From positions 40,052,001 through 40,116,000 of the forward strand of contig NC_091994.1 in NCBI RefSeq assembly GCF_044704955.1: a stretch of DNA of 64,000 nt, in the 5' to 3' direction. The notes under the pieces were generated by a model. The model did not search any database. It was given only the letters and a program-made list of their open reading frames with translations, and was not told the DNA's origin. Origin of the DNA: Pristiophorus japonicus (Eukaryota). Position numbers and translations under genes: made by a program. This document shows positions 1-64,000 of this stretch, in pieces. Numbering within the stretch: position 1 is the stretch's first letter; the number at the start of each line of letters is the position of its first letter.

Positions 1-1127
1 TCTACAATCTACAGACTTTTAGAAAGTAAGGTTGGCACTCTCTCTAATACTCCTCCACTTATCTTCTTTTGTTCTGCTACCGCTTTTTTTTGCTTTCCTG
101 TCAATTCTGTCCTCCCCTCCTGTCCTGAAGTCATTACCTCCTTCTCGGGAAATAGTTCTACAGGAACCGATTGATACTACGCTCATTGTGAAGCTTGACA
201 GTGAGCGGTGGTCTTCCGATCGTCATTAAGGGTAGGATTTCTGCTTAATTTTCTTCTTCCTAACTCAAGGGCACTGAGGCCAACTCTATCACTGCCTCAA
301 CTGAGATCAGCTAATTTAACACAGAGATGGGAATCAAAACTTGGACCTTTAGAATTTGCATCGCTCACTTACTTATCGGAAATCAATGAACCGGTGGAGG
401 AACTCTGCCCTCCCTCCTTTCACCTTGGTGCTGTCCTGCATTATAATCCTTGGCTCTTTGATTGAGTTTCTCATTAAAACAGTTTTTTATAATCATCCCC
501 TGGGGACTGCTGTGAGAGCTTGAAATTCTTGTTTTTTTTTATAGCATCTACATCAACCAGAATCCTGAAAACTTTTCATATTAATGTGACGAGTTTGGAA
601 ACTTTCCAGCTTTTTAATGTATATGAAAGGTCACTGATGCTCACAAAACTAGATAAATCAAACAAATGGTGTTTTGAGAAAAAGTGTTTGTACAGTAGAT
701 TAATATCAAAACCAAAGCACTAATTTGAGATGTTATTTACGGATCAATTAATGTACAGAGCCATCACTACTCATTTCTAACACACAAAATTCCATTAGCT
801 AAACATTAGGGTAGTGTTTCCACAAGGTTGCACTGATAGTTCCAGCGCAAATTACGTCCAGCGTAAATTGAGTTTCTGTGATCTTTTGCATTGGGTTAAA
901 AAACTTGGCGCTGGAGGCTGAACCCACCCACACAACAGGCCATGGCCACATGATGCATTAATCACCATGGTGAGTTTCCGCTTCTTCTTTTTTCATATGG
1001 TAATAGCAAAGCAAATAAAATATCAATATCTAAGTTGGCTATTCAAGCCAAAGCTTCCGGTGTAACAGTGTGGCTATCTTGTATGCTGCCTGCAAATTTC
1101 TACAAACGACTGCAAGTTGCTTGCAAG

Positions 1128-1591
1128 TGTCAGCTGTGGCTCAGTGGGTAGCACTCTCACCTTTGAGTTCGAAGGTTGTGAATTCAAGTCCCACTCCAGG
1201 GACTTGAACCATGGAAAATCTAGGTTGACACTCCAGTGCAGTACTGTGCGTGTGCTGCACTGTCGGAGGTGCCGTCTTTCAGATGAGACGGTAAACCGAG
1301 GTCCTGTCTGCTCTCTGAAGTAGATGTAAAAGATTCCATAGCACTATTTGGAAGAAGATCAGGTGAGTTATCCCTGGTGTCCAGACCAATATTTACCCCT
1401 CAATCAACATAACAAAAACAGATTATCTGATCATTATCACATCGCTGTTTGTGAGAGCTTACTGTGTGCAAATTGGCTGCCATGTTTCTTACTTTGCAAC
1501 AGTGACTACACTTCAAAAGTACTTCATTGGCAGTAAAGTGCTTTGGGACGTCTGGTGGTTGTGAAAGGTGTTACATAAATCCAAGTCTTTA
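1128..1591 (+). mobile_element. tRNA-derived DeuSINE (SacSINE1/AmnSINE1-like), near full length
   Basis: A-box TGGCTCAGTGGG, B-box-like GAATTCAAGTCC, Deu-type core (cattatcacatcgctgtttgtgagagcttactgtgtgcaaattggctgcc) and L2-like tail; many homologous copies in window. Confidence 0.85.
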
Positions 1592-1671
1592 TTTTTTTTT
1601 CCTCTGAGGGCAGTGTTCAATAATGTTGCTGCAGGGTCTGATTAGGAGCTCCACATTTGCATGATGCAGTA

Positions 1672-2902
1672 CAGCAGGACCTGGGGGTACTTGTGCATGA
1701 AACACAAAAGAATAGTATGCAGGTATAGCAAGTGATCAGGAAGGCCAATGGTATCTTGGCCTTTATTGCAAAGTGGATGGAGTATAAAAGCAGGGAAGTC
1801 TTGCTACAGCTATACAGGGTATTGGTGAGGCCACACCTGGAATACTGCTTGCAGTTTTGGTTTCCATATTTACAAAAGGATATACTTGCTTTGGAAGCAG
1901 TTCAGAGAGGGTTCACTAGGTTGATTCCGGGGATGGTGGGTTGACTTATGAGGAAAGGTTGTGTAGGTTAGGCCTCTACTCATTGGAATTCAGAAGAATG
2001 AGAGGTGGTCTTATCGAAATGTATAAGATTATGAGGGGGCTTGACAGGGTGGATGCAGAAAGGATGTTTCCACTGATGGGGGAGACTAGAACTAGAGGGC
2101 ATGATCTTAGAATAAGGGGCCGCCCATTTAAAACAGAGATGAGGAGTAATTTCTTCTCTCAGAGGGTTGTAAATCTGTGGAATTTGCTGCCTCAGAGAGC
2201 TGTGGAAGCTGGGACATTGAATAAATTTAAGACAGAAATAGACAGTTTCTTAAACGATAAGGGGATAAGGGGTTGTGGGGAGCGGGCGGGGAAGTGGAGC
2301 TGAGTCCATGATCAGATCAGCCATGATCTTATTGAACATAAGAACATAAGAACATAAGAAATAGGAACAGGAGTAGTCCATTCGGCCCCTCGAGCCTGCT
2401 CCGCCATTCAATAAATCTGTGGAATTTGCTTCCACAGCTCTCTGAGGCAGCAAATTCCACAGATTTACAACCCTTTGAGAAATTTCTCCTCATCTCTGTT
2501 TTAAATGAGCGGCCCCTTATTCTAAGATCATACCCTCTAGTTCTAGTCTCCTCCATCAGTGGAAACATCCTCTCTGCATCCACCTTGTCAAGCCCCCTCA
2601 TAATTTTATACGTTTTGATAAGATCATCTCTCAGTCTTCTGAATTCCAATGAGTAGAGGCCCAACCTACTCAACCTTTTCTCATACGTCAAACCCCCATC
2701 CCCAGAATCAACCTAGTGAACCTTCTCTGAACTGCCTCCAAAGCAAGTATATCCTTTCGTAGATATGGAAACCAAAACTGCACGCAATATTCCAGATGTG
2801 GCCTCACCAATACCTAGTATAGCTGTAGCAAGACATTGAATGGTGGAGCAGACTCGAGTGGCCGTTTGGCCTACTCCTGTTCCTATTTCTTATGTTCTTA
2901 TG
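1672..2902 (+). mobile_element. CR1 LINE 3' fragment, interrupted by an inverted CR1 at ~2336-2835
   Basis: ORF2 C-terminus [15 protein letters not shown] / GLYSLEFRRMRG / FFSQRVVNLWN; 3' UTR resumes at 2836 and ends in tcttatgttcttatg. Confidence 0.92.
2336..2835 (-). mobile_element. CR1 LINE 3' fragment nested antisense in another CR1
   Basis: (agaacata)n tail from ~2336, ORF 2329..2691 GLYSLEFRRLRDDL; flanked by ATTGAA on both sides (probable TSD). Confidence 0.9.
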
Positions 2903-3180
2903 CTTTAATCTTCCACCTATGGAGAAGGTGGCAGCATCTACCATGACCGGTTCTGAGGCGGTTGATGGTTGTCCACTGTTTGCGAGGAAGATTTGATCCT
3001 ACAGGTTGTATTCCGGGGTCCTCTATAAGGAATCCATTCCATATGTCGCAGTTCTTCCAAGCATTTCGCCATCGGTCATGAAGGCTGAGGGAGCGCTGAA
3101 GGGCTTTGGCAACGGTCCAAAATAGCCTTCTAGATTTGAGACCAGTTGGTGGTAGGTTGTTGAAACCGGCCTGGATTAGC
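2903..3180 (-). mobile_element. Vingi/Ingi-like non-LTR retrotransposon C-terminal fragment
   Basis: LKSRRLFW...LPRKQWTTINRLRTGHGRCCHLLHRW, the motif that precedes the zinc knuckle in Ingi/Vingi ORFs. Confidence 0.65.
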
Positions 3181-3654
3181 ATGTCTTTGCTGATGTAGTG
3201 GTTGTATTCCACTAATTGCACTCATTTGCCATTTGCAGGCCTTCGAGGAGGCTGATAATTAAGTTGTTTTTTGGGGCGCAAGGACACCATTGATCTGTAT
3301 TAATCAAACTGTACCAAGTTACTACTCTTAAATATTTTTTAAAGCAAAGCAGTTTTTTCAAATGACATCCCAAAACTCTGTTTATGTTTTGTGACATGCA
3401 AATTAGTTTGAGTGAAAACTTGGGGAAAGAAAACTACTTCTCAAAACTAGCGCAATTTTGAGCACATTTTGCGCCCGGATCGCTGATTGAGCCCAAAGCG
3501 AGATTCTACCCCGATATTATGTTGGCAGGAATATTGGAGTAGAGTTTCTGTTTTGGGGGCAATCCGCTGACCTTCCATCCAGATAAAGCTGGAAGATTTT
3601 CAAACATGTCACATTAAAATGAACAGTTTGCAGGATTTTGGCTGCTATAAATGC

Positions 3655-3788
3655 TTGTCAGCTGTGGCTCAGTAGGCAGCACTCCCACCTCTATATCAGG
3701 AGGTTGTGGATTCAAATCCCACTCCAGAGATTAGTACAGTACTGAAGGAATGCTGCAGTGTTGGAGGTGCTGTTTTCGGATGAGATGT
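3655..3788 (+). mobile_element. DeuSINE 5' part, split by the ERV insertion
   Basis: A/B boxes then ...ttttcggatgagatgt; the SINE continues at 14771 with acattaaaccaaggccc. Confidence 0.88.
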
Positions 3789-4814
3789 TGTAAGGGTTTC
3801 TCAATTCCTAGTTCCCGGTTACACGATTCTTTGACGTCAGGATTTATAAGAACAAAATTACATACGGGACAGGGTTTTTGGCTCAACCAAGATTTGTTTG
3901 TTTTACTGAACATTCACACACAATTACCTCCCCTGTATAAATCACTACGATCTATGTGGGACTAACAAACCCCAGAATACAAACCCCTACCAAAAGGTCA
4001 TTTACATTGGCACAACTCGACACGGTTAAACCCGTTGGTGATTTGACTGTTACACATAAAGTTACCCAGACTCAATCACAAAACCTTTGTATGATTTGGC
4101 TGGAACAAACATACAATCACCAATTCCTCGGTTGTCTTCTGAGGTTGACTGTAGGGTCTTTTCTTGGTGGCAGCTTGTGTCCCGAAGACTGTCTGGCTTC
4201 TGTAGCTGTTCCTGTGCTGCTTCCTGTACTGCTGTGCCTTGCCTTCGAAAATGGGTCTTCTTTATACCAAAAACCAACTTGCAATCTTGGAACAGATTTA
4301 ACACGATGGTAGCATCAAATGTGAACTCTTGATGACTAATTGTCCCTCATTTAGAGTCATTGTCCATGATTACTTAGGCCACCGCCTGTCTGTAGAGTGA
4401 GGTCCTTTATAAAGTAACCTTTCCAAGGTGACTTAATTGTTGGTTTCTAGTAGCATTCAGATTCAAATGGTTCAGGGTCTGGTGCATTGTCTAGGCCCAC
4501 ACTGATATCAGCCTTTCTGCAGCCATGGTCCAAGGTACGTTTTTTTTTATAATGTAACCCCTTAAGGTAAATGAATATGTGAATGTTCCGGTATCTTTTC
4601 AGACAGAAAACCATTGAAGGTGTGAATGTCTCTTTTCTGGTGCCATTGTCCAGTGATTTAGATCAATGGCAGATATCCTGTATCATTGTTTCTCATGATG
4701 TCTGATGGTTGGGCCGCAATGTATGAATGCCTTCCCTGCCCAACTCTTTCTGCGGGCTGTGTTGTTATATGTAATAGTCCAATATTTACCGTTGTCGGGG
4801 GAATGGATCCTACA
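3789..4814 (-). repeat. ERV 3' LTR (1026 bp)
   Basis: Direct repeat of 13731-14770; minus-strand TATAAA near 4261-4266 and AGTAAA near 3902-3907. Confidence 0.95.
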
Positions 4815-4828
4815 TCTCCCCCCTTTAA
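4815..4828 (-). promoter_or_regulatory. ERV polypurine tract
   Basis: Minus strand AAAGGGGGGAGA directly abuts the LTR start TGTAGGATCC. Confidence 0.85.
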
Positions 4829-4954
4829 TATCTCTTACATTAGAGATATTCCTCTCATCCATTCTTCTGCCGTGGTGAGTGAATTGTCGGTCCCAGTCAA
4901 ATCTCACTCCTTTTGCACAGTCTATACATTTGATTTTATAATCCCAAATCCCCT

Positions 4955-5660
4955 TTATACACTCTTTTCTGTTTTTCTCTTTTTAACCCTTCGTTTCATT
5001 TTACACGACAACCCGAACAGATACAACACGATAATTAATTGAACACTTATCAATACATGTGAGACAATTCAAATCCAGTGAGGAATTTCAATATTAAACC
5101 CAATGTTTAATAACCAAGCACTGTACATAACACACACATCATTCTTTTAGGTGAATAGTCATTACTTGCTCTTCCCGTAATTCCCGCCCCTCAATCTCCC
5201 TCCCCTAGTATCTTCTTTAGCTGACCTGCATTTGTAGCTGAGCATCATCTATACTACTGACCAGTGACGTCCCCGTATTAAACACTGTGGCCGCGTCATT
5301 AATCAATCCCCTCTTCCATCTCCCCAAACCGGTGTGACTGTTGTCAGCTCGTTTATACAAATCTTTCCGACTTTCATCCCCATAGTTCAGTTCGTAAAAT
5401 TGTCGAAACATTTCTTTTAACAGTTTCTCGTAGAAATTTTCTGTTTAAGCCGGACACCACCGGGGTAGCCGTATCTTTGTTAAATGAAGGATGACAGATG
5501 CTACCTCGTAATGCATGTCATGGTACAACACTTTCCCGGTTGGAATCAGCACCAACCCATTCCTAGGTCCGGGTGTCTTTATGGGGCAGTTAACCTCTAT
5601 ATCCCGTGTCTTTGAGGCTGATGGTAGGGGCTTCCTTTTATGTGCTACTCACTTGGTGTT
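4955..5660 (-). pseudogene. env: ERV env remnant: furin site, fusion peptide, large deletion, TM anchor and basic tail
   Basis: TPGPRNGLVLIPTGKVLY...RWKR/GLINDAATVFNTGTSLVSSIDD (RWKR at 5310-5321); then IVSHVLISVQLIIVLYLFGLSC-KMKRRVKKRK* at ~4955-5070. Confidence 0.75.
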
Positions 5661-5919
5661 TGGAGTGTTGTGCATTGCTCTGGTCCATTAAATGTATGAT
5701 AAGTACAATGGTGCACCACAGAGGGCGCTGTGGTGGGAGACCTGAAAGTACCTGCACGAGGCAATATAAAAGGCTGCCCACCACACCTGTGGAGCACTCT
5801 GGAGCTGTTCAATAAAGGACTAAGTTCACAGCAGTGAGATCAACACCAGACCGTGTGGAGTCAGTGATTTCTACATACACCACATTGGCGACAAGGAAGC
5901 GGACGGATTCCACGCAACC

Positions 5920-7153
5920 ATGGCTACTCTGGGCTCGCTAAAGGATTTTACCATGGGCAATGATTGGGAGGCCTTTACGGAAAGGCTCGAGTACTACTTC
6001 ACAGCAAACGACCTGACGGGGAGCACGGATGCAATGAGAGAGAAGTGTAAGGCGATATTGCTTTCCAGTTGTGGCGATGAGGTTTACTGTCTTGTCAGGG
6101 ATTTGCTGGCACCCGCGAGCTCCAGGGACAAGTCATATGAGGAGCTGGTCGCACTCATTCGTGATCAGTTGAAACCGAAGGAGAGCATCCTCTCGGCCAG
6201 AAAATGTTTTACCATCACTGCAGACCCGAGGGCCAGGATGTTACCAAATAAGCCGCGGACCTCAGGAGACTCGTGGCGCCGTGTGATTTTAGCGCACACC
6301 TTGACGAGGCGTTGTGGGACATTTTCGTTATGGAGGTTGGCCACGAGGGATTCCTTCACAAGCTGCTAGCCACGGAACTCACAGTCACTATGACAAAGGC
6401 CATCACTATCAGCCGGGCATATATGACCTTGACTTGCAGCATCAAGCAAATGATCCACACAGTCTCAAACCCAGCAGGCACTGTCCACAGGATAGCAGCT
6501 ACCATGGACAAAACTGCAGAACGTGGCTCTGCCCAGGGCAGAGAGCATGGACCTCGGGGTCCTGGAACTCAGTGTCCGCTGAGGGGGTCCAATCAAGCAG
6601 CGTCAGCCATCGGGCTCACCGGTGCAGGTTTGCGGAATATACGTGCAATACTTGCCACCTGAAAGCGTATGTGTAAAAGAAATCGGACTCACCATGTGGC
6701 TGAGGAGATGGGGGTGATCCACTGTTCAGTGAGGAGCAGGCAGAAGAAGATGAGGGGTTGGGACGGTCTACATGCACCGACGATTCGCCCCCAGTAATAA
6801 TGGAAGTAAAAATTGACAGAGTCCCAGTGAGTATGGCAGTGGATACAGGATCGGGTCCGTCGTTGATGAGTCAGAGAACTTTTGAGAAACTGTGGGGTAC
6901 CCCGGCTGCACGACCCAAGCTGGTCCTGGTCACGGCGAAGCTGTGTACCTACACCAAGGAACTGATACCTGTTCTCGGCAGAGCGGATGTGCAGGTATCT
7001 CACGGGGGCGAGACGCACGGTTTACCCTTATGGGTCATTGCAGGCGATGGGCCGATGCTCCTCGGCAGAAGATGGATGGGAAAGGTCCGTGCGAGCTGGG
7101 AAGACTTCTTCACTCTCCCACAGACTGCTGCTCCCCGGGTTTCCAAAGGGTAG
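5920..7153 (+). pseudogene. Gypsy gag and aspartic protease, frameshifted
   Basis: MATLGSLKDF...DWEAFTERLEYYFTAND; Cys/His knuckle remnants; VSMAVDTGSGPSLM ... GDGPMLLGRRWM. Confidence 0.88.
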
Positions 7154-7613
7154 CGCCGACCGAGCTGGAGCTGCAGCAGCAGCCCAGAACTCCTGGCCCC
7201 AAGCAATCCTGCAGCCTCAGCCTCCACAGACGAGCAGACCCTGGAAGAACAGGTTTGCAGGTCAGCCTCCACAGATGAGCAGACCCTGGAAGAACAAAGT
7301 TACAGCTGCGGGCCTACTGCTGGCGTGCGGGCTGGCGGGGCGTTGCGGGCAAGAAGCAGGAGGCCCATCGATGGCCGGCGGATCCGGGGGACCCACGTAG
7401 CGGAACAGTCGGGCGGCGGCAGCGGCCGCGATGGTGGCGGCCACGGCGGCCGCAGGAGAGGTGGCCGCGGTGGGAGCGGAGGCTCTGGCGGCGGCAGGAG
7501 TGACTCAGAGGGACGTGAGGCAGAGTGGCGGATGCGGCAGCAAGCACGGAGCGACTCACTGTGACTGATCGAGTCCAGGGAGCCACTGCTGCAAGTGGGA
7601 TTGATCGAGGCCG

Positions 7614-7854
7614 TTTTGCTTTTACACTATGTGCAGGTCCAGTCAACTCCCTCCAGTATGCTCTAGCTCGATCTCTGGCAATAACCATGGCAATAGTTGG
7701 TCCAGAACTCATGAATGCTGTTAAACTGAAGAATGGTGAACCTGGATCGGAGAACGATCTCTTCGATTTCCTCCGCGTTGTCGATGGCGACGGGTTTGAT
7801 CAGGGCCAACGTCCTCTCCACGTACACCTCTGCTGCACACTGTGCTTTCTTCAT
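7614..7854 (-). pseudogene. NME5: Captured intronless fragment of host NME5 (nucleoside diphosphate kinase homolog 5)
   Basis: MKKAQCAAEVYVERTLALIKPVAIDNAEEIEEIVLRSRFTILQ joined out of frame to LTAFMSSGPTIAMVIARDRARAYWRELTGPAHSVKAK; collinear with vertebrate NME5 as recalled (YVEKTLAIIKPD...LRSGFTIVQ; LTAYMSSGPLVAMILAR...YWLELLGP). Confidence 0.9.
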
Positions 7855-8596
7855 AACTCATTCACCTCCGCTGGAAATACCGCACCTTTCCTAAAAACAC
7901 TGCAAAATTCCCTTTCCCTCCTTCCTTGTTTCTTCTCCTTTCTAGGCCAGCAGAACACCTAAGATGCCAGCGCCCAACGGAAGCCTCGTGAGAGCCACAA
8001 GATGGCGTCTTAAAAGGGAAATGCTCCCGGGAGTCTTAAAAGGGCCTCACACAACTGCGGTCCCCACATAAAGACTTTTGGACTTTTGTAGGGCTAGAGC
8101 GTGTCTAAGTGTGCCATGTGAATGTAGGATGATGGATTTATGACAAGAAATTATATTTTAATGCTGGGTGGTCACTGTTTAAAATAATGGACATGAATTG
8201 CGAATTACGACAAGAGTTAATATTTCAATGCTGAATGGTCACTGTGTTTAAATTCAGGGCCGTGGATCCATGACTAACATTACCAATGGGCTAATGTGTT
8301 TTTCGATTTATTGGATTCAAGCAATGGCTTTTTGAACTGGGGCGGGGGGGTGGGGGCGCGGCAGTGATGTTGTGTATTGCTCTGGTACATTAAATGTATG
8401 ATAAGTACAATGGTGCACCACAGAGGGCGCTGTGGTGGGAGACCTGAAAGTACCTGCACGAGGCAGTATAAAAGGCTGCACACCACATCTGTGGAGCACA
8501 CTGGAACTGTTCAATAAAGGACTACGGTCACAGCAGTGAGATCAACACCAGACCGTGTGGAGTCAGTGATTTGTGTGCTACATACACCACATGGAG

Positions 8597-9209
8597 GATC
8601 TGGGACCACACACAAATCGAAACTCTGAGTCCAACCTATTCCAGACCCAGAATCTCGGCATTGCCATTTAAAAGTGATGGACACCCATTTCTGGCATTTA
8701 GTTCCGATCCTCCCACACTCACATAAACCCCTTGTTCACCTTGTCCCAACATAATTCCACCCCCCCACCCCCTTGTCCCCACAATCCATCTGTACGAGTC
8801 GTTCCCAAATCGTTCCCAATCCGTGGATTCATTACCCTTTGCCTTGACTGTTTTCCGTAGCCATCACCACCATCCCATGGAGATACTTCCCCAGCATTCT
8901 AGGCACACTCGCCATCCCTCATTCACCAGTACCTTTTTGGTGGTAATATTTAATTTGGGGCAGGGCACTGATGCTTCACAGAATTTGCAGTCAGTGTGAT
9001 TGGAATATTTAGTGGTATTTGACCCCAATCAACCCAGCACTTTCCCTGATGGAAATATGTAGTGATCCTGTGTTCTACCTCCCTGTGTTACAGTGGGCCT
9101 GGCTCCTCCCATACACCTGTAAGCCAACTGACATCTCGATGTTGCCTCACTCCATCTGTCCTGACCTGATCAGGATCACCAACAGGCTCAGTCACAGAGC
9201 GCCTTTCAT
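8597..9209 (-). pseudogene. env: Probable 5' part of ERV env (signal-peptide-like start), heavily disrupted
   Basis: Splice acceptor ending at 9225, then ATG at 9209 reading MKGAL*LSLLVILIRSG; contiguous with the env remnant once the Gypsy insert is removed. Confidence 0.5.
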
Positions 9210-10249
9210 CCATTCCACTCGCCTCTGCAAATAAAATAAAAGAAAAATAGCCCCGCTCTGTGAGAGGTCTTCCCTCCACAGGTCAAATTTAGGTTATATA
9301 CATTTTGTACACGCTGTGATTACTGCAATCACCGCATCCCTTTTTTCTTTCTCTCCTTAAATTTCTGATAAATTTCCCTTCCCGAGTGCTTGAGCAGCAA
9401 CTCATATCAATTTAGCGAAGTCAATTTTAATTTCACAGAACCCTATGTCCAGCCTTTGTGATTTAACCTTAATGGAGTTCACACAGCACTGTCCCATCAA
9501 AGTTCAAGTTCGGTAACACCTTGAGGTCATTTCCATATTAAAGGACCCTCTCGGTATCAGCACTCCTGCTTAAAAGAAAAGGAAAAGAACATCCACTATG
9601 GCTTTCCTGCCAACCCAATGAGTTAATTCATCAATTCTGACCCCCTTTCTGTTACTGAGGGAAACATCCACACAAATTCGAAACTTAACATGTTTTAAAT
9701 GCTCAAAATATTTACATTCAACTCTGCAAAAAGGTGTTGCTTTTTGAAGTCTTGTACAGAGAGCTACCTTCCTTTTTTTTGCACTTTAAAAGTTGCATTA
9801 CATACAAATAAACACCCACATACCCCTTTTAAAAAATCTTTAAACATTCTTCCTGAAAACATCAACGGTTTTTACACAGACATGCTTTCACACACAACAC
9901 ATTTCATGACTTCTCAAACATCCATAGTAGCAAATTCTATATTTTATTTCTCTCAGCATGAAAGTTAGAAGCGTAAATGTCGGTTTCACCTCCTTAGACT
10001 CATAGAAATGTTTTTCTAATTTTTTCATCTCTTAAACAAACAATTTACTGCCATAAACAAAATGCTTCCCTGCCATGCTTCGTATGCCCTTTTGGATCCC
10101 GCAGGGTCCTTCTGTTCACCTTGTTTCACCTTTTTCTGCACCACCTTACTGTCAGCTTTCAAATTTCTAAAACTGTTTTTGCAGCTACTGAGGAGGATTT
10201 GCTTCAAGTCCACATCTCTCAACTCCAGGTGACCCCTCCTCTTCACCTC

Positions 10250-11444
10250 GGTCTATAGCCCTTTCCCCTGCCCTAATCGTCAGCCCTAAGAATTTCACCT
10301 CCTCCTGTCCAATTTGGGCTTCCTTGGGGTTTGCCTTAAACCCTGCCTCCCCCAGTAGCTCATCCAGTAGTGGCCCGTGGTCCTCTGCACTTTCTGAGAA
10401 TAATAGTACGTTGTCCACATACTGGATCAACTGGCTAGGCCGACTAAATGTTTTAAAGCATCAGCCATACACTGATGGAAAATCGAGGGACTGTTATGAA
10501 ACCCTTGTGGGAGGCACGTCCACGTATACTGTTGCCCCTTGAATGTAAAGGCAAATTTATACGGATCCTCCCGTTAGCTATGTCCAATACAGTGATTGTC
10601 TTTGCCTCCGCAGGGATATTCCCTATTAGATCAGCTACTACTGCTACCGTGGGCGCGCATGCTGGAATACCTTTATTTAAAACCCGATAGTCTACCGTGG
10701 CTCTCCATGATTGATCGGGCTTCTTAACTGGCCATAGGGGTGAATTCACGTGGGTCGCTATTGGTCTCAGTATCCCTTGTTCCACCAGGGAGCTCAATGC
10801 AGTTTCCAAGTCCCTCTCTGCCTCCCGGGGAAATCGATACTGTTTCTGAGGTCGCGACATTGGATCCCCGTGTACCTTCACCTCTACCCCCAGTCACCCT
10901 CCCACAGTCATGTCGACAAGTGGCGAACTCTGCGAGATTATTTTTCACATACACCTGATCATTTTCCGAGGTGCTACGGACCAATTGTTCCAGGTCATAA
11001 CTTCCCTTCGGTTTCATAGTCCAGGCGCTACCTTTCACCTTCTCCGCCTTGGGAAAAAGTAAAACTTCCTCAGGTTTATCCGAACCAACTGCCTCCCATA
11101 GACAGATAGTGGGCCAGCATAAAATCAGCTCTAAGGACCCCCAGACCGGGCTGATCCCATTGCATCAGTACACATTCCCACTTAGTGACAAGGGGTCCTA
11201 ACCCTATAGACAACTGTTTTGATACTGCCCCAGCCTGCTCATTCCCTGTGAAACCCACTAACTTAAACAGATTCCTGCTCGCCAATGGAGAAGTGGTCAG
11301 GTTTGCTTAGTGAACCATCATACTGGAAGCTCTGGTGTCGACTTGATACTTTCCCCAAGTGGTCTCTCCCTTGATCTTTACAAAAGGTCTGCCCCACTCA
11401 TTGTAGGTGAGCGGACACAGGTATTCGGACTGGGCACGTCCTAG
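10250..11444 (-). pseudogene. pol: ERV protease and reverse transcriptase remnant (RNase H and integrase absent)
   Basis: GRPFVKI...VDTRASS (DTG-derived); PQKQY...NSPLWPVKKPDQSWRATVDYRVLNK...LDIANG; KFAFTFKGQQYTWTCLPQGFHNSPSIFH; QYVDN; VKFLG. Confidence 0.92.
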
Positions 11445-13684
11445 TCATGGGGGAAGCATTGGGCTTCCCACTGCATACAGCAGTGCCCAGCTTTCATAAG
11501 AACATAAGAAATAGGAGCAGGAGTAGGCCATTTGGCACCTCGAGCTTGCTCCACCATTTAATACGATCATGGCTGATCCGATCATGAACTCAGGTCCACT
11601 TCCCCGCCCGCTTCCCATAACCCCCTTATCGGTTAAGAAACTGTCTACCTCTGTCTTAAATTTATTCAATGACTGAGCTTCCACAGCTCTCTGAGGCAGC
11701 AAATTCCACAGATTTACAACCCTCTGAGAGAAAAAATTACTCCTCATCTCAGTTTTAAATGGGAGACCCCTTATTCTTCTGAATTACAATGAGTAGAGGC
11801 CCAACCTACGCAACCTTTCCTCATAAGTCAACCCCCACATCTCCGGAATCAACCTAGTGAACCTTCTCTGAACTGCCTCCAAAGCAAGTATTTCGTAAAT
11901 ATGGAAACCAAAACTGCAAGCTGTATTCCAGGTGTGGCCTTACCAATACCCTATATAGCTGTAGCATGACTTCACTGCTTTTATACTCCATCCCCTTTGC
12001 AATAAAGGCCAAGATTCCATTGGCCTTCCTGATCACTTGCTGTCCCTGCATACTAACCTTATGTGTTTCATTCATTTCCTGATCCTTGCCCATAACCTGC
12101 CATGCGGGCACTAGAAGTTCCAACGGGTCTTCTACCTTCTCTCTCTCCGCCTCTACTTCCCGTGGTTTTGACCTAGAGGGACCCCCATGTCCTGGTTTTT
12201 CTTTTCTTGGGAACTTGCACTCCTTGCTCCAGTGTCCCATTCTCCCACAACTAAAGCACGCCTAGGATCTGTTCACATTGCCCCCCTCCTGCTTCCATTC
12301 TATTCTACCATCCACGCTTCCCTTCATCTCGTGCACTTTTCTCTTCTATCTATTCTCTTCCCCCCCGGTTGGATTTAAAAGCCAGAGTCAGTTTCTTTAA
12401 CACGCCTGGCTCTGTATTATTAACGTCCTCGGGGTCAAACCATGATTCCGCCCTCGCCCTGATTCGTGGAGAGCTGTTAGCCACTAGAGTCTTGAACCAA
12501 TGATTCCTGGGAGCCCCTAACAAATGTGCTCGGGTTAGATATCCCCCCATCGCTTTCAGATACACGGGCCATAACCTGTGTCTGCAAATGCATCCGGAGC
12601 CTCGCCAGCCAGCTGTCTGGTCTGCTCGACCTGCAAGAATGGGCTGCCTTGGCTATGTCCCAGCGCCATTAAAATTTCGACCGTTACCCCATCCAGAGTA
12701 CCCTCTCCTAACTTAGTGGCTGCCGACAAACCCTGGTCCAGCTTCCCATCTAGGGAGAACAGTATCATCTTTCTCACTTCATCGTCGTCACAATTATTGA
12801 TCCCCCCTATCTGCTCTACATAGGCAAAATGACCAGAGGCATCCCGTCCATGCTTCAGTTTCAGCACACTGGTCATCATTTCCTGCAACTGGAGGGATGT
12901 ATATGGGAGCACATAATCACTCTGCAATGGTCCCTCACCACCGCCTTGTGGGAGTGGATCGAACTTTTGCTGTCGCAGGGGGCACATCGGTCCCGTGATC
13001 CTGGTACTTTGGGAGCCGGCCGACCCTCACTATACCCATCATCGGGCTCCTTTTCCTCCTCTTCATCCCAGTCTACCCCAAATGCCCCTCGTGCCATGAG
13101 ACAAGCCTTACCCCGGCCCCAGATAATGCTAGGGTTAACTTAGGGATTTTTTCATTACAGGGCCAGTGATTGGCCTCTTCATGTAGCCTGTTTATGGCTA
13201 CCCTGTCTGCCACCTTTATACCTTTTAACTGCCCTCAGCCTTGTCAGTTCCTATTTCCTTTCTCACGCTGAGCCTGACACTGCCTTCTACTTTCGGTGGC
13301 CTGACATTGCAGGTACTTTATCATGTTTCTAGCCGTTTCTTCCTGCGCTTTCCTCTCCTGCCTTTCAATGCTAAATCTGCTGCCAGCCAGTTCGCTACGG
13401 CCTCTCTCACTGCTGCCCTACTTTCTGATTCCTGTTTCTCTTTTTCTAAACGCTCAATTTGCTCCGTCAGTATCTGAATTTGTTTCTTCACACATATTAA
13501 CCAAATCGCCTTTTCCTTCGATTTCTTATGTTTGCTACTCCCCGTCCACTCTTAATGCTTTCTCATATGGACAGTCAGCGTATAACACTTCTAACACCCA
13601 GTGCTCAGAAATGTTTACTTTTCCAAATACATACGAGGATATCCTATCCTCCATCGCAGGTTTCTTGCTCTTAACCCTGTCCAT
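11445..13684 (-). pseudogene. gag: ERV gag remnant (interrupted by CR1)
   Basis: ATG at 13684 just after the PBS; charged coiled-coil-like segment; capsid-like ORFs 12350-12987; zinc knuckle CFSCGRMGHWSKEC at ~12215-12260. Confidence 0.82.
11495..12072 (-). mobile_element. CR1 3' fragment inserted at the end of ERV gag
   Basis: cataagaacataagaa tail; VIRKANGILAFIAKGMEYKS...LVRPHLEY; internal deletion near 11777. Confidence 0.9.
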
Positions 13685-13708
13685 AATTATTGTTCTAAAC
13701 CTTGAACG

Positions 13709-13726
13709 CCCTGCCAGCGGTCACCA
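13709..13726 (-). promoter_or_regulatory. ERV primer-binding site, tRNA-Arg(TCG)-like
   Basis: TGGTGACCGCTGGCAGGG, 4 nt after the 5' LTR; the complement of vertebrate tRNA-Arg-TCG 3' end as recalled is TGGCGACCGCGGCAGG (one CpG transition, one extra T). Confidence 0.7.
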
Positions 13727-13730
13727 ATTC

Positions 13731-14770
13731 TGTAAGGGTTTCTAAATACCTAGTTCCCCGCTACACGTTCTTTGACATCAGGATTTATAAGAACAAAATT
13801 ACATATGGGACAGGGTTTTTGGCTCAACCAAGATTTGTTTGTTTTACTGAACATTCACACACGATTACCTCCCCTGTATAAATCACTACGATCTATGTGG
13901 GACTAACAAACCCCACAATACAAACCCTTACCAAAAGGTCATTTACATCGGCACAACTCGACACGGTTAAACCCGTTGGTGATTTGACTGTTACACATAA
14001 AGTTACCCAGACTCAATCACAAAACCCTTGTATGATTTGGCTGGAACAAACATACAATCACCAATTCCTCGGCTGTCTTCTGAGGTTGACTGTAGGGCCT
14101 TTTCTTGGTGGCAGCTTGTGTCCCGAAGACTGTCTGGCTTCTGTAGCTGTTCCTGTGCTGCTTCCTGTACTGCTGTGCCTTGCCTTCGAAAATGGGTCTT
14201 CTTTATACCAAAAACCAACTTGCAATCTTGGAACAGATTTAACACGATGGTAGCATCAAATGTGAACTCTTGATGGTTAATTGTCCCTCATTTGAATCAT
14301 TGTCCATGATTACTTAGGCCACTCCCTATCTGTAGAGTGAGGTCCTTTATAAAGTAACCTTCCCAAGGTGACTTAATTGTTGGTTTCTAGTAGCATTCAC
14401 ATTCAAATGGTTCAGGGTCTGGTCCATTGTGTAGGCCTACACTAATATCAGCCTTTCTGGAGCCATGGTTCAAGGTACGTTTTTTTAACAATGTATCCCC
14501 GTAAGGTAAATGAATATGTGAATGTCCCTCTATCTTTTCAGACAGAAAACCATTGAAGGTGTATTTGTCTCTCTTCTGGTGCCATTGTCTAGTGATTTAT
14601 ATCGATGGCAGATATCCTGTATCATTGTTTCCCATGATGTCTGATGGTTGGGCTGCATGTATGAATTAATCCTTTCCTGCCCTGCTACTTTTGCGGGATG
14701 TAATACAGTTCTGGCTATTTATATTTAATAGTCCAATATTTACCATTGGATGGGAGGAATGGATCCTACA
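13731..14770 (-). repeat. ERV 5' LTR (1040 bp)
   Basis: Direct repeat of 3789-4814. Confidence 0.95.
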
Positions 14771-15061
14771 ACATTAAACCAAGGCCCTGTCTGCTGTCTC
14801 AGGTGGATGTAAAAGATCCCATGGCACTATTTTGAAGAAGAACAAGGCACTTATCCCGGTGACCTGGCCAATATTTATCCCTCGATCAACATAACAAAAC
14901 AGATTATCTGGTCATTATCTCATTGCTGTTTGTGGGAGCTTGCTGTGCACAAATTGGCTGCCGTGTTTCCTACATTACAACAATGACTACACTTCAAAAG
15001 TACTTCATTGGCTGTAAAGGTTGTGAAAGGTGCTATATAAATGCAAGTCTTCCTTTCTTTT
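14771..15061 (+). mobile_element. DeuSINE 3' part (continuation of 3655-3788)
   Basis: Deu core and tail gtgctatataaatgcaagtctt. Confidence 0.88.
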
Positions 15062-15099
15062 GTGGAGACTGGGGTTGTCTTCTAATTATCCATTCTAAA

Positions 15100-15550
15100 A
15101 GTGATGGGTTAGCTAGTAGATGCATCATCCAAAGTGTGTGACTAAGCCAGATAGATCAGCAAGAGCCCAGGTTCCCTTTGTAGTTTAAGTTCTATTTGCT
15201 GATGTCCTCTGCGAGACTACAATTGGCCAAAGTGTCCCTGAGCCAGAGCAATGTGGGTTCTGAGTATGAATAAAGATATGGTAAAGAGTTAAGCTTCCCG
15301 TTGCTGTTCACTCTTCGTGGAAAGCGCCTGTGTGGAAGTCTGGTGATGGCAGGATTGGGTTCAGCTGTGATGCCCCTCCATAGTCGAATAACCCATCAAT
15401 ACAGATTGGCTAGGCTTACTCCTGAAGAATGCCCTCTTGAAAAATTTAGGAGGAGGGTTGCAGGCACATATGGAACTGTACCACAGCAAGCGTCAGTACC
15501 TTCAGGAGACAATTGGAAGAGTTGTGGGGTGGGGTAGATTTATAAACCAC
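15100..15550 (+). mobile_element. Ancient SINE-like repeat, unnamed
   Basis: Diverged homology to 59990-60250 and 62470-62690 (ggat..g..c.gctgtgatgcc ... ggcac.tgtggaa). Confidence 0.5.
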
Positions 15551-16127
15551 TCAATCTGTCACACTGTAAGCAAAGCATCTGAAGCCTGCTGTATCTCCAT
15601 AAGACACTTCAGGATCGCCATTGTTCTCTTTGACAGTCATAAAACCACAGGGTATGTAATTGCAAAGTTATTACTGTAGTTCCACTGACATTATAATCAG
15701 GAAGTTATTTATTGGTAGTACACTGTTAGTTACAAAACTACGATGAGACACGATCCATCACTTGCCGTACCATGTAATTGCATTGTTATTTCTGGATGCC
15801 TGCTAGTAACATGTTGCTAAAAAGTGAAGTTTGTTAAATTTGTTTCTAATACAGCCTATGTTAATCAAATTAAGTGTTTCTGGAATTTGAACAATTGTAC
15901 ATTTGTTTGGTACTGAAGGTTCATTCAACGCTCCCCAAGGGTTGAGTGAGTAAATGCACCATTTAACGTGAAGCTCAGCTGTTCAGAGCAGAAAGGGCCC
16001 AGGCTCAATCCCTGGTCTGTTGTAAGTCTGCCCGGGGCGGCGGTAGAGGGATGTTACCATTGGTCTCAGCTCCCAAACAGAAAATAACAAGCCGCCAGGT
16101 TTACTGCTCTTGATTGCTATCTGTAAT

Positions 16128-16832
16128 GGGCCAAAAATTGCGGTCAGAGGCTTCCTTCGTACGAATGTCTCTGACCCGAAAAAAATCTACGAAAGTACCT
16201 GTTGGTCCTGGAGGAACATAGGATTCCGGCCTGTGGCCTTCATTCGCTGTGCAGCGCACGGGAAGATGCCTTCCATGTACGACACATTTACTGGAGTCAT
16301 GTGGGCCTGGACCACCAATCACTATCCAGTGTTCTCATTGATAAAAATGGGAACTCCGTTTGTACAAGCTCCCATTACTATCAATGAGAATACTCCCCTA
16401 AAACACCAAAACACAGCACAATAAATAAAAAAAACACCTCACATATTTAAAATTAATTTAAATTAAATGGAATTAACTGTTTTCGAAAAAAATATTTTGG
16501 GGGATTTTTTTAACATGTTTTAATAGGGTTAAAAATTAAACTTACCTTAATGGACAGGGTTTTTAAAATAAAAATGTATGATTACATTTAATTTTTCGAT
16601 GTTTTACCAGGCGTAAAAGTTTGAAGGGCATTCTCTGGGCAAATAGCCCAATCTCTGCCGCGCGAGTATCCTTCTCCCGGGGATGTGTAGAATCTGCCTC
16701 AAGAAATTTTGACAAATCGGAAAAGCTGGTTCTCGGCACATGCGCATCGTGCACCAAGAACCGGCTTTTGCGAGACGTCGCCGGGTATGTGCGCACTTCG
16801 TACGGATCCAGAGAGGCCACAATTTTCAGCCC
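16128..16832. mobile_element. PIF/Harbinger-like MITE
   Basis: Imperfect TIRs GGGCCAAAAATTGCGG / CCACAATTTTCAGCCC; 3-bp TSD AAT. Confidence 0.75.
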
Positions 16833-17317
16833 AATGTATTTGCTTCATGGTTTCTTTGCTGAAGAATTCATAGCAACGCATTGCTATTAAGAACTAAATG
16901 GTTTAGTAACAAAAGTTTAACAATCACACTGCACATTACCAGTTCATCCACTCGATCCAGTGGCCCTCTGCTAGGAAATGTGTCGGTGAGACTGCCAAGT
17001 GAGGCCATCCACTCCTCCCTCCCCCATGGTGGCTTATGGCCTACCAACATTCATTGAAGATGTGTGGGACTTCAGCATTTTGTGTACATGCTGAGAGGGC
17101 ACAGGAAGCAAGGTGCAAGCAGAATGGGAAGGTGTGCAATGGGAAGCGAGTGTCTGCATTGTGATGTGAGAAAGAACTAGCTGATTCTGCAAAGGCTACC
17201 AAATGACAAGAGAATAATGATAGGGGCTGCTGTGCAGGGAGCGAAAAACAAGTGAGTATGTGTTTGGAATAAGAACAAGAGATGATATAGTGTGTCCTTA
17301 TGTTTGATGGTGAAGGA

Positions 17318-18030
17318 TGTACATCAGTCATTGAAGGTTGGCATGCAGGTACAGCAGGCGGTTAAGAAAGCAAATGGCATGTTGGCCTTCATAGCGAGGG
17401 GATTTGAGTACAGGAGCAGAGAGGTGTTGCTACAGTTGTACAGGGCCTTGGTGAGGCCACACCTGGAGTATTGTGTACAGTTTTGGTCTCCTAACTTGAG
17501 GTAGGACATTCTTGCTATTGAGGGGGTGCAGCGAAGATTCACCAGACTGATTCCCGGGATGGTGGGACTGACCTATCAAGAAAGACTGGATCAACTGGGC
17601 TTGTATTCACTGGAGTTCAGAAGAATGAGAGGGGACCTCATAGAAACGTTTAAAATTCTGGCAGGTTTAGACAGGTTAGATGCAGGAAGAATGTTCCCAA
17701 TGTTGGGGAAGTCCAGAACCAGGGGTCACAGTCTAAGGATAAGGGGTAAGCCATTTAGGACCGAGATAAGGAGAAACTTCTTCACCCAGAGAGTGGTGAA
17801 CCTGTGGAATTCTCTACCACAGAAAGTAGTTGAGGCCAATTCACTAAATATATTCAAAAGGGAGTTAGATGAAGTCCTTACTACTCGGGGGATCAAGGGG
17901 TATGGCGAGAAAGCAGGAAGTGGGTACTGAAGTTTCATGTTCAGCCATGAACTCATTGAATGGCGGTGCAGGCTAGAAGGGCTGAATGGCCTGCTCCTGC
18001 ACCTATTTTCTATGTTTCTTTGTTTCTATG
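17318..18030 (+). mobile_element. CR1 LINE 3' fragment
   Basis: [33 protein letters not shown]; tail tctatgtttc. Confidence 0.93.
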
Positions 18031-18977
18031 TGATGGAGGGGAGGGAATTGTTCAGAGTGCAGGGGGTGGGGTGCGGGGGGTGGGGGTGGGTGGCAGGGAG
18101 GACTGTTGCTGTATGTTATAGAGCAATGAAGAGCTGTGAGATAATTGAACCATCCATGTTCTGGAGTTGATGATCCTGGAGTTGTCAATCTATGCGATCT
18201 TTCTCCAGGCCTGGTGTACATTATGTTTAGAGATCCTCTTCTCACTGGCTGGAGATCCCTCCTCGGCCTCACCTCCAGGAAGGCTTCAGAAAACCTGGGG
18301 GCTTGCCTGCAAATCTTCCAGCAACTTACTTGTTCAGCAATGAGACAGCAAAACCATGCAGAAAGGAATGTAAACTTACTATAAAAGGTTCATTCCTGCT
18401 TTAAATAGACCTCTGCATCCTAAAAGCAGTGGGATTTCCTTGTTGGGCCATGATTCCACGCACATAATAACCAGAGAAATTCTAATTCCCAGACAATTAC
18501 CCAGCATCTTTTCGAAGTGGTGAAGTCAATTACTTTTTCCTGGGCTCTGCTCCATACATCTAATGCAATGCCTAAAAATACATGTTTTTCCCCCCTAATC
18601 TCCAGTCTGAATGACACCTGTAGAACTCTTTCTAGCACCTTCAGGATCGGAGAGGACATTGGAGGGAGGAAAAACTAATTACACTGGATACAAAAAAGTG
18701 GAAGTTTTTTTTGTGTTTCAATAGCTCCATCCCTTTGTCTCTTATGAGAACGTATACACTACTGAATAAATGTTACAAGCTCACAGACCCCATGTCATTC
18801 AACAGGAGTGCTGATTAGTCAATCAGCCATACAGGTCAAGAAGTCAAACTTTGTGCCCCTCCCAGATTTAAGGTTTTAATGTAAATTAATGAAAAATTGG
18901 ACGGCTGCAAATCAGGTGACTGATTGTCCAATCTGCCCATCCATTGAGGGAGTCTGTGCTCCAGGAATGCAGCCATA

Positions 18978-19524
18978 GGGGGTGAAATTGAACCTCCTTA
19001 TGCCTATTTTGTGGGCTGAATACAGGGGCATAGAGGCTTCATTTAAGGGGCCACCCTCCTGCACCCGAATATCATTGGAAACACATCCAACGCCACATTC
19101 ATTCAGGCACGCTACAGGCATCACTGGCGTCAGCCTAAAACAGGCTCTATTCCCCTTGACTATGCTAATAAAGGCTCTCATGCCTGCTTTAGGGCATATT
19201 CAGGAAGCCGGGTGGCTCTGAGTGGAGCAGGCATCGGGCCAGCACCCTCAGGATTACTTGGGATACATGGTCCTCAGCCCACATTCTATAGCACTCCCAA
19301 GCACTCCCAAGAGGTGCCCCACTCGTCCCCCTCCTGATCACCGCCCTCCAGCCCCAGATTACCCTGAGCTTCGCCGGTGAGTTTGCCAGGCGATGCGCGG
19401 TAGGCGTCTGCAGCTCACTGGTCTTATCAAAATGAGGCCCAATCAAACCTTGGGCCTACCTATAGCGGTGCAGGGATGGCAGCCAGTTTGCATTGGCAGG
19501 CCAACGCAAACCAATTTCTACCTC
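18978..19524. mobile_element. Harbinger-like MITE (older)
   Basis: GGGGGTGAAATTG ... CAATTTCTACCTC terminal inverted repeats. Confidence 0.55.
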
Positions 19525-20933
19525 ACAAAATTAGCCCCTGCACGTTACTGATTCAACACACTATATCACGGCTACCTGCCTTTCCGTTCAATTCTGTATT
19601 GGTCTCATGCACCTACCATCTTGAATCCTGCTAAAGTACTGACTCTTTTTTGTGGCCTTCCTCTTTGACAGCCATACAAGTGTTAAATCGCAATGCTTCA
19701 CGTGTTTAAAATTCTTCGCAGCTACGCTTGACAATTGCTGCATCAGCCATTAACTAATTGTGAAGTTTTTTCTAGTTTGTAACGTTCCTCCGAGATTTTG
19801 TTTGTGGTTGAAAAATTGATTTTATAAGATGCAGCCTTCTGTAAGGAGAATGTATTATTTGTTGACTTTCTGTTATATGTTTGTTAATGAGCTTTGAAGT
19901 AGCTAGAGGTTTGTGTGTGAAATATCCTTGGGTTATGGATCAAGGCTCCATGAAGAATAATGCTGTTCAATCTTTTAACCTACAGAAGTCTCAGTTAGCA
20001 TATTTCCACCGCATTTCAGGCTGTGGCAGGGACAAGGGTTCATTCTGTAACAGCCTCACTAAATTCGATTGCCTAAGTATTATTTTTTGAAAGTCAAGCA
20101 ACAAGGTGACATTTGTTTTGAGTGATGAATAATGAGCAGTGGGGAGTAATGGCATTTTCCTTTTGTAATTATTAATCTGCTTATTTTAGTTCCCAGTTTC
20201 AGTGGCATTGATGGAAAAGTGAATGATGCTGGAATAGATAAAAAACCTATTTTATTGTGGGTTCAGGCAAGACTATTGATAAAATCTTAGAGTAGCCTTT
20301 ATTATTACAGTATATCATTCACAATTTCAAGAACAACAGCAAAGGACAACAAAAATAAAATGGAGTCTGATGCACCTGTCAGAATAAACGAGTTACTCTC
20401 CTGTGGCTTTGCTCCTGGACATGCTGGGCCTTGTAGTAGATTGTTAATTAAAAAAAAATGTTTATCCAAAGTTGTGCAAAATGCATTGGCTGGGTTCCAG
20501 ATACAATACTGCACAGAGGGGCGGGGTGATGGAGAAGTTATTGCTACCTGTAGCCCTTTCTGTTGCTTGATGTACCAAACAGCAGTTCATCCATTGTACT
20601 AATACAACAAACTTACTGAAGCAACAGAGCACTTGACTAACTGAAAGTAAAAATCTCACATATCTTACTAACACTGAAAGGTACATTAAAAATACACCTT
20701 TTTAATGTTAAAAATACTATTTACTTATTACTTTTCAAAATGTGCTTCAGATAGTGTTGTTGTATTCCGACACCTCTTATACCAAAGTATTTACATTATA
20801 AATATTATGCCATTTTCTCTGTTAGACTCTTTCTCCCCTTTTTACTTCCCAAAGTGAGCTTGCAGTCCTTGTTGAAGATCATCATCATCATAGGCAGTCC
20901 CTCGGAGTCAAGGGTGACTTGCTTCCACTCTAA

Positions 20934-21870
20934 GGGGTCAAGTTTCAGCCACTCGCTAGAAGGGCGCACATCGGAGAGGCCCACCTCATTTATAGAACAA
21001 AAATTGCGCCGAATACTTACCTCACGATTCTCCGATAGCTGTAGGCCCATTTCCACCTCGGCGCTGCGCAGGGGGCGGAGCTACAGCCCTGCACCGAAAA
21101 CAGTGTGGTAGCTGCGCGCGTGCGCAGTAGCTCCCGGCGTCCTGTCTCCGGGGCGACGACCCTATCCCAGGCCGAAGGGACATCGCCCCTATCCCTGGCT
21201 GGGTGGCCTGCGCATCTTACCTCGGTGGCGGGGCCCGCCAGCCTGGCCTCTCGCTGGGGGCGAGCCCCACCTGAAGTCCTCGGTGGGGCCCGGCTTCTTC
21301 GTCGTCTTCTCTCTCCCCACCATCTTCTTCTCTACCCCCCTCCCTCCATCTTCTTCTCTCCCCCACACCCTCTTCTCCCCGGTGCTGCAGTAGGTGAGTA
21401 GAAATAATTTTTAATTTATTGAGTGATTTTTAATTTTTAATTTTTTAATTTATTTGATTGATTTATTGGTTTATTTATTGATTTATTTATCATTTATTAT
21501 TGATGATGGCTCTTTATTTGTAAAAGTGAAGTGTTTAATGTTTGTAAACCCCCCTTCCCCGCCGCCCCCCCATCTTTCGTTCCCTAAGCCTGACTTCTAA
21601 GTGTAAGCAAGGTTTTTCTGAGCGTACAAAAATCTACACTTACTCCATTCTAAGTTAGTTTGGAGTAAGTTTTCGCTGCCTAAACTTGCAAAACAGGCGA
21701 AGGTGCCGGACACGCCCTCTTTTGAAATAAAAATCTGTTCTAAAATGAAACTGTTCTAACTGACTAGAACTGGAGCAAACTAAATGCCAAGAATTGCAAT
21801 TTCTAAGATACTCCATTCTAAACTAGTTGCTCAAAAAAAATAGGAGCAACTCAGGCCGAAATTTGACCCC
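20934..21870. mobile_element. Harbinger-like non-autonomous DNA transposon in the RTE 3' end
   Basis: TIRs GGGGTCAAGTTTC / GAAATTTGACCCC; right half homologous to 27760-28266. Confidence 0.8.
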
Positions 21871-22599
21871 AGAAAGTGAGTTGTCAGGTGACTGAGGAGT
21901 TCAATGCGGGACAGGTGGGGCAGACAGTGGTTGAAGGAACAGGTGGTTGGGGAGCCTGGGCTGAAGCTCCTTCTGCTGCCTACGCTCGCTTTCTGTTTGT
22001 TCTCGGTGATCGTACTCAAAGTGCTCAGTGTCCTCCTGGATGCTCTTCCTCCACTTTGGGTGGTCTTTGGCCAGGGATTCCCAGGTGTCGGTGGGGATGT
22101 TACACTTTGTCAAGGAGGCTTTGAGGTTGTCCTTGAAGCGTTTCCTCTGCCCACCTGGGGCTCTCTTGCCGTGTTGGAGCTCCGCGTAGAGCACTTGCTT
22201 TGGGAGTCTCGTGTCTTGCGGACAATGTGGCCTGCCCAACGGAGCTGATTGAGTGTGGTCAATGCTTCGATGCTGGAGATGTTGGTCTGATCGAGAACAC
22301 TGATGTTGGTGCATCTGTCCTGCCGATGGATTTGCAGGATCTTGCGGAGGCAGCGCTGGTGGTACTTCTCCAGCGCTTTGCGGTGTTTGCTGTATATAGT
22401 CCATATAGAAGGGCGGTTATAACTACTGCCCTGTGGACCTTGAGCTTGGTGCTGGGTTTGAGGTCCTGGTCTACAAACACTCTCTTCCTCAGGTGACCGA
22501 AGGCAGTGTTGGACCTTGTCGATATCTGCCCTTGCTGACAGTAGGCTCCAGAGATATAGAAAATGGTCTATGTTGCCCAAGGCATTATCGTGGATTTTA

Positions 22600-23492
22600 A
22601 TAGAAACATAGAAACATAGAAAATCATTCCCAGTACCCCTTTCCTGCTTTCTCTCCATACCCCTTGATCCCTTTAGCCATAAGGGCCATATCTAACTCCC
22701 TCTTGAATATATCTACCGAACTGGCATCAACAACTCTCTGCGGTAGGGAATTCCACAGGTTAACAACTCTCTGAGTGAAGAAGTTTCTCCTTATCTCAGT
22801 CCTAAATGGCTTACCCCTTATCCTTAGATTATGTCCCCTGGTTCTGGACTTCCCCAACATCGGGAACATTCTTCCTGCATCTAACCTGTCCAGTCCCATC
22901 AGAATTTTATATGTTTCTATGAGATCCCCTCTCATCCTTCTAAACTCCAGTGAATACAGGCCCAGTCCTGCCATCTCGGGAATCAGTCTGGTGAACCTTC
23001 GCTGCACTCCCTCAATAGCAAGAACGTCCTTCCTCAGATTAGGAGACCAAAACTGAACACAATATTCCAGGTGAGGCCTCACCAAGGCCCTGTACAACTG
23101 CAGTAAGACCTCCCTGCTCCTATACTCAAATCCCCTCGCTATGAAGGCCAACATGCCATTTGCCTTCTTCACTGACTGCTGTACCTGCATGCCAACCTTC
23201 AATGACTGATGTACCATGACACCCAGGTCTCGTTGCACCTCCCCTTTTCCTAATCTGCCACCATTCAGATAATATTCTGCCTCCGTGTTTTTACAACCAA
23301 AGTGGATAACTTCACATTTATCCACATTATACTGCATCTGCCATGCGTTTGCCGACTCACCTAACCTGTCCAAGTCACCCTGTAGCCTCTTAGCATCATC
23401 CTCACAGCTCACACCGCCACCCAGCTTTGTGTCATCTGCAAACTTGGAGACATTACACTCAATTCCCTCATCCAAATCATTAATCTATATTG
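22600..23492 (-). mobile_element. CR1 LINE 3' fragment nested in RTE
   Basis: 283-aa ORF with SKFADDTKL ... [13 protein letters not shown]; (atagaaac)n tail. Confidence 0.93.
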
Positions 23493-26198
23493 CAATAATC
23501 GGGGGTCAGTGCTGTGTGGCGGGATAAGGTTGATAGAGGACCTTTGTCTTACGGACGTGTAGCGCAGGGCATAGGCCTCAGTGAAGGTGTTGACAATGGC
23601 TTGGAGTTCGGCCTCCAAGTGTGCGTAGACGCAAACGTCGTCTGCATACTGTAGTTCAATGACAGAGGATGGGACGACCTTGGGTCTGGCCTGGAGGCGG
23701 CGGAGGTTGAACAGATTCCCATCTGTTCTATAATTTTGCTCCAGTCCAACAGAGAGTTTGCTAAGGGTGAGTTGTAGCATTGCAGCAAGGAAGATCGAAA
23801 AAAGCATTGGTGTAATGCCGCAGCCCTGCTTGACCCCGGTCTGGATGTGGATTGGGTCTGTGGTGGATCCATTCATCCGGATCATGGCTTGCATGTCATT
23901 GTGGGGCAGATGAAGGATGATGACAAACTTTTGAGGGCAGCCGAATCGGAGGAGGACGCTCCATAATCCCTCACGGTTGACAGTGTCAAAGGCCTTTGTG
24001 AGATCAAAGGCGGCCATGTACAAGGGTTGGTGCTGTTCCCTGCATTTCTCTTGTAGTTGTTGCGCGATGAAGATCATGTCTGTTGTACTCCTCAGTGAAC
24101 GGAATCCACATTGTGACTCTGGGAGGAGCTCTTCAGTCACAGGGTGAAGACAGTTGAGGAGGATTCTTGCGATGACTTTCCCAGTGGCTGACAGCAGGGA
24201 GATTCCTCTGTAGTTACCGCAGTCGGACCTGTCCCCTTTTTTGAAGATGGTCATGATTACGGCGTCCCTGAGATCTCCTGGCATGCTCTCCTCCTTCCAG
24301 ATAAGAGAAATTAAATCATCTATTCGTGCCAAAAATGCTTTTCCGCCATGCTTTAGTGCTTCAGCGGGGATTCCATCTGCTCTTGTTGCTTTATTATTCT
24401 TCAGCTGACGGATGGCCTTTTCTACCTCGTGCCAGGCTGGAGTTGTGCTGAGATGATGGTGGGTAGAATACTGAAGAATGGAGTCGAGGACACTCACGTC
24501 GAAGACAGAGTCTCGGTGGAGGAGATCTTCGAAATGTTCCTTCCAGCGGGCACTGACTGCCTCTCTGTCCTTGAAGAGTACCTCAGCATTCTTGGCCAGC
24601 AGTGAGGTAGGACCTTGGGTGCTTGGGCCTTAGGTGGACTTGACTAAACTGAAGAATCCACGAACTGCTGGATCTCCTGTGTTTTCTCCACTCACTATCT
24701 GTTTTTTAGGTTGTGGGTTTTTTGTTGGACCTCAGCCTTCAGCCGTCTGTAGAGCTGCTTTCTTGCTCTCGTGTTGGGTTGCTGTTTTAAGTTCAGAAAT
24801 GTCTTGCGGCTAATTAGCTCCTGGTTAATTCTCGTCACACCAGTTTAGGTGTTTCCTGGTCGAGTGACCGAGCGTCTCTTCGCAGGTGCTGGTTATGGAG
24901 ACCTTGAGGGCAGACCAGGCGCTGTGGGCACTCTGCATCTCTGGGTTATCGAGGGTCGCCAGGTTGGCAATGAGGTGCTGGCTGAATAGGGCTTTCTTAG
25001 CAGGGTCTTTGAGTGCCGCTGCGTTGATTTTCCTGCAGCATTGTTTTTGTTGCCGTCGCTGTTTTGGGGCTACATTGATGTTAATGATGGAGTGGATTAG
25101 ATGATGGTCCGTCCAGCAGTCGTCGGCTCTTGTCATGGTGCGGGTGATGTCCTTGCGGTCCTTCGCTTGGACGATAACGTAGTCGAGCAGATACCAGTGC
25201 TTGACACGAGTGTGTTGCCACGATGCCTTGTGCTTGTCTCGTTGATGGAACAAAGTGTTGGTGATGACAAGGCCATGTTCTGGGCATTTTGTCAGGAGTG
25301 GGGGTACTGCTGGAGTTGGTTTTCCCTACCCCCTCTCTGCCGATCATGCCTCCCCAGAGGTCTGTGTTCTTTCCGACTCTGGCGTTGAAATCGCCAAGAA
25401 GGATCAGTTTGTCATCCGTTGGGACTCGGGACAAGGATTGTTCGAGGCTGGAGTAGAATTTCTCTTTGGTCTCATCTGTAACGTCCAGTGTTGGGGTGTA
25501 CGCGCTGAAGACCATAGCGCACTGATTACGGGCTAGAGTGAGTCGAAGAGTCATGAGACGTTCGCTTATCCCGCAAGGGGAGTCTGTGAGACGGCGCACC
25601 AGCTCATTCTTGATGGCGAAACCTACTCCATGGAGAGGGCGTTCTTCTGGTTTGCCTTTCCAGAAGAAGGTGCAACCACCACCTTGCTCTTAGAGCTGGC
25701 CTTCCCCTGCCCGTCGGGTCTTGCTTAGGGCAGCGATGTCAAAGTTGAAGCGTCTGAGCTCCCGGGCAACAATTTTTTTCCCCCTTTTACTTCACACAGT
25801 GGGCTTGCAGTCCGTGTTGAAGATATCTTTGTTGTAATGCTACCTGGGGAAATATTTGCACTATCGGGTCTCACAGGTAATCATTCTCCATTGTCCCTGC
25901 CCAGCTGACTGACTCCAGCCACAATAATGTTTAAGGTTGGCATCAAATCATCTGATAAGCATTCCTCACTAATCTCACGTAAGCATCACTCGCCCATACC
26001 AACACAAAACACACCTCATCCAATACAACACTGCCTTCTCAGAATTTTTATTTACTGGCTTAAATTGCATAAAATGTTGACATTTATTGTTTAAAAATAC
26101 TTTTCTACTTCTCAAACCTCATGGTTGTTATTTGTAAATTTTCTATCTGATTTGTCACAGTACACTTATTGGTACACAGGGTAAATAAACTTCCATGA

Positions 26199-26231
<33 letters not shown>

Positions 26232-26286
26232 TTCACACACAAGGGGTCATTTTAATCTTAAAACGCCCAATGGAAACTGATCAGAT

Positions 26287-26633
26287 CATAGAGTGGATAG
26301 GAAGGACCTGTTTCCCTTGGCAGAGAGGTCAACAACCAGGGGGTATAGATTTAAAGTAATTAGGTGGCAGTTTAGAGGAGATATGAGGAGAAATTTCTTC
26401 ACCCAGAGGATAGTGGGGGTCTGGAACTCACTGCCTGAAAGGCTGGTGGAGGCAGAAACCCTCATCACATAAAAAAAATACTTGGATGTGCACTTAAAGT
26501 GCCGTAATCTACAGGGCTATGGACCAAAAGCTGGAAAGTGGGATTAGGCTGGATAGCTCTTGCTCGGCCAGTGCGGACATGGCAGATGGGCCTAAATGGC
26601 CTCATTCGGTGCTGTAAATTTCTATGATTCTAT
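26287..26633 (+). mobile_element. CR1 3' fragment (different subfamily)
   Basis: RRNFFTQRIVGVWNSLP-like coding; tail tctatgattctat resumes at 28267. Confidence 0.85.
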
Positions 26634-28266
26634 GGGCCCAAGTTTCAGGCTGCGCCGTTCACCTGGATGCCCGTTTTTCGCACCCGAAAGTGAGCCAAAA
26701 ACATACCTGCAGATTCTCCAGCTCCCTGCAAGTCCTTTGCAGCTTGGCGCAGCGCAGCACGAGCTGTGAGGGGCGGAGCCAGGTCGCTGCGCTGAAATTA
26801 GTGCCGGGGCCGCTGCACAGGCGCGCTACAGTGGGCGCGCATGTGCAGTAGCTCCAGGCACCTGAAACTATGTGGGAGGGGCCCGAAGCACGCACTCTCT
26901 AGCCCTGGCCGAATGGCCTCACAGGGGCTGCGAGGATCAGACTGCACCTCCCTGGTCCTACTCCTGCTCTGTCTCTAGCTGGCTCTCTCAACCACCCCCC
27001 CCAGCTCCCCCCCACCAGCTCCTGCTCCGACCCCCCCCCACCCCTCCAGCTCCTGCTTTGCTCCCCTCCCAACTCCCGCTCCGCTCCCCCCCGGAATCCA
27101 CCCCCAGTTCCCGCTCCGACCCGCACCCCAGCTCCCACTCCGCTACCTCCCGGACCCCCCCCACCCAGCTCCCGCTCCACTCCCCCCCGGAACCCCCCCC
27201 CCCAGCTCCCGCTCCGACCCGCCCCCCAGCTCCCACTCCGCTCCCCGCCCCTCCCCCCGCTCCCGCTCCGACGACCCCCCCCCCCCGCTCCGACGAGCCC
27301 CCGACTGCTCCTGCTCCCGCTCCAGCGACCCCCCCCCCCCCGAGTTCCGGCTTCCCCCGGCCACCTACCTTGCTGGGGGCGGGCCCCACCCATAGTCTTG
27401 GGCCCGTCTTCTTCACGTCAGCCGGGCCCGTTCACCTCCTCCCTCTCCCCTCCCTCTCCTCTCCCCCTCCCTCCCTCTCCTCTCCTCTCCCCCTCCCTCC
27501 CTCCCTCCTCCTCACTCTCCCTCCTCCTCCCCTCCCTCTCCTCCCTCTCCCTCTCCCCACCCCTCCCTCCCCTCTCTCTCACCCCCCCTCTCTGTCAAAA
27601 ACACATGGACACTGACGGACAGAGAGAGAGACACTGACACTGACTGACAGAGAGAGAGAGAGAGAGACACACAGACAGACAGAACGAGAGAGAGAGACAC
27701 ACTGGGGGGGGGGGGGGGGGGGGCAGTGCCCCGTCCCAGCACGCTGGTGGAGGGCTCCCGGTGCTGCAGTCAGTGAGTAGAATTTTTTTTATTTATTAAT
27801 TTTTTATTTTTTTTATTTTTTATTAATTTTTTTTGATTGATTTATTGGTTGATTTATTGATATATTTATCATTTATTATTGATGATGGCTCTTTATTTGT
27901 AAAACTGAAGTGTTTAATGTTTGTAAACTTCCCTTTAACCCCCCCTCCCCCATTCCCTATGCCTAATTTGTAACCTACGCCTGATTTGTAAAGTGTAGGC
28001 AAGGTTTTTTCGAGCGTACAAAAATCTTCACTTACTCCATTCTAAGTTAGTTTGGAGTAAGTTTTCACTGCCGAAACTTTGAAAACAGGCGTAAGTGGCT
28101 GGACACGCCCCCTTTTGAAAAAATAAAATTCTGTTCCAAAGTGAAACTGTTCTAACTGACTAGAACTGGAGCAAACTAAATGCCAAGAATTCAAATTTCT
28201 AAGATACTCCATTCTAAACCAGTTGCTCCAGAAAAACAGGAGCAACTCAGGCCGAAACTTGGGTCC
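26634..28266. mobile_element. Harbinger-like non-autonomous DNA transposon with C-rich low-complexity core
   Basis: TIRs GGGCCCAAGTTTC / GAAACTTGGGTCC, 3-bp TSD TAT, inserted in a CR1 tail. Confidence 0.85.
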
Positions 28267-28499
28267 TATGATTCTATGATATCCAGAGGGTATACTGAAA
28301 TAGGAGGCATGGACAGCTCTTCAGTTTATCTTAACAAATGCAGTCACCTGATAGATGCCTCTCTTGGTATGGCTCCTCCCTATAATAGGGGGAGTATATT
28401 TAGCTACAAGCAGTAGGTAGGGTCACAAATGGCAATAATTTCCATGTTAACTTCAACCCCCTGCACAGAACCTCCATATATGGTATTTGGAATCTCATC

Positions 28500-28862
28500 G
28501 GTCTTGGCTCAGTGGTAGTCAGAAGGTCAAGAGATCAGATCCCACTCCACCACCTTAAACAACCTCTCGTCTGTCTTTCAGGAGAGATGTTAAACCGAGG
28601 CTCTGTCTGTCCTCTCAGATGAACGTAGAAGATCCTATGGCATTATTTGTCCTGGCCAATATTTATCCCTCAACCAACAGCAATAAAACAGATAATCTTA
28701 AGCATTTATCCCATTGCTGCTGGATGGGACCTTGCTGTGCACAAATTCACTGTTGCATTTCCCTATACTACAACAGTGACTACATTTTAAAAATACTTCA
28801 TTGGCTGTGCAAGTGTTGGAGCATCCCAATGTTGTGAAAATACTATATAAATGCAAGTTTTT
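28500..28862 (+). mobile_element. DeuSINE, internally deleted
   Basis: TGGCTCAGTGG head, Deu core, ctatataaatgcaag tail. Confidence 0.8.
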
Positions 28863-30154
28863 TGGTTCTTTTCTAAACAGTGCATCTTACCAATCTTGGC
28901 GCCAGTGTTCTGAATTCCACTAAGCTCTTTAGCTATGTCAACTGCACCCCTGTGATCTCTCTCTGACAAGTGTTCTCAGGAGACAATGGAGCTGCACAGA
29001 GGAATTTCTTACCAGTGGGCTGGTCGCGCTCGAAATTCAGAAACAAGGGCGATGAACTGTTCCTACCATATCAACTCTTGGATTCCATATCACTGAATAT
29101 ATAGTGCCTCGGTCCTTTCACTCAACAAAAACTAAAGAGCTGAACAAAGTCTTCTTCTTGAGGATAATGAGAAAACCCTGTGACATCCGATCAGTTTTTC
29201 ATGACATTTGGGCTTAGTCCCTTAAACACAAAAATGAAACCAATACCATCCAATGATTGTGGGGCTTTTTTTTTGCCCTTTGGTATTCAGAGAGAAAAGA
29301 GCCTCCCAGAAATCAAATGCAAAACTCACTTCTTCAGTCTGGGATCAAGCGTTGGTTGGTCACAGCAACATAAATAAATAAAATGCTGATATTTTCCTTT
29401 CACCCTGCATTGCACAGGCTATTTTGAAGCAATAACAGTACCTATGCCTTGCTAAAACAAGATTAAAATTTGACATCTTTATTATTTAAATATCACTTTG
29501 GCACTACAGAGTGGTTTGTTAAATTGTGTAAATTGGAGTTTCCGGCTTAGAGAGTAGATACTCCACATGACATGGATTCTTTAATATTTGTTTAGCAGCC
29601 ACTTCATTAGAATATCTAACTGTGTGGATAATCCTATTGTTATAATAAGACCCAAGGACTTAATCTACATTGCTTTCTTATTAGCCTTCCACACCAAGAG
29701 TCATCCATCATCTCAGTCATAATCGCTTCGGGCAACACAGAAAATGAAACATCTCAAAATATATTAATAGGTTTTATACCCAGACCATTTAGCCAGTTTC
29801 AGACAACAATATTAAGAAGCATTGATAGATATGTGTGGAAGAAGTCAATTTGTGGTATATTTTTGGAGCACTTCTGATTGAGTTCAGCTCAAGTTATGAT
29901 CATCCAAAATCTTTTACACCACACATTCAATGTCAATGATTTGCTATGCGCAGTAAATTGTCTCCTGATCTAGAAGAAATGCTGATTATATATATATGGA
30001 ATAACAAGGGGTTGCCAGCATTTAGTTCCCCATTCAATTACTGCGGAAAACTTAAAAGTAATGAAATAAATTGAAATGCAATAACTGGATTGGGAGTGCT
30101 TTGTAATTTCTGGATTCCGTTTGAAAGATGAGCTTAATATATTTGTTCTATATA

Positions 30155-31064
30155 TGCTGTCTCTGATTTTCACACTGCTTATCCAACATCTAGCACTGGA
30201 TGAGCAGAAATTTCCTCCAACTAAATATTGGGAAGACTGAAGCCATTGTTTTTGGTCCCCACCACAAACTTTGTTCCCTTGCCACCGACTCTGTTCCTCT
30301 CCCTGGCAACTGTCTGAGGCTGAACCAGACCTTTCGCAACCTCGGTATTGTATTGGACCCCGAGATGAGAATCCGAGTCCATATCCGCCCCATAACCATG
30401 ACCGTCTACTTCCACCTCCATAATATCGCCTGACTTCACTGCTGCTTCAGCTCATCTGCTGCTGAAACCTTCATCCATGCCTTTGTTATCTCTAGACTTA
30501 ACTATTCCAACGCACTCTGGGCTGGCCTCCCATCTTCCACCCTCTATAAACTTGAGCTTATTCAAAACTCTGCTGCCCATATCCTAATTCACAGTAAGTC
30601 CCGTTCACTCATCACCCCTGTACTCGCTGACCTACATTGGCTCCCAGTTAAGCAACACCTTAATTTCAAAATTTAAATCATTGTTTTCAAATACCTTCAT
30701 GGTCTCGCTCCTCCCTATCTCTGTAGCTTCCTCCGGCCCTACAAGTCTTCGAGATTGTTGCACTCCTCCAATTCTGGCCTCTTCTGTACACTCGATATCA
30801 ATCACTGTACCCTAGGTGGCCGTAATTTCAGTTGGCCTTAAGCTCTGGAATTCCCTCTCTACAACCTCTCCTCCTCTCAACCTCTGTCTCTTCTGCTTTA
30901 AGACATTCCTGAAAACCTACCTCTTTGAGCAAGATTTTGGTCACCTGTCCTGATAAGCTCCTTATGTGTCCCGGTATCCAACTTTGTTTGATAACGCTCC
31001 TGTGAACCACCTTGGGGCATTTTACTCTGCTAAAGGCGCTATATAAATGCAAGTTGTTGTTGTT
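30155..31064 (+). mobile_element. L2 LINE 3' fragment
   Basis: WMSRNFLQLNIGKTEAIVFG, HAFVISRLNYSNAL; tail gcgctatataaatgcaagttgttgttgtt. Confidence 0.9.
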
Positions 31065-31329
31065 AATCCTTCTTATCTCAGTTGAATATTCTGTTACCTA
31101 GTGACTCATTTTTTCTTCAATTGAGAAACTCCTGTAGTGCAAGACTTCCCCAAGATTCACAAATTAAGAGAGAAGAAAAGGTAACATATGTTGTGGTTAG
31201 CTGATGCAAAGGTAGGAATTTTACGCCCCAAGAGCGGGTGGGTTGGGTACGGGTGAGAAGTTGAAATGTAAAACATCTCAAGCATGACCCCAACCCAACC
31301 ACTTCTGGTTTTAATGATCACAAATCACT

Positions 31330-32165
31330 CCCCCTTGCCCCGACCACAATATCTCCCCCTTCCCCACAATCTCTCCCCCCGACCACGATCTCTCCCCCGC
31401 AACCATGATCTCTCCCCCTTCCCCACGATCTCTCATCCCGACTACGATCTCTGCCCTGACCTCGATCTCTCCCGCCCCTTCCCCACGATCTCTCCCTCTT
31501 CCCCACGATCTCTCCCTCCCCCTTTCCAACGATCTCTCCCTCCCCCTTCCCAACGATCTCTCCCTCCCCCTTCCCAACGCTCCCTCCCCCTTCCCCACGA
31601 TCTCTCCCCCTTCCCCACAATCTCTCCCTCTTCCTCATGATCTCTCCCTCCCCCTTCCCCACGATCTCTCTCCCTTCCCCACGATCTCTCTCTCCCCCTT
31701 CCTCACGATCTCTCCCTCCCCGACCATGATCTCTCCCCCTTCCCAACGCTCCCTCCCCCTTCCCCACGATCTCTCCCCCTTCCCCACGATCTCTCCCCCT
31801 TCCCCACAATCTCTCCCTCTTCCTCATGATCTCTCCCTCCCCCTTCCCCACGATCTCTCCCGCTTCCCCACGATCTCTCTCTCCCCCTTCCTCATGATCT
31901 CTCCCTCCCCGACCATGATCTCTCCTCCTTCCCCACGATCTCTCCCCCTTCCCCATGTTCTCTCGTCCCGACCATGAGCTCTTCCCCTTCCTCATGATCT
32001 CTCCCTCCGCGACTAGGATCTCTCCCCCCGACCACAATCTCTCCCCCGACCACGATCTCTCCCCCTTCCCCACGATCTCTCCCTCTGTGACTACGATCTC
32101 TCCCCCCGACCACGATCTCTCCTCCCCCGTCCATGGTCTCCCCCTCTCCCCGCGATCTCCCCCTC
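31330..32165 (+). repeat. C-rich minisatellite (~20-24-bp units, ccccttccccacgatctctc), probably inside a MITE spanning ~31210-32376
   Basis: Dozens of diverged tandem units with higher-order duplication. Confidence 0.88.
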
Positions 32166-32874
32166 CTTCCGTCTCTTCTCTCTGCTCCTCGTCTGTGGCC
32201 TTGTGCTGTAGGCTTTCCCACCTAACAGGGTTAGCCTCACTCAGGCTGGCTGTAGGATGGGAATCCTGGTGAAAAAATGTAAACTGATTCGTGCTGTTAA
32301 TATCAGCGGGACCCCTTACTTCTGGGTTTCCTATCCGGAACTCCTCTTTTCCCGCTCCTCTGTAAATATCGGGGCCAAAATGTGGGATTTTAAGTCTGGA
32401 GGGAAAAGTGAGGGAGGTAAGGAGTTTCATAGTTTGAAATTCTGGAAAAGAATGAGAGTAGAAGAGTCGGAATTGTATATAAATATAAAAGTCTGAAATT
32501 CCTACCGTTAACAAATATATTAGGATGTGGATCAATATGGGTGCTATCAACACAAGCATGTTAAAAATGATCCAATGCAGATGACTCTAATTTGTTTTGT
32601 GTACCTGTCTGTGATTGGCCATCCCCTGGATAATTGTCCAAATGAAAGAATTGAAACTAAGCACACGTCCAATCAGCCCACTGATCAGTTCTTAAATAAA
32701 ATGTAAACATTCAGGAAGCACGATAACTACAAGTAGGAACACTTCTGTTGCTGAGGGCATTTAGTAAGCAAGAAAAAAAAATGCTGAAAGTAATTAGGAA
32801 AGGATTGTATCGCAGTGAGCTTCATACTGTAATCCTTCTCGGAGCTCATCTGGCACATAGAGGAGTAAAGAAAG

Positions 32875-32990
32875 AAAAGAAAGGAGGCATTTATATAGTG
32901 TCTTTCACGACCCCAGGACGTCCCAAAGTGCATTTACAGCCAATTAAGCACTATTGAAGTGTCGTCATTTATAATGCAGGAAATAGCAAT
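32875..32990 (-). mobile_element. DeuSINE 3' tail
   Basis: gcatttatatagtgtctttcacgaccccaggacgtcccaaagtg is the reverse complement of the SINE tail. Confidence 0.75.
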
Positions 32991-33172
32991 AAAGTGATGC
33001 ATCATTTTTACCTTGGGTTCTTTTGGGGGTTTTATTTGTGATGAGATTATGGTTGTTTATGTATGCCAAAATAATCCAGTGGTTTACCAAGGCACCTACT
33101 TTCCTTGGGTTACCGAAGGCTAGTTTAGGTATATGCCTATCAGGCATGATGAAAGAGGCCATTCAGCCCTTT

Positions 33173-33336
33173 GGGGGCAATGTTAACCTAACCCGTCCAG
33201 CAGGCGCCCATTTTACACCCCGATTTTACGCATTATATGAAGCCAATGAAGTGTAAAATTGGGCGGGGTGTAAAATGGGCATCCAACCTGAACCTACCCC
33301 ATTCCTGCTGGGCGAGCCCGATTAAAACTGTCACTT
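33173..33336. mobile_element. Short palindromic MITE-like element
   Basis: gcccattttacacccc ... ggggtgtaaaatgggc inner arms plus outer arms. Confidence 0.6.
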
Positions 33337-34154
33337 TTGTATCTACTTCAATTCTTTTCTGGAGCAATCCAAAAGTAATTCCTCTGTCCTGCTCTCTCTC
33401 CATAGCCTTGTATCTTCCTCGTTTCTCTTCAAAGATGTCTTTGGTCTTGCCATGAAGGAAGTGGCCCCCACCAGAAGCTCCATACCTTTGTCACTAATTC
33501 CATTCCCCTCCACGGCCTCCATCTCAGATTGTAACCTTGGCATCTCCATCACAAAGATTTGCATAATTAAGTCAATTTAAGACAATGTGTATATTTAAGG
33601 AGCATTGATAAATTGTGGCCAGAGCCTCTGCTATCTCCTTTGTGATTTCTTTCAACAATCCAGAGTCCGATGACTCATCCACCTTGCATTCGGCTATTTT
33701 TTTCCAGACTCAATTCCTTTTCTACAGTTACCTCTGACACATGTTCCATTTCCTTCTCTATTACGCCTACAGAGTCCTTCCACCATCATTTATAAAAACT
33801 GATGTAAGTTAATTAATATCAACAACTTGTATTTATGTACCACCATACCTGCATCCTCCACAATTAGACTCCCTACATCATCATTAAACAGTCCTATCAT
33901 TTATTTAACTATACTTGTACTTTTTAGTGGTTTATTAAAACTATTTCATTTTATATTATCTGCTCAATTATTTTCCATATTCCCCTTTAGCCCTTCTAGT
34001 CTCCCTTTTCACCTCCCCAAGACACTCTATATTGCTCATGATTATCTTTAGTATTGATGGCTCTACCTTTACCTTTAAGTTTCAGTTTAACCTATTGAAT
34101 CTATTTATCCATCAGACTACAGTTTGATGCTCCACCTTTTTGGATGATGTTGCT

Positions 34155-35292
34155 GATTGGCAACATTATCCGAAAACACAATGTCAAGTTCCACATGTAC
34201 AGTGCTGACACAGCACTACCTCACCATCGCTTCTCTCAAACCCGACAAGCGAGGTGTTGGCTCTGATTTGTTACACTGTTTGTCCGACATCCAGTACTGG
34301 ATAAGCAGAAATTTCTTCCATCTAAATATTGGGAAGAACGCAGCCATTACTTCGGTCCTCTCCAGAAACTCTGTTGCCTAGCCACTGTCTCCATCCCTCT
34401 CCCTGGCAACTGTCTGAGGTTGAACCGGACCTTTCGCAAACCTGGTCTTGTATTTGACCCTGAGATCAGCTTCCGATCACATTTACGCTCCATTGCCAAG
34501 ACCGCCTACTTCCAGCTCTCTAACATTGCCCGACTCCACCCCTGCCTCAACTCTTCAGCTGCTGAAACCCTCATCCATGCCTTTATTACCTCTAAACTTG
34601 ACTATTCCAATGCTCTCATGGCCGGCCTCCCCTCTTCCACCATACATAAACTTGAGCTCATCCAAAAACTCTGCTGCCCGTATCCTAACTCACACCAAGA
34701 CCAGATTCACCCATCAGCCCTGTGCTCACTGACCTGCATTGGCTCCCGGTCCGGCAACACCTCGATTGTAAAATTCTTATCCTTGTTTTCAAATGCTTCC
34801 CTGGCCTCGTTCCTCAATATCTCTGTAACCTTCCCCGGCCCCACAACCAATGTTCCCTTTAAGCTGTGCAGTCGCTAGCTGTCTGGAGGTTCTGCGCAGC
34901 CAGCCCACTGGCTTTTCAATGGAAAACTGTGCATGCACGGGAATTTGAATAGGTTGCGCAGCCCGTTAAAGGAGTCGTACACCCCCAAAAGATTGAAGGG
35001 AACATTGCCTATAACTCTCCGAAATCTCTGCGCTCCACCAACTCTGGCCTATTGCGTATCCCAATTTTAATTACTTCACCATTGGCCGCCGTGCCTTCAG
35101 CTGCCTAGGCCCTAAGCATTGGAATTTCCTCCATAAACCTTCCAAATCTCTACCTCTCTCTCCTCCTTTAAAACGCTCTTTAAAACCTACCTTTTTGACC
35201 AAGCTTTTGGTCATCTGTCCTAATACCTCTTTATGTGGCTCGGTGTCAGATTTTATTTGTTAATGCTCCTGTGAACCACCTTGGGATGTTTT
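34155..35292 (+). mobile_element. L2 LINE 3' fragment with hAT MITE insert
   Basis: LSDIQYWISRNFFHLNIGK, AETLIHAFITSKLDYSNAL. Confidence 0.88.
34848..35007. mobile_element. hAT-like MITE (160 bp)
   Basis: TIR CAATGTTCCCTT / AAGGGAACATTG; 8-bp TSD cccacaac / cctataac. Confidence 0.75.
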
Positions 35293-35895
35293 AGTATACA
35301 GCAGACACCTCAAAACGCTGGAGAAATATCACCAGCTTTGCCTCCGCAAGATCCGACAAATCCATTGGCAGGACAGACGCACCAACGTCAGTGTTCTCGC
35401 TCAGGCCAACATCCCCAGCATCGAAGCATTGACCACGCTCGATCAGCTCCGCTGGACGGGCCACATTGTCCGCATGCCTGATGCGAGACTCCCAAAACAA
35501 GCGCTCTACTTGGAACTCCGACACGGCAAGCGAGCTCCAGGTGGGCAGAGGAAATGTTTCAAGGACACCCTCAAAGCCTCCTTGATGAAGTGCAACATCC
35601 CGCTGACACCTGGGAATCCCTGGCCCAAGACCGCCCAAAGTGGAGGAAAAGCATCCGGGAAGGCGCTGAACACCTTGAGTCTCATCGCCGAGAGCATGCA
35701 GAAACCAAGCGCAGGCAGTGGAAGGTGCGTGCGGCAAACCAGACTCCCCACCCACCCTTTCCTTCAACCACTGTCTGCCCCACCTGTGACAGAGACTGTA
35801 GGTCCTACATTGGACTCTTCACTCACCTGAGAACTCATTTTTAATGTGGAAGCAGGTCATCCTCGACCCCGAGGGACTGTCCAACAGAAGAAGAA
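35293..35895 (+). mobile_element. RTE LINE 3' fragment
   Basis: QLRWTGHIVRMPDARLPKQALY...GGQRKCFKDTLK; CPTCDRDC...HLRTH zinc finger. Confidence 0.9.
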
Positions 35896-36587
35896 TAAAT
35901 ACAAGCTTTTGTTGTTTTTAGCTTTTAGGAATATATTTATTTTGTATGCCATCCATGTCATATTTCAATCTCCATGAATCTGTTTGCTAACTTTTACATC
36001 CAACTAATTTGGACCAGATCCCTTCTTATCTCACTGAACATATCTTTGACTGTTCATAATCATGTTTTATTCTTACAATGAATTTGACTATGCTGTGGCC
36101 ACTATTTCCTGTCAGTATTTGCTGCACTTCATTTCCGAGAACTAAAACAAGCCATGCTTCTTTCCTTTTTGAACTAGAAACATATTGATCTAGGAGGCAG
36201 TCCCGGATGCATTATAAAAAATATTCCCCACTTTGACCAGCTATTCCAGCTTATCTTGAGGTAGATAAAGTCACCCATTATTTTTGCCCTGTTACACTTA
36301 CATCTCTGAACTATGATCTATGTGCAGTTCTCTATTCCCCATTGTTTGATGGCCTGTAATGCACACCAAGAATTATTTTTTAAAAAAATTATTATTTCTT
36401 GACTTCAGTCATACAGATTCTGTCTTAACACAACCCTCTAGGACATCCTTAGATTCTTGCGCTATGATAGAATCCTTCACTAACACTGCCACCCACCCCA
36501 CTTCCTTTTTCCCTCCTGCAAATGTTAGAACCAGGAATATCAAGTTCCCAATCCCATTCAAACCCAAACCACATCTCTGTTGTAGTT

Positions 36588-36850
36588 ACTATCATCATAG
36601 GTGGTCCCCCAAACGAGGATGACTTGCTTCCACATGAGCTCACAGATGTTTCAATGAAGGACCCGATGTTCCAGTCCTGAACTCCAATTGAGGGGATGGA
36701 AGATGCCTGTGCGTGGATTTTTTTAATGTGTGGTGACCGTTGCACATCAGCCACCACACGGGCTCGACAGAGCTAGGCCTTTATCCACTGGCGAGGGTTA
36801 ACCAGGACTACTGGAGACTGGAGACCTGCTCTGCTGCACGGACCTAGTGT
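36588..36850 (-). mobile_element. Short non-autonomous element with an RTE-type 3' tail
   Basis: atcatcataggtggtccc...gaggatgacttgcttccac matches the RTE 3' end at 20878-20930 but joins non-RTE-ORF sequence. Confidence 0.55.
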
Positions 36851-37779
36851 TACTATACCATATTCCTCAATAGCTGTTAATGTTCCAATTCTGCAATTTT
36901 GTTTTGAATGCTTTGTTCTTGCACATACATAGTACTCAATCCTGATTCCAATCTTTTAGAATATTGATTCATTTTTTCCAGGTTTCTCATCTATTTTTTT
37001 GATATCTATTACCCTTCTACAACATTGCTGTTAACTCTCACCGCCTCAAAACCTCTCCCTTTCCATTTGCCCATTGATAATATTTTCTCTCTATTTCAGC
37101 CAAGACTTCTGATACTCATTCAATAGCTTTTTTGTCCTGCTCTCCCCCTCCAGTCTCAAACCTAGACTTTCTCCACTCCAGACGTTCTACTATGTTATTT
37201 AAATCCTCCCTCACTGCTTGATTAACCCTCTCCTCCAGGCAACGGTGGTTTTAGATCAGGTGAAGGTTGCCTTTTCGGAATAGCGTTCCAAAAATCAATT
37301 CAATGCCCAAGAAGGTGAACCCTTGCCTCCGGCACCAGCCCTGCATCTGATTTAAATATTTTAATAAGGTTCCAACCTGTGTCGTGGGGAGTGCTGGCCA
37401 TTCATTTTCAGGCCTACTGTGAAATCAAGCTTGGTGGGCCTCAGGCAGTCAAGTCTTTCAAAAAATGTTCCCCCGCTGCCAATTGCTCAGTAGATGCCCC
37501 CAGGATTATTCCCTCCCTTAAGAAAATACTTCCGGTTAGGTTCCATAGAGGAGCAGCTGGAGTTCACCCCCCCCCCACCCCCCGCCCCCTCGCCCACTAA
37601 TGCTCGTCAATATGCCCATTAGTATTGGGTCCTCGTTGAATACTGGCAGCTCACTGGAATTAAGCAGATACAGGCTGACCGTGAAAATGGTTTGGGCTTC
37701 CCGCAAGTGTCATCAGGCAAGCTGCACGATTGCTCTTCCCTATGGTCACTGAACATGAAAATCGGTGTCTACTTCTCCA

Positions 37780-38230
37780 ATGTCCTATTTGCCAACCCCT
37801 CATTTCTCTACCCTCCATAAATTCCAACTTGTACAAAACATGGCAGCCCATTTCCGAACCCACACCCAGTCCCACTTGACAATTAGCTCCAGCTTGGTTC
37901 CTATCGTCCAAAGTAATAAACTCAAAATCCTCATCCATGTCTTCAAGCCCGTCCTGCAACTCCTTTCTATCTCCACCCGCAACCTTAAGTCTTCTGCATC
38001 TGGTCTTCTGGGCATCTTCCTATCCCTTCAGTCCATCGCTGATGGGGGTGACTTCAGCCGCCTCAGCCTACTCCTTACTAATCTCCTCAGCCTCCCCATA
38101 TCGCTCTCCACCCCCTACTCAACCCCATCTTTTCAATCAAGCTTTCTGTCACTCTTCCTAATCTCTCCCTCCATGTCTTGCCATTAATTTCCCTATTTCT
38201 GTTGGGAGGCACCTTGGGATTTCTCTTCAT
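37780..38230 (+). mobile_element. Old L2 3' fragment
   Basis: STLHKFQLVQNMAA ... KILIHVFK degraded homology. Confidence 0.65.
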
Positions 38231-38580
38231 GTTGTTTTTAACAGTTTTTTTGAATAGAAAGGCAATAAATTTACAGATGGTTTGGTGACACTGGCCCACT
38301 CGGATGTCAATTGAAATGATTATGTGTTCTGGTTTGAGTGGCACAAGAATCAGTATCTGTTCTATGAAGCAGTAATGTCAATACCAAACAGCAGTGAAGC
38401 TGTACCAAATGTCACTAGGATATTTAAACCCATACTGGCTCCACAGAAGGCTTCCAGACAGTAACATGCACAGGTGGGCCATTCCATCTGCTGTGGGGGC
38501 GACCACTGCAGGGATTCATGTGACAGCTGATTCATCTTTGGCCACACCTACTTATACTTTTCTGAAGTTCCTTTCTACAG

Positions 38581-38610
38581 ATCCGTTGGATAGATCTTTC
38601 TCCCTACAAG
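38581..38610 (+). other. Candidate 30-nt host microexon
   Basis: ttcctttctacag|ATCCGTTGGATAGATCTTTCTCCCTACAAG|gtaaac in non-repetitive sequence; frame-preserving. Confidence 0.3.
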
Positions 38611-38674
38611 GTAAACTTCGTCTTTGTTTCCAGACAATGATTGTTAAGTACCCTGATTGAAGTTTAACTTCTGT

Positions 38675-39060
38675 TTCAGTTAGGCACAGTTGGTAGCAGG
38701 CTCACTTCTGCATTACGAGGTTGTGGAGTGAGGCCCAACACAACGTTTGAGCATATAACCCAGGCCAACACTCCAGTGGAGCACTGGAGGATTACTGTTG
38801 GAGCCGCTGCCCTTTGCATAAGACATAATTGATGTATTGATGGTTGGGGCAGACAGTAAAGAAAAAATAGGGAGCTTTCCCAGTGTCCCAGACAATGTTC
38901 CTGTCTCAACCGAAAAGCCCATTCGTCTCATTGCTATCAGTGGGATGTCATTGGCACAGAATAGTAACTGACTCTGCCACGTAACACTCACTGCACTCCC
39001 AAAAGTAATTCACTGTGTGAAGGGTTTGGGACTTGATAAGGTACTATAACAATCCAAGTA
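38675..39060 (+). mobile_element. Highly diverged DeuSINE
   Basis: tRNA-like head and degraded Deu core and tail. Confidence 0.6.
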
Positions 39061-39339
39061 TGTTTTTTTCATATTTAGCGTTTTTGCTGAGAGTGACAGG
39101 TCACATGTTTGAGTTGCACGAAGAGGCTTCAGAATTTTGCTTCAACAGAATTAGGTGTGACTACCCCTGCTGGCGGATAGTCCTGTCAGATTTTAATTGA
39201 CATCCACCAGCATTGCCTGAGGTATAACTATAGAAACAGTTGCTCTTATTCTCACTGTCCCCTTCACTCAGCTCACTTGTCCCTCTCTCTGGTCCCCTTT
39301 CTCTGCAGCTAAATATGGAGTTAAACTAGGCAGAGCTCC

Positions 39340-39696
39340 AGTGTCCACTGTGGCTCAGTTGGTAACACTCTTGCCTCTCAGTCAGAAGGTGCCGTCTTTC
39401 AGATGAGATGTTAAACTGAGGCCCCATCTGCTCTCTCAGGTGGACATAAAAGATCTCATGTCACTATTTCGAAGAAGAGCAGGGGAGTTACCCCAGTGTC
39501 CTGGCCAATATTTAACCCTCAATCAACATCACAAACAGATTATTTGGTCATTATCATATTGCTGTTTGAAAGAGCTTGCTGCGCGTAGATTGGCTGCTGC
39601 GTTTCCTGGTGACTACACTTCAAAAGTACTTCATCGGCTGTAAAGCACTTTGGGACATCTGGAGGTCATGAAAGGCGCTATATAAATGCAAGTCTT
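39340..39696 (+). mobile_element. DeuSINE, internally deleted
   Basis: tggctcagttgg head, Deu core, ggcgctatataaatgcaagtct tail. Confidence 0.85.
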
Positions 39697-39754
39697 AATG
39701 GCCTGATGTAATGTATGCACCTGTGAGTATGCTCACAGGTTTGTATAGCTGTTG

Positions 39755-40751
39755 CGCAGGGGGCACTTGTACAATTTGTGTGTTGGTGCCCTCAAAAAAA
39801 ACAAGGGGGCACTTGTTTGAACGTTTCAGTTTTAGTGCTCCCTCCCCCCTTTAAACAGGGGCATTTGAGTTAACGATTTATGTTTTACAGATTACAACAA
39901 AATAGTTGCATAGCTGTTGTGTCGGCCATGGCTCAGTGAGTAGCATTCTTGCCTCTGAGTCAGAAGGTTGTGGGTTTCAAGCCCCACTCCAGAGACTTGA
40001 GCACATAAATCTAGGCTGACATTCTAGTGCAATGCTGAGAGAGTGCTGCACTGTGGGAGGTGTCGTCTTTCAGATGAAATGTTATACCGAGGCCCATCTG
40101 CTCTCTCGGGTAGTTGTAAAAGATCCCATGGCAATATTTTGAAGAAGGGCAGGGGAGTCATCCCCAGTGTCCTGGCCAATATTTATCCCTCAAGCAACAT
40201 CACTGAAAAAACAGATTATCTAGTCATTATTTGCTAGTTACAACCTCAAAAAAATCGGTGTTGACTCTGCCCAATCCTATTATTATCATCACCCCCGGCA
40301 ACCAAATTTTAATTTGATTTTAATGTCTAAAGTTTAATTTTTTTAAGTTTGTCGGTTTTAGTGCCCCCCACCCCCAGCCCTTTTAGCTAGGGGACACTTG
40401 TATAATTTGTGTTTTGGTGCCCTCAAAAAAAAGGGGGCACTTGAAAAGTTTTTGGAGTGTGCCCCCTCCCTTTAATCAGAGGGGCACTTGATTACTGATA
40501 CAGTTAAAAATAGTTGTAGAGCTGTTGAACCAAATTTTAATTTGAATCATGTCCAAAGTTTAATTTGTTTAAGTTGTTGGTTTTAGTGCGCCCCCCCCCC
40601 CCCTTTTAGCCAGGGGGCATATATAATTTGTGTTTTTAGTGCCCCCTTAAAAAAACAAGGGGGCACTTGAAAAGTTTTAGGAATGTGCCCCCCTTTTAAT
40701 CAGAGGGGCACTTGATTACTGATCCAGCTAAAAATAGTTGTACAGCTGTTG
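39755..40751 (+). mobile_element. Three tandem 5'-truncated non-LTR retrotransposon 3' ends (Tx1-clade-like), each followed by a 14-bp target repeat
   Basis: TTG(T/C)ANAGCTGTTG at 39741, 39906, 40514 and 40738; units share ggggcac/gtgccc hairpins; units 2 and 3 start with an ORF end (IITPG)NQILI*. Confidence 0.7.
39920..40286 (+). repeat. Inverted copy of the SINE/CR1 junction at ~51470-51795
   Basis: Shares the chimeric junction gtcattatttgctagttacaacctcaaaaaaatc..gttgactctgcccaatcctattattat. Confidence 0.85.
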
Positions 40752-40977
40752 CATTGTGAGTGGCTTAGCCAGTCATGTGATGTTCACAAGACTCACTAAA
40801 ACCCCAGTCAGTTGGGTCTAGGTCATCCACGATCAGGCATGCAGTTGTGAGCCGAGTGGATGAACTGGTAATGTGTAGTGTGATTATTAAACCTTTTTTA
40901 ATAAACCAACTAGTTCTTAATAGCAATGTGTTGCTACGAATTCTTAAGCAAAGAATCCATGAAGCAAATACATTACA

Positions 40978-41649
40978 CCGAGAAATTTGATACGGTCTGA
41001 AAACAGGTGCTGCCACAGCGGGGCAAGATTTGCTCGGGCCCTTAGAAAGATGGCAGGCAGCCGCCTGCTGAGTAGCATTTTGCGATGTTCAGCCCAACGC
41101 TGAACACACTGAACACCCAGCAAGAAGTCTGGGGAAGGGCCTAGAGGTCTGGTCCAGGACCAAGGGGGGAGGTGAGGGTTGGGGCCAGGATCGGGGGGGG
41201 GGGGCGAGGTGAGAGTTGGGGCCAGGATTAACGGGGGGGGCGGAGGTGGGGTAGTGGGGGTCAGGGCCAGGATCAGTGGGGGGGAGGTGAGGTGGTGAGG
41301 ATCGGAACCAGGATCAGGGGTGGGGTCAGGACCAGGATCGGGGGGGGAGAGAGGGATTGGAGTCAGGATTGGAGAGGGCCTGGAGGTCGGAGTCTGAAGA
41401 GGTTATAGATGATAATAGTAAGTACTTAGCTTTTTAAAATTTGTAAGAGGGAGTAGAAGCCGGCAGTAGGCCCCATTTTTGAATATGTTGATGGCCGAAC
41501 ACCTGCTTCGGACGAAGGTAAACAACACTTTGCTTTTGGTCCTCCCCAATATGGTGTCTGGCGCGGAAGTGGGCGGAAGCGAGGTAGTCGCTATTTTTTC
41601 CACAAAACAGGCCTTAAGAGCCGGTGCAAAGATGCCGAATTTCAGCCCC
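40978..41649. mobile_element. Harbinger-like MITE whose left TIR (from ~39700) is split by the solo LTR; G-rich internal repeats
   Basis: ggcc.gagaaatttg ... ccgaatttcagcccc; ggggccaggatc repeats at 41165-41390. Confidence 0.6.
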
Positions 41650-41901
41650 TCGTTCCTTTTAGTAAATGCACAGAAAAAATGCAGACAACCCAAGTGGTGC
41701 CATTGGCCACTGCAGAGCGGGACTACGGCTGAAAAGAGTAGAAGAGAACTTGAAGTAAATCAAAAAGTAGTGTTTGGGTGTCACTAAGCTTGGGTTTTAG
41801 AAGTGTGGATAGTCTAAGAGAAAGGGAAGAGTGAGGAAAGAATGGAATGCCGCATTCTGGGAAAGAATGATTTAAGAGTTGGAGACAGAGTGAAGAGTCT
41901 T

Positions 41902-42561
41902 AAGCGGAAAAATTTCCCCTTTTTAATAGCCCTGTTAGTGCCTCCGGGGGGGCGTTAACGGGGTAGAGGAGACTTTTTTCCCAGGGGAGGGGGGCGCTAC
42001 TGCCTCCCGGGACGTCATTGTCGTGCATAGCGGCTCCTCACCGCCCCCGCCGACCCCATAACACCCCGCTGGGGAAATCGCCCCGCAGGCCGGGAGTCTG
42101 GTGCGAGCAGATGTCAACACCAGCTTCGCAGGTGGTAGGTCGCGAAGCAGGCTGATATCCGCTTTCTGGGCGATCCTTATAGGGGAGGACGCCAGCACCC
42201 TGGGCTGCCATCTTTTTTTATCGTCCGACTCTCGCGTCGATTTGACGATGGCGCTCCCAGCGAGGTCCGGGACGCTATGGTGCAGCCTGGCACTCTGTCT
42301 TGGGTGCCAGATTGCATGCCCAGTACCATGCTGCCCTGGTGGCCCAGTGGAGGCCATTGGAGGCCTTACAGATTGCGCAGCAGCCCTCCCCTTTAAGCGA
42401 AGGGAGAGGGGTGTTGAAGCACATCAGTGCCAGGCGGAGCGTCCACGTGGCGCTTACCTCAGCCCCCCAGTAGCACTGCGGTAACTGTCCTCAAAGGAAG
42501 TGGAGAGTCCCAGCCACAGATGGTTACCGACCCCAATCGGGGCGCAGAGCAATTTCACCCG
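41902..42561. mobile_element. GC-rich Harbinger-like MITE, same family as 43507-48830 in opposite orientation
   Basis: ttaccgaccccaatcggggcg..gcaatttcaccc is the reverse complement of 43507-43548. Confidence 0.75.
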
Positions 42562-42819
42562 CCAAGTTTCCAAACAGTGAGGATGCAGCTTTCAAGAAGC
42601 ATGTGTTGATCTAGGTCTTTGGAAGTTAGACAGAACGTGAGAGGAAAGTCACTGAGCATAATGATGCTGATAAACGAGTGAGTGATAAGAAAGGTTGCCA
42701 TGGAGAGCAATGGAGGTGGTGAGTGAGGGAGGGTGGCCAATCAGATAAGGTTTCCTTGTACTATTTTTCTGCTTCACTAAAGTTATTTTATTTAACTTAC
42801 ACTTGCACTGCTGCTGTGA

Positions 42820-43020
42820 TGCCCAAAGGGCTCAGTTGGCAGCATGCTCATCCACGAGTCACAAGGTGCCATCTTTCGGATAAACTGAGGCCCTGTCTGC
42901 TCTCTCAGGCGGATGTAAAAGGTCCCATGGCACTATTACAAAGAAGAGCAGGGGAGTTAACCCCAGTGTCCCAGCCCATATTTATTCCTCAATCAACATC
43001 ACTAAAACAGATTGTATTAT
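42820..43020 (+). mobile_element. DeuSINE fragment
   Basis: gctcagttgg head; gtaaaaggtcccatggcacta..gaagagcaggggagtt. Confidence 0.7.
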
Positions 43021-43770
43021 TTTCTTTATCTGTTATTCTTTAGCCGATTCTTGTTGGGAGTGAACTGAAACTTACCTTTTGACTTTTTAAGAATTTCACA
43101 TATTTTGACCTTTATAAAGACTCGAGGTGAGAAATTCAGTATCGTCCCATTTGCGGGCGGTGGCAGTCGGGAGGCGCAAGACATGACGGCAGGCGCTGAA
43201 GTCTCACCCCTCTCCAGAAATTCGGGTTACCGCCCCTGGAAGCAAGTGCAGCGCTAAATCAAGCGTTGCATTTCCTTCCTGGGGCGCTAACGCAACGCGC
43301 GCCTCAACAGCGCTTCACACTGGGCCGCGCAGCACTGGGTGAAGGACCCACGCTGCCGACTCTGCAGAAGAAAAAGGACCTACCTGGACCACTGGGGAGT
43401 GGGGGTGCTGCGCGATCAGTCCCACACTCGAGCAGAGAGCCAGGCTAAGCGATCATGGCCAGGACCCAATGAAGAAACCAGATCAGGAGAGGCAACAAGC
43501 AGGTAAGGGGGCAAAATTGCCCCACGCCCCGATTGGGGTCGGTAACGTTCCGGGGCCGGGACTTTTAGTGGGATTGCCCTTACTGCCCTTGTTAGGGCCA
43601 GAGGGGGTGGGGGGGCCCAGAGTGCTACTGAGACTCTGAGGGAAGCGTTATGCAGATGCTCCGCATAGCGCTGACGAGCTTCAACACCCCTCCCCTTCGA
43701 TTAAAGGGGAGGGCAGCTGTGTACTCTACAAGGCTCTCATGGCCACCACTGGGCCACCAGGGCGGCGAGT

Positions 43771-46700
43771 TGTTATGTATGGAGAAAGAGTCAGACTGAA
43801 CACTGTGAGCTCAAAGTAAAGTGTGATCTTAGTCTTTTATTGCAGGTCTTCAGAGTGCCTCTCCAACGTGTGAGGCTTCCTTAAATACCTGTGCTCCCAA
43901 GGGATTATGGGACCCCTTGGGACTCCAGAGGATGAGCCCTCTGGTGCCTGTACAGAGTAAATACAAGTCCACAAATATAACAACATTCCCTCCCCCCCGC
44001 CACCTGCCAAAGTCAATAGTGTAACTATTTACAATGTGAGTCGATCTGGGGCCCTTCTTGCCCTGGTTGATCGTCTCGGTGTGAAAGCTGGTATTGTTGA
44101 ATCATTTGTTGGGCCCTCGCTGGGCTGCTGTGCAGCTGGCCTTGCTGGGCTGCCTGATGTGTTGGGTCCTCTGGGCTGCTGTGGACGATGGGTTCTGCTT
44201 CGTGGTCAGCCATGATGCCGGTTGCCACTAGTGTGTATGTTGGGGGATCAAAAAAGGTAGGGTCCAAGATGGGTTGCTCAGGATAGTCCATAAATCTGAG
44301 TTTGATTTGGTCCAAGTGTTTCCGGTGAATGAGTCCATTTGAAAGTTTAACCCGAAACACCCTGCTCCCCTCTTTGGCCACGACAGTGCCGGGAAGCCAA
44401 TTGGGACCTTGTCCATAATTCAATACAAATACAGGATCATTAATTTCAATCTCACGTGACACATTTGCGCTATCATGGTATGTACTTTGTTGAAGCCGCC
44501 TGCTCTCTACCTGTTCATGTAGATCAGGGTGAACTAACGAGAGCCTTGTCTTAAGTGTTCTTTTGATGAGCAGTTCAGCAGGTAGGATCCCAGTGAGCGA
44601 GTGGGGTCTCGTGCGGTAGCTAAGCAGGACTCGGGATAGGCGAGTCTGCAGTGAGCCTTCAGTTACCCTCTTCAAGCCTTGCTTGATGGTTTGCGCTGCT
44701 CTCACTGCCTGACCATTGGACGCTGGTTTAAATGGGGCAGATGTGACATGTTTGATCCTGTTACGGGTCATGGATTCTTTGAACTCAGCACTGGTAAAAC
44801 ATGGCCCGTTGTTGCTCACCAGGACATTGGGTAAGCCGTGAGTGACAAACATGGCCCGCAGGCTTTCAGTAGTGGTTAGCCGACATTATCTAACATTCAA
44901 TCCACTTGGAATATGCGTCTACAACCATAAGAAACATTTTACCCAAAAACGAGCCTGCATAGTTGACGTGTACCCTAGACCACGGTTTGGAGGGCCAAGA
45001 CCATAAACTTAATGGCACCTCCCTGGGTACATTGCTTATCTGTGAGCATGTATTACATCTGTGAACGCAGGACTCTAAGTCCGCATCGATAGCGGGCCAC
45101 CACACGTGGGATCTGGCTATCGCTTTCATCATTACGATGCCTGGGTGGGTACTGTGGAGGTCATTGATGAAGGTGTCTCTGCCCTTCTTGGGGACCACTA
45201 CTCGATTGCCCCACAGAAGGCAGTCTGCTTGTATAGACATTTCATCTTTGAGCCGCTGGAACGGCTTAATCACTTCCTGTATTTCCACTGGGACACTGGA
45301 CCAGCTCCCGTGAAGCACACAGCTTTTGACTAGAGATAATAAGGGGTCCTGGCTTGTCCAGGTTTTGATCTGCCGGGCAGTGATAGGTGATTGCTCACTC
45401 TCAAATGCTTCCATAACCATGGCTAGATCTGCGGGCTGCGCCATTTCCAACCCAGTGGTGGGCAATGGCAGCCTACTGAGAGCATCGGCGCAGTTTTCTG
45501 TGCCTGGCCTGTGGCGGATGGCGTAGTTGTATGCGGACAACGTGAGTGCCCATCTCTGGATGCGGGCCGATGCATTGGTATTTATCCCTTTACTCTCGGG
45601 AAACAGGAATATAAGTGGCTTATGGTCAGTTTCCAATTCAAATTTTAGCCTAAACAGGTATTAATGCATTTTCTTTACTCTATAGACACACGCTAATGCT
45701 TCTTTCTCAATCATGCTGTAGGCTCTCTCAGCCTTAGACAGACTCCTGAATGCATAAGCAACTGGTTGCAGTTTCCCAGAATCATTAACTTGTTGCAATA
45801 CACACCCGACGCCATATGATGATACATCACATGCTAGTACCAAACGCTTACATGGATCATACAACACAAGCAATTTGTTTGAGCATAACAATTTTCTCGC
45901 TTTTACAAAGGCATTTTCTTTGCTTTTGCCCCAAACCCATTCATCCCCTTTTCATAGTAAAACATGCAATGGTTCTAACAGTGTGCTAAGACCCGGTAAG
46001 AAGTTACCAAAGTAGTTCAGGAGTCCCAGAAATGACCGCAGCTCTGTCACGTTCTGTGGCCTTGGTGCGTTCTCGACTGCCTCCGTCTTCACGTTGGTGG
46101 GACTGATGCCATCCCAAGAACTCCACTTCAGATGCCAGGAAAACACACTTCGAGTGTTTTATCCTGAGCCCCACGTGGTTGAGTCGACTAAGAACCTCCT
46201 CCAGGTGCTGCAGATGCTGTGTTCTGACCTGTGACCAAGATGTCATCCTGGAAGACCACAGTGTGCAGGACCGACTTCAGTAAGCTTTCCATGTTTCTCT
46301 GGAATATCGCCACCGCTGATTGGATTCCAAACGGGCATCTGTGATAAACAAAAAGACCTTTGTACGTGTTGATGCAGGTGAGGGCCTTCGATGATTCCTC
46401 CAGTTCCTGCGTCATGTAAGCTGAAGTCAGATCGAGCTTCGTGAACGTCTTTCTTCCCGTCAGCGTTGCAAAGAGGTCGTCAGCCTTTGGTAGTGAGTAT
46501 TGGTCCTGCAGGGAGAAACGATTGATAGTTACTTTGTAATCGCCACAGATTCTGATGGTGCCATCTCCCGTGAGGACAGGAACGATCGGACTGGCTCACT
46601 CGTTGAACTCGATCGGTGAAATGATGCCCTCTCTTTGCAGCCAGTCTAGCTCGATCTCTACTCTTTCTCTCATCATATACGGCACTGCTCTCGCCTTGTG

Positions 46701-48324
46701 ATGGATGGGTCGCGCCCCCGGAATTAGGTGGATCTGCACTTTTGCTCCTTGGAATTTCCCGATGCCTGGTTCGAACAGTGAAGGAAATTTATTTAAGACC
46801 TGGGCACACGAAATGTCGTCAGTGGGCGATAGCGCTCGGAAGTCGTCCCAGTTCCAGCGTATCTTTCCCAGCCAGCTCCTGCTGAGCAGCGTGGGACCAT
46901 CGCCCAGTACCACCCAGAGTGGTAGCTTGTGCACCGCTCCATCGTAGGAGACCCTTACGGTAACACAACACTGCCGATTACAGGAATCAGTTCTTTTGTG
47001 TAAGTTTTTAGTTTCGTGTGAACTGGAGTTAAGACTGGCCTTGAGGCCTTGTTGCACCACGAACTTTCGAAAGTCTTTTTGCCCATGATGGACTGGCTTG
47101 TGCCCGTGTCCAGCTCCATTGACACCGGGAGTCCATTTAGTTCAACATTCAGCATTATCGGGGGACAATTCGTGGCGAATGTGTGCACCCGATGTGCCTC
47201 TGCCTCCTCGGTCTGAGGCTCTGGTTCGTCGTGATCCTCCATGGATCTGTCCTCCTCTTCAACATGGTGGTTTGCAGGTTTAACAGGATTTGCAGCTCGC
47301 CTGCACACTTATTAGAGGTGTCCCATTGTTCCACACACCTTGCAAATGTACCCTTTGAATCAGCATGAATGAAAACGATGATCACCCCTGCAGCGCCAAC
47401 AAGGTGTTAATGGCGTTGCTTTCATCACCCTTGATGGTGGACTCTGAGACATCTGCGGACGTGCGGCTGGTGGCATGTGTGACCTGCCCTGTACGTTACA
47501 ATTCGAAAACAACATCACTTTGTTCGCAGTACTTGTAGCAGCACTTGTGTGCTGAGAGGTTTGCTTCGTATTGTCACTGGTGGCAATGAATGCCTGGGAT
47601 ATCGCTATGGCCTTACTCAAGGTTGGGGTCTCTACAGTCAAAAGTTTGCGAAGTATGGTTTCGTGGCCAATGCCAAGTACGAAAAAGTCTTTGAGCATGT
47701 GCTCCAAATGTCCTTCAAATTTGCAATGGCCTGGAAGGCATCTTAACTCGGCGACATAACTCGCCACTTCCTGGCCTTCAGACCTTTTGTATGTCCGGTA
47801 CCTCGCCATCGGAACACTTTCCTTTGGGTTCAAATGCTTTTGGACCAGTGTGCACAAATTGTCGTATGATTTTTCCGTGAGTTTCGCTGGAGTGAGCAGA
47901 TTCTTCATGAGGCCATACGTTGGTGCCCCACAGACGGTGAGGAGGATCTCCCTTTATTTGGCGGCATTCTCTTCCCCATCTAGCTCATTGGCTACAAAGT
48001 ATTGGTCGAGTCGCTCCACAAAAGTTTCCCAATCATCTCCCTCTGAGAATTTCTCCAGGATGCCCACTGTTCCCTGCATCTCTGGGTTCGCTATCTGTAT
48101 CTCGTCGCCAGTTGTTATGTATGGAGAAAGAGTCAGATTGAACACTGTGAGCTCAAAGTAAAGTGTGACCTTAGTCTTTTATTGCAGGTCTCCAGAGTGC
48201 CTCTCCGACCTGTGAGGCCTCCTTAAATACCTGTGCTCCCAAGGGATTATGGGATCCCTTGGGAGTCCAGGGGATGAGCCCTCTGGTGGCTGTACAGAGT
48301 AAATACAAGTTCACATATATAACA
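43771..48324 (-). mobile_element. Full-length decayed Gypsy (Mag-like) LTR retrotransposon
   Basis: 212-bp LTRs 43771-43982 and 48113-48324, 5-bp TSD CGAGT, PBS TGGCGACGAG, PPT; gag, ELDTG protease, FQDD RT, RNase H, HHCC/DDE integrase fragments. Confidence 0.95.
44025..48079 (-). pseudogene. Gypsy gag-pol with multiple stops and frameshifts
   Basis: DDWETFVERLDQYF; MELDTG; VVFQDDILV; LACDVSSYGVG; HPGIVMMKAIARSHVWWP; PFKPASNGQA. Confidence 0.92.
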
Positions 48325-49227
48325 CGAGTGACCGGGCCAGTAGCCCAGCAAGCAAGACGGAGTGCTGGACTGCACAATGGTGGCCCACAACACGCGAGAG
48401 CCACCATGGTTGAGCCGACCCGAGAGTCAGTTGATAAAAAAAGATGGTGGCCCAGGGCGCTGGCACCCTCCTCTTTAAGGAGTGCCCAGAGAGCAGACAT
48501 CGTCTAAGTTTGCGACCCACAACCCGCGACCCGCGAAGCTGGCGTTGACTTCCCCTTGCGGCAGACTCACGGCCCGTGGGACAATTTCTCTTGCGGGGAG
48601 TTAAGAGGTCGGTACGAGGTGGTGAGAGGTTGCTGCGCACGACGATGGTTGTGCAGCGGCCCAGGGCGCTAACCGTCGGGCACGGTGCTGCCATGCCACG
48701 TCTCCGCAACCTCTCGGGTAATTTCCCAGGAGGCGTTAGCGCCCCTCCGCTGGGCGAAAACTGTCTTGCGGCTCGTTAGCGCCTCCTGGAGGTGCTAATG
48801 GGTCTATAAAAAGTGGAAATTTCAGCCCCCCCAAGTCTTTTTTAAATTTTTGGCTCGGCTACCTTGCCTTTCATGTTCGCCCTGGTAGCGACCGGCCTCC
48901 CAAAACGCGCCTCCTGCTGCTGTCGGTGTTATCACCTGCTGCTGCTGGAAGCTGTTTTGGGACCATTGCGTTAATGGGTCGGTGCGCGCGGCAATGACAT
49001 CTTGATTTCCGGCCGCAGGAAAAGAAAGAAAGTCTTGCATTTCTATAACGTCTTTCAGCCAAAGAAGATCTTTCTGAGCGTAGTCACTATTGTTCGGGAG
49101 GAAACCCAGCAGTTAATTAGCATGCAGCTTTACAGCATACAACTATCCTGCGACCGTTGGAACTGATGCTCTCCACTCTCTCTCCTCCTCCTTCTCTTCC
49201 TCCTCTCACCATGGTGCAGGAGACCAT

Positions 49228-51523
49228 TTAAGTGGGTGGAGTGAAAGGGAATGTAGTTGTGGTAGTAGACAGTATAGTCAGAGCGATAGATACTGTTCTC
49301 TGCAGCTGTGACCGGGGGTTCCGAAGGTTGTGTTGCCTGCCCGGTGCCAGAGATAAAAACATCTCCTCACAGTTGGAGAAGAACTTGGAGTGGGATGGGG
49401 AGGATGCAGTTGTCGCGGTCCATGCAGCAACCAACGACATAGGTAGAACTAGGAATGAGGTTCTGCTGAGAGAGTCTGAGGAGTTGGGGTCCAAATTAAA
49501 AACAGAACCTCAAAGGTCATAATCTTTGGATTCTTACCTGAACCGCGCACCAATTGGCATAGGGATAAGCAGATTAGAAGGGTAAATGCGTGCCTCAAAG
49601 GGTGGTGTGAGAGGCAGGGGTTTCACTTCATGGGGCACTGGCACCAGTACTGGGGAAAGAGGGAGCTGTTCTGTTGGGATGGGCTCCACTTGAACCAGGC
49701 TGGAATCAGTGACCTGGCGAATCAAATAACTAGGGCAGTAGACAGGGCTTTAAACTAATGAAGGGCAGGGAGTCAGGGGGGGGGGGCACAGTGAGAGGAT
49801 TCAGGAAAGAGTAAATTTAAAAGCAGCAAGAGAAATGTCAAGGCTCTAGAACAGAGCAGAGTTGGGGTAAAAAGAAACAAAGTGGGTCAGCAAGGGAATT
49901 GAGATAATAAGATGACATCAGGGAAAAATAGAAAAAAGTCAAAGCTAAAGGCACTATATCTGAATACGCGAAGCATTCACAACAAAAATGATGAATTAAT
50001 AGCGCAGTTAGAAATTAATAGGTTTGATCTAATAGCCATTACGGAGATGTGATTGCAAAGTGACCAAAGTGGGGAACTAAATATTCCAGGATACTTAACT
50101 TTTAGGAGGAGGTCTAGCCCTGATGATAAAGGATGGGATAAAGACAATAGAGTGAAAGGATCTTTGCTCCAAAAATCAAGAAATAGAATCAGTTTGGGTG
50201 GAGCTAAGAAACAGCAAGGGCAGAAAACATTTGTGGAAGTTGTTTATAGGCCCCCAAACAGAAGTTGTAATGTCAGGCAGAGTATAAATCAGGAAACTAG
50301 AGGCGCATGTAACAAGGGGTAATCATGGGGGACTGGGCAAACCAAATTTGCAGTAATAATGTGGAGGACGAATTCATGGAATGTATACAAGATAGTTTTC
50401 TTGATCAGTATGTTGAGGAACCAACTAGGGACAAGGCTGTTTTAGATCTAGTATTGTGCAATGAGAAAGGGTTAATTAATAACCTTGCAGTAAAGGGGCC
50501 TTTAGGGAAGAGAATATGATGCCATTTTGTATTAAGTTTGAAAGTGATTTAGTTACATCCAAAACTAGGGTCTTAAATCTAAACAAAGCAATCTATGTAG
50601 GTATGAGAGGCGAGTTGGAAAAGGTAGATTGGGAAACTACATTAAAAGGTATGACGGTAGATGAGCAATGGCTAGTATTTAAAAATTAATCCATAATTTA
50701 CAATAAATATACATTCCTTTAAGGCACAAAAACTTCACAGGAAAAGTGGTCCAACCGTGGCTAACAAGAGAAGCTACAGATAGTAATAGATCAAAGGAAG
50801 AGGCTTATAATGTTGCCAAAAGGAGCAGTAAGCCTGAGGATTGGGAGGATTTTAGAATTCAGAAAGGAGAACCAAGAAATTGATAAAGAAAGGGAAAATA
50901 GAATATGAATAAACTAGCGAGATACACAAAAACAGACTGTAAAAGCTTCTATACATATGTAAAAAGGAAAAGATTAGCGAAAGTAAATGTGGGTCTTTTA
51001 CAGGCTGAGACAGAAAAAATTATAATGGGGAATAAGAAAATGGCAGAGAAATTAACCAAATATTTGTGTCTGTCTTCTCTGAAGAAAATGTAAAAAACCT
51101 CCTGGAAATAGTAGAGAACCAAGGGTGCAGCGAGAATGAGGAACTTAAAGAAATTAGTATCAATAAAAAAATAGTACTGGAGAAATGAATGGGACTGAAA
51201 GCCAATAAATCCCCTGGACCTGATGGCCTACATCCTAGGGTTTTGTAAAAGGTGGCTATAGAGATAGTGGATGCATTGGTTGCCATCTTCCAAAATTCCA
51301 TAGATTCTGGAAAGTGTCCCATGGATTATAAAGTAGCAAATGTAACTCCGCTATTTAAGAAAGGAGGGAGAGCAAAAACGAGGAACTACTGTCCAGTTAG
51401 TCTTACATCAGTAGTAGGGAAAATGCTAGAATCTATTATTAAGGACGTGGCAACAGGGCACTTAGAAAATAATAATAGGATTGGGCAGAGTCAACATGGA
51501 TTTTTTTGAGGTTGTAACTAGCA
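49228..51523 (+). mobile_element. CR1 LINE 5'/middle fragment: ORF1 SGNH esterase and ORF2 AP endonuclease, truncated at the start of RT
   Basis: VVVVDSIVR...CCLPGAR...HAATNDIG; VVYRPPN; EEPTRDKAVLDLVL; ANVTPLFKKG..NYCPVSLTS..QHGF. Confidence 0.9.
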
Positions 51524-51795
51524 AATAATGACCAGATAATCTATTTTTTCAGTGATGTTGCTTGAGGGATAAATATTGGCCAGGACACTGGGGATAACTC
51601 CCCTGCTCTTCTTCAAAACATTGCCATGGGATTCTTTACAATACCTGAGAGAGCAGATGGGTCTTGGCCTAACATTTCACCACTGCACTGGAGTGTTAGC
51701 CTAGATTTTTATGCTCAAGTGTCTGGAGTGGGGCTTGAACCCACAACCTTCTGACTCAGAGGCAAGAGTGCAACCCACTGAGCTACAGCCAACAT
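51524..51795 (-). mobile_element. DeuSINE 5' half abutting the truncated CR1
   Basis: Reverse complement of the SINE head through acagattatctggtcattat. Confidence 0.85.
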
Positions 51796-52064
51796 GCTTA
51801 AGAATATAAAGGGTGGAATTTACAGGTAACTCCCCCGCAACATGCAATCTTGACATGGGAAGGCACAGGAGGCAAATCCTCCTGCTGGAAAATGGCAACC
51901 TGGAAAAAAAATTGGGGCAGAATCCCAGTAGAACCAGGTCCCACTGCCCATCCAGAGATCTTCCCAGATTCCATCTGGGTCCAATCCGGAATTTCAGACT
52001 GCATGTGTAGTGAGGTGGCCCTGTGTGTTGTACTGCCAGTTTCTGGATGCTGATGCATTTAGTA

Positions 52065-52705
52065 TCATAGAATATTATAGCACAGAAACCGGCCAGTCAG
52101 CACATCAGCTCTGTGTTTTGTTCTGTGTAAACCACTAGTCCAATCCCACACGTTTATTTACTGCCCTATCCTTCGATATTTGCCTTTTATGATTCTGCTT
52201 CAACAACGTTTGAGGCAATAAATTCCACATTCTTATGACCCTGTATATAAAGCGTCATTTTCTACTCCTTTAATTCCTTCTGTGGTTATCATTAAATTGT
52301 GCCCTGTAGTTATTATCTCATCAATCAATGAAAACAATTTAATCAAAAGAAAAATACTGCAGATGCTGGAAATCTGAAACAAAAACAGAAAATGCTGGAA
52401 CCACTCAGTAGGTCAGGCAGCATCTGTGGAGAGAAAAACAGCTTTAAACGCTTCAGGTCGATGACCTTTCATCGCTATTTACCCTTTCATAGCTCTCCAT
52501 AATCTTGAAAATCTTTATCAGATCACCTCTTAATCTTAGCAGCTCTAGTGGATCAAGCCCTCAAATGTGTTTTCATAAGTGTAACCTCTCGTTCCAGAGA
52601 ACAAGATATGCTGCACCTTTTCCAGTGCTTTTATATCCTTCCTATAAGGGGATGCCCAAAACTCCAGCTACTTCTTAACAAAGGTCTTGTACAATATCAA
52701 CATTA
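52065..52705 (-). mobile_element. Old CR1 3' fragment
   Basis: atcatagaat tail and degraded ataatcttgaaaatctttatcagatcacctct. Confidence 0.55.
52348..52475 (-). mobile_element. Penelope-like terminal-repeat fragment with degenerate hammerhead core
   Basis: aaatactgcagatgctggaaatctgaaac...; minus strand GATGA-AAGGTC-ATC-GACCT-GAAG. Confidence 0.5.
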
Positions 52706-52764
52706 CCTCTTTGTTTACTACCTAATTATTTAAAACTGTTCGTATTGAACCTGTCAATACCAAC

Positions 52765-52980
52765 ACCAGGAGATGGCCAATAATTATCCCTCATTCAACA
52801 TCACCAAAACAAATGATCTAGTCCTTTATCTCATTTCTATTTGTGGGATCTTGCTGTGCGCAAATTGGCTGCAGTGTTTCCTACATTACAGCAGTGACTA
52901 TACTTCAAAAGTATTTTATTGGTTGTAAAGTGCTTTGGGATGTCCTGAGGTCGTAAGCACACTATATAAATGCAAATTTT
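52765..52980 (+). mobile_element. DeuSINE 3' half
   Basis: Deu core tgtgggatcttgctgtgcgcaaattggctgc and tail. Confidence 0.8.
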
Positions 52981-53906
52981 AACGGCTGAGAAATTCTTTT
53001 TATTGAAAAGTGCTTGTTTCCGATAATTTCCTGCCTCTTTAAGGTAATTAAGCCAAATTGACAATAGAAATAAATCCAGATATCATATACTATGGAACAA
53101 CAACTAAAATACCAATGATGCCAAGTATTACCCCAGTTTCCGAATGATGTTATTTTAATGCCGGTGTTATTTTCACCCACTGGTTTTCACCAGCATTAAA
53201 TAACGGCAATCGGAAAGTCCAGATTTATAGTTTGAGATCCAAAACCAATGGGTCAAGAGAGGATCAAACCAGACTGTGATGCCCTACACAGTTAGATAGT
53301 TTGTCGCCCCTCAGTATCGAGGGCCACACATGAAGAATAGGGGCTAAAAATTTGGAGCGCCCCGTTTGGGGGCTGTAACACTCACGGGGCGCGCGACTTT
53401 GCGCCAGACGCAGAGGTCTCGCCTCTCGCGCAAAATTGGGGTTATCGCCCCCGCAAGGAAGTGGATAACTAAATGAAGCGCTCCACTTCCTTTCTGGGGC
53501 AGTAGCAGGGCGGACGCCTCGGGAATGGGGTGCACGCCTGAGCAGCGCTACGCACTGGGCTCTGTAACGCTGCCACATAGATGGGGCTCTTCTCTGACTT
53601 AAAGGGAAGGCCACAAACTGCATATTCTGCAGATTTTAAACACACCTACCTGGACCACCGGGGAGCGGGGGTGCCACGTGATCAGCCCGGCACTCAAGCG
53701 GCACAGACCCCACAGTGGTGAACAAAAAAATGATGCCATTTTTTTTGATGACCAGCCGGCCACCTCCCCTTTAACTTTCGCCCCGTGAGCGGCCAGCTGC
53801 CCAGTACCCATCCCCTGAAGCTATTGCTGTCACGGCCTGGCGCCGCTTCAAGGGCCGATACCCAATTTAGGGTCTGGGGTGCTAATGGGCCGCTGCGCAC
53901 GGCAAT

Positions 53907-56900
53907 TGTGGTGTCCTTACACCTTACTATAGAATCACACGAGGCATGTACTGCAGACAAGGTCACTACGTGACCTGAACCTTTATTTCCAGGACCAAGG
54001 AGTGCTGACCCTGCGTGGGACCTCCCTTTATATACCCGGATGACCAGGTGAGGAGTGTCTCTCACAAGTTCACCCCTTGTGGTCAAGGTGTGCATTACTC
54101 AGGTGCATACAGTGTACAGTGTTGTTAGATAAAGGTTACAGTTATGTGAAGGTTACAAACATGACATCACCTCCCCCCAACGTCTTTGGGTCAAAGATTG
54201 AGTCTTTCAGGCGGTCGATGCTCTCTCGTGGAGCGCCGTAGTTGGGGCTCTGGTGGTTGGGCCTTGGCATGCGTCTCTGTTGCCTGAGGTGATTCCGGCC
54301 TGTCCGGGCTGGCCGCAGGGACTGTGCATGCTGGTGAATGTCCTTGTTGCTCGTTCACTGGCAGTGGTGTGGGTGACATCTCATGATCTTCCTCAGGGTT
54401 CCTCAGTGTCCATGCTGAACCTTTTCTTTACTTGGTCCAAATGCTTGCGGCATATCTGCCCATTGTTAAGTCTGACCACTATGACCTTATTTCCCTCTTT
54501 GCCAATTACAGTACCCTCAAGCCACTTGGGTCCCAAAGCATGATTGAGAACGAATACAGGGTCATCGATTTCTATGCATCTCCCCACGGAGCTGCAATCA
54601 TGGCACTCGATTTGGAACTGGCGCTTGCCCTCAACAATGTCTGACAGGGCTTGGGTGAATGAGGGACAGCCGCGTTTTAAGCATGAGTTTCATGAGTATT
54701 TCCGCGGGCGGGACTCCCGTGAGTGAATGCGGGCGGGACCTATCGGCCAGCAGGAGGCGCGATAGGCGGTACTGAAGGAAGGGTCCTTGAATCCGGGGCA
54801 TGCCCTGTTTTATGATTTGAACCGCACATTCCGCCTGGCCATTGGAAGCCGGCTTGAACAGTGCTGTCCTGACATGTTTGATACCATTACCCGACATAAA
54901 TTCCTGGAATTCATAGCTAGTGAAACACAGGCCATTGTCGCTAACCAGGATGTCCGGCAAGCCATGGGTCGCAAAGACCGTACGCAGACTCTCCACGGTG
55001 GTGGATGTCATGCACGAATTCAATATGATGCACTCGATCCATTTTGAGTATGCATCGACAACAATCAGGAACATTTTTCCCATTAATAGGCCCGCATAGT
55101 CTACGTGAATTCGTGGCCATGGCCTGGTGGGCCAGGGCCATGGGCTGAGTGGGGCCTCCCTGGGGGCATTTCCCAGCTGAGCACACGTCGTGCACCTGCG
55201 AACCCAATGTTCCAGGTCTGAGTCAATTCCTGGCCACCATACATGTGACCGGGCAATGGCCTTCATTAGCAAGATGCCTGGGTGCTCGCTGTGGAGTTCC
55301 CTGATGAATGCTTCCCTTCCTTTCTGGGGCATGACTACCCGGCTGCCCCATAGCAGGCAGTCTGCTTGGATGGAGAGCTCGTCCATCCGTCTGTGAAACG
55401 GCCTGACCTCCTCGGGACACGCTCTGTGTGCGGGCGCCCAATCCCCCATCAGGACACATTTCTTTATCAGGGATAGGAGGGTATCTCTGTTGGTCCAGAT
55501 TTTGATCTGGCGGGCTGTGATGGGGGAGCCTGCGGTGTCGAAAGCCTCAACGGCCATGACCATCTCCGCGCTTTGCTCCGATGCCCCCTTGGTGGTCGCC
55601 AGTGGGAGTCTGCTTAGCGCATCAGTGCAATTTTCGGTGCCTGGCTGGTGCCGTATGGTGTAGTCATACGCAGCCAGCGTGAGGGCCCATCGTTGTATGC
55701 GAGCTGACGCATTGGCATTGACAGGCTTGCTGTCGAACAACAGGGATGTTAACGGTTTGTGGTCCGTTTCTAACTCGAACATTCTGCCGAAAAGGTACTG
55801 GTGCATCTTTTTCGCCCCATGGACACATGTGAGTGCTTCCTTTTCAACCATCCCATATCCCCATTCTGCCTGGGAGAGCGACCTGGAGGCATAAGCCACA
55901 GGTTGGAGTTGGCCCTCATCATTACTCTGCTGCAACACACACCCAGCCCCATAGGATGATGCATCACATGTTAAAAGCAGTTTTTTACAGGGGTTGTACA
56001 AGGTCAACAGCTTGTTCGAACAAAGCAGATTCCGCGCCCGATTGAAAGCCCGTTCTTGACAGTCCCCCCAAAACCATTCACAACCCTTACGCAGGAGCAC
56101 GTGCAGCGGCTCCAACAATGTGCTTAAGTTCGGCAGAAAGTTCCCGAAGTAGTTCAATAGTCCCAGAAATGACCGCAACTCCGATGTGTTGCCGGGCCTG
56201 GGCACACGACGGATCGCCTCCATTTTGGATTCGGTAGGCCGGATCCGGTCTGCGGCAACCCTCCTGCCCAAAAATTCGACCTCTGGGGCCAAAAACACAC
56301 ACTTGGACTTCTTTAGTCGCAAGCCTATCCGGTCCAGGCGGCGTAGCACCTCCTCCAGGTTGTGGAGGTGTTCCTCGGTGTCTCGACCCGTGATTAGGAT
56401 GTCATCTTGGAATACGATTGTTCAAGGAATGGATTTAAGCAAGCTTTCCATGTTCCTCTGGAAGATAGCGGCCGCTGAACGAATGCCAAACGGACACCTG
56501 TTGTAAACAAATAGCCACCTGTTGTAAACAAATAGCCACTTGTGCGTAGTGATGGTGGTCAGAAGCTTGGATTCTTCAGCCAGTTCCTGAGTCATGTAGG
56601 CTGAAGTGAGGTCCAACTTGGTGAACAGCTTGCCAAAAAGATCCTCCGCTCTTGGAAGCGGGTATTGGTCCTGCAGTGACACTTGTTTGATGGCGGCCTT
56701 GTAGTCGCCACAAATGCTGACCGAGCCATCCGCTTTAAGGACAGGAACGATGGGGCTTGCCCAGTCACCGAATTCAACAGGCGAAATTATGCCCTCTCTT
56801 AGCAGCCTGTCCAACTCACTCTCAATTCTCTCACGCATCACATATGGCACGGCTCTGGCTTTGTGGTGCACTGGTCTGGCGTCCGTGGTGATGCGTATCA

Positions 56901-58666
56901 CTACTTTGGTGCCCTTAAAAGTCCCGACACCTGGTTGAAAAAGTGGCTCGAATTTCTGTAGGACCTGTGAGCATGAACTTCGCTCCACAGATGAAATGGC
57001 ATGCACATCCCCCCATTTCCAGTTCATCTCGGCTAACCAGCTCCTCCCCAAGAGCGCGGGACCATTCCCCGGGACAATCCAGAGTGGAAGTCGGTTCTCC
57101 GATCCATTGTGTGTGATCACCAAGTTTGCACTGCCTAGTACTGGGATGATCTCTCTGGTGTACGTCCGTAACTGCGTGTCAATGCGTTCCAGTTTGGGCC
57201 TGTTAGCTTTGAGTGGCCATAGTTTTTCAAATTGTTGGGCAGTGATAAGTGATTGGCTGGCTCCTGTGTCCAGTACCGGGGTGCCATTTAATAGAACTTT
57301 CATCATCATAGGTGGCGTTTTGGTATACAAGCTGTGGACGTCTGCCACATGAACCTACTGGACTTCAGCATCCATAGCTTTGCTCCAAGCATCACCCTGC
57401 CTTGCAGACCCCTCGTCTGGTTCCTCTGCCTCATAAACTAGCCTCGCTACGGACTTTCTGCACGTGCTGGCCAGATGTCCACTGAAGTTACAGTTTCTGC
57501 AGATAAATTGCTGAAACCTACAGGTTTTCGCAGCATATCTGCCATCGCACCTCCAGCATGAGCTGAGATTGTTGTGAACAAAGGAACTGTTAACACGCAT
57601 TGCACTCTGATTGTCTCTTTGATTACTCCTGAGCACTCTGTTGGTGAGTGTCAATGGTCCGATCCCAGGACGCATTGTCCCTTGTGATGGCGTGAATTGC
57701 CGATCCCCCTGCCATTGTCTCTGTTGCTGGCCCACCCTAGAGTCTGTTGCTGCCCGGGTGGTGTTGAATTACCCTTGCCTGCCTGCGAGGTTCTGAATCT
57801 CGTTTACAATGTTAACTCCCTGGTCCATCGCCATGTTGGAACCAGGGCTGCGCGCGTAAATTTTCTTGGTCTCCTTTTCCCCTGCCATGAAGGTCTGAGC
57901 TATCAACGTTGCCCTTTCCAAAGTCAAGTCCTTGGTCTCAATAAGCTTCCTGAAAATCCCGGCATGACCATTGCCCTCAATGAAGAAATCCCTTAACATC
58001 TCCCCCCTGCAGGCGTCTGTGAACTTACAGAGGCTGGCCAAGTTTTGTCCCTCCCGACGCTGGTGTGTGTAGAAGGTGTGTGTAGAACCGGTGCTGGGCC
58101 ATGTGTACACTATTCGCCGGTTTGAGGTGCTCACTGATCAGAGTGCTGAGCTCTTCAAAGGACTTGTCCGCCGACTTCTCGGGTGCGAGCAGGTCTTTCA
58201 TCAGCGCATACGTCTTGGATCCACAGCTGGTCAGTAGATGCGCCCTTCGCTTGCCAGCCGCTTCCTCTCCCAGCCAGTCCTTCATGACAAAGCTCTGCTG
58301 GAGCCTCTCAACGAAATTGTCCCAGTCCTCACCAACACAGTACTGTTCCTCTGTGCTACCGGTGGCCATCCTCGTGGGTCGTTGATTCCCGTTTCTCATC
58401 ACCAAATGTGGTGTCCTTATACCTTACTATAGAATCACACGAGGCATGTACTGCAGACAAGGTCACTATGTGACTTGAACCTTTATTCCCAGGACCAAGA
58501 AGTGTTGACCCTGCGTGGGATCTCCCTTTATATACCTGGATGACCAGGTGAGGAGTGTCTCCCACAAGTTCACCCCCTGTGGTCAAGGTGTGCATTACTC
58601 GGGTATGTACAGTGTACAGTGTTATTACATAAAGGTTGCAGTTATGTGAAGGTTACAAACATGACA
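53907..58666 (-). mobile_element. Full-length decayed Gypsy (Mag-like) LTR retrotransposon, second family
   Basis: 260-bp LTRs 53907-54166 and 58407-58666, 5-bp TSD GCAAT, PBS TGGTGATGAG (CpG-decayed TGGCGACGAG), PPT. Confidence 0.95.
54191..58369 (-). pseudogene. Gypsy gag-pol (308-aa PR-RT and 572-aa RT-RH-IN fragments)
   Basis: EDWDNFVERL; CWRC..CRNC knuckles; LDTGAS; WASPIVPVLK; TCDASSYG; HPGI..ARSHVWWP; VSDNG; PASNGQAE. Confidence 0.93.
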
Positions 58667-59989
58667 GCAATGACGTCATGTTCTTTTGGCGCAGGAGATT
58701 GGGGCGCAATGCCACAGTGCCGCCATTAAACTCCCGCCGAATTTAACGGGAGTCGTTAGCGGTGCTGCGTCCAGTCGCAAAGTTGTTTGCGCCCCGTTAG
58801 CGGCCCCCGGGGGTATTAACGGGAGGTGCAAAAGATCCGAATTTCTCCCCGTGGTATTTGGGAACGATATTGAGCACAAGAATCAGTATGTTCAGAGAGG
58901 AAAGGGAACCAAACTGGGGCGGGCGGAGATTAACAATGGTATATTTAGTTTACATACAGTTAATTTAAAAACTTGTGCAAGCAATTTTTGAAGAACATAG
59001 CTAAATTGTAAGTGTAAAATAGCATCCTGCAAGAACCTGGATGTGTTGCCTGAGGCTAAACTATAAATTAGATTAAGTCCCTTCTGGGTCTAAACCACCA
59101 GTGCAATCGTGCTGTTGAGTTATTTTGCTGCGTTAAGTCAGCATTGTATTTTTAAAAGCTCAGAAGAGACATAAGGGATCCAAGCTGTGTAATATTTCAG
59201 TCGTGAGTGATCCTTAACTCTCAGGCAACTAAGTCGTGACTGAGTAGTGTAAGTCAACTGCAGCAGCAGTGACATGTAAATTGATATTACATATTTTGTG
59301 TACACCAGTTCTTTTATTTAATTAACTCTTCGATTACCAACAGGTTCAAGGATACTCCAATCTTCCTGGACTAACTAGTTTTGTTCATGTTTCACTGTGG
59401 TACTAAAACAAACACTAATTTTACAGTAACAAATCTACTCAAACATCAGAAATATTAACTGTACATAACTAAAGTATACAATGAAAACAATTTTAACTGA
59501 AGTGCAATATTTAGTACAGCTTATCCAGTTCCCTTAATTCTCTCTTCTTTCCTATCGACTCTCTGTGTCTTTACATTTTTAACTCCAATGTTACTTTTTT
59601 GAACTTTGCTTTCTAATTGTTTTATTGTTCTTTTAATTACCCAGTTTCTTCTTTGGGCTCTCGATGTCTATTTTGGAGCTGGAGGGGACTACAGATGTAA
59701 CACGGAGGAACTCTGGAAAAATTGATATTTATTTTTTCCCTTTGATGACAATGACAAGAGCAGGAATAATGCTACACAGGGCAAAGGCAAGTTCATTCAT
59801 TGTTCAAGACAAGTGACTGGCTGTATTCACAACAGCTTGGGTTGGACCAATGTGTTTCTGTCCTTGTTATGATTGTATTCCACAATTCAAGACCCCCAGT
59901 GATTCCGTGGATAAACAGTAAGAGAGTCCCAGCCAGGTGAAATCCCTGAGCTTTCCGGAGTTACCCAATTTCAGCTGGCATGGTATTAA

Positions 59990-60250
59990 GGCTTCAGTTA
60001 TCCTGGAAGAGGGAAGTAAAGAGTAAGTCAGGATTCCTTCTCTTGATCATTTTCTAGTGACCCATATTTGCAAATGCATGTGTGTGATTCTCAGGTGAGG
60101 ACTGGATCAGTCTGGGTTGTGATGCCTGCCCCAGCTGAATAGCCCACTGCCACTCATTGTCCAGGCATGAACAAATGGCTGTTGGGCAAGGTGCAGGAGG
60201 TAGCTGGCACCTGTGGAACAATGGCCCAGTGTAAGTCATCACCAAAGCTT
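59990..60250 (+). mobile_element. Ancient SINE-like repeat (same family as 15100-15550)
   Basis: Diverged homology seen by eye. Confidence 0.45.
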
Positions 60251-60454
60251 GTTGAAAATTAATGCAATCCTCTAAACACGAGGGAGAAGTAATGCTGGAA
60301 AGCCTTGTAAGAAAAATGCAATTTTACTTATTCAGTCTTCATAAACCAGAAGGCCTGGTCATCACCTTCAGGAGTAAAACGGAACTGAGGAGAGCCTAAA
60401 TTATACAGAGAATAAAGTGCATTGAGACGAGAGAAATAGAAATGGGTGGTGCGG

Positions 60455-60775
60455 GGGAGGGGGTGGGAGAGAGAGAGAGAGAGAGAGAGAATAATGAGCA
60501 GAGAGGCAGAGATGGAGAGAGTGAGGGATGAGGAGAGAGAGTGAGTGGCAGATAGAAATGGGGAAAGAGATGAAGAGAGATGGGTGAGAGAGAAATGCAG
60601 AGGACAGGGTCATAGGGAGGGAAAGAGAGATACATCATAAAGAGGGTTGGGGAGAGATGTTGACAAAGCAAGAAGAGCAAGGAATGTGAGAACAAGAAAA
60701 AAGATAGTTGGAGAGGGAGAGAAAGAGAAAATGAAAGAGACAGAAACATGCAGAGAGCGAGAGGGAGAGAGAACC
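60455..60775 (+). repeat. GA-rich purine tract including (GA)n
   Basis: Strong purine skew and a (GA)n run at ~60467-60490. Confidence 0.8.
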
Positions 60776-61109
60776 ACACGGGCCTAATGAAATGGAGGAG
60801 AAGCTGCTGTGTGTGAAATTGAAATGTGTGAAACTAATAGAACATCACACACAACAAAACTAACAAGAAATTATACTGTGCAAAATTAACAAAAATATTA
60901 TACTGTGTGTGAAACTTACAAGAAATTATCCTAGGTGAAATGCTCAAAAGATATGAAATTGTGTGAATTGATTCATTGCTTAAACAGATGGGAAATTATA
61001 ATATTTGAAATGATACTGATTAATAATCAGAAATGATGTGCCTGATCCTTGGTCTGTGCTGAGTTAGCTGATGTGGCCTGGATAGCAGTTCGAGTGTTGT
61101 GCTCAGCCT

Positions 61110-62466
61110 CAAAGTCCTTTGGTCATCTTCCAAATCCGTGCCTATCTTTCCCGCAACTCCATGTTTGAATCCCTCCTATTAGGTACCCGCTTCTGCCAAA
61201 GTACTGAAACAGCCCTTATCAAAGTCACAAATGACATCCAATGTTAGTGTGACTGCGGTAAACAATCCCTCCTCATCCATCTCGCCCTGTCTGCAGCCTT
61301 TGAAACAGTTGATCACAACATCCTCCTCCAGAGCCTCTCCTCTGCTGTCCAGCTGGGTGGGACCAACTTCGCCTCTTTCCATTCCTACCTGTCCAGTTGT
61401 AGCCAGGGAAAGACCTGCAATGGCTTCTCTTCCCTCTTCTGCACCGTTACCTCTGGAGTCCCTCAAGGATCTATCCTTGGCCTCCCTACTATTTCTCATC
61501 TACATGCTGCCCCTTGGCGACATCATCCAAAAACACAACATCAGGTTCCACATGTAGCGGACGACACCCAGCTCTACCTCACCATCACCTCTCTCGACCC
61601 CTCCACTGATTTTGACTTGTCACGCTTCTTGTCCGACAACCAGCACTGGATGAGCAGAAATTTCCTCCAACGAAATATTGGGAAGACCGAAGCCATTGTC
61701 TTCAGTCTCTGCCACAAAATTGTTCCCTAGGCACCGACTCCATCCCTCTCCCTGGCAACTATCTGAAGCTGAACCAGACTGTTCGCAACCTTGGTGGTGT
61801 ATTTGACCCCGAGATCAGCTTCCGACCACATAGCCACTCCATCACCAAAACCTTCTACTTCTACCTTCGTAACATCGCCCGACTCTGCCACTGCCTCAGC
61901 TCATCTGCTACTGAAACCCTCAACCATGCCTTTAGACTTAATTATTCCAATGCACTCCTGGCTAGCCTCTCATTTTCCACCCTACATCAATTTCAACTCA
62001 TTCAAAACTCTGCTGCCCATGTTCTAACTCACACCAGGTCCCTTTCACCCATCAGCCCTGTGCTCACTGGTCTGATCTGTTCCCAGTCCAGCAATGCCTC
62101 AAGTTTAAAATTCTTATCCTTGTTTTCAAATCCCGTCATGGCCTTACCCCTTTCTATCTCTGTAACCTCCTGCAGCCCTACAACTTTGAGATCTCTGCGC
62201 TCCTCCAATTCTGGTCTGTTGCGCATTCTCGATTTCAATCATTGTCTGCCCCTTCAGCTCCCTAGATCCTCAGCTCTGGAATTACCTCCCCAAACCCCTC
62301 CGCATCTCTACATCTCTCTCTTTCTTTAAGATGTATCTGAAAACCTACCTCTTTGACCAAGTTTTTGATCATCTGTCCTAATATCCCCTTATGTGGCTAG
62401 CTGTCAAATTTGGTTTCATAACGCTCCTGTGAAACGCTATATAAATGCAAGTTGTTGTTGTTGTTG
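61110..62466 (+). mobile_element. L2 LINE 3' fragment including RT
   Basis: ETALIKVTNDI, LSAAFETVDH, SGVPQGSILG, (Y)ADDTQLY; tail gctatataaatgcaagttgttgttg. Confidence 0.9.
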
Positions 62467-62469
62467 TGG

Positions 62470-62690
62470 TCTTGTGCTCTTGGTCACAATCTGATAACCG
62501 CTGCTAAAAAGTGCGAGTGCACAGATATTAGACAAGGACTCGAGCGGGATGGGCTGTGACGCTGTCCACCTATCAAAAAGCTCTCTGATGCTCATTGTTG
62601 AGCCGCGCACAAGTGCCGAATGGCTCCGCGGGCGAGGTACCAGAGGCAGGCGTGCCTGTGGAATTGCACCCAGCACAAGTCAGCACACTG
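62470..62690 (+). mobile_element. Ancient SINE-like repeat, CpG-retaining copy
   Basis: Homology to 15300-15490 and 60025-60235. Confidence 0.45.
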
Positions 62691-63689
62691 AGATGAGAGG
62701 AGAAAATGAAATAGAATGAAATTACCCAAGTGTGTGTCTGGGAAAGAGAAAAAACATCACTAGATTGAGAAACAGAAATCACAAGGGACTGAGTTGTTCA
62801 AGCAATCAAAGAGAGAGACAGCAAATAAGAAGCGATAGCCTTCTGAGAGAAGAGGAACAGGAGGCGATGCAAGAATACTGTTTGCAAACCAATTCCGACT
62901 TAAATATATAATATTCTGGAACTTTGTGCTAGGACTCTGTGCTAGCCACATGCACACACATACTGGCAAGAGCAGAATTATGGGAACGTTTCTCATAAAA
63001 CTGTCACTTGACATTTATCTCACTCTGTTTAAGACACGTCAGGCTCAATTTTCTTTCCGTTGCCAGGTTAGTGGGAGAGCTGGTCTTCTGCCCACCCACG
63101 TGACTCTGCCAATAACCCATTGAAGCCCCCTTTCAAGGCCCTCATTAAACATGCAAGGTGAATCCGGACTGGTAATACTGCCCCTGACTGGGTTACCGTC
63201 ACTGGGAGCGGGGGAAATATCGTGCTGTGGAAGCCTTTGAAACGCTGGAGCCAGTTAAATGGGAGACAGGGAACAATTTTTCGGAAGCATGAAGCACAAC
63301 TGCTAGCATGGCTGTAGTAGCAGCCTTAGGGGATGCGGGATGGAGGGGGTGGGGAGGAGTGGGAGGAGATTCGTCCACTTACTTTGTCACTATGTTAAGG
63401 GAAGCGCAGATGAAGGATAATTTTCTGTTTTCTATTTGTAGCAAAATCATTAATGTGTTCTTTCTAAAAGTGATTTTCCTACAGCTAACCAAAGGAGGAA
63501 ATCTTCCCTGAATACGTTTCAAAAACTTTAATTTTTGGTACAATGCCTAATTTTTCTCCCATTTTAACATGATATTTAAACATTGGGATATTTTGATGGA
63601 CTCTCCATGAATCCTCTCACAAAGTATTTACATGAAGTAATGTGAATATATTGATGTTAAGTCTTCACGTAGCACTTCTGAAGACTGAA

Positions 63690-63972
63690 ATCTTGAGCAC
63701 ATAAATCTAGGCTGACGCTCCAGTGCAGTACTGAGGGAGTGCTGCACTGACGGAGTTGCCATCTTTTGGATGAGACATTAAGTCGAGGCCCCGTCTGCTC
63801 TCTCAAGTGAACGTAAAAGATCCCGTGGCACTATTTCGAAGATGAGCAGGGAAGTTATCCCTGGTGCCCTGGCCAATATTTGTCCCTCAATCAACATAGC
63901 AAAAACAGATTATCCGATCATTATCACATTGCTGTTTGTGGAAGCTTGCTGTGCACAATGGCTGCCATGTTA
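63690..63972 (+). mobile_element. DeuSINE middle part
   Basis: ttgagcacataaatctaggctgac...Deu core. Confidence 0.85.
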
Positions 63973-64000
63973 CATAGAAACATAGAAACATAGAAAATAG
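63973..64000 (-). mobile_element. CR1 3' tail running off the window
   Basis: (catagaaa)n. Confidence 0.7.

Follow-up and report, generated by a model that had tools for sequence, protein, structure and literature searches.

An endogenous retrovirus at positions 3789 to 14770 of the window (the whole 64,000-nucleotide (nt) stretch of Pristiophorus japonicus DNA analysed here) has been described preliminarily as a probably uncatalogued basal lineage with a foamy-like reverse transcriptase (RT). Does it represent such a lineage, or a variant of a group that is already known? Here we report that the element is a broken provirus, long dead, from a large endogenous retrovirus family, with at least 150 loci in one genome and further members in other sharks and in skates. 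Our reading, to which we assign a probability of about 0.72, is that a decayed, integrase-less copy represents a multi-copy family that is likely non-foamy class III (snakehead retrovirus (SnRV)-like, or 'Huo'), with an envelope (Env) predicted to be class Ib. We conclude that the family is a variant of a known group and not a new basal lineage.

The provirus lies on the minus strand within a host SINE-like repeat and has the order LTR–primer-binding site (PBS)–gag–pro–RT–env–polypurine tract–LTR, without tether, RNase H or integrase. Its features, with the nested insertions, are as follows.

3789–4814, minus strand: 3′ LTR (1026 nt), paired with the 5′ LTR
4800–5107, minus strand: env membrane anchor and cytoplasmic tail, entering the 3′ LTR (tblastn to P0014, 70–77%)
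4815–4827, minus strand: polypurine tract, read directly, adjoining the 3′ LTR
5142–5657, minus strand: end of env SU, furin site RWKR and start of TM (46–49% to sister Env open reading frames (ORFs), 71–74% to own-family P0012)
5666–8592, plus strand: nested Gypsy-type LTR element (LTRs 5666–5885 and 8368–8592, 93.8% identical)
8592–9350, minus strand: broken 5′ (SU) part of env (tblastn: own-family P0015, 56–65%; sister P0169)
9350–10234, minus strand: segment without assigned origin, in the place of tether, RNase H and integrase (junction at ~10234)
10236–10893, minus strand: RT polymerase domain, broken across three frames (tblastn, P0006 residues 168–398, 60–83% identity; RVT_1)
10895–11366, minus strand: broken protease and linker (tblastn, P0006 residues 5–167, 43–46% identity)
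11495–12074, strand not assigned: LINE 3′ fragment at the gag–pro junction, matching other repeats in the window
12075–13720, minus strand: broken gag (ORF pieces; PF00098)
13710–13726, minus strand: PBS complementary to tRNA-Arg(TCG), 4 nt past the LTR
13731–14770, minus strand: 5′ LTR (1040 nt), 92.5% identical to the 3′ LTR

The LTRs, as first noted, are ~1 kb long; the pair agrees at 966 of 1044 positions (K2P 0.057 across 1022 sites) and, read on the minus strand, starts with TGT and finishes with ACA. The PBS, previously called Arg-like, matches the 3′ ends of tRNA-Arg(TCG) genes in the host over 16 bases, the window copy carrying one additional base; ARAGORN called Arg(TCG) at 5/6 of these host loci. 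Arg-type PBS-like sites follow the LTR in nine further copies, four from the same family and five from a sister family. The primer of SnRV is likewise tRNA-Arg, a trait not common to all SnRV-like members. A 4-bp target duplication does flank the insertion, but as an imperfect copy (left ATGT, right ACAT). Because the same spot reads ATGT, ACAT or ACGG in the window's other copies of the SINE-like repeat, the mismatch would fit CpG decay of one duplicated 4-mer.

The gag remnant comprises a charged, coiled-coil-like N-terminal stretch (13321–13551; matches to coiled-coil families are weak), a middle region and, as reported earlier, a single CCHC knuckle near 12220–12261 (PF00098, E 6.8e-6). 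Exactly one knuckle was found in 7 of the 13 other copies scanned and none in 6, and Gag matches that of the epsilonretrovirus WDSV weakly (E 0.006). The RT retains the whole motif set first listed (PQKQY, W..TVDYR.LNK, LDIANG, AFTFKGQQY.WT.LPQGF.NSP and YVDN), spread over its three frames; the catalytic motif is YVDN in the window copy and YVDD in sister copies. Within the provirus, tblastn with the family proxy P0006, which carries a tether and an RNase H (that is, a dual RNase H), gave no RNase H or integrase match. Among 29 other RT-bearing loci, 14 read through the ~10234 junction and 15 stop there; since the junction is common to 14 of 29, the window copy likely belongs to a non-autonomous subfamily. 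Forms without gag–pol also occur among the family copies. A viral-contig motif scan returned a single locus, L044.

The Env remnant is unusual, as had been noted: the gamma-type motifs CX6CC and ISD are absent from all nine Env pieces. In the window copy ~950 nt of TM are missing between 5107 and 5141, a position occupied by 946–977 nt in L046, L047, L051 and L061. The ORF at 4683–4982, considered as an accessory gene, proved to be the Env cytoplasmic tail. Single Env pieces had no match in Pfam, PDB or the ESM Atlas, and the Env profile had none in PDB. PF00523 was matched in 2 of 22 members of the Env alignment (best E 0.005, below the Pfam cut-off), and ESM Atlas matches (0.90–0.94) fell in F, Baculo_F and Gypsy-env clusters. 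A first structural model (pLDDT 35.8) gave no significant Foldseek match, foamy Env ranking top at E 0.8. A second (pLDDT 41.4), whose alignment contained WDSV and SnRV rows, had RSV F, hMPV F and coronavirus spike as top PDB matches (best E 6e-3) and six BFVD matches at E ≤ 1e-3, with WEHV1 Env listed at E 0.075; both models are of low confidence, with TM-scores to the query of at most 0.19. The agreement of Pfam, ESM Atlas and these low-confidence folds leads us to predict a paramyxo/pneumovirus-F-like (class Ib) fusogen, as in RSV- and measles-type viruses. The similarity of Env to the WDSV, foamy and SnRV Envs is weak, being not significant by hmmsearch, hhalign or blastp; the best global match of its TM is epsilonretrovirus (WDSV, WEHV) Env.

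We placed the family in an RT–tether tree (40 rows, 408 columns), in which the domains lost from the window copy are represented by the proxies P0006 and L099; its lokiretrovirus (loki) rows were assigned from motif and host, and it contains no published loki, CmiERV or FLERV sequences. These proxies join frog and coelacanth proteins (support 96/97), apart from the clades of foamy+FLERV (100/99), of loki (100/100) and of class I (94/97); the first RT frame of the window falls within the family (100/100). Non-loki retroviruses, the family included, form a clade (100/100), and retroviruses split from Gypsy elements at 100/100. The RT does not nest in epsilon or gamma retroviruses or in Gypsy. 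Membership of Ty3/Gypsy was rejected on this split and on the tether and RNase H of P0006, and class I placement on an approximately unbiased (AU) test (p=0.0045). These results support a true retrovirus of deep class III grade. In AU tests on RT–tether, the SnRV-like/class III grouping had p=0.42 and the smallest likelihood loss among the constraints, whereas RT alone (p 0.05–0.28) retained every alternative. In a quick 79-row mixture tree the family falls together (SH-aLRT 91) with SnRV, with ERV-L/S-like elements and with the frog/coelacanth rows; in the LG trees SnRV sits in a polytomy rather than in a supported sister position to the family. The 'foamy-like RT' of the preliminary description reflects the contents of PDB, where foamy RT is the best hit (143 bits versus 104 for MLV-type), and foamy membership from this ranking was rejected as a database effect; frog proteins score far above the PDB matches, with up to 53% identity.

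The family is most likely nearer the snakehead-fish retrovirus group than foamy or loki viruses. Its best-fitting placement is the class III non-foamy Pol grade of the SnRV-like/'Huo' clade (PMC12193657, PMC6001957, PMC4977317), and it shares with SnRV a single CCHC knuckle, a coiled-coil Gag (a weak call in the family) and a long Env without CX6CC. The claim of an uncatalogued lineage is not supported, given the frog/coelacanth grouping and given that the SnRV-like group is already known in a chimaera, as CmiERV lineage I, an elephant shark retrovirus that clusters with SnRV (Han 2015, PMC4422223). CmiERV-I, whose supplementary DNA was read by eye outside the trees, resembles the family as a cartilaginous-fish element with one CCHC and similar RT motifs, but has a gamma-type TM with ISD and CX6CC, unlike the F-like Env. 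Its PBS, presumably Ser-type, also differs from the Arg(TCG) PBS.

That the family forms a deep branch of its own, either as the sister of foamy viruses or at the base of all non-loki retroviruses, and kept an ancestral F-like Env comes close to the preliminary idea and seems to us unlikely. Foamy viruses and FLERVs do have related RT motifs, and the foamy-sister position is retained by the AU test (p=0.10); foamy+FLERV nevertheless excludes the family in two LG trees (100/98 to 100/99), and the likelihood loss is 23.8, against 2.0 for the SnRV-like grade. Foamy Gag, moreover, has no CCHC and the foamy primer is tRNA-Lys, unlike the CCHC Gag and Arg PBS of the family. A shark lokiretrovirus, which would take loki into cartilaginous fish, we regard as highly improbable. 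The F-like, PF00523-related Env with an RXKR-type site (RWKR in the window) and the coiled coil with which gag begins are reminiscent of loki (PMC7947760), as are the dual RNase H of the proxy and NYNRIN-like integrase annotations among relatives. Against the family proxy, loki-like integrases score almost as well as those of frogs (224 and 217 bits versus 267). On the other side, the family RT reads LPQG at a motif that is PFG in loki-like rows, and the integrase tree, poorly separated and with a long-branch warning, does not unite the two. The separation from loki is upheld on RT–tether (AU p=0.011), and the loki survey reports none from the cartilaginous fish screened (Orectolobiformes, 0/3; PMC7947760).

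Recombination, joining an SnRV-grade gag–pol to an env captured from a donor with an F-type protein, epsilonretrovirus-like or other, is somewhat doubtful, yet less so than either of these. WDSV and WEHV, whose Env gives the best TM match, also have one CCHC; their Pol is class I and that of the family is not. This scenario bears on env origin only and is compatible with SnRV-like Pol placement. Tentatively, class Ib Env could be the ancestral retroviral envelope, surviving not just in foamy and loki but deep within the orthoretroviruses, in this shark-and-ray family, SnRV and walleye epsilonretroviruses; on this view the gamma and beta types would have replaced it later, with the family as a fossil link between them. 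A 2024 structural classification places orthoretroviral Env in class Ia and foamy Env, which is F-like, in class Ib (PMC11468914), and reviews treat the Env of epsilonretroviruses as uncharacterised and leave it out of account (PMC3758190, PMC9967133). By pairing a Pol that is neither foamy nor loki with an Env predicted to be class Ib, the family offers material for asking if retroviruses began with an F-like envelope, and Env screens with gamma- or beta-type queries would overlook such families.

Under the SnRV-like reading, an ancestral elasmobranch retrovirus would have entered cells by a furin-cleaved F-like Env, primed reverse transcription with tRNA-Arg and duplicated 4 bp on integration. 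A deleted derivative would have retained LTRs, PBS and polypurine tract and probably spread to further sites by means of trans-acting RNase H and integrase from full-length relatives, a step that we infer solely from the shared junctions. The window copy would then have died through frameshifts, deletions and nested insertions. It is itself a dead fossil; the interest rests on the family. The loss of tether, RNase H and integrase, the TM gap and the nested LINE and LTR elements are features missing from the preliminary description. The LINE fragment, which we take to be CR1-type, is missing from other copies, in which 12075 and 11495 are directly joined. The nested Gypsy-type element is multicopy and carries gag–protease-like frames (Asp_protease_2, E 3e-4) and, on the minus strand, an NDK-family gene fragment (PF00334, E 8e-7).

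The minus-strand provirus at 3789–14770 is dead and non-autonomous. It belongs to an elasmobranch class III ERV family, which probably lies within the already known SnRV-like grade and whose Env is predicted to be a paramyxo/pneumovirus-F-like (class Ib) fusogen. Its features are ordered as follows, 5′ to 3′ on the minus strand.

13731–14770, minus strand: 5′ LTR, 966/1044 identical to the 3′ LTR
4 nt past the 5′ LTR: start of the PBS
minus strand: gag, broken, with a single CCHC
11495–12074: LINE fragment between gag and protease
minus strand: protease and RT, broken
9350–10234: substitute segment of about 890 nt, downstream of RT and upstream of the env 5′ part
minus strand: env 5′ part
5666–8592: nested Gypsy-type LTR element
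minus strand: SU/TM boundary of env, carrying RWKR
TM of env: gap of ~950 nt, then anchor and tail
purine tract
3789–4814, minus strand: 3′ LTR

The ~1-kb LTRs and single gag CCHC of the preliminary description are confirmed, as is its Arg-like PBS, which corresponds, apart from one extra base, to the 3′ end of the host's tRNA-Arg(TCG) genes. The K2P distance between the LTRs is 0.057; with the rates given in PMC4422223 (2.2e-9 for mammals and 2.2e-10 assumed for sharks), the insertion is loosely dated to roughly 13 to 130 million years ago. The provirus split a SINE-like host repeat, and its flanking 4-mers, described earlier as a 4-bp TSD, now differ (ATGT and ACAT). Elsewhere in the window, copies of this repeat carry ATGT, ACAT or ACGG at the corresponding spot, which would fit a 4-bp duplication eroded at a CpG. 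Two Arg-type PBS forms occur among family and related copies (L048, L051, L056, L063, L081, L099, L102, L103 and L106), which suggests that more than one tRNA-Arg isodecoder may serve as primer. The host tRNA-Arg(TCG) genes contain a 16–17-nt intron (L107–L112; G000:C27), and there are 965 occurrences of the pattern, many of them in tandem arrays with a spacing of ~3.1 kb.

The 5.9-Gb genome contains many copies of the family, with lower bounds of at least 44 RT matches (40 scored of 2575 candidates), at least 51 LTR matches (40 scored of 1187) and at least 40 env matches (among 447). At the junction near 10234, where RT gives way to the substitute segment, 14/29 other RT loci read through and 15/29 stop, most of the latter continuing into the tether and RNase H. 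The RNase H/integrase loss is therefore older than the insertion of this copy; enzymes provided in trans likely enabled the deleted form to spread. The family has three structural forms: full, RNase H/integrase-less and gag-pol-less. The substitute segment also occurs in the pol-less copies L056, L059, L060 and L063, adjoining the gag start near window position 12986 in L056, L060 and L063.

In a PDB search, foamy RTs were the best matches, which explains the first 'foamy-like' reading. In larger collections, the closest relatives were a Pol protein (P0006, 71%) together with proteins from frog, coelacanth and turtle. Among the tree reference rows, WDSV and the ERV-L/S-like rows carry provisional labels, and FFV and WEHV1 bear their source names. 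SnRV (P0029, L113) was labelled by a motif in the PMC7947760 supplement and by its 10,688-nt length. For the FLERV-like and loki-like rows, labels came from motifs in that supplement and from the host. In a quick mixture tree of 79 RT rows (78 of 147 rows plus one sister-copy RT, with most Gypsy and class I rows dropped), the family fell into one group (SH-aLRT 91) with SnRV, with ERV-L/S-like rows and with those from frog and coelacanth. A 34-row RT tree placed the window's own first RT frame inside the family (100/100), with no supported backbone order and no alternative rejected by AU tests. The RT+tether tree (40 rows, 408 columns), in which P0006 and the copy L099 represent the family, grouped it with frog and coelacanth rows (96/97), apart from the foamy+FLERV, loki, class I and Gypsy clades. 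AU tests rejected loki (p = 0.011) and class I (p = 0.0045) placements, and gave p = 0.10 for foamy and p = 0.42 for an SnRV-like grade; the integrase tree gave the family no supported position. Pol is read as class III, most likely at the SnRV-like grade; the trees do not show SnRV itself as sister. The preliminary description's deep-branching ERV is retained as a deep class III element, but most likely one of a known kind rather than a new basal lineage.

The literature covered (PMC7947760, PMC4422223, PMC6001957, PMC4977317, PMC12193657, PMC11468914, PMC13709493, PMC11089739, PMC3758190, PMC9967133, PMC8278194, PMC12583693, bioRxiv 2021.11.23.469661, 2023.10.26.564294 and 2024.03.17.585361) records SnRV-like ERVs in fish, amphibians, reptiles, birds and a chimaera, and puts most cartilaginous-fish ERV RTs in clade III (PMC11089739). 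In the literature searched, mostly outside subscription journals, we found neither a description of a shark ERV that combines SnRV-grade Pol and F-like Env nor an SnRV or epsilon Env classed as class Ib. The family may already be catalogued, for instance in Repbase/Dfam.

Named Env relatives come from a sawshark, a skate and a catshark, which makes an elasmobranch host likely. A larger sister family (at least 151 matches in the genome, 150 scored of 16026 candidates) has an Env about 53–62% identical and numerous long env frames that are naturally open, the longest for some 700 codons; the LTRs of two of its env-only copies (L102, L103) are about 94% identical. Env pieces of the family also lie inside two annotated sawshark gene models (P0018 and P0214; cadherin-related and Niban-like), probably as mis-joined models, although they may reflect exonisation.

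The nested element carries, on its opposite strand, a nucleoside diphosphate kinase family gene fragment (PF00334, E = 8e-7) that resembles NME5. Its 7150–8000 region has at least 93 genome matches (40 scored of 1883 candidates); it is a host gene piece multiplied by a retrotransposon family. Other, distant pol-like remnants at 45361–46225 and 54652–56913, with 25–37% identity to the proteins P0006 and P0007, are probably Gypsy-type.

Follow-up and report, generated by a model that had tools for sequence, protein, structure and literature searches.

A spliced NME5 sequence inserted antisense in a pol-less gag-protease Gypsy family of Pristiophorus japonicus, with evidence for serial capture of host mRNAs

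The window analysed is a stretch of 64,000 nucleotides from Pristiophorus japonicus (contig NC_091994.1, positions 40,052,001 to 40,116,000), and coordinates without a contig name are positions within it. It contains a short Gypsy-type LTR element on the plus strand, bounded in the sequence by target site duplications (TSD) of TGGAG at 5661–5665 and 8592–8596. Sequence comparison places the 5' LTR at 5666–5884, with a TATA-like motif at 5765 and AATAAA at 5811, and the 3' LTR at 8368–8591; the two have TG..CA ends and are 4.1% divergent. The primer-binding site (PBS) at 5886–5897 is for tRNA-Ser(GCT), with one mismatch in this copy. Its complement is a tRNA 3' end with 186 occurrences in the genome, two of the four loci tested being called as tRNA-Ser(GCT). 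A G-rich polypurine tract (PPT) is present at 8339–8361. The gag-like coding region, at 5920–6790, opens at the ATG at 5920 and has several broken frames; it was recognised by amino acid comparison with neighbouring Gypsy elements, to which it is 36–52% identical. An aspartic protease domain follows at 6803–7069 (PF13650, E 3e-4, below the Pfam cut-off) and aligns with the proteases of the neighbours at 47–57% amino acid identity. The element had been described as intact, which holds for the LTRs, PBS, PPT and TSD but not for the reading frame, which is split. The absence of reverse transcriptase (RT), RNase H (RH) and integrase (IN), also described, was borne out by ORF and Pfam searches, which found none of them between the LTRs.

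The neighbours are two decayed, pol-bearing Gypsy elements on the minus strand at 43765–48324 and 53903–58669, with TSDs of CGAGT and GCAAT and Ser-type PBS. Both have Gypsy pol domains by Pfam match, and the pol frames of both are broken. Other repeat remnants in the window lie at 12556–13026, 22110–25689, 34267–35830 and 61248–62329, comprising one further gag-like frame and several LINE-like RT/endonuclease frames, all with putative family labels.

Downstream of the protease, the element carries 294 nt of NME5 sequence in antisense orientation (7906–7613), including 5'UTR. The parent gene is located at C4:67821451–67846210. Represented in the cargo are a piece of the 5'UTR (7855–7906, parent from C4:67821451), the first coding exon from the ATG to the exact splice donor (7726–7854, parent C4:67821517–67821645) and an internal part of the second coding exon (7613–7725, 96% identical to C4:67831695–67831807), all on the minus strand. 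The first block, 7906–7726, stops at the donor CAG/GT, and the second, 7725–7613, runs from an internal AG of the next exon to 17 nt short of the end of that exon. Relative to the parent, the cargo lacks the 9,972-nt intron and 77 exon bases, such that the second block begins 77 nt into the exon and is out of frame. The proposal that an ATG-initiated NME5 N-terminus of 43 codons lies on this strand is upheld at 7854–7726, where 40 of the 43 codons are identical to a shark NME5. The best PDB match of both blocks is NME5 (E 1.4e-9 and 5.4e-11), and all nine database matches to the cargo are shark NME5. The joining of the two blocks without an intron, which had also been proposed, is confirmed by the fusion of the exact donor to the internal AG.

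This internal AG has the best pyrimidine tract (9/12) among the 18 other AGs of the exon, the true acceptor scoring 10/12. An isoform using a cryptic acceptor is therefore judged the likelier origin of the junction than a slip between two CAGs, and either reading would require a spliced sense mRNA. In host NME5 transcript contigs the normal junction is found in all four runs and the cargo junction in none. The 5'UTR of today's NME5 has a 13-nt tandem duplication that is not in the cargo. Contigs of two other organisms also have no such duplication, suggesting that the cargo probably keeps an older state of the 5'UTR, from before the duplication.

Processed pseudogenes made by LINEs are marked by the 3' end of the mRNA, a poly(A) and a TSD of 7–20 bp. 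None of these marks was found around the NME5 cargo, which stops within the second coding exon; a TSD and poly(A) of its own had been named in the preliminary description as signs of a later LINE-mediated retrocopy. No free-standing NME5 retrocopy was found in the assembly, as the 23 exon-2 matches that were scored are the parent and 22 element copies. The skipped 77 nt of the exon are single-copy in the genome, and the sole matches to the downstream exons are the parent and a paralogue. The mRNA cap does not account for the second junction by run-off, since host contigs extend from 141 to at least 255 nt past the 5' end of the cargo. The purine tract next to the cargo does not derive from a non-coding NME5 exon further upstream either, since empty copies have it and 130 kb of the parent locus do not. 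A second NME5-like gene with introns is located at C19:456822–466858 (L046–L047), with 55–63% amino acid identity per exon to the parent. Approximately 230 nt upstream of the NME5 ATG, near C4:67821286 (L035), is a motif that we take to be RFX X-box-like.

The preliminary description held that NME5 had taken the place of pol. This is contradicted by sister copies of the element. A search by element flank, in which 40 of 363 candidates were scored, yielded 20 loci outside the NME5 set. Of those fetched, 19 of 20 have neither NME5 nor pol and are continuous across the site, 17 of them at the exact position. In such empty copies the left flank, ending at 7623, is joined directly to the element 3'UTR at 7908 (7908–8338, with a pyrimidine tract at its start). 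The 11 nt at 7613–7623 (plus strand) are common to the empty element and the antisense NME5, and when one empty copy was compared in both orientations with five NME5 exon stretches, this 11-mer was the sole match of at least 10 nt. At the opposite junction there is 1 nt of homology with one extra base, and nothing is deleted. NME5 is thus a pure insertion in the element 3'UTR, with 1–2 nt duplicated, into a family that was already without pol, and it did not replace pol.

No RT, RH or IN was found on the same strand in any of 103 two-LTR copies (among 119 loci), or in any of 30 unselected loci, these being the first 30 of 2,456 exact genome matches to a protease-end motif. An LTR 18-mer has 1,062 exact matches. 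The two-LTR copies have a median span of 2,833 nt, with four longer than 4 kb. Longer LTR-to-LTR spans on C1 are not autonomous members of the family, one containing a nested opposite-strand Gypsy and one an expanded tandem repeat. At L140 (791–5928), two empty elements form a tandem dimer with a common middle LTR, and L147 and L148, on different contigs, have the same rearranged copy, in which an inverted 7621–7463 segment is joined at 6450.

The pol position itself is occupied by a GC-rich stretch that is captured CIRBP-B/RBM3-like coding sequence, older than the NME5 capture. In the window copy this is decayed and spans 7225–7612 on the plus strand (tblastn E 1e-20), with an RRM remnant, an RGG tail, the stop codon of the parent at 7566–7568 and the start of the 3'UTR. 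The best-preserved copies match CIRBP from codon 6 through the stop into approximately 40 nt of 3'UTR, at 82–89% identity. The CIRBP parents are five intronless paralogues clustered at C7:219.41–219.76 Mb (L278–L281, L284), two of which donated cargo. CIRBP was detected in 24 of the 30 unselected loci, and four of the 30 have other filler in its place, without pol or CIRBP. Pol loss may therefore predate the CIRBP capture. Where both motifs were found, the protease-CIRBP fusion is in frame at 32 of 37 loci. There is a weak selection signal in the RRM, with pN/pS of 0.47 against 0.72–0.75, and none in the RGG part, with 0.81 against 0.90–0.91. The frame of the CIRBP stop codon is random (12, 12 and 10 of 34), and of 71 loci only one retains the RNP1 block. 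At L155, L146, L153, L276 and L318 the CIRBP-derived RGG region or the linker beside it has undergone large tandem expansion. Proteins P0011, P0013, P0016, P0019 and P0020 are gene models that start with, or are made of, the protease-CIRBP tail of the element; P0020 couples the tail to a GPR139-like receptor and is an exonised copy or else an artefact of annotation. Element copies thus mislead annotation, several 'RBM3-like' or uncharacterised database proteins being pieces of the element.

The NME5 cargo is present in at least 42 copies, 40 among 90 fetched loci and two confirmed later, with an estimate of about 45 in all; 40 of 2,789 candidates were scored in this search. Of the 40 loci, 13 have the full cargo, 8 have a flank deletion, 15 have exon 1 only and 4 have exon 1 with a second cargo. 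Outside the parent, there are 31 exact matches to an NME5 exon-1 18-mer; of 20 new matches to a one-mismatch exon-1 pattern, the 18 that were fetched include no element copy. The scored exon-2 matches all stop at query base 107–114. In the 24 NME5 copies with both ends clean, all 24 TSDs are distinct, and the two sides agree at five of five positions in 17. A non-autonomous family that spread together with its NME5 cargo had been proposed, with a count of copies sharing the cargo at different TSDs as a check, and these numbers bear it out; the NME5 copies have undergone secondary retroposition as non-autonomous elements. Of 39 copies, 4 have private insertions of abundant repeats. Median LTR-LTR distances of 0.040–0.059 across subfamilies indicate an amplification that would be old and roughly contemporaneous in the subfamilies. 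A gag-protease tree of 72 of the 90 loci (18 with a short backbone were omitted) is star-like with weak support; the NME5 copies form no clade in it and cargo types are ungrouped. The single origin of the NME5 cargo therefore rests on the shared junctions. Recombination between co-packaged copies might explain the ungrouped cargo types.

It is very improbable that NME5 replaced pol and was retained for the regulation of the host cilia gene by antisense RNA from the LTR. The plus strand of the LTR does have a TATA-like signal and AATAAA, and the 39 loci tested have between 12 and 146 of 268 21-mers perfectly in common with the parent exons. Against this, empty pol-less copies exist and replacement is refuted, successive deletions in derived subfamilies have reduced the cargo to as little as 23 nt, and the roughly 45 NME5 copies compare with 2,456 protease-motif matches. 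Selection on the cargo as a protein gives pN/pS of 0.48–1.55 by block, from non-independent counts. The NME5 cargo probably travels as a passenger that the 3'UTR can tolerate. Plus-strand LTR transcripts, as previously described, would be antisense to NME5. Unstranded transcript contigs of four runs were compared with 7560–7915 only and none bridges element and cargo, which carries no weight either way.

The gag-protease frame has the mark of purifying selection: its pN/pS is 0.56 for close copies and 0.35 for comparisons with distant copies, as against 0.87–1.31 in shifted frames (CpG excluded), with counts that are not independent across related copies. This difference from the shifted frames suggests that Gag and protease had to be supplied in cis for these lineages to replicate. 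Of 90 loci, 10 have 440 or more open codons from gag. Since the family has no pol, RT and integrase must act in trans. Mobilisation by Mag-type elements like the window pair had been put forward, and the tRNA-Ser(GCT) PBS and 5-bp TSD are indeed common to the element and its two pol-bearing neighbours. The LTRs of the neighbours are essentially unrelated to those of the element, however, with a single 37-nt match at 78%, and gag/protease identity is 24–57%. As these neighbours are distant and their pol frames broken, they were rejected as proven helpers, and no helper element was found for the family.

NME5 is one of at least six host mRNAs that the family appears to have picked up, five further captures in the same part of the element having been identified from their sequences, and the captured pieces have each spread to dozens of places. 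A histone H1 cargo is antisense, has an internal deletion and is 74–93% identical to the H1 genes of the C9 cluster. In the H1 search 40 of 317 candidates were scored, all 25 loci fetched belong to the family, and there are 34 exact matches to the junction. This capture lies approximately 10–20 nt from the NME5 site and is independent of the NME5 capture. It is bounded by a 9-nt direct repeat, of which 8 nt match H1; the single-repeat state of the site is found in 26 copies, and the 10 of these inspected carry another cargo, termed Z. A HARBI1-like domesticated gene is present in sense, with two exons joined GT-AG across 12.7 kb, inserted in the NME5 exon-1-only subfamily with homologies of 2 and 4 nt; L132 and L133 match this cargo weakly and have no element match. 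A C1orf131/FSAF1 cargo, also in sense, has five exon pieces with three exact splice joins and adjoins the H1 cargo. Copies with C1orf131 and H1 recur on small or late-numbered contigs (L306–L313, with L306 amid simple repeats), and some of these may be segmental duplicates. The second CIRBP paralogue is represented with its own 5'UTR, at 89–92% identity in the three loci tested.

Cargo Z (L238–L247) is approximately 400 nt, AT-rich and at the same 3'UTR site, and the 40 scored of 663 candidates are all near full length. Neither cargo Z nor a filler termed V was identified in Pfam, Rfam or the four known parent loci, and one Z frame has no match in PDB. Other post-protease filler, at L290–L297, L300, L339, L342, L346 and L355, resembles GC-rich 5'UTRs; such filler in sister subfamilies possibly represents further captures. 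The empty state has been seen for three events (NME5, H1 and HARBI1-like). In each of these the longer homology is at the 3'-most point of the mRNA, and 1–9 nt of the element are duplicated. No cargo examined has a poly(A) or mRNA 3' end.

On balance it is probable that this decayed element descends from a pol-less gag-protease Gypsy copy that received the antisense, spliced NME5 as a clean insertion when RT switched template onto a co-packaged mRNA, likely from the plus strand, and was then amplified. The family would supply its own Gag and protease, borrow RT and integrase from a Mag-like helper, and package host mRNAs in its particles. For NME5 and H1, a T-rich plus-strand DNA end would pair with an A-rich stretch of the mRNA, copy it toward its 5' end and return to the element template; the junctions of the NME5, H1 and HARBI1-like cases suggest a DNA 3' end primed on mRNA. 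Sense cargoes would arise by the usual minus-strand switch, and each cargo-bearing element would be recopied with its cargo to new sites. Template switching, the route proposed previously, is thus likely in particles, but the ordinary minus-strand switch gives a sense cargo and leaves the orientation unexplained. An antisense cargo would call either for a switch from the plus strand or for an antisense RNA template, the source of which is absent from the assembly.

Several observations stand against this explanation. The junction geometry, with primer-like microhomology, 1–9 nt duplicated and no deletion, fits LINE priming or RNA-templated break repair equally, and replacement of element sequence, the mark of template switching according to Tan et al., is absent. 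Also against it are the 1-nt homology at the second NME5 junction, the tree in which NME5 copies form no clade, the failure to find a helper and the normal junction of all host NME5 contigs. It is nevertheless unlikely that LINE RT or RNA-templated break repair put an internally primed NME5 cDNA into a genomic copy at a T-rich site, which then multiplied. Pure insertion, a T-rich primer strand and either orientation are expected from such an event, the 9-nt direct repeat around the H1 cargo resembles a TSD, and 4 of 39 copies have the private repeat insertions described above. It would nonetheless require that mRNA was captured at least six times in a stretch of a few hundred bases in a single family, each time in a replicating copy. 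None of the examined cargoes has a poly(A) or an mRNA 3' end, just 1–2 nt are duplicated at NME5, and inspection of 40 loci by eye showed no LINE sequence at the site (L246 runs into other sequence). Repeated captures in one small replicating family favour capture in the particle over random genomic insertion.

The plus-strand step would be unneeded if antisense RNA of an earlier, since lost NME5 retrocopy had been packaged and captured by an ordinary minus-strand switch. This uses only the published mechanism, and an 11-nt homology is typical for a return jump. No matching retrocopy exists in the assembly, and an identical two-step accident would be needed again for H1, making this origin quite unlikely. 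Beyond the switch from the plus strand that we prefer, the family might be an mRNA trap. In such a trap, Gag-protease would have gained a cold-inducible RRM/RGG module, particles would package germline mRNAs promiscuously, a plus-strand stall at the pyrimidine tract would prime repeatedly, and antisense NME5 and H1 would feed germline small RNAs against the host genes. This is a speculation to which we give little credence.

The capture process is already published, for animals by Tan et al. 2016 (PMC5131818) and for maize Bs1. The available sections of Tan et al. describe LTR-mediated retrocopies in which a partial spliced mRNA lies inside an LTR element, including the mouse 'Super' retrocopy, a chimera of four genes, and list processed-pseudogene criteria as well (section 5). 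The shark family resembles these cases in the partial spliced host mRNA, here between both LTRs, in junction microsimilarity (here 11 nt at one side and 1 nt with one extra base at the other), in the lack of a poly(A) or LINE-type TSD flanking the cargo, in multi-gene chimeras and in secondary retroposition. The Drosophila cases given there all replaced part of an ORF, whereas the NME5, H1 and HARBI1-like pieces were inserted without loss of the element. The model in section 10 has the nascent minus strand switching to an mRNA, which gives a sense cargo; unlike the products of this model (Fig. 4), two cargoes here are antisense, a contrast drawn by us, as those sections are silent on orientation relative to the LTR and the 'Orientation' column of Table S8 in the supplement appears to give the genomic strand. 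The captures here are also serial in one family, each in dozens of copies, unlike those of Tan et al. in the sections available.

Maize Bs1 likewise carries pieces of three host genes and has been recopied with shared switch points (PMC5131818, PMC13317346). As described in the available parts of these papers, it differs in having 1–5 copies and one chimeric ORF, while the shark family has thousands of copies and a cargo that differs by sublineage. As short, pol-less, gag-coding LTR elements with borrowed enzymes, the plant TR-GAG (Chaparro et al. 2015, PMC4350172) and zebrafish Bik-1/Bik-2 (PMC12067270) are comparable. TR-GAG are below 4 kb with LTR, PBS, PPT and several copies, consistent with the median span here, but are defined, in the part of that paper available, without the protease that the shark family keeps together with a fused host RRM/RGG tail. 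Bik-1/Bik-2 differ in being described as endogenous retroviruses. The tRNA-Ser or Leu PBS, 5-bp TSD and short LTRs are like those of the Mag lineage of Ty3/Gypsy in the Culex table of PMC3286476, a likeness of features, as the shark family has no RT by which phylogeny could place it. In the literature searched, which leaves subscription papers mostly outside it, no report was found of such a case in sharks, of antisense capture by an LTR element, of switching from the plus strand or of captured CIRBP. The shark family differs from the published cases in the pure insertion, the repeated antisense capture, the serial cargoes amplified to dozens and the gag-protease-RRM backbone.

Most known animal cases in which an LTR element captured host mRNA are isolated and low in copy number. 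In this vertebrate family, empty, filled and re-filled states stand alongside the parent genes in the same genome, so that the junctions and the order of events can be followed for at least six captures. The T-rich site, with its two independent antisense captures, points to a second route outside the standard model, either a plus-strand switch or break-primed copying. If the antisense copies give piRNAs, an animal counterpart of the conflict between captured gene and donor gene discussed for maize (PMC13317346, in the part available) would become testable.
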